Below, one piece after another: positions 1 to 64,000 of a stretch of DNA of 64,000 nucleotides; within the stretch, counting starts at the first letter, position 1; each line of letters begins with the position of its first letter. The notes beneath the pieces are model-generated. The model saw nothing but the letters and a program-made list of their open reading frames with translations. It did no database searches and had not been told where the DNA came from. Made by a program: the position numbers and the translations under genes. The DNA comes from Lingula anatina (Eukaryota > Animalia > Brachiopoda), in NCBI GenBank assembly GCA_051362555.1, contig CM120641.1:6138001-6202000 (forward strand), written 5' to 3'.

Positions 1-508
1 GTATAACTTTCTTCCAATATGCCTAATGAGATTTTCTTCAAGGAAGTTGCTCAAGTCTACCATAAAGTATTTCATGAACTTTCCTATTAAATTTCACATA
101 AATTGTGAACAAACACGCGCGCACACACACACACATACAAAAAAAAATTTTTTAAAGAAAAGAAAAAAAGCTTTTCTTTGTTCTTACTGTTTGAACTAAA
201 AATTGATCATTTCCAATAGTTTAAAATAAGATTGGTGGTCTAATTAAACAATTTTTCTTCTATTCTTCAACTACAGTACATGGCAGGATTTGAGCAGGTA
301 CTTTAACTCAGGATAATGAGAGGACAGGAACTTTCAGTAAATGACAAAGAAAATCTAGTTTGTTTATCCTTTGATAATTTTTATTTGATTTACTTATGAA
401 ATTGGTGGAAAATAAGCTGTTTGGCTAAAATGAGACATGCTTCACAGCAACCCCAGTAAGTAGCACATCTCCAAATAAAGGAAGTTTTTCTGGTAGATTC
501 TATTCTTC

Positions 509-852
509 AAGGGATGACATTTCTTCATTTTGGCAGGAAAAGTGCCATAAAAAGGATAAAGAACAACTTTTCCATATATTGCAATGGGTAAAGAATCTGT
601 TCTGACATTCAAAGTTAGTCAAATGTTTTCTTTTTAAGTTTTTTTTTTTTTGTAATAATCTCTAAAGAGATTATTATGGAGGGTAGCCATCTATGCAGGT
701 CCACATGGTCCGCTGGCAAGCACAGATTTCAGAATAATTACGATAAGCGCCCTTCTGCAGGTAAAATGGAATTATTATATCCCATGTGTTCTTTACAATT
801 GAATGTATTTATTGTGGAATTTTGAATCTCATATGAATAGTTGTTATCCCTT
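509..852. mobile_element. Non-autonomous TIR element (MITE-like), ends AAGGGAT(G/A)ACA...TGTTATCCCTT
   Basis: Short terminal inverted repeats. Internal sequence (e.g. GTAGCCATCTAT..GGTCCACATGGTC..GCAAGCACAGATTTCAG) recurs reverse-complemented at 19343-19903. Confidence 0.7.
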
Positions 853-980
853 TTAAACTAATATCTACAAACAACCACACAGACAACATTGCTCAGAAGG
901 TCACTCATAAGCTCAGATAGACCAAATATGACCAAACGATGGTCAGCAGGCTTATAATCAAATTAAGCATGTCCACATAC

Positions 981-1068
981 CTGTGAAACGGTTCACCTCC
1001 ACGTAGCATTACTGAACCAATTACCAACTGGGGCCGTCCCACGGGATTATCTCTGTGAACATCTCCAC
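981..1068 (-). other. Probable 5' exon of an unidentified gene continuing beyond the left edge of the window
   Basis: 88-nt GC-richer segment flanked by tattctgcag| and |gtatgt on the minus strand. One frame is open (GDVHRDNPVGRPQLVIGSVMLRGGEPFH). Product not recognised. Confidence 0.4.
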
Positions 1069-1384
1069 CTGCAGAATACAGCAGACAATCAATTCTACAA
1101 TACAAGTCTACAGGCAGATATAACTTCTCCAACTCTACACATCTAAGTATATTATTAGCATTTCTGAAAGTCAGTCCCCTTTGTTTTTGAGTTATCCAAC
1201 TGTTAATAATTACAAGGCATAATAGATCTATACACAAATGGAGAATAATAAGGTTGGCTACCCTGAAGATATGTAGATAATCATCTTAAGGATTGATCAT
1301 CAATATCTAAGTCTAAACAATTCTTTACAACATTTCTAGTACCTTAAAATCCAGAGTAAAATTTTACATCATTTTTCAATCTAC

Positions 1385-1455
<71 letters not shown>
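1385..1455. repeat. poly-A followed by (TA)n microsatellite
   Basis: Directly visible. Confidence 0.95.
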
Positions 1456-1457
<2 letters not shown>

Positions 1458-4400
1458 AAACCCACCTTTGACAAGGATTTTAGATGTGCAAACATAATAA
1501 GTACTAAACCTCTGATATTACTTTTCTAAGTCATCTCTATCTCATAACTATTCTTCCATGGTGTTGTACTTATTCATATTGCTTTTAACTGAAAAGGCAT
1601 AATTTATTTAAAGAAATAGTCAATTTTTGGATTCTTTTCTGGACTATTATTCTAAAGCATCCATACAGCTTACACAACCACCTTCATCAAGATCCAAATG
1701 TTTTATTAAAAACAGTATCATGAACTTTGAGTCATAAAGCCTCCATTTCTTTGAACTTGGCTTCATCAACAGGCATATTAAATACGAGAATAAGAGAAAT
1801 AAACAAAAATTTCTGAACACCAAAACTGTTGGGGATAAGCCTCTGTGGTTGCAGCAGACTGCACGCTGATATGCGAAGATTAGTTTATCTTTCAACGCAG
1901 AACAAGTACAGCTATGCTGATCCAATGCCATTGGGTTAATCCTGAATTGTCAATACATATAGGAATAGTAGAGAAGTCAGAAAGCATCTCAGTATCATCC
2001 TGGCTGCAATACCATAAGAGCTCCTCCTAAAGAAAAAACCTTAAATGCTGAATTCATACAGTGTAATATTCCTATGCTCCCTAATCAACTTACAATTGCA
2101 ATGCAATCAGCCCTCCTAGATAAAACTTGCCTAAAAGCACTAAATGTTCTGTGGACTATCTGCATCATAGACTATCTGATTATTATAACAAATGGACAAT
2201 TAACTAATGATGGGCAGAAAAATCGACCAATTGCCTCCAGTGGAATTTCAACCTATTACCTTCTGCAAACATTTTAACAGGGTTGTATCTGGTGGCAAGT
2301 ACACAGTTCAAGGGAAATATTTTGAAAATACAATCTACTTTTCTAGTGAAGAATCAAAGCGATTCTGTGTGACACAGTGTTAAAAATATATCTTTCAATT
2401 AAAGACACACGCATATATGTTATATCACCAATGAGAAAAGAAATGGGCTATTGAGCCCACAACTGCTAAATTATCTCTCAAATTTCATCACTTCTCGAAC
2501 CCCACCCCCAGAGAAAAATCAATTAATTACACAAACTACAATCATGTTCGATAAACACTTACAAAGATGTGGTATAGGACTTCCAGTTCGACAAGTGCCT
2601 GACGTTTGGATCAAATGTGAACAAAATCCTGTTAATTTTGGACAACAAATGAAAACAAACTATTCTTCCTATCACCCTTAACTCCAGTTGGAACATTTAG
2701 TCCATCATATCAACCATATGAGTTCATGGTTACACTTGTGAGATGAAGTATTGATAGCACTTAATATATACAGCCATATGATATGACCATGGTAAAAATG
2801 ACACAAAACCTGACAAATATCATTATGGGGCTGAATCAAGACACTTAGGACAAGACTAGAATATTTCTTGCCAATGCCTGCATCAGAAACTAGTATATCA
2901 ACCAATACCAGTATCTGCCAAAAAAATTGTGTTTATTTTAGAATGTTGCACGTTATTAGATTATAAAATCTGTTTTCTATGCATACCTGAACATATTTGA
3001 ATACTTGTTAAAGTTAAATATTAATAAGATAAAATGCCCTAACAATCTTGCACAAAACTTGGAATTTGGTCACACTAATAAAAATGAATTTATATAAATA
3101 CAAACTTCAGCCCATATCACATTAAAAACAAAATATTCTTTGTATTTAATATATCTTATAGGATAATTCAATATGTCACAACACTGATTCTCTTTAAGTA
3201 TTAGTATTACATACATATTATTTGCATTGAAGAACTTGGATCCATCTGTTTTCTGACCAACTATGCCCATCTTTCTTAGATCTTTTTATTCATTTTTTCT
3301 ATTTTTGAGAAAATAATACACATCACTTTGCAAACTGCTTACCTGCATTTTCTGTTCACCTTGCCTTAATATAAAATGAACTTAATCCACAGAGGAATCT
3401 GTGCTATACCTCAAAAAAAAAAAAAAAAAAAAAAAAAAAAGCAATGATCAACATGAAATGAAGTGCATATTTTATCAATTACCACCTTCCACTAGACCTT
3501 CATAACATCATACCATTTGTGGCCACCTTAGAACTCTATCTTCTAAAAACCAACAGTGTTCAGACCCACTATCAGGAAAATGCCAAAGTTTACTGATTCT
3601 GTCAGAATATTTTGCTCAAACAAGTAATTGTCTGCCAGTACGAGGCAATAAAATCAATACAATTACTGCAGCAGACGATTTGGGGATTTCCAATGGCATT
3701 GCTCCATTGCAAAAATATTCAAATCTTGTCTTTGGTGTCTTGACTAACCCAATAAAATTCTATCAAGTTTACAGTTCAATTCCTAAGGGGAAGTCTTTCA
3801 TGTTGATTTAAAGCTATTTTGTATGATACACACACATACAACTTTTCTGCAGCAACAGCCACTGTCATGTTTTTATGTATACATTTTTTGTAAAATAGTA
3901 AAATGAACCCTATTTAAATTTTTATATCAAATGTAAGCAAGGGCAATTTCAAAATAGCACAGGTTGAAAAAAAAACATTACAGCAGCCCTTTTCTTTCAT
4001 TCACAAAAAAGCAGTTTCTACTCATTATGAAAAATTCTATGAAGATACCCATGTTCTTTCAATTTTTCAAGTTTTACTCAGTTAAAGAATTGTCAAAATG
4101 TTGTTCTAATAAAGAATTTCAAATCCCAACAAATCAATTGAAAATTCCATTTTAATCAATATAATTTTCAGGTAAAATGGTAACATTTAAAAATATTACC
4201 TGATTTGCTAACTATCAAACATACTAAAGTATATAAGCAAGAATAAGACAAAAAGTACAATGATGTCATCCAATTTTAACCTATATTCTATAAAAGCAGA
4301 TACAATTTTTTAATTCTTTGTTCATGCATTGTTAAAAATAAAATACTAGTATAATCATACCAGCACACAAATTACTTTATTTCTTTCACCTGATACACAT

Positions 4401-6928
4401 AAATTACTAGTAGGTCCAGTCTCACTGGAATATCCCTTTGTCAAAATTAATGAGACAAATTAATAAACTGGGGAGGGGAAAAAGCAAATACTGAGTACTT
4501 GAAATGAAAACTTAAAATCAAATAGGAAAGTTCACAATATGAAGAATTTGATCCAGGGCCTTCTTTTCTTCTTTTTTTTTTTTTTTTTTTACTATAACTG
4601 AGTATATACACACACTGCAGTAGCTAGCCTAGATTTATATAATTTATACATTCCTTATCCACTTTTTCCTTAACCAGGAAGGATGAAAACAACTCAATTA
4701 ATAATATTCTGATCAGTAATTCATTTGGTTGAAAGATTAATGTGTGTGTGCGTGTGTGGATGTGTGTGCATGAGAGTATATGAATGAGTGCATGCATCGG
4801 TGCACGAGTATCTGTGTGTGCATGAGTAACATTCCAGCCAAAATGGAAGATTTCGTTTAAACCAATGATAATAACAATTAACGTTCTTTATGAATATAAA
4901 AATAAATGGTTATCTCAAACCATGAATTTCAATTGCCTTCAAGTTAAATGCATAAACTTATGCTTATTGGTGCGACAGCCCGCGAGAACTCGGTGCTTCA
5001 GGTCAAAATGAAATGCACAATTAACTGGCAATTCACTCGTCGTTAGTCAAGAACTGTGCCGTTTAGTCCAACAGAGACTTGGTATCATGCTTAAACAAAA
5101 CTACATCTGATTTAACCCCAACTTTCTGGCACGGACACAGTCATTCAATGTTAACTACACAACTCTAAGCGAAATAAATCTTAACATACCGCTAAATCGT
5201 GTCTTCCTAAAATTCCAAGTCCCAGGTCCATTTTTCAGACAGCTATATATTATCGTGTGACCAAGCTCTAGTTAATTTGGGTGTTCGCCACTAAGTCATT
5301 AACAAGTGAAACTTAAAATTTATATACGTTTCATATGCTCACTGCAACCCCCACTGACGTGATGCAAACCATTTACTTACGTACGGTCACGCTTTAATTT
5401 TTTGCCATATTTAAGTTTCTATCCTCTTTTCGAAAAGAGCTGCAAGAAGATACTGGGTTTTGCACCCGAAGCAGGGATAGCAAGGTCGTAGACGTAACGA
5501 CCAAAGCAAAATGATAATGATAACTACTGCTGCAGTGAAAATTGTCTAGATGTCAGAACTAAATCTGAAGTGTTTCAATATGCCCCACGCATGCCAACTT
5601 CAAATGAATTTGTCCTTCGTTTGCCCCTGAAGTAGCATCTTTCTTTTCATTAATTGCAAGTGATTGTACTGGATATCTTTGGAACAGTTTACCACAAACC
5701 ACAAAAAACAGCCCAACCTCAGCTTCACTATGCATTTATTTACACCACTCTTTCCTTATAATACATTTTTCATTTAGTGACACAAACAAGCAAAATAATA
5801 ACTTGCCCACTAAATGATATATTTTTTACATATTAAAAACAGCTATTTATCACTGTATACGATAATGTAGTAGTGTTTCACAAATGAAAACTGCATGGCA
5901 AAGTGGCCAGGTTTAAAAAAATCAACCATCCTAATAATTGTTCTCTTATTTTACACAAATACCACAAATTTACAAATTCATTTTCCATACATCAAACATT
6001 CCTTTGCAAGGCATCAAATAAATGGATGGCAGTTGCTTAAACTAAATATCAAATAAATTTACATACCCATACCACAGTTGCAGTTGAATAAATACTGTGC
6101 AACAATAAGACCATCTATTCAATTAATCCAATTATGCTCTTAAAACAAAATATTTTTTCTATATTTACAATAAAAAGATCTCACAATTACAGATTACAAC
6201 ATGATACTTTGTACAGGGTAAAAATTCAGAAAATTGTTAAAATAAATGCCAGTTACCATGAGCTAATTTTTTTGTCATGATCCTACCAAAGTGAACGAGA
6301 TTATATGCTACAGGCATTTTGGCTAAAATCCCAGCATATATACATATTTTAGTCAGACATATGGGATATATGTATATGTTACAAAAGTGTGTTATTTCAT
6401 TTTCCATCTTTCATATAAGAAGTTCCTTCTTAATTTTATTAGGGAATAATAACAATGTTGTTCTGCATTTTTACATCAGTTATTTAGTTACAAAACAACA
6501 ACCTGGACAGGTCTCTCCATTTCAGTTTCTACATGTTTGTATAACAGAATGATTTATCGTTGTTGTAACATGATTGCTGAAAAAGTCCATTACATGTCAT
6601 CTTTTTTTGAGGAAGAAAAAAAAACTTGAAATCTTGAAACTAATGTTTCTTAAGGTCCTACATACTTTCAATGCATCTACTTTGAACCAATATTGGTTTC
6701 AAGAAGACACTGCATTTCATCTGGACCCTCCAATCTGACACAAAAAGTAAGGGTTGCCACAAGCACGAACAGCAAGTCTGAATGTGGCTTACATAGGGAC
6801 TTTTCTTGTAGTGCTTTGGAAGAGAGATCATTAATGTCCCTTCCTCTTAGAAAAAAAGTAGGTAGTTTTCCACATTTTCATCTTTCTTGGAGTGCCTGAT
6901 GATATACCATCCGTGTTGTTTGATCTTA

Positions 6929-9900
6929 CTACCTTGGACTTGGGCTAGGTGCTAAAATAATAAATCATTTGTAAGGTTTCCAAGATAACTCTAGCATGAT
7001 AAACAAATGTATATTTACATGGTTTAATATACTTTTTGTTGATATCATATTTAATCTATTATTACAAAATCTGGTACATGCATTCATTTAACTATATAGT
7101 ATACCTACCTTTTATGATAGGCAGACAATTTACATGAAGAGCACATCAGACAATTCATATGAAAAGCACACTTACCTTTCGTTTTATTAGAAGAATCAAT
7201 AATTTGCAAAAGGCATCTGCCAAATTCTTCCAGAACTAATTGCTGTTGTTTAGCTTCAGACAGTCTTTGCCTGTCTGCCTCCTCTGCCTGGGCCAACAAA
7301 CAAGCACATGTTGCTTCAACCACCTCTTGTGTCACAAAGGAGTATGGTAATCTGAAGAAAATAAAATTACAAAGTGAATATCAATCCCTTGACATGTTTC
7401 AGTCCCTACAGAATGATGCTACTCAGGACGAAATTTCTGAAATATGTCACACACAGTAGCAGCTTTTCACACTTACAATACAACCAGCATTTGCAGAATT
7501 GCACCTTTTTATTTTACACATTTTAAAATCTAGTAAAATTACAAAGACTTGTTTCAATTTCCAGTTGCAAATGACTTCCCAGAAGGCTTCAGATTTGCAA
7601 ATAGCAGTATCTAGAGGGGCTTACTTTTCTCCTGCAGTCAGAGCCTGCTGTCTGCTGGGTAGGTCTTGAAACTGGGAAGACAGTTTACTTTTGGCTGCTG
7701 TCTGTTGCTGCACTCGGACTTCAGCTGCATCAGCAAGATGCATAAGAGTTTTTCTTTCGGGACTCTCCTCAAAATTCTTACAGCCAACACATTTGCAAAT
7801 AGCAGAGCACATAATTTTGGCCTGAAAAACGAAAGGGGTCGAGGATGTATGAGAAAATTATCTTTAAAAACTGTAGAAGAAATTTTTAAAAATTTGTTGG
7901 CCAGAGCCCTAAAAAGAGTGAAATACATAATGCCAAATAACTCATCTACAGCACTTGTATGCAAAGTTATTATTTTTTTCTGATTACAAAACAAGTATTT
8001 AATTTAAAAACCTAAATGTAGTAACCAAAGATTTAAAAAAAAAAACACTGATTAAGGTATAGTACCAAATGAGTGTACCAGCACTCACCTCATAGCATTC
8101 ACAGTAATTCTTTAGACAGCCAGATCTCTTGCAATTGCACCCCTTTTGATGCCTCCTATCACCTTCACCCCCTTTGCCTAAAAATACATTCACATATTAA
8201 AATTAAACACAAAACTGTGATCCCTACCATTTTTTCTTGTACATCTGAAGTAACCATTACATCATTTCCAGTTTAAGACATCAGAACTACTCACCTATTT
8301 TGGGGTGAAATGCAAGAGGATTTCTTTCTAAACAAGATTTGATCGCTTTCTGTCTTTCTTCTTCGTGCTCCAAGTTATTTGCACAGTTTGTACAGTTGCA
8401 ATTGTGACAGAATTCACCATTGGCAAAACAGTCACAATATCTGAAATCATGAAAAAGTTTGCAATTTTCTTCATAAAAATCAGTCTGTATTAAATTCAGA
8501 GCAATCTTGACAATTTCTAACTATGTTACAGTCACTTTCTAAAAACAGTGCCATATTCATGTGCAACTGTGACCCAAGAACTCAGAAAGTGGGGCTGAAA
8601 CTGTCATTAGTTAGTGGAAAAAGTGTGAACCAAAAACCCATGAAGATCATTTCCTAATATTATTGAAGATCCAATCATTTTCTTTTACATATATTTTGAA
8701 AAACAAGCGGGTGTGGAACACAATCTGAGACAGGTGGCAAACTACTGACAAATTAGTCCATGAAAAAGATCTTTATTTCAATTTTCTTATACTCTTCTCT
8801 GTATGTCTGAAATCCCCTTCACCATATTCATTCCTTCAAAATACTGTACCTTATACTTTTCTCTTTTATTTCTGTACATTGGTATTCTTATATCAACATT
8901 ACAATCCCGAGTGTTAGATCCCGAATTTTACAAAATTTTCTTTTTCTTTTCTTAATAAAGTTAAAATGTTTCAAATAAAGTATATTTAAAATAATGTTAG
9001 TAAGCAATGACAAAAATTAATTTTTATGTAAAAAAGTGGACATGTTAACAATCATTTTAAGTCCATTTGGCAAGCTAACATCAGCTAGAAATACTTACAA
9101 TTTGAGACACTGTGACTTTGTACAATTACAAGGTTTTCTAGGTCTAGCTCCTGTAGGCTCAATAGGTGATGACCTGCTAATAAAGTTAAATTTCACAAAT
9201 CACACAAAGTCATCAAAAATCTACAAGACCATTGAAGTCTGCGTACATTTTCTTTAGTTCATTCTCAATATATAACGTACAACCTAATTCATACAAAATT
9301 AACATCTCTCTTTTCAACTTGTCAGGACATATTTGTTGTGTCAGGTACGTATTCTTTTCAAAACAATTGCTGATGTTAAATTTCATATTTAATCAATTAA
9401 ATACATTATAAAAATTCAATTTAAAAATAAAGTAATACCCATTGATAACTGCATGCCTGGCCGCTACAGCAGCGCTGAGCACAGGGTCTTGGCTCTGTAT
9501 AGGAACAAAACCTGTATCTTTCTGGGAAGTAACTGGTGGCACTTGCTGTTGTTGCTGCTGCTGCTGCTGCTGTTGTTGTTGTTGTTGTGAAAGCTGCTGT
9601 TGAAACTGTGATGTTAAGAAAAAGCAACATTACTGACAGAAATTAAGTCAACTGGTATTATTTATGCTTGAAAACAACATAAAAGTGCAAAAACGAATTA
9701 AGGTCTTAACAAAAAACTAAAAACATTTGGAGATTGAGAGAACAGTTTCATTATCTCTGTATGTATCAATTCAAATTATTGTTTTTCTTTTTATCAAGAG
9801 CTTATAAGCGTTTACTCAGTCATTTACTCCCTGATGATGGTGACTGACAGTCACAGAAATATTGGAGGTAATACCCACATATTTTATAAGCTCTTGATAA

Positions 9901-12120
9901 AAAGAAAAACAATAATTTAAATTTGGAGATTGAGTGAGTCGATCAAATACATTGTGTTTACGGCACTATTTTCCCAAAATCTTTAGAGAAACAATCTTAT
10001 AATCTACCCGCCCTATTAATTTTTTTCTACCTGTGCTACATATTGAGCTGGCACTAAAGCAAACTGTTGCATCCCCTGTCCACCAGTTCCACTTGAAATG
10101 ATTGTAGTGCCAGGGGGCAGCCCAGACATATTGCTCTGTGCACTGGTCTTCCCTTGGGTTAAAGATGTTACAGGCTGTGATGCCTGCACTGTCACTTGTT
10201 GCTGTGTTGTGGCAGGCAAAAGCAATCTTTGCTGCTGGGTTGTAATCTGACTAGACCCCTATAGAAAAAAACAATTGCCAAAACCCCTGCATTACTTCAG
10301 AAGTGATAAAATATGCTTGTTATAATATTCTACTTTTTGTTACTGTTGATCTGAGTCTATACAGGATAAAAAGTTTTTTGAAAAGGAGAAAGATTTCTTA
10401 AGTGATTTTCAATGATGTTACTGCCTGGTAAATGAAATTATTTTTCAATAAAAGATTTTTTTACACAACCCTGTATGCAAAGCAGCAATTCAATGAAGAT
10501 AAGTAAATTCACTGTTGAAATGCTATACCTGTTGGACTGGGAGTGTAATCTTCAACTGGGTTGGCACACCTGCAGGTTGAGCAGCAGGAGCAATTGGTCG
10601 GGCTTGAATAGCAACTGGGGCTGAGCTGGCCTTGCTGGCTGTATAAAACAAGTATAATCATTTTTAAATTGTTACATTTTCAAATTTTAAATCACCTTTA
10701 TACTACCTTCTATTTCACTATGGTAAATATATTTTAATTTTGCAACTATGCATATATGTGCAACTGGAAATATTGTAAAAATTTTTACCACACCAAGTCT
10801 ATAAATGTAACCATACATGATATTTACAAAAAGGATGAGCCAAATTACTATGGGTGCATCATCATCTATTTTACAATATAGCTCTTGTACACCTACTGCA
10901 ATATAGCCAACTTACATAAAAAATTAGCATTACCTTGAGTTGAATTCACATTGGAGGTAGGTGCAGTGACAAGGCGTACATAATGGAATTTACTTCCTGG
11001 CACCTGGATTTGATGTACATTCCCAGTGTTTGCAGATGAAATGGGTATTGTAACTTGCTTCACTTGACCAGGTGCAGCAGCCATGGTTTGAGTAAGTGAA
11101 GTAGGTTTGACCATTTGCTGCAAGTACAACAACAACATATAATCAATATGTAACAGTCTTGCTGTTGATATTTAGTGCAATAGACAAAGAATTACTATTT
11201 ATCAAAAATACAAAAGCACATCAATTTACAACAATTTGCTTATTAACATTTCTAAACTGTGCATGCATTTTCAAATATAACAGGTAAACCAGTAAAACAT
11301 AACCAATTTAATCAGCATGCAATGACTGCTTTGGTTTAAATCTTACTTGAAGAGGCAGCCTTACCACTCCTGGTCTCTGAATTATCACCTTGGATGGTGA
11401 CATGGTTATTGTTGCAGGTTTGGCTCCAGCAGTTGCAGAAGTAAGCACTGTCCCAGAGCTCTGGCCAGCTACACCAGTAGTAACAACATTTCTTCCTCCT
11501 ACTAAAGCAACCATTGTAGATCCTGGTTGAAATCTTTGTGGAGATTTGCCTAATGAAACAGGAATCATTGTTATTTTAGTAGGGGTCTTTGAGGGAGATA
11601 TGGCAATCTTTCCCAGAGGTATAGTAGTGGTTTGCTTGGGTGGGGTTCCAGATTGGGCGATTATAACTTTGCCAGGTGACAAGCCTTGTATGATACCACC
11701 CTGAGAAAGAGTAATGGTCTTTGTTGGTGTTCCAGGCACTTGTTGAACTCCACTGACAACAGAAGCCATTGTCGTCATGACAGTTGAAGCTGCTGGAACA
11801 ACTCCAGATAGTGTTACAGGTACTTGTTGATTTGTGGAAGGATTTTTGGTTAAAACAACCTTGGTCACCACTGGTGCAGCCTGACTTGTCCTAGTTACTT
11901 CTTGCAGTGATGCTGGATTTATGAGTAGTGTATTTGATCCATGTGCTGGTTCCACTACCACAGCAGCAGAGCTGGGCACCCCTGTGTTTCCTTCCACGGC
12001 TGCGTTAGGGGCTCCCTGAAGCTTCGCTAGTTCTGCTTGAATGTTCTCAAGAGCTACAAAGTCTTGGCTACTGAGCTGGGAAGATCCCAGGTTACCCTCC
12101 CCAAGATCTGATTGCTCCAG
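6929..12120 (-). CDS. LIN54: Protein lin-54 homolog (tesmin/TSO1 CRC/CXC domains; MuvB/DREAM subunit), about 11 coding exons
   Basis: Spliced exons give [16 protein letters not shown]|[21 protein letters not shown]|[24 protein letters not shown]|[40 protein letters not shown] and [36 protein letters not shown]. Also present: [14 protein letters not shown] and a polyQ exon near 9441-9603. Stop TAG at 6929-6931. The start is uncertain: CUG at 12120 is proposed, and the first in-frame ATG is at 11778. Confidence 0.95.
9773..9918. mobile_element. Small foldback/MITE-like element in a LIN54 intron
   Basis: Perfect 35-bp inverted repeat AAATTATTGTTTTTCTTTTTATCAAGAGCTTATAA at 9773-9807 and 9884-9918. 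Confidence 0.7.
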
Positions 12121-13306
12121 CGTGACTGGTAATGTGTCTGGCTAGGTCCAAGGTGTAATCCTACTCAAGTGGGAATTCCTATTCAATTGGGGCTTCTCCC
12201 CCTGAAAATGGAGTATAATATCATTAAATTAAGGAGTAGCTATTTCATGCGACAGGCTACATGTCAAAAAGTAAGATTTCATGGTACAGTCATCAACTCA
12301 TTCATTTATCACAGAAAGGATCAAACCCTTGTAACCATTTAATTCAAAGGAAAATAAAAATTTGGAAGCTTTTATAGTCACATTTATTAGGTAATAAACA
12401 AACTATGATTTATTCATTGAAACAATGGTGCATCCTGTTGTTTGACACTGACACGACTTAAAATATATTAACTGGATTAAGAATTACCTCTACCCTGCAA
12501 CAATCTTTTTGTCTCTGGACCAACCTTTTCACAAATCAAAATTGCACATTTTAGAGAATTTTCCAGTAGGATAAGAAAGAGTTAATTGATTATCCACTTC
12601 AGATCTTGATCCTAGACTTACCAATGAGTTTAGCTGATGTGAGCTCTCTCTTTGTTTTACATCCACCTCATTGTGATATTTTGAGAGTGGTGATACAACA
12701 TCTCATGGTAGGAAAGAAGAACAAACAACAGTGTTCTTGAGGAACTTAAGCATGAATTACTGAACATGATCAAAGAAAAGAAGCTTATTTTTCTGGGCCA
12801 TCAAGATTTCAAGGTGTCCCGATAAGGTGAAAATGTGGAAGGCTGAGGTTTGGATGGAAAACCAACATACAAAAATGGACAACAAAAGTGTAATAGAGGT
12901 CAAGGGACAGCAGTTGATAGAAAGAAATGTAGGGGCTTGGTCCATGGAGTGTGCTGACAATCTTCGAAAAGGGTGGATTGGGCTGATGATGATGATGATA
13001 TAACAAGGTCATAAGAAAATGCATCAAGCTTGGGCCACATAGGTGAAATTTATCAACAGTTCACAAAAGACATAAACACCTTGCATTCATTTTTTTAAAA
13101 TACAGTATGCATCTGTAATTTTATTCAATTCACCATGATACAGGTAATTAGTCAATTTGGAGTCTTGACCCAAATATCCAAAACAAACCTTAACCCTACG
13201 GTTACACATGGCATCGACCCTTATCATTAAACATTCTTTAACTTCCCTGTATCATTTCCTCAACAACTTAGAAAAATACGATTACATCATCAAGTATTTA
13301 ACCTAC

Positions 13307-13830
13307 TGAATTTCCCCCAAGATATTCTCCACCAGCGTGCTTGAAAGGCGCGCCATTTGCTTGCCTAAAATGCAGGGAAATTTGAACGGCAAAACATACG
13401 GGGCAAGACTGCTTGGTTTCTTTTGATAACAAACCGACAAGAAAAGTCTTAACTTCCGATCGAAGTGAGCTACCACTCTTCTTAAGCCCGATGCAATGTT
13501 AATGTTAATTTTAATCGAGTATTTTGCAAGTATTTTTCGTGAAAATGTGACATAGTCGGTAAAGAGGTCTTCATCGCAAGCCATTCCATGCTCGTCGACC
13601 TTTCCATTGCACCATTATACGGACGGATGATAAGGTCATTATTGCATAATGACCCCTTGAAGTTGAGTTTAATTTATGAGAAATACCGCTAGCGAATCTT
13701 ACCTGTTCCTGAGGATTGCATTCCCAATTGTTCAAAATCACGCGCCCACCATTGCCATCCCATAATGTTAACACCAAAGCTACAATCCGCGAAGTAAGAA
13801 ATGAACCAATCAGAAGCGAATGCGACAGGT
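13307..13830 (-). promoter_or_regulatory. LIN54 promoter / non-coding first exon
   Basis: Locally CpG-rich. YY1-like AAATGGCG near 13351-13358 (minus strand), donor TTCA|gtaggt at 13307, CCAATCAG at about 13806. Confidence 0.5.
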
Positions 13831-16178
13831 ATTTGGATAGGTTTGCACGAAATATGAAATCGTTAATTTTAATGTTCTGTTAATTAAACCAAACGTACAC
13901 TGACTCTAAGTAAACTTAAAGGAATAATTACATAAGTATTTTTACTAAGTGAGTATAATCAACTCATAACTTCCTTATATTTTGTTTGAAACTTAGAGTG
14001 GCTTCTCTAACGCAATCACAAAGTCAAAGGGTGCAGCAGATCCCAGTTTTTACCCAGTATTTGTAAATCGTACTTCTGGACAAGAGGTGCAACGATAAAA
14101 TGAATATCACATTTTCTGGAAGGTATCATGTAAACAAATTAAAAACCCAGGAATTATGGCAAAATTCATAAACACATTTTATAAATACTAAAAATGCAAA
14201 GCATTTATGGCTATGCCTGTGGTATAGCTGCATGCAGACAGCACATGCACCTGGTAGCCACATTTTATCAGAGGAGTATAATTACTTAACAGAAATGAAT
14301 AATAAATGATCAGACTTAATTCCAAAACTGCACTTGGAATAATTTAAATAATGTAGACATCTAGCTATATTTATTATTATTATTTACTAAATTGATCAGA
14401 TATATTTATTATTACATTTTTTTTACTGAATTGATCATGCAGATATGATAATTACGAATCGTATTATATTTCTTGGCATATTTTAAATTTTTTTTTTTTT
14501 GTCAAATGTTGTCTAAGGGTTATTTCATCTGAATGAAGATAATTCATAATTAATGAAAGACAAGTTGATACATGTAACTATTTCAAATATATAATAAAAA
14601 TAGTACTTGGCTAAATTTAAATATGCACTAGATTGACATGTTTATGTATTATGTACAATTTATGAAACGCAACAAATGTTGATCATATCCTGCCATGCCT
14701 TTTTCATAGGACCCACTGTCAATAATGTTTCTTTGATAATTAACTTAAAGCATTGGATCGGACACATTTTCCAAGTTTTGTTATCAGAACAGCACTGTTT
14801 TGACACAAAAAAAAGACATTTTTGACATAATGAAAATTTCCAAAATTATCTTTATGGTGTGCAATAAACTTTAAATAAGCCCTTATACTTTATTTTCAAA
14901 ATAATTTTTGGCTATTAAAGTTTTTAACTTCGAGCAGTAACTTTCCTTTAAAATACCATATAGATTAATATTCAACTGGAAATATACAGTATGCAGCAAT
15001 TACTGAGGGTATGTGAATAAATTTTAATTGAAGCAAGAAAACATTATTCCACACAGCCAGACTTCAGAAGCCTTGGTGAAGCAAAGCCAAAAACGGCAGA
15101 ATACGTAGGATTACAAGGTTTTTGTCACAATCACTATGGGGACATATTAAATTAATTCACTTTCATTTGGGCAAACGACCTTCAGGGGAGTACATAAAGT
15201 TGAGTCTGCTTGTCGTTTTCAATACAAGACAGTTAATTAATAGATTTACCTGGTATGCACTTGGCTAATGAGGAAGCATCATTATCCCACCAGTTGGTAA
15301 ATACGAGGTTATTGTCCTGCTTGTCAGAAAAATTAGTTTCATATTAATGGCAGGTAAAGATGAAACATGAATAGCATACCAGTATTCACATATCTCAGAA
15401 GGTTGGTTCACAAGAATGTATACACTAGACCAAAACAGCTTCACAATGCATCAGACTACATGATATCAGCTGTCTAGATGACCAAATAATTTTCTAAAAT
15501 GTATTATCATATCTGTTTTTTGGGGCAATTATTTGTCTTTTTTTATGATTATTATTATTATTTTTTTTTTTTTTTTTTGGAAGCTATATCAATGTCAAAT
15601 TTACCTATGCAAGTGTCATGGGACATCTTAAATGTATTTGGTAAAAATTTGAAAAGGTATGGAAATTTTACTTTGTTAATATTCAGCATGAAAGCAGTCT
15701 AATGAAAAAACTATATCATTCAATGATTTTCCGATGATGGTTCTTCGTGTATACAAAGATCCCTGCTCTAACACATCTTCAGTTATTTGCTTGTCCTAGA
15801 TGATGACTGAATGTCAACAACAACAAAGGTTGTGTAATTTCTGCACAACACCTTGGATTGAAGTGACAGTGGATTGACTGCCATTTGATAGGCCAATTTA
15901 ATCTAGTGTCATAAGTCATCAAGCAGGTATCAGCCCAGATATTACTATAAACCATCTCATTTCAACCCAGAAGAGATAAAGCAGTATTTAAATTAATTCC
16001 ACCCCTCCCTCTGCATATTCATGGAGTTAACTATATTTATTGAGAAAGAAAAAAGGCATATGCTTTATTATGAATCTTTTTTTTTTTAATTTAATGCTCA
16101 ACCTTTTTTCTAATGAGAACTCATGCTGGTAGTGTGTGACATGGTTTTATTTGTCAAAATAAATGTAAAATGCTGTCT

Positions 16179-17207
16179 TTAAAAGTCCATATATCTCCGT
16201 AAATTTTGTTCCCAATGTTTGTCCTTTTTCAATCTTTTTTCCGCAATCATTTTATTTTTAGTATTGTGTCTCATCTTCCTCTTATCTTCTTTCTTTGGAT
16301 GTTTGACTGCTGATGTGTCACAAGCATTAAAGTGTGTAACTTTTGATTTGGCTTCAGTCTTGGCTCCTAAACACAGGCGATCTCTTTTCAGAACAGTTTT
16401 GACTGGAAATTTTTGCCCTTGTCCTTGTGTGCCAAGTCCCATTTCTTTGTCCCAGCCATGTTTTACCATCATCTGGTACCCTTTGTTTGATTCAGGAATA
16501 AAGTACAATGTGCCTGGAGGTTTCCTTTTACTATTAAACAAGTGCAGAGTTGAAGTCTCGTGATTTGCTCTAGTTGTTTCCTGAAAATCTAATTTACAAA
16601 TGTTGCAATAAAATGTTTCTTGTAGCGTCTGTGAACCATCGTCATTATCATCAGATTGATTGTTCCTGTCTCTCAAAATCTTACAGATTTCTGTCTGTTT
16701 TCCTCTAATTGCTAAATCTATTGCCATTTGTCCCTGTTTATCACATATATATACATTAGCACCAGCATCAGTCATCAGATATTGCACTACTTGTATTTGT
16801 CCAGCATGGGCTGCACACATGAGGGCTGTCCAGCCATAGCCATCCTGATGATCCAATTCTGCACCATCTTGTAAGCACTTTTGAACTGACTGCAACTCGC
16901 CCATCTGTGCATATTTAAGTAAAGAATTATTTAAATGAGACAATGAAGGTTTAATTGAAGGTTTATGGTTGCTGTGATGTTTATTTTTTGGTTTTTCTTT
17001 TGGTCTATTTAAGCTTGAAGTCCCCACTTTTTTGTCAGTCACATTTTCCACTACTTCTTCATAAAAACTTCTTGCCTCTTTTCCATTTATAGATAGATGA
17101 ACACCATATATGGTTGATGCTTCTTTTGGCTTGGCTTTACTGGCTACATCTTTGCTTTCAGGTACAAAGTCAATCGAATGTATTAGTCTGCCTTCAAAAT
17201 TCAACAT
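16179..17207 (-). CDS. GPANK1: G patch domain and ankyrin repeat-containing protein 1 homolog, single coding exon
   Basis: Ankyrin repeats (QDGYGWTALMCAAHAGQIQVVQYL), Zn-like YCNICK..HETSTLHLF, G-patch NKGYQMMVKHGWDKEMGLGTQGQGQKFPVKTVLKRDRLCLG. ATG at 17207 lies just after the acceptor tttcag|AT. Confidence 0.92.
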   Translation of the reverse strand: MLNFEGRLIHSIDFVPESKDVASKAKPKEASTIYGVHLSINGKEARSFYEEVVENVTDKKVGTSSLNRPKEKPKNKHHSNHKPSIKPSLSHLNNSLLKYAQMGELQSVQKCLQDGAELDHQDGYGWTALMCAAHAGQIQVVQYLMTDAGANVYICDKQGQMAIDLAIRGKQTEICKILRDRNNQSDDNDDGSQTLQETFYCNICKLDFQETTRANHETSTLHLFNSKRKPPGTLYFIPESNKGYQMMVKHGWDKEMGLGTQGQGQKFPVKTVLKRDRLCLGAKTEAKSKVTHFNACDTSAVKHPKKEDKRKMRHNTKNKMIAEKRLKKDKHWEQNLRRYMDF

Positions 17208-17869
17208 ATCTGAAAAACAAGGACACTGCATTTATCAGTTGTAAACTGACATCTCTCCAAACTATATGCATTATACAGAAAAAATCAATGTAACCAAAAA
17301 GATTTATGGCATGATATCTCACCCCATGTAAATCAATATAATTTTACAAATCTTTCTAATGAAAAAAACTGATGCATTTATCAGGGATGAGACTGGCATT
17401 TAGTGAAAAAGTCGGAAAATATGGTGTGGGGTCTTTGGCTACCTAGATCAATATATTTGGATCCCATACGTCGTAAATCTGTCAGAAGTCAGAAAAATCT
17501 CATCCCATCTCACCTGATTGAGTTCTTTAACTATAAGAAACAAAACAAAATTATTAAACTCTTTTCACTATTACATCATTACTTCTTAATTTAAGCCAAG
17601 GTGCTAAAAGTCTAATAAACTTCTGCAAAGTCCTCACCAGTGATCTAATTTGATGGCTGTCGGTATGTGGAAGAGTTGATCTTGTTTATCCCCAAAAAGA
17701 GTCTACTAAATAAAAGGGAAATAAGTAAATATAAAAAGCACATAATGCAGGGCAGCAGCATTTCTGATTTTTGAAAATATTAAACAAAAAGTTGAAATAT
17801 GAAAATAACATCACCAAGAATACAAACAAAGCTGGCAGTCTTTGGAAAGAAACAAGTAATTTTTGACTT

Positions 17870-19020
17870 CCTTACTACCATGGCCCATAGGAGCCTACGC
17901 GTGCGTCTTTTAGACGCCCCTTTACATGCGAAAACGACAAGGCCTATGCCGAGTTCGTCTTTTACTACAGAGCTTTGAGAGCCGAAAATGGCATGGCTGT
18001 GTCTCTTTCGCCACTTACTGAACTCCACAGATGCGAGATTGACACGACCCATGTCGCGCTTGTCTCTCAAAAGACACTGTTATAAAACATGAAATAGGCA
18101 TTACGTGTGATTTTCGCAGCTGAATAAGTAGACCCTTATAAACGAAGTTGACGTGACCTTAGAGTCATGTCACTTTCAACTTTTACAAACCTCCAACAAA
18201 ATCTATCTCCACACAGACGCACGCGACATGTACTATTGGACATGGGTCAGTTGAAACCCTATTAACCTAAAGGGCTCATGTTACTTTCAGCCAACTCTTA
18301 TATGTCAAATCCAATTAATTTGAAACAGTGTTGTGCTGTCCCAAAACATTTTTTTCATTTGAATCCCATCATAATTTAGTGCTATCTAGATAACAGTGTG
18401 GCTAATTGCTTGTAATAATTATATGGCCTCATATTTTTATTTTCAAGGATTCAAATATAAAGGGTTTTAAGACGGTCCTTCTGTTTCAAATTAATTGGCT
18501 GAAAGTAACAAATTGGCCAATTGAATTTGTAATATTTTAAAATTTTGAATCTTACATCTTCAGGCAGCGGAGACGTGCAGCATTTCGATAACACAACGGA
18601 AGTGAGAGTGACGACCTTCACTTATGTTTTTAACCATATAATGGTCATATCTTTATTTATTCTAAAATTTCATGTTTAATTTTAATAAAAACATTTTATT
18701 TGATAAGAAATTATTATTATATATAGTCTTCACAAATCACACATTCGAGAGACTTGCTGTCGGCAAGGAGACCGCTTCAAAATGGCGACCACTTTCATCG
18801 ACGACAGAGATTCTCCATTTGAAAATGACTTAAAATCCTTGTATGATGTCATAAAGGAGCGAATGGAGGAACTCGAAAAGGTGCGAAAATGAGCGTGCTT
18901 AACAATGATAATTTTCAAAAAATATTCCACAGCACACATCATATGTCCACAATATTTGTGGATGACTTGTGACTAGATAAAAGACACCGACCATGAATGA
19001 TTAGCTTTTCCTACCAAGGG
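17870..19020. promoter_or_regulatory. Probable divergent promoter region for GPANK1 (-) and the TEX47-like gene (+)
   Basis: Two CpG-rich patches. Minus-strand donor gtaagg near 17870. YY1 motif CAAAATGGCG at about 18778. Plus-strand donor-like G|gtaaac near 19020. Confidence 0.45.
18279..18510. repeat. Degenerate inverted-repeat (MITE-like) element
   Basis: TGTTACTTTCAGCC...CCAATTAATTTGAAACAG is mirrored by CTGTTTCAAATTAATTGGCTGAAAGTAACA. Confidence 0.55.
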
Positions 19021-19342
19021 TAAACGTGTATCTACTGCCTTTTCACAGTGTAGCCCCTGAAATTCTGCCACTTATTTTGTATTCAAAATTAAGATTCATT
19101 TTCTCTCTGTAATTAACATAATTAACCACTTGCTATTTCAAAAGCTAGTTTTCAAAAGATTGATTTTATTTTTGTTATCTTTTCTCATAATTTGTGTATT
19201 TACATGATATTTGAAATGCTTTAAAGTGTTAGAATATGTGCAATCTATCTTTTGGTTTGAAGAAACTATACTAGGGATACTTATGTCTTAAAATAAGTGC
19301 CAGTTTGCATTTATAGAGTTTCCCAAATATTATGTGAAGTTA

Positions 19343-19903
19343 AAGGGATAACAGCTCTTCTAATGAGATTCAAAATTTCACAATACACAACCTTTATAAT
19401 TAATTCCATTTGACCACCAAAATGGCAGTTATTGAAATCATACTGAAATCTGTGCTTGCCATCAGACCATGTGGACCTTAATAGATGGCTACCATCTATA
19501 AAACTGTTAATCTCTTAAGAGATTATTTTAAAAAATATATATATGTAATAAAAAAATAAAATAAGAAACTAACTTAAAATAAGAAAAACAAATGATCAAA
19601 TAAATGGAAAAAAATTGGGGATATCATGATAGACTGAAGGTTCATTGGTCTGAAGGTTCATTGGTCAAAAAATGGTAACATTTTCATGTTTTTTTTTAAT
19701 CAAGGATTCATTGGTCCAAAGGTTCTATAGTGAACATTCTGACCAATGAACCTTCGGACTATTGCTACGGCCCCCAAGAACTCTAACTTTGAATGTTGGA
19801 ATGGATTCATTTACCATTGGTAAGTGTGGGAAATGTGTTGTTTTCCCAAGGAAAATCCATTTTATGGCACTTTCCCCATGAAAATGAAGAGTTGTTATCC
19901 CTT
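19343..19903. mobile_element. Second copy of the AAGGGATAACA TIR element, inverted relative to 509-852, carrying a nested insertion
   Basis: TIRs AAGGGATAACA / TGTTATCCCTT. Body matches the reverse complement of 509-852. Confidence 0.7.
19632..19774. mobile_element. Short element with ~15-bp GAAGGTTCATTGGTC subrepeats nested in the preceding element
   Basis: A reverse-complement copy lies at 62987-63112 (GGGGCCGTAGCAATAGTCC...AATGAACCTTCGG). Confidence 0.65.
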
Positions 19904-21081
19904 ACAGTTTGTATCATTATATTGTTTGTTAAAAAAATAACTATAACATTTTGAAATCTTATTTAAAAAAAACATTTTTAAATGTTCTGGATTCTGTTTT
20001 TAAGTTAATGATTTTTTTTCTTCTGTTAAAATAATATTGATACTGGTATTTTATTTTGAAATAAATCATCAGTTATTTAATATTTTTAGCCGGGGACTAA
20101 ATAAGTTATTAGTGAGGCATGGGTCTTATGTTTGAACAAATAAACTAATCAAAAGAAATCTAATCTAAAATTATGCATTTAAAACTGTGTCAGTGAAAAA
20201 GGCCAATCAGTTTGAAAATGATTCACTCTATATCAGATGAGAAATAAATTCTTGCTTAAAATTGTAAGCTGCTTAAATACCTGAAAGCTAGTCTTAGTGC
20301 TGAATGTTATTAAACAACAATAAGGTATTCTCTGAGTGCTCTAATCTGCAACACTTCTAGTTGAGATGGAGCTTATAGACCAATTTCATGTGTCATGTCT
20401 TAGGCCTAAAATCTAGAAAGGTGCAACAAAGAAGTCAATAGAACATTTGTTGAAATATCCCTTCTGACAATATATGTTCAAAAGACTCATTTCAGAATAT
20501 AACTAAATGCTCAGTCCATTACCTAGGCCATTATATGTGAACTTCCATACACTGGTGCCAGTATAACTACAAAAGAAGAGTGCAAATACCGCTCTTGTGT
20601 TGTGTAGATAACATTACCAGGGCATCTTTTATTTCCAAGATTATGTGCAATCTGTATCTTGGTTTTACTTGTTCAAGGCAATGTATAACTGGTTAATTTA
20701 TAAGTTCTTCATATTCCAACAAGCTGAAGGATTTTCTCTTGCTGACAGGCCCTATTTGCAGTGGCACATTATTATTGTTTGGCATAGAACCTACATATTA
20801 GGCCCAAAAACTGACAAAGTATGTTTTTCCCCCAACGTCTATGATATAACTATTTTGTTTACATTAACAAGTTGTCTATTGTCAATTTAAATGAAACCAA
20901 TAAAGAGATCTTCCCATTTTTTCAAAGTATGACAATTTACAGGTTGTACTTAAATTCTGCTGTCCCAAAAATATTTGTAAGTTTTCCACATAATTTCACT
21001 ACTTGGCCACCAGAAGATGCATAACACTGAAAAACAAATCTTTCCTAATTATATAAAAAAACTTTTTTAAAAAATCTTCAG

Positions 21082-21228
21082 CAGGGGCGGATCCAGAGAT
21101 ATTTTCTGACAGTCTTCCAAAATAACTTTATTGACCCATCCTCCACTTTTAACTGTCTCCTGACAGAAAAATTTAAAGATTCTGACTGTCTTCTGGAAGC
21201 CCTAGAAGATGGATTCTGTCTGCCCCAG
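21082..21228. mobile_element. MITE-like relic with CAGGGGCGGATCCAG end
   Basis: CAGGGGCGGA...TCTGCCCCAG imperfect TIR. A related end occurs at 26583. Confidence 0.45.
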
Positions 21229-22071
21229 TTCAGAAACTGTTGCGATACATAGTCTTTATGTTATTTTAATGGAACTGTTATGTAGACATTTTGAATTTAA
21301 AATACTTATGGTGCTTATGATAGCTTTTAAGTAAAAGAAAAAAGAAAAGAAAAGATAATTATACTTACCTTTCCCACAAATGGAAATTTGTCCCTTTTTC
21401 ATCATGTTTTTCATTTTTTTCTTAATGGATATTTTTCCTGTCAGTTAAACTGTTAAAGCTACCAAAATGTCCAGTTCATACTAGAATTCTGGAAGTTATA
21501 ATTTATAACTTCCATAACTGAGCATGTCTTTCTTTAGATTTCTCTACCTAAACTGAATAAGAAAGCAATTATCTACAATGTACCTTGGTGGTGTGCCTTA
21601 CAGATTCATGTTTACTTAAATGTTTACCAAGTTTGTTGTTCTTGGACAGTGAAGTAAAGAGTGTGTTGATCTATGTCAGTTTGTAATTTGACTGCATGGC
21701 CAATATTCATTGTTTGGTGGCCCATTGTCTACTCTTGCTCATTTATATATGCCAGTCCATTAGCCGATAAAATAAACACATTTTCTTGCCACCAGTGAAA
21801 AAGATCTATTTGGACGAGATGCCTGGTTGTCAGGAGGGAACAATTGCTGTTTTTGGATAGATGTAATAATATTGAATGCAGTGCTTACAGCAGGTGCATT
21901 CAAAAGGTTTTTATGAGTTACTGATCGTAACTAGGGGAAATGCCATATTGGAAGTCTCTATTTTTAGAAAAGCTAAGCGTAGAAAATATATATGCTATAG
22001 TTAATTTAGGCAGTTGGAAACTAGAACAAAAGTGAATTTTTGATGAAACTTTGAGTGCTTTGGCTGAAATC

Positions 22072-24990
22072 ATGGCCCATCGTACATCTGCGGGAAAGCG
22101 ACGTGGTCATTCTCCAGACAAGGAAGGGGAGGGGGATTTTGATTTAAAATCAGAGGAGGGAAAGAGTGTACAGCCTCTTGAATTTCCACTACCAACTCTT
22201 TATGAAGCAAAAATGGACCGCCGGTATAAGAATGATACAGAAAGGGTGAGATTGTTGAAAGAAGGAAGCATTTAGTGATATTATTTTTAAATGAAAAGTT
22301 TGTTTCAATTTCAGTGTCTATAGTATTACAGCACATTTAAGGATGATATTTTATCATTTTCTACCCTGCCTACTCCCACAGATTGTCAAATAGTTGCTTA
22401 CTGCTTATTATTATTATTATTATTAGCTTGACTTATACCTAAATGTCTTTTATTTTTATTTTCTCAGAAAAATCTGTTACACAGGCTTGTGTATGTTGGC
22501 AAACTAAGAGAGGATTTCTGTAGCAGCCAAGAAGAAATTGGGCGTAAGTATTTTAAAAGGTCATCATATTTGCTTATAAACATATAACCCAATGGCTAGT
22601 AGGTGGATAAATCATTATAAGGCTATTAAATGAAGTCTATTCTAAAAAGATATTAAATTCATGTAATTAATGTAAACCTATTATTTAGCTATATTATCAA
22701 AATATGTTGGTCTTTTCCATTGCAGATTACTATGACAATTTTTTCAAAAATCTACACAATTCTCTGCAAGGGGAAGGGATTACTGGTTTATTACTGCTTT
22801 ATCCAAAGCACTGTGCTCATGTTGTGGAGGTACGTACATGTATGTCTGATTATATAAGTTTTTGGCTGTATATTTCATTGGTTTGTGGACGTCATACAGT
22901 TCTGTCTAAGACAAACATACTTGCTTAATTTTGAAAGATGATGTTATTCAAGAAAAGATTATAGTTTGGCTGGTGCATGCTGTCTAATTTACATCTTATT
23001 TAATCTGACCCTGTTTACCTTGGAAGGTCTATTTTTTGGCACCATCTGAATTTATGTGAGGTTAAAATGCTTGACCCATCTCATGCCTTTTATTTATTTA
23101 TTTATTTTTTTTTTTTGCTTGATTATATTTACACAAATTCATTTATTTATCTACCTACCAATCTATCTTGTTACCTATTAACTTATTGATTACATCTGTT
23201 GATTTATTAGTATTTTAATATTAATAAAATGCTGTTCTTACTCCTCTTCTTATTGTCATAATTGTAATCACTAAGAGCAAATGGTATGGAGTATCGTGAT
23301 AGAAGGTACTGTCTTAAAAACAGTGATAATCCTTCAGTATGCTATCATTTGGTTATCTTGAATATAAAGTCCATTCATACAAATGTCTTTTGGCATTCGT
23401 GTGTAACAGAATACCTACAAAGAAACATTTTTATATCCTTTCAGACTTCTAATGAAAAGATCACAGAGGTTGTTAGAGATATGCAGAAAAGCATTGAGAA
23501 GCAAGAGGGACCTCTTGAGGCTGCCAAAATACTTGTTATTTCCCATGATATATCCTTTAATTAAAAAAAACCTAAAATCAATATATTTCAGACATTTTGG
23601 TGATATTTACAACCTTGTTTGATGAAGTTATTGCTTCAGTGGGTTAAAGTCACCAGTTAAGTCAACAAACACACTCATTTTAATGGACTTTTCAAAAAAG
23701 ACTGTGTTGACACAAGTGCCTACAATACTCTCAAAAATAGTTTTAAAATCTTGACATTAATATTTTCCTTAACAGTCAAACGTTCCAGAGAGACTCTACA
23801 ACCAGTGGACACACAAAATACTGGACATTAAGTCTGCAAATTTAGACTTGTATGAACCTAGTGAGGCAGCTGATAAACTAGTAACAGATATGTTGTCCCA
23901 GTTCCTCCATCTTGGTACCTATTTAGCAAAACAGCCAAAGGTGAGTTAAAGTCACCTTTAGTCTCAAAGTCTTATAGGGACTGTAGATACCCTAGTAGAC
24001 TTGCATGCACTTGATGTCTTTGTAAGAGCAGTACACTTGGGTTTTTCAAAATTTATTTGGGTGTTTCTTTTTTTAATAATTTTTTAAGAATGTTCACTTT
24101 CTTTGTATTTTCTTTCTACTAAACTTAATTGAGTTTTTCTTCTAAATCATAATAAATTGCAAATTAATATACACTATTTGTCTTTTCAGTTAAACTTTAA
24201 AAATGCACTAGATACACTTCACGAGAAAGTACCAGAGCATTTACCACAACAAGGTTGGTTATTTTTATTAATTTTACATAATTTACCTTATTTGGTGTTT
24301 TATAGGATATTTTATAAAACCCTATTACAATTTCAAATTCACATTTTCAGAAATGGACAAGTAGTGGATATACATTCAATAGAATACATCAGTTTATTTG
24401 GAAATACAATATCATGATTGATATGAATGACATTTTTTATCCATATTAATGCCTTTTTTTTTCAAATTATATATAATGTCTTTTTACAGATGTTATAAAT
24501 TATCTGGTAGAAAATGATACCACATGCATAAGCAAACCTGTGGAGTATCTTAATACTTACCAAAAACCCATCAAAGTTGTCTTGGATAGTGGTAAGAGGA
24601 AAAATGTCAAATCTTTTAAAATAGCTTACTACATGTACCAGTATACTTCACAAATGTAATATTTGTCAAACTTATGTGGCTTGATTGATATATTAAAAAC
24701 TTCAAGAATTTCTGTAAAACTTTGTAACAATAATAATAATAATAGTATGTTCCATATATGTAATATTTGTGAAATGAATGATTTCTAAGTCTTTGGTTGT
24801 AACATATGGATAAAAATGAAACAAGAACAGGTTAATCTCCTTTTTACATATCAGCACATAGACTTTTTTGGGCATTTTATTAAGTTGTATTGATTTAACT
24901 CATCCTAAAGCCATTAGTTAATAGCTGAGTGATTATTTTTTTCTAGAACTCACGTGGCCAATGCCTGTCAAGCTGTTTCCATACAACTAG
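22072..24990 (+). CDS. TEX47: Testis-expressed protein 47-like (C7orf62 family), 8 coding exons
   Basis: Exons 22072-22245, 22468-22543, 22726-22829, 23445-23549, 23782-23940, 24190-24253, 24490-24591 and 24947-24990 join in frame. Motifs: LLHRLVYVG, GITGLLLLYPKHCAHVVE, ILVISHDVPERLYNQW, VVLDSELTWPMP. Confidence 0.8.
23550..23781 (+). other. U12-type AT-AC minor-spliceosome intron
   Basis: 5' site ATATCCTTT at 23550, branch point TTCCTTAAC at 23765-23773, terminal AC at 23780-23781. Removing it restores the frame SHD|VPERLY. Confidence 0.92.
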
Positions 24991-26582
24991 TCTGGATGCA
25001 CGATAACCCATGATCACGTTTATCAGACAAAAGATAATTATTTGCCTATCTTGACTTCCTGAGACTTTGGTGGAAATAGGTGAACAACTGATAAATGACT
25101 TGCTTGTCACGGCAGGATATTCATTCCAGCAGTAATGATGCTAATCTTTTCATTCATTCATTCATTCATCCTACGGCCATCATTTGTGATGGCATTTTAC
25201 TCCCCCCCCCCTTAATTTTTCACTACATCAAGAAAAGTACAGAAGGCCATAAGGTTTGTTGAAAGATCCCCTCAAATAAGTTTAATGCTCACTATGTAAC
25301 ATTATTTCATTTGATTGTAAATTGATGATTTTAAAAAATACAAAATGTCAGGAGTGGACAGATGGGGGACTCTCTTCAAATTCAACTCAGCTGTTCAGTG
25401 GATTTGATTTATCTTTCCTTTGAATTTACTGTGAATGAAACAAACCATATTTATATATGTAATATATGGATATACAATATAAAATTGAAATATATACTTG
25501 TTGCCTGTGTAATATTTGTATGTATAAAAACAAAATAAAATATTTTTGATAAGCATAGTTAAATAATTTTGTTTCTGGGATTCAGTATTTTAGGAATGAT
25601 TGGAAATTAAGAAAAGAAAATTATTATGCTGATTGAAAATGGGCGGCACAACAGGCCCAAAACAAGGTGTGACAGAGTCTGCTGCCTGTGTGTGTGAATG
25701 AAGGTGAATACCATTTTATACTTCGACAGCTTTTTATAAAATCTTACATACACCTTAAAAATGATTTAATCCCTTAAATATTTTTTGTGAAGCATAACTG
25801 ATGTTGATATTTCCATTGGAGCTTATAAGAAAATGGTCGCTGTTATAATGACTGGCCAGTCAGAGGGATGGCTAAATGATTAGGAGAAGAAATTGCTTAT
25901 TTTCCCGGAAAATCCATTTTGGTGGGTAACTCTGATGGCGTGTACCTTTAATCTATCTACCAGAACAGAAATAAATTGAATTTTAATACCCCAGATGAAA
26001 ACTCAAACATGCATTGACATAAAAAAAAGCAGTACTAGTAGGACTCGGTGTCAAACAATGTTTCACCGATGTGTTGAATTCAGTCGGGTTATTGAGATAA
26101 AGCAATTTTTCACAGCTAGGTAATACGCTTGGTGATACTCTTAATGAAAATTGCAAGAATGATTGATTGATCTAAAAGCACACCTTAACGTTTTGCAACA
26201 TGCTCAATTGATTAATTTATTGAGCCTGTCCCAGCACTGCTCACGTGCATTTGTGTGTGTGAGAGAGGAGATACGACACGTGACTGACTTCGGAAAACAG
26301 GTATGGTGCATTTTCAGCCCTTGCAGTGATCCGAGCTGAGCCAGATGGGTCGACCCGCAGGTGCTTGCATTGTGAACTTCATCATGGACAACATTATCGA
26401 AATGTAAATGTTATAGAAATACATGTTATAAGCAAGAAACAGTAACGTGTTGGCTTTGTAACTCAAATTTAATAACGATGGCAATACACGGGTAGTAGAG
26501 TCAAAAGCAATGATGATAATGATCGGGAGCGTCCATGTACGCAGTGAAATGTGAAGTCTCAATAAAACCACGCATCACTATC

Positions 26583-26595
26583 CAGGGGCGGGTCC

Positions 26596-26631
<36 letters not shown>

Positions 26632-26881
26632 CTAATGACAGCTAGGGCTCGGATGCGAAGCCGTCCCTCGACCCATTGGCATGGGGTTCGGAGCTCGCTT
26701 AGGGGCCCCGAAAACTTCGGGTGTTTTGGAAAGCAAACGTTGCCTAAGTACGGTTTAGAACTACGGTTCAGCTAGTCAAAGTTCTAATTTCAAGAGGGAT
26801 ATTGGTGTTTTTTTTTGTTTTTTTTTTTCAGAAACCGATGGGGGGTGGGCAGGGGGTCCCCTCCCACCGAAATCCGCCACT
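26583..26881. mobile_element. MITE-like element CAGGGGCGG...ATCCGCCACT
   Basis: GC-rich insert with imperfect TIRs and internal poly-T. Its end resembles the 21082 element. Confidence 0.5.
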
Positions 26882-28921
26882 AACTATCCTCCTCCACAGA
26901 GGAGATTATTGATTACCAGCAGTTTTGCAGAAATGAAGAAAAGAAATCCGACAGACCAGTTCTTAGAGTGATGATTATCACTTTCAGTGATAAGGACAGC
27001 GTCATCTTCTATTAATGCGTATTTATAAAAATGAAAATGATAAATCGGCAGTAATCAATTCATAAAGAAGACATTTTGTTTCCACTCTGCAGTCAAACCA
27101 AATAGATATCAATTATTGTTGTTGTTTTGAATTTGTCTTTTGTAATATGATTATATGACGCACAAGGTTAAATGTCAGGAATGAAGAACACGTTGCACAC
27201 CTTGCACGAGTAAGATCAATATCAAACTGATGCGCAACTCGTTTCTGGTATTTGACTATTTATGCTACTGTAGCCAGTTCAAACGCTAGTGAGACAGCCT
27301 CAAGATATATTTATTACAAAAAAAGAACGCGCGGAAGTGGAATATTACGCGATTTTGACAGTAAGTATTGTCGAATAGCATGTAGCTAATTATTGTTTCT
27401 TTGTAAACATCATTGGGTGCTTTTCTGGCTTCTTGAAAATATTTTTTCTTTTTCATCTAGAACAAAGATCGTTTAACTTGTGACAGTTACGGTGATTTGT
27501 TTTTAAAGGTAAATCACATGAATACGCATTAGAAAATGTTTTTAAGTCGTATTTTTATATTTAGATACCATGTAAAGAGCCTACCTTTCTCAATTCAAAA
27601 CCCTCAAATGAAAGAATCTCATGTCTATAATTCATTATGAAATGCCAGAAAGACTCTGGCGGCTTAATGTCTGGCCAAATATTTTAAATTAATTTATTTT
27701 TAAATTAGAAATATCGAATTTTAGTGCAGGGACGGGTCAAGCAATGATTCTTGTAAAGGAGAAAATTAGATTTGACGCGAAACATAATTCTAAATATTAA
27801 CTGGCAACGGTTTTATCAAATCAAATTTATTAATATTTCTCTCTATTTTAATTAAAATTATGATATTCTAACAGGGGATCGGGGTTGGGAATTAAGCAGT
27901 CATATTGTGAGTGCACCTACCGGGTACACACTGACATGTACATGCACTGGTAGGTTGTGCAAAGCCTCCTAACACTATTACCACTACCAAGTTTTATCTT
28001 CAGATGCTTATGGTGACAACTAAAAATGAACATCAACTGAATTCACAAGGTCTTCATCCTAAGTACCTGGAAACTCGTCTGTCTACTACCAGAGACTTGC
28101 TGAATGTAGAGACGCGGTTTTACAGTATCCGATAATACTTAGGGTGGTGCATGACCTTTCTCCTTTGTGTGAAATATTGAACGTTATATATCTAAAACTT
28201 TGGTTTCAGATAAGCCCATACACGAACAAGTATACTGAAGCATAGTCTACCGCAGTTGGCCAGGAATATACAGAGTAGTGACTGGGTGGGTTGGCTACCG
28301 TGGAGGTAAACGCAGACATGGGATGCGGAACTAGTACAGACTGCCATAAAAATACGATCCGCCCCTATGACACACGCCAGCTCCTGTCTGATTTGATCGT
28401 TATACAGACAGCATTTTTAACATCGCCTGAACCAAGTACAACAAAGGAAAAAGAAGCTTTGGTCGACTCAAACAATCATAACGGCCACTACCAAAATAGA
28501 ACAAACTTACATTACAGACTAGGGAAAGAGACTACGAAGGCAGAGTTATTTACAAAATCTGTTGGAGAACACACTGGATTTATAGAAAAGAACACACAGT
28601 TTATTATGTAAATAAAAATGGTTATAGAGATCCAGAATACCGGCTGGGAACAGTGATGAAGTGAAAATAGTGTTTAAAACAAGTTGCTTCATATTTTGAA
28701 GTGCAGGTGTTGTCAGTAAAGGGTTTGCTCTATTATCATAAATTACGTAAGAACTTAAAAGTGTTAGATCACTGATTAAAAATATTCATGCCCCGTGTGC
28801 CCTATGTATGCCCTGTGTGTCAAGTCTAAGCAGAATGTAAAGTCACATGTATGTTTAAGTCTCTAACGCAGGCGTTGCAAGTCAAATTTTGCACAGCAGG
28901 TGAGCGACCATGTGAGTGACA

Positions 28922-29851
28922 ATGCCTCGTCCCATATGCCAGAGAAGAGCTTGGCAAATAGTGGGGATGTGTTGTTTACATTGGAATTGCTCAAGGAACC
29001 GTCTGTAAAATCCAACAACGGTTTTGCACAAATCACGATGTGCAGTCAGGCACCACTACAAGTCGTTCTTGTAAAAATACAGTCAGGGAATGTCGTATCT
29101 TCTGCAAGATGTATCGTCAAAAGAGATCATTGTCAGCACATTGTCTGCGGAATAGTGTAAAAACAATAAGCCGAGTTTCCAGAGGATCAGTCAAAAGCAG
29201 ACTTTTGATTCGTGGCCTGGGCCATGGTGAACTCATAGGATTTTTTTTTTTTTACCATGAAAAGAAAGAACCGCCGCTAGGAATGTACCCGACATTGCCG
29301 TGAAATGCTTCACTGGAGGCATATGTCTGGTTTTCTGATGAAGCAAGATTTCCTATTCGCGGCATTGTCAGCAGACCCCATGCTTCATCTCAGGTTTGGA
29401 AGAGATTAGCTGGAGACCGTGAGATGGGAACTGTTGCCCACAGTGGTGGTTCTGTCCACCTTTGGACTGTCATTCCTTATGAACTTTGAACCAGTGTGGG
29501 GTTTCTCAGCGAAAGTTCTGGAAACATTTTGGCCGTACCTTTTTTATTACAACATGGCAATGGGCCATCTCAATTTGATCGCAGAAGAAAACAATTCTTC
29601 AGTGACCAAGAAATTGAGCAAGTTGACTGGGCTGTTTTTTTTCTGCTTTGAATCCAATGGAGCACTGTTAGGATGGTCTAGACCGTACTGTAAGGAGGAG
29701 AGAGGTCTAGCCGACTAGACGAGATGGGATGAAACAGACCTTCTTGTCGAGGGGTGGGTTAATCTGAGCCAACAAGCTCCAGAAACTGGTTAAGTCAGTA
29801 CCTCGTAGAATAGATGACGTCATCTGGGTTTGTGGCAGCTACCCGAGATAA
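28922..29851 (+). pseudogene. Decayed Tc1/mariner transposase
   Basis: Tc1 motifs appear in order across frameshifts and stops: RAWQIVGM, RVSRGSVKSRLLIRGL, VWFSDEARF..QVWKR, TVAHSGGSVHLW (cf. TVKHGGGSVMVW), FLLQHGNGPSQ (cf. FQQDNAPxH), ALNPMEHC*DGLDRTVR (cf. SPDLNPIEHLW), PRRIDDVI..GSYPR*. Confidence 0.85.
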
Positions 29852-31024
29852 TTACACTGTGAATGGTATAGCATTACCTTTGGGTGATACTTCTTTTTTC
29901 CTTTAATCCTTGCTTTCTTGAACATAACATTTGCTTTTCTCTATAAATTACTGATAATTCAACAAATTTATAATTTATCACTAGGAAGTACCAAGACGAA
30001 AAATATCCACAAATATACTGTAATTTGAAGATAGATCATGGGATTATAATAAAACACTAATGAGCTGGTTGTAAGTTACATTTTGTCTTAGTTTGAACAT
30101 ATTGAAATCGTAGATGCAATAACCTTTTGGAATATTCCATTATTTTTAGCAAGAGTGCACTTCCTTTCAATATACATGTTTTATTGGCGCGTTTGACAGC
30201 ATTATAATAAAAAGCCTGGATACAGATGCCTGTTTCTGTATTATTCATAAAACAAAGTTCTTAAACACACATGGAAGACAAAACAGCTATTTAATCTACA
30301 TTAACTAACGGGGACCATCCGAAATAACCATAGGCTTGCAACAGCGTTAAATCAAGCGGGATGTTTTATTTATTTACTTATTTATTTATTTATTTATTTA
30401 TTTTTATTAATTTTTTTTTTTGGGGGGGGGGGGTTGAGCCAGAAATAATGTAGAGAGCAGTAAGGCAACAAATTAAAGCTAACAGATTTTATTCACGGAT
30501 ATTTTTAGAGTTGCATTCTTTAAAGTTCTGTTACATAACAGTACAAATTCGCCATATTTAGCGTTTGATTTTCGTATTGCCACCTTGTATCTTAGACAAT
30601 ATTCCTGACACAGAATTTCACAGTCAGGTTCACCCTTATCGCTGACAAATTATTGGAATAACGAAAAAATGGCATTAAAACAGATTGCAACCCTTTAACG
30701 AAATGTCTATTTTTGCTTTCGTAGTTTTTTATCTTTGTAACTATCAGTAACAATTCAGCCCACATGCATCAGGATAATCTACTCGTTAAATACTTAATGA
30801 TGGTAATTACAATGGCATTTACGAATCCCAGGGTTTAAATTAAGGCGACAAATATCTGATTAATCTGATTAATAACGTGTGTGGCAAAGTAGTGTCTTTG
30901 TAATTTGCTTTGTTAACCTTTAAAATGTGCTGTATAGTCTGCGTGCATTACGCCATTAAGCAAATTTTGCGTCTTATAAACACGTAAGTAGGAGACTAAT
31001 CACTGAGAAAAATAAAAATGTGAT

Positions 31025-31063
<39 letters not shown>
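31025..31063. repeat. Poly-G run (~39 nt)
   Basis: Directly visible. Length may be affected by sequencing error. Confidence 0.85.
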
Positions 31064-31064
<1 letters not shown>

Positions 31065-31873
31065 GGATAGAGTTCCATGAAAAAAATTGCTTTACTTCAC
31101 TTCGCTTTTCATTCACAAGCTTTGAAAACAACAGTAAGTTATGTTACTTTGCTTCAGAATAGGTTTCCAGCAAATACAATTTTTCTTTTATGTTTTGCGG
31201 TTATAAACATTACATCTTTTATTTGAATAAAAAAGCTTAACTTAGCAAGTCAAGACCTTTATGATAACTGTCTCATATACCCATTTTAAGGAGAACATGG
31301 GGACAATTGTTTGTATCATTTACAAACGATTTATCTCTATGTTCTCCTAAAAATATCCTAATTTAATACTTTAAGTCTAATGCCTCGAAATATACCACCC
31401 CGTATCTCCGCTTCTGTGACTGTTTAATAATCCATTCACATTGCTAGATGTAATGTGATAGTTGTTACTGAGAATCTGTTGCGAAATCATTTATGTGTTA
31501 TTAACACTAAATTTAATGTAATAGTTTTACAAAGACAAGCACGTTAGACTTTTGCGATGATAAAAAAGAAAATATTTTTGGTATACACTGTCTGAGAACC
31601 GACAGCGAATGAATCAAACCCTTTAAACTATGGGTTTTCTTTAAAAAAAACATTATGTTAAAGTCCTTCTGAATATTGCCTTGACAAGTTGTCAACAGTT
31701 CTAGGCAGCTGATTATTTCTATTATTCCCAATATCGATCATAACATATGCGATTACATTCTAATACATAAATCATTAGCAAAGTGAGGTGTCTGAATTAT
31801 CAAGGTCGATACTCGTTCTATATTGACAATTTCACAGTCCGCTTTTGCACGTAAAAGGACATTTAGAGATATC

Positions 31874-34800
31874 ATGTGGAAGATGGCTAAAATCACGGTA
31901 AGGTGTGAAGTTTAAATGCCTTGCGCAAACCAAGACTTTATGACGAATCAAAATTAACGATAATAAGTGGTCTTATCACGTATCCGTTTTGTTCCAGGTA
32001 TTTTGCATACTTGGGTGGATGTTGAAGATACAGGACAGTGTTCACGGTAAGTTTTGTCAAAATATAAGAAAATAATATAGTAAAAGATAAACACAGCTAG
32101 GTGAATCGGTAAGTTTTTTATAGAACCAAACGTGAGTAGTGATATTATGTACGAGGAGGCACAAGTAGATGCATTTTTCTCATTTTCAACTTTTCGTTTT
32201 CGATCCGCCATTACACCTTTGTGGATCGAACTACGCCATATAAAATCAATTTCACATTCAAGTGGCGGTTACTAAAGAAGAATGCAATGAGCCTGTGATA
32301 TGCAGAATAATACCGCTTACAATCTATCGAAACTCTGGCATTTATTTCCAAAAATATGACCAAAAGCATTATTCGTCTTCAGATACGTACACCAAGAAGT
32401 GTTAAATGTACTTTGTTGTTTGTTGCCACATCGGTACGGAAAACTAAACTACTTAACACGAGTTAAAATCGTACACTTTGTCACTTTAATTCTTTGCCAA
32501 TAGGTCTTGGGCTCTTTCACCCTGAACACCGAACACATTCTTACATATTTCTTATGCAAAACGAACAAATACAATTTTATACAGCAAAAAAAGCACATGC
32601 AATGATGTGGAAAAGAAGCAAAGTTAACAACAAAGAGAGGGTTTAAAGTTTTATTTATAATATCCTTTTTTACGTATTTTATTGATAAGTAACAATTTTA
32701 ATGAACTTCTTTGAATTTTAAATGCAGTAGCACGGGTTTTAGTCTCTCATAACCCTCAGCAGGGTGGGTTTTATTTATTTAAAACGTGAGACGTTAATAA
32801 AATTATTATTATTATTATTATTATTATTCACCCTGAACACCGAACACACGCTGTCTGTATCATTTAATAAATGTGTTGTTTATGTATCACAGGCAATGGG
32901 TGCCCCAAGCAATGGGAGCCGAATGGTGTGCACTGCTACAGAATATTCCAGGGAGTCAAAACCTTTACAAATGCAGAGAACTTCTGCCAGACCACTGTTA
33001 GCGGAGGAACGCTGGCTGAATTAGACGATTCACAGAAAAACATGTTCATTGGATCAATGGCGTCAGTATATTAAATTCAAAAATGCCTACAGCGCCTGCA
33101 GTATTTTAAAGCCTAAATCACGAATTACTAATACCAATGTGACGGTATTTTCTTAATGCTCATCAATTGCGAATTCCAAATGGAAATTTTTGTTTTATTA
33201 AAAAAAAATGGGCTTTTTGCATTTCTTTTTACCTTTTTAGAGATTGATATTTATGCATTCCCGGTGTCCACATCGTTCAGATACTATAATTTAGATAGTA
33301 TCACGAACATCTTAATGGTTACCCAACACATACCGTGTTTGATCATAGGATGCACTTTCATATTTGAATCGTGGTTCTATTCTAAAGGTATAAGCACCTC
33401 TTTGGTGTCTCACTGTCATTTGTTCTTTGAAGTAAGTCTTAACGTATTCTGTAGATTACACTCTTTAATGTCTCAGATCTGGGTATGGCACAGCCAACTT
33501 CTGGATTGGACTCAAACGACAAAGTGGCACCTGGACGTGGGTCGGAGGGTCAGCAGCGACTTTTACCTTCTGGAACGCATGGCACAACAAGCCGGACGCC
33601 AATGGAGATTGTACCAAACTGGTCACCGGGGGATTCTGGGAAAATACAGGTTGCAGTAATATGCTGCCTTTTATATGCCAAGTCGGGGCTAGTAAGTGCG
33701 TTTTTATACTTCTAGGTGTGTACATCTCACACAAGCATTACATAAAGTGGGATAAGCAAAACGCGTTATAAATTTGCTGAAGAATATATAGTGCAGGTGT
33801 ACTGTTATAAGTTATGAGTAAGGTCAGCTTACGTGTATATACTACCCAAAATATTACGGACCTAATGGAATAAAGTTAACTGTATTTCAAAGAAAAATAA
33901 TACGATACTGCCTTCTTAACCCATACCCTGAAAAAATTTACTAAAATGAAAGGAAATGAGATTTTTCTACATATCCTATACCATTCAAACCGCAAATAGG
34001 GTAGTTCTTATACTACTATATGATTTAATCTTTGCTTGACTGGCGACTTTACTGTAGATTAAACGGCAGTAGCAACAATTTGATTTTTATTGAGGAATCT
34101 GCTCGTTTTCTTGAGGTTGCCCACCGTTGCCAAATAACCAGCACTCCACATTTGACGTTAACGCCACCAGCGTCGGTGCGGTAGTTACGTATACGTGCAA
34201 TCAGGCCGGATATTTCTATCTCAACTCAACTGATACTGCCCGCACTTATCTTTGTGATAATTCTGGCGAGTGGAATGACACTTTCATAGATTGCGCTAGT
34301 AAGTTATTGCTTCTTGGAATCTCATTTCATTACGACAATACTGATCAATTATTATGACAATGATTTCAGTAGACTTATATTTTGAATCATGTTCCATTAG
34401 TAAGATGATCTTAAGATCGTTGAAGCCAATGAACAAACCCTAATTAAAAATGATTAAAAGAACAAACGAATGAAATGAAGAATATAATACCACGAATTAA
34501 TTAGATATCCGGGTGTCTTTCAGCCTGTGCTCCATTCGACACCGTGGAGCAGTCAACATCCAGAAACCTCAACCCTACAACGGTCGAATATACCTGCAAC
34601 TCCGGCTACATGTTCTCTGATGCTGCCGAAACCAAGGTTGTCGAATGTCAACCAGATGGACAATGGAATGATACACTAGGCAACTGTACAGGTATGGGAC
34701 GCAATATTACCTTTCCATATAAAATTAGACTTTTTACGCTCAATCGGCAAAATGTCAGCAAAAAAAATCAGTATAGGCCATTTTGCTGCCAGAATGTATT

Positions 34801-37800
34801 AATGTAAAGATATTGTTATGATGATTGATAGAGACCAAAATTGTAGTATTTTAATTTAAAAAACAGACTTACTGGGCATTTTCGAGCTTAGTATTTGTTC
34901 TTCTTCCAAGAAAATTGAAAATACAATGGAGGGTAGTAAATGCTATTTGCTTCAAAATGCGTTATTATTGCTCCTTTTAGTTGCTTTTTTCTTGACATTT
35001 CTTGGTATTAAACGGGTTGATATGCGTTTCTGTAAAAATTGCTGTGCTGTCACAACAAGTGCGTATCCAGATTTGTTTTGACAAATCTCTGTATATATCT
35101 TAAAAATATGATTTTATAATATAGATTTTTGTATTTGGTATATTTATATATGTTTCAGAAAAACCTTGTCCTGCTGTACCGCCGGTGACGAACGCATACA
35201 CAGATACTAATACAACAACCCAAGGGACTGTGGTGACACTGACGTGCCAGCCTGGGTTCTTGTATCCTGATGGTACTAATAGTAAAACAGTCACCTGTCA
35301 AAGTGACTCTACCTGGACCGCCATGCCTGCATCGTGTGCAGGTAAGAAAGACTTTGGGTGCCGCTGGGCGGCTAAGGGATTAAAAAAAGTATATAGTATG
35401 TAGTGCGAAATTTCATTTCTTTAACAAAGACTTAGATTTGTGATTTTTTTCCGAAACAGTTCAGCTTAAAATACTAACGCTCATTAGAAATATATATATC
35501 TTATGAAACTTGTGATTTTCCTGTTGACATTGACCGTGTCATAATTTAAACTCATGCTTTATCACTATACACGAAATTTTCTTCTTTATTCTGTGCTATT
35601 TCCAGCCCTGTCCTGTCCGAATACACTCCCAAGTATCCAGTTAGGCCGTACATTGGACAACGATCTTACTGTATACAGCACTGTCACCTACTACTGTTAT
35701 TTTGGCTACGAATTTCCTGACGGCAGTACCACGAAACAAATGACCTGTCAGTCAGACATGTCATGGAGCAATGCCATCACTGATAACTGTCAAAGTAATT
35801 ATTTTCATGCAATTTGATATATATACGTTACCCTACATCTATAAGCCAATAATGGCAAAGACATGACGGTGATGAGGTAAACCCCTCCCATCCTCGTCCT
35901 GTGTTTCAGAGGGCGCTGGAAACACACGTCTACCACGGGCATGTAGTGCCCAGCATTCTCTGCAACTCAGGGCATCAACTCAGTGTGTCTATTCTGGTAG
36001 CCAAAAAGAAATCTGCATACATATTGAGTTCAACCTAGTGCCTATAGTTCTCTCATTGATTGGAGCTCACCAAGTATCCCTAAGTAATATAAGCGTGAAT
36101 ATCACTGCGAGGTGAAAAAGGGAGGGTGCAATCAAGTAGAAGCAATATGTTACTTCTGACATTTGAATGTGCATCTCAGTTAATTATAAAGAAGGAGCTA
36201 GAAAACACTGATAACACGTGTCACGAAACGTGAAATGCAGAATCCGTATGAAGATCGTGATGATTGTTCGCAACCTACTTTTTAAAATGTATATTGGGAA
36301 TTCTTTACAAATCAACAAAGATAGATTAAAGGTAGTCCTTCCTACCGAAGACAAAAGTACAAAGCTTTCCGTAAAAAATAAATACATATAAAAATATTTT
36401 TTAGAAAATGTCATCTGATTCATCTTTTTTTTTATTTCCAGAAAAGACCTGCCCCAACACTCCCCCTATCAACAACACCATTATTGTTGCCAATGACACC
36501 GGGTATGGTGGCGAAGTAGAGTACCAGTGTGTGGGAAATATGCGTTTCCCTGACGACCAAACAACACACAAACTGACATCGTGTACATATGGCAAGACTT
36601 GGTCACCAGATCCTAGCGGGTTCCCGCCTTGTGAAGGTAACAACGAACTAAGTTCCAGTATTTTAGGGAATATTTCACTTCTTAGTTGTACGAAGGAGAT
36701 ACATGAGATACGATTCCTTATTTATACCTGTTCTCTATTTCTCTCTCGTGTTTCGACGGTTCAAATTCTAAACTCGGAACATTGCGTGAGCTCTTTTAGC
36801 ATGTGCCATAATATTCTGGGAATTTCCTGTTACGTCTCTAAAACTCAAGAAAAACGAATGGAAGGAATAAAAGAGTTTCGAAATGTACTTAATAATCACA
36901 AGACATAACCTGTAGTCGTTCAAGGAGGATTTTTTATTTCCTCGAAAAAAAGTATTAAACATTTCTAGGCATTTAGCACTCTTTGCTTTATCAGAAAAAA
37001 AGTAGCGAATGTACATATATTATATTATATTATATTATATTATATTATATTATATTATATTGTACAGTATATACATTTACGAACTGAGAGAGAAAAGGAT
37101 ACATCTAACCGTGGCATTCCTTCATTTTACAGTGATCACAGGACCGTGCAGTGGCCTGCCTGTACTTCCAGATCGGGCATTTTTAGACACAAACAGCACG
37201 GCCTCGGGGACAATAGCCACCGTGTCCACAGAAGCTGGCTTCAAGTTCCAAGACGGTACATTCTTCAAGACCATTATATGTAAAGACGGGGGATGGAATT
37301 TTACAATGATTCGTACAACCGGTGAGAAAATTTAGTTCAATATCTTATTCTTCTTTAATGAACATTGTTGATTTCTTTATGGAATTTTACGGAAAAGGAC
37401 ACATACCATACTTGCTTGATGATGATTACACTTGATATTGGGATCACGTCTTTGAAAATGCCCTCGTAGTGTCAGTTTATCTTACAAACTCTCATGTTAC
37501 ATTTAACATTTTAAAGGCCTAAGTTTACTACAGTTGGATAAAAAATTGTTTGAAGGTAAATTAGACGAATTTCGACAGAAATACTGAAAACAAACTTTTT
37601 CTTGCAGTGGTAGATTGCACTCAAGAGCCATCGGTGAAAAACGCCACGAGATTTGGAAGCGGCATCCTTTATGGAACACAACTAACCTATTTCTGTGACA
37701 ACGGGACGGTCTTTGTAGATGGTAGCACTGAGAGAATCACATACTGCAATCGATATGGAATATGGGCGCCGCAAATTACTGACTGTGAAGGTAATTAACG

Positions 37801-38540
37801 AAATTAATTAATAAGAAAAATCATCTTAACTTTATATGACTTTAATGAAAAAAAATTTAAAATGAGAAGCATTGTTCATATGATTATATTTTGTTTCATT
37901 AAAGAAAATAAATAAACCCTTGATGCTGAAATTTTGTATTTGAAAATGGTGAAACACCAATGCCTTTCTTTTGCATTAATGAAATTGCAAGGCTCATGCG
38001 TGAACGGTAGGAAATTGTTGCAGAAGTGATATCTTTCATTAAATTATGAACACGTTACATTTTTATTTTCCAGGTAGTGCAATCACAGTACAAAAGAAAA
38101 TTCCGAAACCCGTACCTGTAGAAGCTAAAACAGAGGTGGTGGTAGCGGTGACAACGCCCCCTTTCGTTATCTGTGGCGTTCTTATTGGTGGAGTAATTTT
38201 GCTAGACCTCGCCACTATTGGAAGACACCTAGCAAAGATGGCAGAAAATCTGAAACATTTCACCAATCGACTGAGAGGCCTTCCTCCCCCGAAAAAAACG
38301 AAAAAGAAAAGGGACGGCCCGCCCCCTACTTGCGATAATTGTGGCGATTCTCATGAAACGGAGAAATGTCCCAGATGCAAATACTGTATGGAAGAGACTC
38401 ATAAATCGGAAAAATGTCCCCTAGCTAAAACTTATTGTAAAAAGTGCACTTATTATGGTCATATCGTAACCGAATGTCGAGAGGTTCACAAACTTTTGGC
38501 TAAATTGTCCAAAGAAATGCACGACGAGCTTGTTGGATAG
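31874..38540 (+). CDS. Type I membrane protein: signal peptide, C-type lectin domain, 7 sushi/CCP modules, TM helix, cytoplasmic tail with 3 CCHC zinc knuckles (~737 aa)
   Basis: Exons 31874-31897, 31998-32046, 32893-33061, 33477-33691, 34116-34298, 34524-34691, 35159-35341, 35606-35794, 36442-36636, 37133-37321, 37608-37790 and 38074-38540 are phase-consistent. CTLD: CPKQW..HCY..AENFC..LA, FWIGL, W..TGC..LPFIC. Each CCP module sits on its own phase-1 exon. TM segment: FVICGVLIGGVILLDL. Confidence 0.85.
32516..32848 (+). mobile_element. Possible retroposed insertion: ~290 bp ending in (ATT)n, flanked by 22-bp direct repeats
   Basis: TTCACCCTGAACACCGAACACA at 32516 and 32827. The (ATT)n run abuts the second copy. 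Confidence 0.5.
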
Positions 38541-40033
38541 ATTAATTTTTTCCCATTTTATTACTAAAAACATACGCTACGATATGAACTTATTGTATCT
38601 GTGATCTGTGATATTTTAGCACTTGTATATATTTTCTTTCTTTTTTTGAACAAAATGAAAATTAAAGGACTCAAGATTTCAAAGGGAACTCCCCACTTGT
38701 ACTTCAGCACTTGGCTTCTTGGAATTCTTAGAACACATTTTATTCTCTACCCATAATAAGGCAGTGTTTATATCTAAAAGCTACTAACAAATTCCTGATT
38801 CATGGTTTACATATACATGACCGTCAAAGTCTGTGACATAAAAAATCGAAAATTTGAAGATAAAGGGGCATTTTGGGGCAAAATACTGCACGTAGGGGAT
38901 CATAATTGCACTTTCAATATTTTCACCTATGTCAACGTGTATCCTTACTTATTAAAATCACTAATATATTTCCAATCACGTGTTTGTATCATTCTTTTTT
39001 CGTGATCAAGATAACTTATCATCTGTGACCATTGTGTGAACTCAACTTTTTTTTCTTACAACAGAAATTTTCATGGTATCAAACATGAAATATTTGAATC
39101 AAATAAAGCTCAAGGATAACACGATGCAAAAGGTCAGATCCTTAGGCCTTTAACCAATTTGCTGGAAGTGGTGTAATGAAAAGTTAGGGAAGTTATAAAC
39201 ATTCCTTATTTAGTGCACACTGTATACAGGGATTTATCTACAGACTGTTAAACGCGTTTGGCACCAAATGGACATAACAGCTAGAAACTTAATATTACTC
39301 CCTTAGTTTTATGAACTATCCACAGAACATTGATGTGCCAAAGACAATGTCATTACCTATAGTAATGTGAGAAATAATTTCAAATTGTGGATCTTGAGAA
39401 ATTAAAAGTTTGACGACCTGCATTGAACATACTTGACTGCCTATTAATCGACTTAATTTTTCTTTTTTTTTTCTATATTATGAAATAAACAACTTGTTGA
39501 AATAATAAATTTTTATTTATAAAAGAACAAGTTATGATATAAAAATAGCAACAACATACTCTAATACAACATTGCATTTTGGATACTATAAATTCAATTG
39601 CAAAATATCTGGAAGAAAACAAAATAATCAAGCCATGATTGAAGATTGGCAGGATTTGATTTTTTCTAAATACCTGGCGTAATTACTGGATGAACAAATT
39701 AATTCATTAACTGAAGCATTCATTTATTAAATCATAACTGTCATGCACCATTCAATGTAAATGAAAACGGTTTCTAAAGAACTATTTTAAGATAAATTGT
39801 CCTCTAAATCCTATATATTCTTTCCTCATATCTTCATTTTCTTTATAACAATCTGCATGATCAATTTATTTATCAACATCCCATGTCCAATGAAAAACAT
39901 TGCCATCAAAGATGTTTAAATCCAAATCTCATTCTCCTTTGAATAAAATATATCTACATTTCAGTCCTCTGTCATTTCCCCTCCAAACGTTACAAAGTCT
40001 CTACACCAAGCTCTTGTATTACTATTGAAGTTG

Positions 40034-42312
40034 CTAGCTTGGATTACAACTCAAACAGAATGGTCTTTCCAGGATGTCATCATAACTGAAAAGACAAATT
40101 GAGCAATGTTATCTCACCAAGATTAAAACTTCCTTACTTTAATTTCCTAGAAACACTACCCGTTAAAACCTCCCTTACAGTACCAATCTGTCTTAAATAA
40201 AAATTTTATTAAATTAACTTCTTAAAAAGATGTAACCTGCTTATTATGATTAGCACTTACTTTAATACTGAGCACAGCTGGCAAAATTTCCCCTGGCAAT
40301 AGGTGCATGTTCTGACACACATTGCACACACAGGCTTATCACAGAAGTGACAGGGTTGCAGGGTAGGCTCCATGGATTTTGTACAAGATATGCATGTTGC
40401 TGCTACAGGGGTATGTGGTCGAGGAACTACAAAGAACAAAGAATTATTAGTTTTATCAAGATGATGCTTAATAATAAAACCCCCCTTTTTTTCAGTAAAT
40501 AAACATAAACATCAAAATCTAGTAAAGCTTAAAAATGAACCGACAGTAATAAAACCTGCAACAAGTTTTTAATCGAACCTTTGTCACTGTAGGATCATAA
40601 AACCCATTGAATCATAGTGATACTGATAGCAAATTGATAGTAGTTAAAGAGCACACACCTTGAGTAAAAAGACTGGAGAATGCAGATTGATGATTTGGCA
40701 TTTTGCTCATTTGTTGTTCTGCAGACACATGTCCATTACTGAGACTTCTGAACTCCATGCATTTCTGTGGCTCATTTCCACTCATATTGCACAAATTGTT
40801 GTTAATAGATTGCTGGACATGAAAGTTCAGTTTTTGTTGACCAGCAATTGGGCAAGAAAGACCAGTGCCAATGTCCATCATTTCTTGATCCTCTTGTATT
40901 GCAGGTAAGGGTGTGTCCCCTGGTAATGGTGCATTGTAGATACCTTTGTATGCAGCACTAAACAACAGACTCCTCGTCTTTTCTGAAGTGAAACAAAACT
41001 GAATTTAAAATTGTTACAAATATCATACCATGGAGTAGTTTGCTATGTGTATCGAGTTATAGTGTAGTGTTACCACTTTCAAGAGTAGCAGCTCATGCTT
41101 TAGCAAGTTAATATTTATATTTTGCCATATTTACTATTAGTGCTTACATGGAAGATATCAATATAGATAAGTTCAATATACTGAGTCTGCACCAATGCAG
41201 ACGGTTCTCAAATCTTTCTCCTTATGCTTACTTCCTAAGTTTTACAAAGCCAACTGATATTATTGAGAGTGATGTGAAAAGGGTTCATCTGCCTTTTAGC
41301 AATTATATGACACAGAATTCATACATCTGAAGAAGACCACAGTTAAAGAGTTCTGAATGAATAGGCCAGATAATGTTCCTTGCCAAAAAAACAAGTTACT
41401 ATGAAGAATTGTACATTGAATGCAAGTTACTTGGCCCAGGTTATCTTGGGACACAAATTCAAGTTCGCCACTCTGGTGTTTAGTAGATTAAATGGTACCA
41501 ATTTGTTAGCTGAATACCAACAGCTACCTATGATACCAGTTTCATTAGTGCATAAGCACAAAAAACTTACCAAAAAACATATATAAAAGCAATCATGTTG
41601 AAGACTTAACTGACCAAGGAACAAACTAATAGGCACAATCATGTACATAAAGTTCTTTGGCCCACAGTTTTAGAGTTGGTGAAGGTAGACCCGGGCTTTA
41701 TAGCTCAGTGGTAGAGCATTCACATGATAAGGGAGCATCCTGTTTTAGATTCCCTGTCAAGTCAGGTATTTTCCCCAAAAAATACTACATTTTGTCCGCC
41801 CCATTTTGCTTCAGGACAGAATACAATCCTCGACTTACTCCTCACACTCTTGAGTACCTTAATGGTTATCTTTAGCCAGTGTATGATTTCTTTGAAGATA
41901 AGAAGACATTTTTTTCACAACGCTGTCAATGGCAAGACTAGTTGGCTTTACAGCAGCAAGCGGCTTGAGGTGAGAGGTAATCAAAAGATGTGAGAGCTCC
42001 CAGATGCACTTATCTGAGTCGCTAGCTGACCGTCATTCCACAGTTGTGACCACCTTTATCTTGGTACATGTACTTCATATGAGGAACCATAAATAGCCGC
42101 GTTAACACATTAAACTTTACCGTCCAATTTATACTAGACTGTGACACATAGGTGTAGATGAAGTAGGTCCAGTAAATTAAATAAACTCTCTTACCATAAA
42201 CTTTCTTCATATTTTCCTCTCTGTTTATTCCCATATCAACGTTTTTCTGGTGCACTACAGTTTTAAACTGCAATGGAGACGCATCCCCAAACGGATTTGG
42301 ACGTTTCGGCAT
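40034..42312 (-). CDS. SIVA1: Apoptosis regulatory protein Siva, 4 exons
   Basis: MPKRPNPFGDASPLQFKTVVHQKNVDMG..MKKVY|EKTRSLLFSAA. C-terminal Cys cluster CISC..PCHFCDKPVCAMCVRTCTYCQGKFCQLCSVL|NYDDILERPFCLSC. Stop at 40034-40036. Confidence 0.9.
41693..41790 (+). mobile_element. tRNA-derived SINE head or tRNA pseudogene in SIVA1 intron 1
   Basis: A-box TAGCTCAGTGGTAGAGC is intact. The B-box is degenerate (GTTTTAGATTCC) and there is no proper cloverleaf. Confidence 0.6.
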
Positions 42313-42657
42313 GACTTTTTATGATGAGTGCAGTAAAATTTAAAAACCTAATTGCGTAAACAACTTTTCGCGGGAATATTGTGCCCATGTGACGGCAACT
42401 TCCGCTTGCGCACTCGGATTTGAGTTGGAAGTATCAATAACAAAGAGTTCGTGTTTGTGTTAGACATGTTATTTCAAAGCTTAACATGAAGAATTTTCTT
42501 TTATTTTGGTAATTTGATAAAATTACATCCATTCAAGTTGATTTCACGCCTAAAATATGTTTATGAATCTTACACACTTTAGTTTCATTCCGTGTAAAAT
42601 AATACTCGAAAACATTCCATATATATGATAGGCTCTTGACCCAATTAACTTTCGAAT
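42313..42657. promoter_or_regulatory. Bidirectional promoter between SIVA1 and CDAN1
   Basis: The ATGs are 345 bp apart, head to head. E2F-like TTTTCGCGGGAA at 42365-42376 and ETS-like ACTTCCG at about 42398. Confidence 0.7.
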
Positions 42658-45600
42658 ATGGCCACTATCTTGGAACTGGTTTTAGAGGAGAAAGTTTTAC
42701 CATTTACTGTTGTGCGTTGGCTAGCAAAAAAGGCTCATCAGGTAAAGTGAAAAAATACATTTAATTTCGGCAATGGAGGTTTGTTCTAAAAAGTGCAAAT
42801 GACCACTAACTTTTAAAAAGTCGCGTTGAAAATATCAACTTTTGCTGTGACAGTGTTTTACCTGGACTGGCTGCAGCATATGTGATATATTATAATTTTA
42901 ATGAATGGTATTGTGGAGCAGACTTGTTTCCTTTTTATTTTCATTTATTAAATAAAAAACAGCATGATAAAAACTTAATTTCGAAACACCTTGTCGTTAA
43001 ATACAAAAACTGATTTGACTTGCATTGCAGAATTAATATTTTTAATTTTTTCTAAAATAAAATTTCAGTGGGTTTCAGTTGTATTTTACGTAAATGCATT
43101 TTATATTTAGGCTGAAAATCTAGATGAGCTAGAGCGTGAGAGGTCCGAATTTATTCCATTCTTCCTGAACTACCTTCGAGATAAGACAGTGCATTTGCTA
43201 CAAAACAATAAATCAGCATGTCCTTCTCCAGCTAAAACACCAACCAGTTTTCAGAACAAACAAAAACCAGCTCCAAAGGTTGGAAACAAGAGCAAGGAAA
43301 GGAATAATTCTTCTAAGCGGGTACAGTTGTTTTCAGTTGGTCCAACCTCAGATAGGCAGAAGACATCGCCCAGTGCCTTTGAACTTGCCAACACCTCTCT
43401 AGACTCTCCTCATATCAACAGATCCTTTGGATCATCAGCTAAGAAGGAAACCTTTGCGAAAGACACTGTCAGTGGTTTAGAGTTCAGAAGATTAGATGAC
43501 TCAAATGCTTCTTTTGATAACCCATCTGTATTCAAAGGACAAGAGGAACATAATAGCCCAGAGGTGTATGGAAAGCGAAATAAAAATTCTCGCTCCACTC
43601 CAGTACACAGCACTCCAGATTCTTATTCCAGATCAAAGCATAAACACTCTTTAGGCGACTTTCTCATTAGTCCAGAAACAGAAGGTAGAAAGAAGAAAAG
43701 TCCCTTTTCTGGAAACAGAAATAATAATAATAATGAGAACAGTCCCTCTCCAGTATCTCAGAGACGTTCAGGAGGTAAAGGGAAATCTCATAAACAAAGA
43801 TACAGTGATGTAGATCGTAACCCACCAAAACTGCCTGGGTTCAGTTTAACTGATGCTGAGGACTTCCCAACTTTGACCTGTAATAGTCAGTCACAAAGGT
43901 ATTATTATACCATATTATGGTTATTGCAGTGAGTTGTTACAGATAGTGTAGTCTTGCCAGAATGAGTTGTACAACTCGTGGTTGGGTTTAAAATTTGTAA
44001 ATGATTCACGGGGGTTTAAACATGGTACCCAACAACTTTTTAGCAAAGTTTAAGACTTTGTATATTTTTTCTTAAACAACATCATTAAAGATTTATAGAA
44101 ATATCATATTATTCCAAGAAACAGTTCAGTTGAAGCACTGAAAGAGACATTATATGTCATAAAGAAGGATATGCAAATATTTTGTACTTTTTTTTCAGTA
44201 AGCCGAGGAGGATCACCCCTACTCCTGTGAATCAGGATGTCAAAAGAGCCACAAACACACTGTTCACCAGTGCTCCAGCACTTAGTCCAGTCAAAGAGAA
44301 AGAAAAAGAAAAGAATGCTGGACCAAGAAGAGTTCCACTTCTTAAACTGGATGACTTCAGGGAGTCATTAAAGTAATTACAAAATCAAAACAATAAGTTA
44401 ATTGGTCTCTGTATTGTATTCTACCTCTTTACGTTTTTTTTTAATGCATTGACTAGATAATAAAATTATTAAAAATGCTTTTTATTCTTGATTAATTAAT
44501 CTAAACATTTTATAAGTCAAATGTTGTCTGTGTAATGCATTTATATGTAAGATGTAAATTTTTATACCTGTTTGAACTATGTATGAACTGTGTTTAAGCA
44601 AGTTCAGGAATAAGACACGTGTGTATTTCAGAGAAGAGAATGCAAAGAGAAATGAAGTTGCCAGCAATGGAACTGAGTGCAATACATTTACCACTCCCAG
44701 CAAGTCAAGATCTGGAATAACCTCTTTCACTCCAAACAAAACACCAAGCAAATACTCCATGGAAAGACAGGCAAGCATAGTGGAGATAACTGTAGCTGAG
44801 CCATGTAATGTCACATTCAGAGATAAGCTTCATCTTATAGCTGAGGTGTATTCTGGGTGCTTGGAAGGTTTGTGTCTGTATCATTTTAATATTTTATAGA
44901 TTTTTCACTTGTCAATGAAACGTTGCATTAAATTATGTACAGATATATATGAGCTGTATTTGATAACATAGTTAAATTCTAATTGCTTTGGAGATTAATT
45001 TGTGAATATATTAATTTTTAATTGAATAGGTTATAGTTAGTGGAAAGGGATTTCCATATAAAGATTACTTAAAACTTTGATTTCAGAGCACCTGGTCCCT
45101 AGCATCACTGTAGAACTGTACTTCATCATGCAACTTCTCACTGCTAGAGGGGTGGATTTAGAGGTAGCAAAAAGCATGGGAAACTTGGGTGAGTCATGTA
45201 TTTCTTTAATCTTTAAAGTTGCTGTAAAGTTCTTTTCTTGAGACAGTTGGTGATTTATTATTGTATGTTTGGAAATAAAGACGAGGAAGTCAAGGTCAAG
45301 AGGTGTGTTTAGGTGCAGAGTATATAAAATTTTGTATGTAAAAAATGGTCACACTTGCATGTTTTATTTTAAATTAGTCAGATTCTCATTAATTACCAGA
45401 TCAATGATAAATTGGCACAAATGGTAATATCTGAAATAGTTTCAGCTTATTTCTTAAGTGAATTAGCTGTATTATTTGGCTCATATGTTAAAGGGTAACC
45501 AGGGGGTAACCCGAGTGATTTGTTGAAGTCCTTTTGATGAGGATGTATGGTTGGCCCCATTGTAGCACTTGTAAGAATGGTAATAGATTAAAAATTTATT

Positions 45601-46281
45601 TAAATATTGATATTTTGATTCTTATGCAAACACCATTGTTTTACAGATTGGGATGAGACCAGCTATTTCCATTCAGTACATAATGCAGTGTACTTTGCTG
45701 TGGTGGTTTTGGAATTACAAATCAGGTAGGAGTCAAGGTGCCTTTGCTATGGGTATATTTTACATCAAGTTATAGCTGAATTTGTTATAATTGTCCTAAA
45801 CTTAGCTTGTTGTTTGAGAAACATCAGAGAAAACACGTCAAGTGATGACAGTGAAGTTCTTTTGTACATAATTCAAAAACTGATACAGCTTGAAAGGTGA
45901 AGTTTACAGAGAAATATCAGATATCATCCAATGTAATGGAGCAATTCATCTGAATAATAACCCTCATATACCTTCTTGCTAGCTTTATGATGATATGGAA
46001 TGTTTGTTTTTTGTGTATTTTTTCTGACTGAAATATAACAACAAGAAAAGATAGAGGAAAGAAATTTTAAAGGAAAATGGAAAATAGTTCATTTTAATTC
46101 CAGACTCGTGCAGTATCTAGATAAAGGTACCTTAAAACTTCTGTCAGAAAACCAGAGGATAGAAGATTTTTCTGTTCAGCTGAAAACCCAGCTCACAAAT
46201 ATATATGAAGAGTCATCTGTTGAAGTAAGTAATGAATCTCTTACACTTGTTACTTTTATCACTACTTTGTTATTAATGTAT

Positions 46282-46320
<39 letters not shown>

Positions 46321-49300
46321 TTGACATTTGAGAGGTTTATTGGTAGCTGTATGATCGAGTATTTTCCAGGGTGTAAGAGTTATTTAATTTAGTGAATACA
46401 ACAATGAAGTTAAAAAAAAAATTGCAGGCAGAAGTCTGTGTGATTAAGTTGCCTTATTAAGATTTCATAAAAAGGATATTGTATTAAAATATCATCATAT
46501 CCATTGCAGCCTATGTCAGTATTCTATGCCTCCCCTATTGGAGGGGTGTCATTTCAAGTTGACACTGATAACAGGAAAAACTTTCCGAGTGATAAAGCTT
46601 TTCATTTATTCAAGAAACAAAGGTGAGAAAGATTTTTTTCTTACTCCAAAATAGTTATTTTTATTTTTAGTCTGTTTCATTTTTGACAGAGACTTACTGA
46701 ATTGTTAAACAATTTCACAGATCCAGTATTCTTTGCTTAGCACTTGAAAATGATTTTTATTGATTTAATAATTACATTCTTTGAATGATTTAAGGCACTT
46801 GAGCATTAAGAAAATGTTCTGTTATACATTGTTTTTGATATTAACCCAGAGACATATTCTATGAATTGGTACGTGAATGGGAAGAAAACCACCTAGATGT
46901 ATCCTGGTCACTGTCACAACTCCATGGACACCGGATACGCAGTCTGGTCAGCTGTCCAGTGGACTTGGTCAACCACATTCACTTTGCTAGGTTATTTCAA
47001 GCACAGCTCATTGCTGTAAGTAGTTGCCTTTGAAAAATTGTCAATCAGAATGTGTTCAAAATTTAGTTTTTGCTTTTTTATAGATCCGATGCTAACTTTT
47101 GGGTCAAAATATGAAGAGATAAGATATTCTTTACCAAAGCAATGATGAATTGCAGAAGCTGTTAATTATAGTTCATTTTCTTTACCTAGAATATGATTAA
47201 CATTGGGTAAAAGTTTGATACGTTATTTCTAGCATTAGTAGCGTCAGAGATTTCATTAAGTATTGTTTTGTACCGCAGTAAATAGTAGCGCAGGTACTGA
47301 ACAGTTGTTATTCTCTATTTGAGATGTGTAAAGGAGTGGGCACATTGAAATCACAGGATGAGGACACCAATATAGCCCTGTTGTCACAACTCAAAAGAAG
47401 TAACCCAGAAAAGTTTAAGAAGTAAGTTCATTTCTTGTTTGAAGTAAATATGACATATTTTATAAAATTTTATGATAGAAAATTCAGTTCGCAAGCAAAC
47501 CTTAGTAACAATGTTCTTTATATATGTGAAAGTGTGTTTTGAATATCTGACTGTCTTTAAATTTAGACTCCAGGAGCGTTTTACCACTCCCACCACACAC
47601 CTCGGTCCTTGCCCCCCACCCTCATTCCCAGGGTGTCAGGAATTCTTTAGAGACTTCATTGTAGCAGCAGAGAGTCATGTGTTTAACCAGCACTTGATTG
47701 ATGGAATGGCTGCCAAAATTAAGGAGGTTAGTGAAAATTACCAGACAATTTTGTCTTTTTCCTGTTGGATCAGTGGTATCTAAGGCTTCATTCACATGCA
47801 ATGTCTATTTTCTAAATTCTATTTTCTATTCGCGCTATCTTATGATCACGGTCTGTGCCCTGAATATCCCGCCGCGTAATTACTGGCAGCGCGAGCCAGT
47901 TACTTATAGTAACTTATAGTAACTGGCTCGCGCTGCCAGTAATTACGCCGCGGGATATTCAGGGCACAGACCATGATCATAAGACATACCGCGAATAGAA
48001 AATAGAATTTAGAAAATAGACATTGCATGTGAACGAAGCCTAACATTTTGATCTCAAATCGAACAATATAAAGCTTGCCTTACGAAAATGAAATATATTG
48101 TATTTCTTTTCTGCAAATTTATTGATGATTTATGTAAAAATAAAAACAAGGACTAAAGAATGAATTAGCGTTTTACAAATTTCATCAGAGAAAATAGTAT
48201 CAATGTGAAATTGGTTTTGAATTTTCCTCGAATTGTTGTTGGCTACTATAGATGAATTCTTGAGTTTGAATAATTATGGTATGATTGAAACATGCTTCAA
48301 ACACAACTTTTCCTTTGTTATAAAACATGATTTGTGTATAATCTGGACAAGGATCTAAGGTTTAATTTTATTATCACATTGCGTGATACTTTCTTTGTAG
48401 CTAATCAATTCCACATTATCTGACCATGAAGATGAAGTGGGGACTGAGACCAAGACTAATCAGGTACATATTGTACTATATCAATTAATGAGAATTATTG
48501 TATAATAGAAATATAAACATTTAAGAGATGTCTTCATATTTATCATTGTTATTATTATTACTATTATTATTATTTTGAATTCATTAAGTGGAAAGTCAAC
48601 ATTATGATAGTATTTGTTTATATTTTGTCCTTAATGAAATACTAAACTGATCATTCATAGATAAACAAACAGTATGTTTTTACTTGCAGCAAGATAAAGA
48701 TGTGTTCTCATCTTGTCTTTTGACATTGAGACTTCTTGGCAAGTTCCTTGGCTTTATTGTATTTTTACCATATCGGACTCCAGAGCCACTACCAGAAACT
48801 TTAGAAATGACTTATGTCGCTATGAGAAGCCAGGTAGGCAAGCTAAATTTTGAATTGAATTTTCAGCATGATCTTAACGTTTTGATACAGTTAAGTGATT
48901 AATGAAATGGGATAAAATGTGCTATATAAAGACTTTAAAGAAAAATTATTGAGAATTTTAAGTGTAAGTGTATTGGTGAGAACTTTGCTCAGTATATTTT
49001 AATAGATTAAGTACCTGTGATGTGCAAGTATTATGAATTGTAAAAAAAATGTGCTGATGCATAAGCTCATAAAAGCTTGTATATCTTTAATCTGTAGGTC
49101 CCTTGTCCACTGGATGTTTATCAAGAAATTCAGTTGGCCTGTGTTGAGGGGAGACTAGTCCTGACTGTACCCTGGGTGGTGGAATTTTTGAGCATGATGG
49201 ACAGCCTAGCACCAAGACTGCAGTACTATAGCAGTGTGTGCAAGCTGCTCATGCAGATTCATAGGTAAATTTAGACTGACTTTTACTGTTTGTTTGCCAC

Positions 49301-52300
49301 TTGGTATAAAATGGATGTTAAATTCCATATTAGGAATGTCAGGTTAAGTTAAAGAACAGGCTTTAAAGTATTTTAAGTAAGTATTAAGTGATTAAGTATT
49401 ATACAGAATGAAAATGGATTTTAGATTGAATCGTTTGTCTTGGTTTAAGAAGTTGATAACAAAAATTGAAGAGGTTCAAACTGCTTCTATGTAAGTGGTC
49501 ATGTGTTTTGACATTCCAGATGTTTTGCAGCATCTTTCTTGGAAAGGTACAGTTTGAATTCCTTCCTAACTGTTGTGGTGCTTGGCTGGCTTTTCCAGGT
49601 AGGAAGCTTTACTATTGTTCCTCATTGGCGAAAGGATTTAAGTTAATGAACATTTTCATTCATAATTTTATACTAATTCGATGATTTTTTTCTCAGAAAA
49701 TTATCTGATTTTCTTGCATTTTATTTAATGTAAAACATATGTGAAACTATTCATAGTACCTCATACGTGATCATCATTTTCTGTTGATATAGCTTCCACA
49801 GTTTCCAGAAGAGTTGTTTTTTACAGACCTGGATTCTTTGGATTGTTATAATAAAGATCAAAATTTGGTAAGCAGTATTTTTTTATTAAAAGTTGAATAC
49901 TTTTAAAGTCTGGAATTACATAAGCTATTGTTTCTATGTAGCTGAATTAAGTATTGAAAGTAACATTTACCTATTTAACTCTTTAGGTGTCTTAAGCATG
50001 TTTAAATTTTTTTTTTTTGCTTTAACGAGTACAAGGACCTTAAATTTACTGTAAAGAAATGGATGTAGTTGCTTCAGTTTACTTTCCTTATATTTGATTT
50101 CTCTATTTACTTCAGGATTCTCTGGAACTTGTGGATCACCCTCTGATGTACACTTGCTGCCCGTATCTGGGTAAGTAACCTCAAAAAATTTTTTTCTGAA
50201 ATATCCTCCCATCTTCCAATGTGATCATTTTATGTCAATTTTTTTTATTTTCTGTAAATTATTAAGTAAGGGGATTTGGGCAAAATGAGAAGGAATGTCA
50301 GCTTTAAAGAACTAATGCATTTTTTCTAGGCGAGTTGAGATCCTTGCTGATAGACTTTGCTGTAGGTGGCAGCACCAAACAGAACAACATTAGGAAGATC
50401 ACACCGATAGCAGCAGAGTGTGAGGATGAGGATACTGGAATCAATGAAAAACAACTTCAAGTAAGATTATCATTACCAACATACGGTAATGACTCGATCT
50501 TTTCAATGGAAAAAATTGTGATTTTAACCGTACTATATTTTTTAAGTCATAATTTCTTAAAATAAGAGCATTCCTATTGAGTGGTTGCAACAAAATTGAA
50601 AAGCAGACTGCCTTATAGTCCTATTATATGCATTAAAAGCACCACAAATTCTATACAAAAATATAATTTTTATGATTTTAAAATGATGTGTCCGAAAGTT
50701 TGATAATTTTTGCCCATTGAAAAGATCGAGTCATTACCGTAGTTTCTGTCAAAAAGCATGATGTAAAGAATTTAAGTTATAGTTTATCTATCGTTTGTTA
50801 AACGAGCTGATAATATCATTTATGCCTCCCAAACCACCCCACCCCATCCTTTTGATATATTTACATAATTTGATGTGTATAAACAATATATCCACGGAGG
50901 CTATGTTTTTACATATTTCTGAAAATAGATATATAGATATGATTAGTTACATTTATTTGCTTAGTAAGTAAGCAGACCATATTACACAACACATATATAT
51001 CTGTCCATAAACCAGCAAGGAATATGAAATATTTCCTACATTAATAAACAGTAAATAAATTGACTATAGAGTTTTTACTATTTGCAGCTGCAGCTGGAAG
51101 AAAACTTTTTCCACAACCACCCAGCCTCCTTGAAAAGGACAGTGGAGTTTGTTGCTGACAGAGTTGCCTCCATACACATCAAGAAATTTCGAAGCCAGGA
51201 ACTGCCCAGGTTTATCAGTATTGGCATTGGTGCTGTTGGTGGAATGCTTTCTGGCACTGGAAGTGGTTCTCCTGATAACAGACTAAAAGTAAGATTATTT
51301 GTCTTTCTTTATTACAATGATAAAAACTTCTCTTTTCAAGAAACTGATTTCATGGGAGTTTATGTGGATGAAATTTTATACACTTGAAAAATAATCTTGA
51401 TTTATGTCCACTGCTTTTTAAAACTGATTGTTATTATTATTTTATTAACAAACACCCGACTGGTATTTCAGACCAGACTAGAGCAGCAAGTCTTGGAGGT
51501 AGCGAGAAATCTGATGCAGACGGCCAGAAATGACATCGTTTCTTCTTTCACCGCATACTGCCAGCAGAAGACAGAAGCCATTTTACCAATGTTGCTTCCT
51601 GACGACACTGTGCCTCAAGTATTAGCAGTGTCCATGCAGATATCAGCAAGGTTGGCTCTGGAGAAGGTGACACATTGGTCACAGGCACATCTCACCACCA
51701 GTAAGTTGCTTGCATGAGATTTCAGACTTGAATGGAATTTAGACTTTAGGCAGAATTGAGTTTTTTTTTTTCTGCAGAGACGATTGTTGGGAAACTTTGC
51801 ATGTGCTGCTTGAAGTATTTTTTGTGCAAATAACCAGTTTTACAATTGAAGTAGGAGCCCTTTAGAAATAGTGTCTTTGTGTCTATCCTGTTTGACTACA
51901 GATTTGTAGAAAAGGTATTACAACCATTTGAGGGGAAAAAACTCAAAGAGAGCTTCCTGAGCATTTTTATTTAGACATATACTGTTATTCTTGATGTAAT
52001 AATCAAATGTGTTGTTTTATGATTCTCTTTGCAATGTGAGAAGCCACTTGAAATCATCACATTGATTTGATTTAAAAACATCAAAATATATTTTATTATT
52101 TAAATAAGTTATAATTAAAATTGTTGATTGCTTGGTATAATTAACTTGTCTTATTGTTTAAAAAAAGTACTTCTTTAACTTTTGACAATGCATTGACTAT
52201 TACAGACATGTTGAATAAAGAAATGACCTCTGAACTAGACAAACTGGTCAGGTCTATGGCCAGTGGCTTGGACAGCCCAGTTAGACCTGTGAAGGGTGAA

Positions 52301-54676
52301 AAGACAGTCCAAGTAGTCCATGGGAACCCTGCCATTGTAGTCCAAACCAAGGATGTATGTGCTGTGTCAGAAACAATAAATATGTTGAAGGTGGGTAAGG
52401 ATTTTGTATTTCACAAACTATGAAAAGCAGTTTTTAACTTGTATATGTATCTGTATGTAGACTTTATTAAGATATATTTTTTCATTTTCTAAAAAGGTAT
52501 GATCTTGTTATGTTAATTTTTGTTGTTGATGCTGTTGTTGACAATGCTATTGCTACCTGCTTAAGCCTGTTGCACTTCAGTCCCTTTTGCACTATCTGTA
52601 GGACTTTGTGCGGGACCTAGTTCTTGAGAAAGATGGTGTATCCTATCAGAGGATGTTGAAATTGTTGAGACAGACAAAGGACACGTTTTTTGGAACAGCT
52701 GTGAGTACTAGATTGGAATTACATTACAAAATTAGAATGAGTTTCTAGATGTAGCGACCAGACATTTTAATGCTAACCGGTTATGAAATGCTATTATATA
52801 TGTGTCTCACTATTTATATATTTGTATCTAGATATTACTTGTTACTTTATTTATGTATTCTTTTTTATCTATAATTTATTTTTCTTTAACACTTCAACAG
52901 TATCAAAAACTTTTTTTGTGTTTTGATCTCTTATTTTACTTATGTATAATTATGTAGAAAGATTTTTTGTACAGTTAAAGATTTAAGTAAAACTTTTTAT
53001 TACTTGATATCCATAGAACATATTCCCATTGGCATATAAGACAGTAGCTCTGCTCTGGTTGGACTTAGCTGTATCATGTGGTAAGTTGTCTTTTCTGTTT
53101 CTTATATTAGGTTATATTTTGTAATATAATAAACAAACAAATCAGATTTCTTGCTTTGAATACTGAACACTAGTTTGTTTAGATTGAAAACATACATGTT
53201 ATCAGATGTTGTTGCTGTGTAAAGAGGTGAAAATGCTGTTAGGGTATGAGATTTTGAAACTTCAGGATGATCTTTATTTATCTTTTTATTCTCAAAGAAT
53301 CAGTTTATTAGTTAAGCTTTTCGGGCTATTTTTTCTTTTAAGATGAGTGTAATTTCTGTTGAAAAGTTTCTCTAGTATATAAGGAGAAGCAGATGTGGGT
53401 TTTAATACTAGATTATGCAACTGAAATATTCAACTTGTCTTTTCTTTTGTTCGTTTTTGCAGCAATATTCAAACCCCCCTACATAACTGAGGAAAGTTTA
53501 GGAGACTTGACTGCACTGTGGCAAGGTCCACTGAAGCAGCATACATCCTTTTGTCAAGTCATATGTGCCAAGTATGTTCATTTACTGATGACCAAATCCA
53601 AGGTGCTTCAGGTAAAATTTCATCCATTTTTTATGAAGAATTATGGTGCAACTTTACCTGTTTTTTTTTTTTTTTTTTTTTTGTTTTTTTTTAGTTTAAG
53701 AAGGTTATGATTAAGCACAAGTCATTTAGTTGTATCATTTAAGAGATATAACGGTTGTGTCTGCCTTGGTGGATTCCGTATGTGAGTATACGTGCATTTT
53801 TTGACCCAGACTTCATATATTTGTTCTAGGAATCTTGGAACCAATATGCATTTCTACTCAGACATCTGTTAAATCAAGAACTTCTGACTTGGGCAGATGT
53901 AAAAGAGGCTGGGTTAAAGCTTCTTCAGCACAACCTTCCAAAGGTAGCCATGAATGCAACAAAAAGAAAATGATAAATTTTAACATTTATGTATAACAAC
54001 CCGCTTCTAGACATACCTTATGGCATTTTGATTTATTAAACTTGATTTCAAGATCCATATGATACATTTTTCAGAGTAAAAGTTGTCACAAGCATCATAT
54101 TTGCTTTTTTGAAAATTAATCAGTTTCAAATCGTCAGATATACTAAAGGTGGTTCTTGAATAATAATTAATTTTGTCATTTCAGGACTGCCTTGAATTGT
54201 TTGCAGCTTGTATCTGTGATAGTTGTAAAGTATTTAGCGAAGACAAAACAATGGGAACAATAGATTGCCTGGAATTATTGAATAGTTTAGACCAGGAATG
54301 TGCAAACTGTTCTTCTGTAACAATACAAGCAGTAAAAGATTGCATTTCAATTATCAGTGAACAGCAGTTGCTACAGGATACCAAATGTACGACTGAAAAA
54401 ATGGCAGAAATAGCAGATATTGGAGCTACTACAGGTAATACTCTGCATGACACTCTGCATCCAAAAGATGAAAAACACCAACCCAAAATTATGGCAGATG
54501 AGCAGGAACAGAATAAAAATCCAATTAAAGTGGAGTGTGATTGTGTTCATACAGAGAAGTATTGCCAGAAATGCACTCTTTGTTTCAACAAAGAAAATCA
54601 AACAGAGATTTCATCTTGCGCTGAAAAGATACTCCCAAAAGTGGACAGTATGCAAGTCAAGATTGCAGGAATTTGA
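42658..54676 (+). CDS. CDAN1: Codanin-1, multi-exon
   Basis: N-terminus [22 protein letters not shown]. Further motifs: [12 protein letters not shown]-domain [131 protein letters not shown]. Confidence 0.95.
47784..48040. mobile_element. Almost fully palindromic PIF/Harbinger (Tourist-like) MITE in a CDAN1 intron
   Basis: GGCTTCATTCACATGCAATG...CATTGCATGTGAACGAAGCC with ~120-bp arms, flanked by TAA on both sides (3-bp target site duplication). Confidence 0.85.
50484..50739. mobile_element. Tc1/mariner-type MITE in a CDAN1 intron
   Basis: TIR CGGTAATGACTCGATCTTTTCAATGG / CCATTGAAAAGATCGAGTCATTACCG, flanked by TA on both sides. Confidence 0.85.
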
Positions 54677-55515
54677 TACTGGGTTTTTTTTTAAGTAAAC
54701 CCATGAAATGTATAATTGTTGTTTTGCTCATAACTTCAGTTGTTAAGGAGAACATTGAAAAATGCACTATTGAATTGGCATGCTTTCTGATTATTTATTT
54801 CTCAAAGAATATTATTTCTGTCCATTATGGACATAAACATACACTTATATACAGCAAAAAATTTTCATTAAGCTGACCATTTCATTCTTTGAACAGTATA
54901 TTGTTTTTGATGAATTGGAATTGAAAATTGGTGCTTAATGTAATTTTGAAAATTATTTGCAATATATGCTTGTTTTAATCCCAGCATTCCATATGTTCAA
55001 AATGAAATGGTGCTATACTCACCTATTTATTTCCATTTATTGAAAAAATTATTCTAATACGCTTAACACCATATAATATAACCATATTTGCTATTAATGT
55101 TGATGGGCTACTTTATTGTACTAAATTATATCTTACATAAGACCAGTGCCTGCTATGAAAGCTAAGAATAAAAAGATAATTTACAATATGAAGGATTTAT
55201 GAAGTTTTTTTTTTTTCGTTGAAAATGCGCTTGTTTATCTTACAAACTTTCTTTTGCCGGCTGGACCCACTTCCCCTGGAGTGTGTAAAACCATGTCTTG
55301 TCCGAAAAATTGGTACATAGTTTTTGCAGCTTAGACAGTACATATCCTTTATTTCATTGAATATAAATTTCTCGAAATTGTCTTTTGACGAAAAGATCTA
55401 TTTATGGTTACTGTCACAACTAATTAAAAGTGAGAAATGATCCCTTCCACTCTCTATATACTGTATATTTGGATACACTATTTTAAAGGTGCAATACGGT
55501 AATCAAAATGTCTTT

Positions 55516-57152
55516 TTAGCACTCATAAGAGTAGTATTTATCTCTGTATTCCTCACATACTTTGCGTTTTTGAATTGCTCCCTTTTTCGCCTGTGCTGAA
55601 GAAAATTGTAAAAGAGGCAGATTTTTCTTTTGGTGCAGCACCTTGGTGGCATGGTCTGACTGAACCTATAACATCAAACATAAAAACATATGTCAGTCTT
55701 ACAACACAGAAAATATGATAAGATTATGAAATGGACAATGGTATTTGTTAAGGGCACTTGTTAAATTAAAAAAAAAACCTTCTTCAGAGCATTGATCAAC
55801 TAATTTAAGAAATCCTGTTGAAATTAAAAACAAATATGGATAGACCCTGTAGACCATGATATTAATATTCTCAAAGTAAAATAATTTACATTTCCAGCAA
55901 AACTATTCTCAAGCATCTGATGGAAATCCTTTGTCTCCACTTCAAAAATGTATCCCTCTTCTATTTGACTTGATGTTGTAGCGCCTCTTGCAAATAACCT
56001 CTGTACACTTTCCCTGAAGAAAAAAATTGGGCTTTGGTTAAAAGATGGTTCAGTCATCCTAAATAGTCCATTTTTTTCCTTTTTGATAGCTTGTACTAGT
56101 GCACCAAATAGATACTTGAATAAAAACAATGCATGTTATATGCCTTATTTGGCTTAAACAAACATTTAAGAAAAAAAAAAAAAAAAAACAGATTATGTGG
56201 GTTGAAAAGATAAAGGTTGTTTCAAAGTATTGGATGATTTGTTTAGTTAATAAACTTGACATGGTCCATAGAGCCTGACTATTTGAAAGAGCAGGAAAAC
56301 TGTCTCAAATGGACCATGGTACCGCCTGCCTTGCTACTTACAGGTGCTCCCTGGCCTCTGCACATTGGCCTGCCTGGGCCATGGCGGCAGAACGCTGCAC
56401 TGCAGCCACTCCTCGCACTGCTACATTGACATTCTGAAATGATGAATGTGTAAGTGTGAGTTTATTATAAATACTAAACACTTAAGTTCTGAAATATCTA
56501 TATGTTTGTTCAGAGTATCACTAATAATATTTTTGTAGGGTTATGGTCAAAAGAACAGCTATAGAAATAATTACAAAATCCAAAAGTCATTCTTACAGGT
56601 AATTTTGTTTTTTTGTATCTGCTTTGTTCTAAAAAGATGTTACCTTTTCCATTTCTTCTCGTTTACTGGTTACTTTATGCATCTTTCTCATGACTCTTAA
56701 ACACTTCGTGCCATCAGGTTTGGTGTACTTGATTTGGACCTAGAATATTTTTACAATGAAAATATCAGGACTCCTGGCTTGCAAAGATATGGTAATGTAA
56801 TTATTAGAACATAAGCACTTTCTCTTATAGAACAAATTTTAAAACAAAGTAGATAGGAGTATAATAAGGTGTCATATGAAAGTCATAAAACAGAGAAGTC
56901 CAAAAACAGACATGGTGAACTAAGACTTTTCAAAGAATGACTGCCAGTTGAAAAAACTGGATGTTTGTTAGCACCCTTCTGCATGGTACTTGCATGTAAT
57001 CCCTAACTCAAGTAAAGTGAGCAGTTGGACTGAGTAAATTGATAAAGATCGTTAACCCTGATGTTTCACTGGATTCAATCTATCTATACTCCCTAGGTTT
57101 AATCTTTAAATGGTTTCAGTTTATCCGTTCCTCTTTTAGGCCTACATTTTGG

Positions 57153-57186
<34 letters not shown>

Positions 57187-60100
57187 GGAATGGGAGCTGA
57201 TCCATATTGAGAGGCTTGTTGTCATCTCTGGCCTTGAAGCTGTATGTCAAGTCCATTGCCTTAGTGACATTCCCTATGTCCTGCACCCACATGTTTTCAT
57301 CCTTAAAAAATAAGATATCAATTAAATCTTTAACAGTACATAAAATGTGTTACACAAAAATATCTAGTTGATAATTTAAATGTATGCATTTTTTAAAATA
57401 CATGTCATTAAATATTTACCTTGTCCTCAAACTTCAAAGATGGATGCAAAGCAAATGCCACTTCTACATCTGTTGCAACAACAGGATTCTGGTAGATTAA
57501 TCTCAGTTGCCTTGACAACTCGTGTGGTTTTAGTATGTTGACAGTTCCTCCCGAGGCTGCAACACATTGGCTGACGTTATGCATCCCACTGCTCTCCCCC
57601 TCCGTCCCAATGATGGAAATGGTAGCACACATGTTTCTAGCTAATGACCCAATCTAAATGTTCAAAATTAAAAACTGTGACTTAAGTGTCAGTGTATATG
57701 ATTGGTTGGGAACAGTTGCTACTTCGTATCCTACCCACTTTTTAATTAACTTAGAAAGTAAAATGATTAAACTATATTCTTTAACTGAGGGTTCAACCAT
57801 GGTATAAAACACAATAAAAGAGAATATACATTCTGGTTTTTCCCTTAAGAAGCTAGACATCCTGCCGTTAAAATGATTTTTAAAGGATGGTGTTAAAATA
57901 GATTATTCAAATCCTTGATAAGCCCTTACTGTGAAAAGATAATACCAGTGAAAGAAAAAATGCCAAGATATTTTTCAAAACGCCAAGATGTAATTCTGAT
58001 TCCCAAATATCTTAAACAGAAATAAAACATATTTTACCTTGCCGTAAAATTCATCATCATAACCTTTGCAACCGACTCCAACATTGGGCTCTCCATCAGT
58101 ACAAAGGATTATCTCAGATTTCCTGTCTTTGAACACCAGCCCAGTGGCCACTGCCAGAGCTGGTCCTAGGGCAGTGGCACCAGCTACCTTGAAATCCTGG
58201 ATCATTGACTCTGCTGTACTGTAATAATCAATATAGTAATTATACTTGTGTATCATTTAACCAATTCTCACAAATATTTTTGTGAATGTCCAGCTACTGT
58301 ACAAGTGCTACTGCTTATAATAAGGATGACAGACAAAACTGTATGCAAAAAAATTGCTCTGCAGATTTATTGTTTTAAATAGTTTTATGAATGTCCAACT
58401 GCTGTGCTACTGGTTATTAAAAAGGATGAAAGAAGAAACAGTATGCAAAAAATTACTCTACAGATCATTCATTTAGAATCATTTGTGAACATAAATCAGT
58501 ATTGCCATAAATATTCATAATTTGGTTTCAATTGCTTCTCTGACAACTCTACCCTTTGTGTGAAAGAGTGAGGCTACATTTTGTATGCATAACATTAATA
58601 AATACATTTTAAAAGCCTTTGTCACACACAAACACATACACACAAATCACCAACCTAAATGACTGGGAAATAGGATCCAGGTTCATTCCATTGGCCAAAT
58701 TCATACCATATTCCACCAGCTCATCATAGCTGTTTAAATATGAACTGGGTACCAAGTACTTATTCACTTCTCCCTTATTGAATAATATCACTGTAACCTC
58801 CCCACTGAAGATGATGAAGGCAACTGGTTTCTCTGGTTGATCCATATTCAACATTTCCAGTTGTCTGGAGGGCAAAAAAGGCTCAGTTTAGGGTTCTTCT
58901 ACATTAAACCTTATACTTTGTAACATCTTTTTTCTCATAATGTGCTTTTTTTTCAACTTTTCATATCCCACATAAAAGACATAAAACAATCATGTACAGC
59001 CAATTTAATAGTTAATGAATTGGCAAACTGAGGGGGGAAAAGTTTAAAGGAGGAAAAAAGGTGTTACAGAGTGCTACAAATACATGTATGACCCTTTCAT
59101 TGTTTTTATACTCAATATGTTAGTTGTTACTGAAACAAAGTACATGAGGAGGAGAGATAATCCCCAGTTTTAATTTATACTACTTGTATTTTTAGCAACA
59201 TTTATACTTATAATAAAATGATTGTTGAATAAACACTAAGGCAGAGCAGGAAATATTTCAAAACTGATAGGGTTTGCAGAATAATATATATATCTTAAAC
59301 AAACAAAATATACTTTGTACAGAACTCATAATTCACCTTGATTCTTTAACAAAAGACTTAAATTAGACCCTGCAAAGATGCTCTTAGAGGTAGTAATTTT
59401 TTCCTACTTTCTAAAATTTGTCTTGTAAATTTCTAGTGGTTTAAATGAATTAGGCAAAACAAGCAGACTCTGAACATAACATCTCAAAGACAATTAAGAG
59501 GATTTTACAACCTACTTTTTAGTCTTTTTAAATGATTGCCATCGAGGTCAAATACTCAGAAGCTCACCTTATAGCTGCAATCTTCACACATTCCAGTCTG
59601 GAGATATAGAGGGAGTCACTTGAGCCAGGATTTTTCTGCTTTAGGTTTTTCCACTCAGCTGAAATAAATGAAAAAATAAACATAAAGGTGGAGATAGAAA
59701 AATATTAAATGTCTTTAGCTAAGGTTGGGAAATGTAAATAAAAAACACTTTTAAACATTTTATCATAATAAATATTCAATCAAAAAGTGTGGCAGGTGAT
59801 TAAGCCTTCCATATAAAATTAACGATTCACTTTATTTTTCAGGTGGTTTAGACTGTGATAAAGGTGCACTGTAACACATGTGACAAATTATTCCATTTTC
59901 ACCTTGTAATGCAGGCACAGGTGTAGTGCTTCCCATAGATCCACTGATATCAAAACAATACACCACTATTCCAGGTAAAGTAATTTTCTTCTCCAGCAAT
60001 TCCTCATTATCTGTGCTGGGTTTTGTTGGTGGAGAAAGTATGTAGTCAACAGTGTCACTGCTGGGGAGAGCCTTCTGGTTCATGTCAATGTTCTTGTTTT

Positions 60101-62879
60101 CATTGCCACAGAATTCACTGAATAAAAAATAAAGTGTGACATGCTGAATGCTTTAACTTTAAAAACATGCTATTACCTTCTGTTCTCTCTCTGTGGTGGT
60201 TGCATAAGTAATGGTGTAAAATGTGTATTGAACAAGTTACTTTGAAATATGGTTCTGTGCTTATGTAGGTAAACTTTTTAACAAAAAGAAAGAATGAAAG
60301 AGAGTAAGATTAAACAATCAAATTAAAACTATGTACCAGACACATGTCATTGTCCCATCGCCATTCTGTTCAACTGCAGATAAAGGTGACAGCACCACAG
60401 AACATGTGTTGCACATCACTGGACACCCCATCACTTGGTCTTCCTCCTCCTCAAGAGCCCCCAGGTGCAGTAACACCACATTGCAGTCAGCTCTTTGCTT
60501 GTATACATTCTTTACTGGATTCTTAGGTCTCTTCTTGATGGCACTGCCTTCAGAAAGATTATTGAGTTTTGCCTCTTTCTTAGTTGCTTTTTGACTTCCG
60601 CAGCAATTTAACCACTTGAACATCTGAAACCTCGGACCCCTGTTCAGTCTTTTTCCTTGTGATTCATCAGCAGATCCTGTAAATTTTAACAAATTCCTAA
60701 CTACATTCTAAGCTTATGCTGCATCTCAATAAGAAATGCAAACTTGACAGTATTCACAATGATGACATGGAAATGGAAACTCTTTTTTTCTTTTTTCATT
60801 GAAATATGTTTTTTTTTCTGATTTAATATACAAGAATAAAAAAATAAAATCATTACATTTCTTTGTTATCTTTAGTTACAAAGATTTGGTGAAAATGTGT
60901 TATGCATGATGTAAAGCCTTACTTGTCTCTATTTCCTCTAGTCCATCTATATTGACCATTTTTCTGTAGGAGTCCTCTATAGTCGGGTCATAACTCTCCA
61001 CAAACATGTCTGTTGTGTAACGCACTGTAAGGGAAGACTTGCCCACGCCCCCACTCCCCAGTACAACAACCTTAAAAATAATGGGGACTTTTTGTGAAAA
61101 AAGAGCCAAAATAAAGTTCATGAATAATTGCCTTGACAATATAATTTATATATAAATAAATATAACCCTCAGAAGGATTTTCAAAACATGGCATATAGAA
61201 GATCATACCAAATCTTCATTTTTTTTTAAATATGTGAATGTTTGAAGTTATATAATGAAGTTTTTTCCTTTTTCCTTAAATTAATAAATAAATGAATAAT
61301 TAAACCTCAGATGGATTTTAAAACCTGCATGGAATTATATCATTATTGACCAATGACAAGAGAATAGTAGGAAGTGCAATGATACTAACTTTATGTAATG
61401 GCTTAATGATGAGTTGCTTTATGATTTCACTGTAAATTACAGTGGTACTTAAGGGTTTAATTAAGATGTAAAGCAAGATACTTGCAGAAGATACATCTAG
61501 AAATGAAAATAATTATGTTTAACTTAATCTTATTAATTAAGCCTATGGCGTTGCCGCAAAATGTCAAAAGGTCAACGTGTTAAATTTGAAATAATTATTC
61601 TGCAACTCAGTAACCAGTATCTAATGTATCATGGACCCAAGATCTGATGTAAATTTAAAATAATTATTCTGCAACTCATCTGATGTATCATGGACCCAAT
61701 GGAATTCTTATTACCTTGTATTCTGATCTCTTCCCATATTTTCTTGCTGTTTGTAATACCAACTCCTCAAATGCATTGCTCACATTTTCACCTGTTTTGG
61801 CTGAAGTTTCACGGAACAAGATATCACGCTCTTTTGCTGCCTTCTCTCCCTCAGCTGTGCTCACTTCACGTTGGCCGATTAGATCAATCTTGTTTCCAAC
61901 TAGAATCTGTAAATTAGATTTGGATATATTTTTCTTCTAATTTATGGGACAATTTTATATTTAGATTCAATGCATCTAAAAATCAAGCTTAATTCTTCTT
62001 AAGTAAAAACATGTTAACTTTGGTACCTTTTCTTCATTACTGAAAATACAAAATTTAAATCATATTATTTAATTAAGCAGTTTATTACTTTAAATTAAAG
62101 TAGAATTCTCAATGAAAAACATATGCTTACTGCTGCTGGTTTGGACTCATCCCCCATTGAACATCTGATGCGTTGTAACCACGTATACATGGCCAAAGCT
62201 TCTTGAAAGCTATACTGATCACAGGCATCATATACGATGACAAAACACTGGCCTGATTTGACATAAAGTTCACGCATTGAAGAATATTCTTCCTGCCCTG
62301 CTGTGTCCAAAATATCCAGAAAACAAGTCTGAAATTTTACCATCCAGCTTTTAGTTGTAAATAAATATAGTTATTATTAATAAATTAGAGATTTTTAAAA
62401 ATTGAAGAAGTTACATTAATCAGGCATGAGTGGCAATCTTCATTTTATTAACTTAAACTAACATATAATTGAAATAACCTTCGGAAAAAGCAACTTATGA
62501 ACTATGATGTTATGCCAATGGTTTAAAAAGAGATCGAGTCATAAAGGATATTGAAGTTAAAACATGTAAAATGTGTGTAAATTTTGTTAAGTCACATCTT
62601 TTTAGATTGACTAAATGAAGTTGCCTTTTCCAGGCAAATTTGACTTTCAATCCCATTGTTTCTCAGATTTGATTCAATTTTTAAAATACCTTGACAAACA
62701 TATGTTCTTTGCATGTTGGAAAAATTACCTACCTTACCAACACCTTTCCCATTTGAAAAATTATTCCTATTTAAGGCTGTATCCACTGAGAATTCTGATT
62801 TTTCCATCACAGTCACCTCTTCTAACTGTTCAGACTCACCAGAAGGTGATACGTACACAAATTCACTGCCGAACTCCAT
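55516..62879 (-). CDS. cpras1: Circularly permuted Ras protein 1-like (permuted Ras GTPase + Sec23/24-like Zn finger + VWA domain)
   Basis: Start [10 protein letters not shown]. Exons 62733-62879, 62131-62328 ([13 protein letters not shown]3), 61715-61906 (NKID G4, ETSAK G5), 60923-61070 (GSGGVGKS G1, [10 protein letters not shown]2). Then [47 protein letters not shown]. Ends ..[18 protein letters not shown] at 55516. Confidence 0.9.
57154..57184. repeat. (CA)n / (GT)n microsatellite forming the start of a cpRas intron
   Basis: Minus strand reads TTCCAG|gtgtgtgt... Confidence 0.9.
58281..58470. repeat. Diverged tandem duplication (~107-bp period) in a cpRas intron
   Basis: TGAATGTCCA..GTGCTACTG..AAGGATGA..GTATGCAAAAAA.TT.CTCT.CAGAT occurs twice. 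Confidence 0.7.
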
Positions 62880-62986
62880 ATTTCTTTATACCTGCGAAAA
62901 ATAAATAACATACATATTCACTTACGAAAGTTATGGAAGATAAATAATTTTCATTTTATGAATAAAAAAGATTTAGCACATAGGTC

Positions 62987-63112
62987 GGGGCCGTAGCAAT
63001 AGTCCAAAGGTTCAATGGTCATAGGGTTTAATGAACCCTTCATTAAAAAAACAAAAATGTTACCATTTTTTCGGAGCAATGAACCTTCGGAGCAATGAAC
63101 CTTCGGGCCATC
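62987..63112. mobile_element. Second copy of the AATGAACCTTCGG-subrepeat element
   Basis: Reverse complement of 19632-19774. Confidence 0.65.
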
Positions 63113-64000
63113 TAGACACCTCCACTGCAACTGTTCTACATGTATAGTATAATTAGGTTTGGGCAAATAACTATAAATATTCTGAAAAAAAAGATATCTA
63201 TATGCCCAAGTTTGACAGCGAGCACAATTATTTTGAATTTTATACTCTGCAATTAGATTTGGGGTTAAAGCCTCAGTAAGACCTCCTTTGTTTGCTCTTA
63301 AAAACCATTTTGAATGGGTTTTCCAAATCCTAATTGTTTATGTCAAAGATTATAAAACCTAATTCTAATAACTATACTGGTACATTTGTACCGTAACTAT
63401 TAGTGCACAGAACAAATAATGAGCTAGTAGCAAATGAAATCAAATCAAATCTATTCAAATTGCCTGTATTGCGTACATTGAGCACAGAGGCTGCTGAGAA
63501 GCAATGGTGAATTTAAAGTCCAGAAGAATATGCACTGTAATGAAAAGTTTTAATAATTTTAGGATGCTAGCAGATATCTTAAGATTCAACTGAAACAAAG
63601 CAAAATTTTGTGTAGTGATTTGGACCTTTTTGGAAAAATTTGCAGTAAATGAAGACATCTTAGAGTAAATCTTTGTGCTGAATGCTGGAGGGATATTTTT
63701 GACTGTTTTAGTGGGTTACTTAACAGAATTCTGACAGTGATGGTCTTAGCCTCAGCAATGCTAACACATAACGCTTTTAATTACCATGTGTCATGACCAA
63801 TACAATATGTAGATAAGAACTACACCTCGCTGGTATAATGTGAGGATATGTAACTCATTAGCTCACATTAGTGACATTACACACATCAGATAAATTGGTT
63901 GACACGCAAGTAGCTTAATTGGTTGACCGGCAAGTCGGTGGCAAGTCGGTTAGACTCTGGATGTGCAGATTCCACTCACTGTTTTTCATTTTTCATTAAT

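Follow-up and report, generated by a model that had tools for sequence, protein, structure and literature searches.

The analysed window, a 64-kb stretch of Lingula anatina DNA, contains between positions 31874 and 38540 twelve exons, all separated by GT-AG introns, which join into a single open frame of 737 residues. The encoded protein carries, in this order, a C-type lectin domain, seven sushi repeats, one predicted membrane helix and, in the last exon, three CCHC motifs. Exons 5-11 each encode one sushi repeat and are each entered in phase 1. The parts of the gene are as follows.

31874-31897, plus strand: exon 1, start codon and residues 1-8; N-terminus identical in RefSeq XP_013401853.1
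31998-32046, plus strand: exon 2, predicted hydrophobic core of a signal peptide (hydropathy 2.47 at residues 9-17, by hydropathy only)
32893-33061, plus strand: exon 3, first half of the C-type lectin domain (Lectin_C E 0.041 alone)
33477-33691, plus strand: exon 4, second half of the C-type lectin domain (E 1.3e-12), with Ca-site motif KPD, WEN
34116-34298, plus strand: exon 5, sushi 1 (E 7.1e-06)
34524-34691, plus strand: exon 6, sushi 2 (E 1.6e-06)
35159-35341, plus strand: exon 7, sushi 3 (E 2.3e-08)
35606-35794, plus strand: exon 8, sushi 4 (E 2.2e-05)
36442-36636, plus strand: exon 9, sushi 5 (E 0.0052, under the cut-off)
37133-37321, plus strand: exon 10, degenerate sushi 6, without Pfam match and aligned to the paralogue; RNA reads
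37608-37790, plus strand: exon 11, sushi 7 (E 0.018); RNA reads in 4/4 runs
38074-38540, plus strand: exon 12, stalk, membrane helix, entire cytoplasmic tail and stop codon; RNA reads in 4/4 runs
38541-39091 as a minimum extent, plus strand: 3' UTR, with few X5 reads to about 38740 and X4 reads into the bin 38828-39091

Pfam analysis of the 737-residue model returned Lectin_C (E 4.9e-18, 66.3 bits against a cut-off of 22.6) and Sushi (E 3.6e-21), and when the exons were scanned one by one, Sushi was matched by six of the seven sushi exons, four of them above the curated cut-off. The twelve-exon model, first drawn from the letters alone, was borne out by the RefSeq protein XP_013401853.1 (Lingula anatina, 737 residues), which is the same model and identical at 729 of 737 positions. 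None of the eight differing residues lies in the knuckles, which is little informative as these comprise 49 of the 737 residues. We regard the receptor gene and its architecture as almost certainly real. The RefSeq protein is named SVEP1, and its precomputed domains are Lectin_C and Sushi only, so that the knuckles are unannotated there. Identity with SVEP1 was not borne out, the vWA, EGF and pentraxin domains being absent at E values up to 1 (Pfam).

The following features were observed elsewhere in the window.

About 7105-12141, minus strand: coding exons, two of which were scanned with no Pfam match; resembling LIN54/tesmin
16182-17231, minus strand: open frame of 350 codons with ankyrin repeats and a G-patch domain, which we take to be GPANK1-like
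About 20612-24417, plus strand: exon matching the TEX47 domain (E 5.8e-06)
26000-30000: GC content up to 0.41-0.42 in three 1-kb bins and several frames of 60-110 codons without Pfam match; possibly a decayed element
40260-40511 and 40615-41004, minus strand: homologue of Siva, the CD27-binding protein (Pfam E 5.3e-07), lying downstream of the receptor gene in convergent orientation
About 43111-54676, plus strand: multi-exon codanin-1 homologue (Codanin-1_C, E 2.1e-15)
About 57975-62370, minus strand: Ras-domain exon upstream of further coding exons, a gene which we assume to resemble circularly permuted Ras protein 1

Transcription and relation to known lectin-sushi receptors

Seven of nine raw Lingula RNA runs were aligned, with about 6 to 30% of each run being read. 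Across the entire gene, 3, 5, 14 and 1 reads were obtained from four runs; many of these were only partial fits to a repeat in intron 2, and no read in these four runs supported the junctions of exons 1-9. The partly fitting reads fell at 32300-32900 in three of the four runs; a short stretch is present twice in this intron, near 32519 and 32829, and the region is likely a repeat remnant. The region 37090-38890 was covered in four runs by 25 reads, five of them partial fits, which lay sparsely over exons 10-12, the depth being zero in all eight wholly intronic bins in all four runs. No splice joint was listed over this region in the four runs because the listing threshold requires three reads per run. 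Joints were deduced from read depth. In run X9, four full reads of 150 bases contributed 41 bases to exon 10, 304 to exon 11 and 254 to exon 12, a pattern that requires one read over the joint of exons 10 and 11 and two over 37790-38074; in run X8, exon 11 received 160 bases and exon 12 received 140, which make up two reads, possibly mates from one molecule. This arithmetic implies that four reads, two from X9 and two from X8, span 37790-38074. The splice from 37790 to 38074 proposed by the sequence-only reading is thus backed by crossing reads deduced from depth, but not by a joint listed by the program. Its other proposal, a transcript running through 38540, is supported by reads that tile from within knuckle 2 to beyond the stop codon. 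Upstream of these, reads tile from the helix to knuckle 1, positions 38375-38399 being uncovered by the reconstruction.

In X5, X7 and X9 the first mate was found on the minus strand only, which fits plus-strand RNA in a stranded library; X8 showed pairs in both orientations. Reads of other individuals revealed eight coding differences in seven codons, five of them silent and two conservative: one Arg to Lys and one Leu to Ile, the latter provided that both changes in its codon occur on the same reads, for which their equal counts speak. Over the knuckles, too few reads were available to call differences.

Lectin-sushi receptors have been described as having short tails and signalling through adaptors. 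The protein was initially described as selectin-like, and this holds only loosely. It shares with the selectins the N-terminal C-type lectin domain, the tandem sushi repeats and one predicted membrane helix, and the P- and E-selectin clusters were among the nearest Atlas models, although with TM scores of only 0.27 and 0.25. However, selectins possess an EGF domain between lectin and sushi, whereas here exon 4 is followed by a sushi exon with no EGF match, and the tail of human L-selectin is 17 residues long according to the accessible part of PMC5820395, compared with 109 residues and three knuckles here. The furrowed/CTL-X protein TcCTL15 is likewise an invertebrate transmembrane lectin with many CCP repeats, and lectins of this type have adhesion and immune roles (PMC9954269, accessible part). 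That part of the paper describes a factor 5/8 domain and 11 CCPs in TcCTL15 and mentions no knuckle tail; the window protein, by contrast, lacks a factor 5/8 domain (Pfam) and has seven sushi repeats against about 11 CCPs. No furrowed protein was found by the whole-protein search at E 0.001. The usual Ca-site motifs of lectins, EPN/QPD and WND (PMC9954269, same part), read KPD/WEN in the window protein and EPD/WQD in the paralogue described below, so that a sugar site appears doubtful in the former and more canonical in the latter.

A triple zinc knuckle conserved in two receptor genes

The features of the last exon from the membrane helix onwards are given below.

38157-38210, plus strand: predicted transmembrane helix, about residues 611-628, with peak hydropathy 2.5 at 613-631
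38208-38273, plus strand: amphipathic juxtamembrane helix, residues 628-649, heptad pattern
38283-38312, plus strand: proline and polybasic patch, residues 653-662
38331-38369, plus strand: knuckle 1, CX2CX3HX4C
38376-38417, plus strand: knuckle 2, CX2CX4HX4C
38436-38477, plus strand: knuckle 3, CX2CX4HX4C, with the most conserved surface

A transmembrane helix followed in one last-exon frame by three CX2CX3-4HX4C motifs was the central claim of the sequence-only reading, and it was confirmed at 38331-38477, the motifs starting 40 residues past the helix in the same exon and open frame. The pattern C-X2-C-X3-4-H-X4-C has no other match in the six frames of the 64-kb window, and at least two such motifs occurred in none of 20000 shuffles of the exon 12 protein. 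The claim of a single membrane helix also held, as judged by hydropathy alone, the exon 12 helix being the sole region of the protein with a 19-residue hydropathy above 1.6. The hydrophobic N-terminus, the distribution of N-glycosylation sequons (12 before the helix, none after it) and the 23 basic residues of the 109-residue tail point to a type I topology.

The knuckles score under the Pfam cut-off (16.4 bits against 27); PF00098 gave no match to the window's protein and reached 18.5 bits in the paralogue against a cut-off of 20.8 (Pfam). Because the module is under the cut-off in both genes, it is invisible to standard annotation. The three knuckles are putative zinc binders. AlphaFold2, run with two sequences, gave a mean pLDDT of 51, with values below 50 over the knuckles.

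A second Lingula anatina gene, XP_013421366.1, was found with E 3.9e-31 by HMMER among 1.84 billion representatives and lies on a contig of another length. Its product comprises a lectin domain, seven sushi repeats, a helix, a basic patch and three canonical knuckles, followed by a long acidic tail, and is 32% identical to the window protein over 744 columns. Identity is distributed unevenly: 165/557 in the ectodomain, 16/28 in the stalk, 19/26 in the juxtamembrane helix and 22/49 in the knuckles. All 12 zinc-ligand positions are kept, and the knuckle linkers have 2 and 6 residues in both paralogues. The remaining knuckle residues are identical at 10 of 37 positions, about the level of the ectodomain, and seven of these ten fall in the last linker and knuckle 3. 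The spacing CX2CX4HX4C is found in all three knuckles of the paralogue and in two of three here, the spacer from the second Cys to the His in knuckle 1 being three residues long, against four in the paralogue. In sushi 6, Thr stands at both Cys positions of one disulfide in the window gene and Cys in the paralogue; this paired loss fits selection on a folded protein. Since the same layout, ligands and linkers occur in a paralogue of 32% identity, the architecture is old and maintained and no accident of annotation. With the knuckles conserved in this way, a motif arisen by chance is excluded and a recent passenger very improbable; the proposal that the knuckles are part of the receptor is supported.

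The most conserved element under the membrane is the juxtamembrane helix (residues 625-650, with the 19 of 26 identical residues given above). Its hydrophobic moment exceeds that of all 2000 shuffles, and its heptad a/d core positions are identical between the paralogues in seven of seven cases. Conceivable roles for the helix are contact with the bilayer surface, coiled-coil formation and partner binding; a homodimer prediction for the membrane and juxtamembrane helices gave no answer (score 0.02). A lysine-rich basic patch precedes the knuckles in both paralogues, with six basic residues in each linker. In the RefSeq model the cytoplasmic tail of the paralogue exceeds 600 residues; its predicted part at positions 729-1277, some 550 residues, is acidic and rich in proline and repeats a motif of the type PTxSPVPPPR.

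No relative of the tail was found outside Lingula in the protein, metagenome and viral collections searched. The last-exon search returned a single protein, XP_013401853.1 (1 of 434 candidates). HMMER on the 1.84 billion representatives gave six matches, namely both Lingula proteins plus four weak matches, of which three were generic knuckle arrays and one was a protein of 110 residues without the motif. Of 7988 candidates scored in the tail search, five matched with E values no higher than 10; in metagenome and viral contigs the tail was found in 0 of 283 and 0 of 70 stretches, Atlas models searched by features gave no usable match, and the whole-protein search found one sea-urchin lectin only, spanning 17% of the length. 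The receptor architecture is apparently lineage-restricted so far, to two genes of one brachiopod species, which limits its reach. The openly searchable full text contained no description of a receptor combining lectin, sushi, transmembrane helix and knuckles, nor of the accession numbers of either gene. The accessible parts of a survey of metazoan C-type lectins (PMC10140915) and of a Lingula shell proteomics paper (PMC13425148), each with one supplement, contain neither knuckles nor these accessions. The supposition that no such receptor had been described thus agrees with the literature searched, and a lectin-sushi receptor with a triple knuckle tail is an apparently undescribed architecture, the tail being a new intracellular module for this receptor class.

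Possible roles of the knuckle tail

The best solved match of the two-sequence profile was yeast Air2 (E 6.3e-07), the Gag nucleocapsid reaching 0.0038 and CLIP-170 0.18, and knuckle 3 aligns with the last knuckle of Air2. The Air2 match is not specific, as a control protein with an ORF1-like sequence, P0013, likewise matches Air2 first. An aromatic residue after the first Cys is used for base-stacking in nucleocapsid knuckles; it is present in none of the six knuckles of the two paralogues, and is missing also from knuckles 1-4 of Air2 in the alignments. The knuckle region of both proteins has eight basic and eight acidic residues and thus a net charge of zero. Closely spaced CCHC knuckles are shared with Air1/Air2 of the TRAMP complex and with arrays of the CNBP/GIS2 type; these are, however, soluble proteins with 5-7 knuckles, whereas here three knuckles follow a predicted membrane helix. 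In Air2, RNA is bound by knuckles 2-4 and the protein Trf4 by knuckle 5 (PMC3384339, accessible part).

The reading that we prefer, with a probability of roughly 45%, combines an ectodomain for surface ligands with a knuckle tail of split function that docks a ribonucleoprotein. The lectin-and-sushi ectodomain would bind a surface ligand, the sushi stalk keeping the lectin head distant from the membrane as the sushi stalk of selectins does (PMC5820395, accessible part). Clustering driven by the ligand would then be relayed by the amphipathic helix conserved beneath the membrane. The triple knuckle would serve as a docking site for a ribonucleoprotein in the cytoplasm, dividing its tasks as Air2 does: the basic patch and knuckles 1-2 would contact RNA and knuckle 3 would bind protein. 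Taken together, the Air2 and CLIP-170 matches, the neutral charge, the missing aromatic residue and the lysine-rich patch favour such a split role over protein binding only. The evidence is nevertheless mixed, and protein binding by the knuckles seems about as likely as RNA binding. A more far-reaching proposal, that this receptor family binds RNA directly through its own knuckles and that meeting a glycan or an adjacent cell on the outside would capture or release specific RNAs, host mRNA or viral, at the membrane, is tentative, and we consider it rather improbable. If RNA binding were true, recognition at the surface would be coupled directly to the control of RNA, and one chain would perform the tasks that TLR3 and ZCCHC3 divide between them. 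ZCCHC3, whose three C-terminal knuckles bind dsRNA and DNA and which assists the transmembrane receptor TLR3 (PMC10351740, accessible part), is the nearest functional analogy, although it is a separate soluble protein.

The knuckles could instead be a docking module for protein only, comparable to that of CLIP-170, which would attach the receptor to cytoskeletal or trafficking proteins and bind no nucleic acid. This would still be a new use of the knuckle, of narrower interest. Tight arrays of three knuckles adjoining a basic patch are mostly nucleic-acid binders, which counts against such a role. Taken per stretch, the best match of knuckle 3 alone is nevertheless the CLIP-170 knuckle (16.6 bits, E 0.043), with which it has in common a Tyr preceding Cys 1 of the motif and an aromatic residue before Gly-His, whereas in the four alignments shown a nucleocapsid knuckle reached at most 10.4 bits. 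The net charge of zero and the clustering of conserved non-ligand residues in the last linker and knuckle 3 point in the same direction, but CLIP-170 is matched only weakly (sequence E 0.039, profile E 0.18). CLIP-170 is a soluble microtubule-tip protein with two knuckles, as opposed to three on a predicted membrane receptor here; p150Glued, LIS1 and the N-terminus of CLIP-170 itself are the ligands of its knuckles (PMC2172020, accessible part). Docking to protein only is possible, yet less likely than the split role.

Release of the tail by proteolysis at the membrane, followed by nuclear entry, appears considerably less probable still; in this reading the proline-polybasic patch would direct import and the knuckles would act on RNA inside the nucleus. 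The basic patch is kept in both paralogues, but binding to acidic lipids would explain a basic patch near the membrane equally well. Conservation is unusually high in the extracellular stalk, as might be expected of a cleavage site, and L-selectin is shed near the membrane (PMC5820395, accessible part). The confidence left over from the readings discussed here goes to other roles, which may include lipid binding.

That the knuckles are a mere passenger, through recent read-through of a retroelement at the gene end or an artefact of gene prediction, is largely refuted and very improbable: low RNA depth and the alignment of P0013 to the knuckles could speak for it, but the array keeps all ligands and spacings in the paralogue, reads tile the exon as described above, and none of the picked window frames matched such an element, as detailed next.

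Origin of the tail

Remnants of Gag, ORF1 or reverse transcriptase were found by Pfam in none of 34 picked open reading frames of the window. Eight of these frames were located within intron 8 or immediately downstream, and 13 upstream. By tblastn, P0013, which we take to be a LINE ORF1-like protein and to which Pfam assigns zf-CCHC only, matched the window nowhere except at the knuckles. A single exon, uninterrupted from the helix to the knuckles, encodes both, which would fit a read-through into an inserted element. Ancient capture of a retroelement followed by domestication is conceivable, though we think it the less probable course. The ranking of Air2 as best PDB match had been considered as a case against a retroelement origin and was dropped, since P0013 also matches Air2 first. 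In the profile comparison, a seven-knuckle protein of cellular type, P0012, and the ORF1-like P0013 reached about equal probabilities of 96.1% and 92.5%, both having been pre-selected by shared words and giving E values in the database search (0.12 and 2.6) that are not significant.
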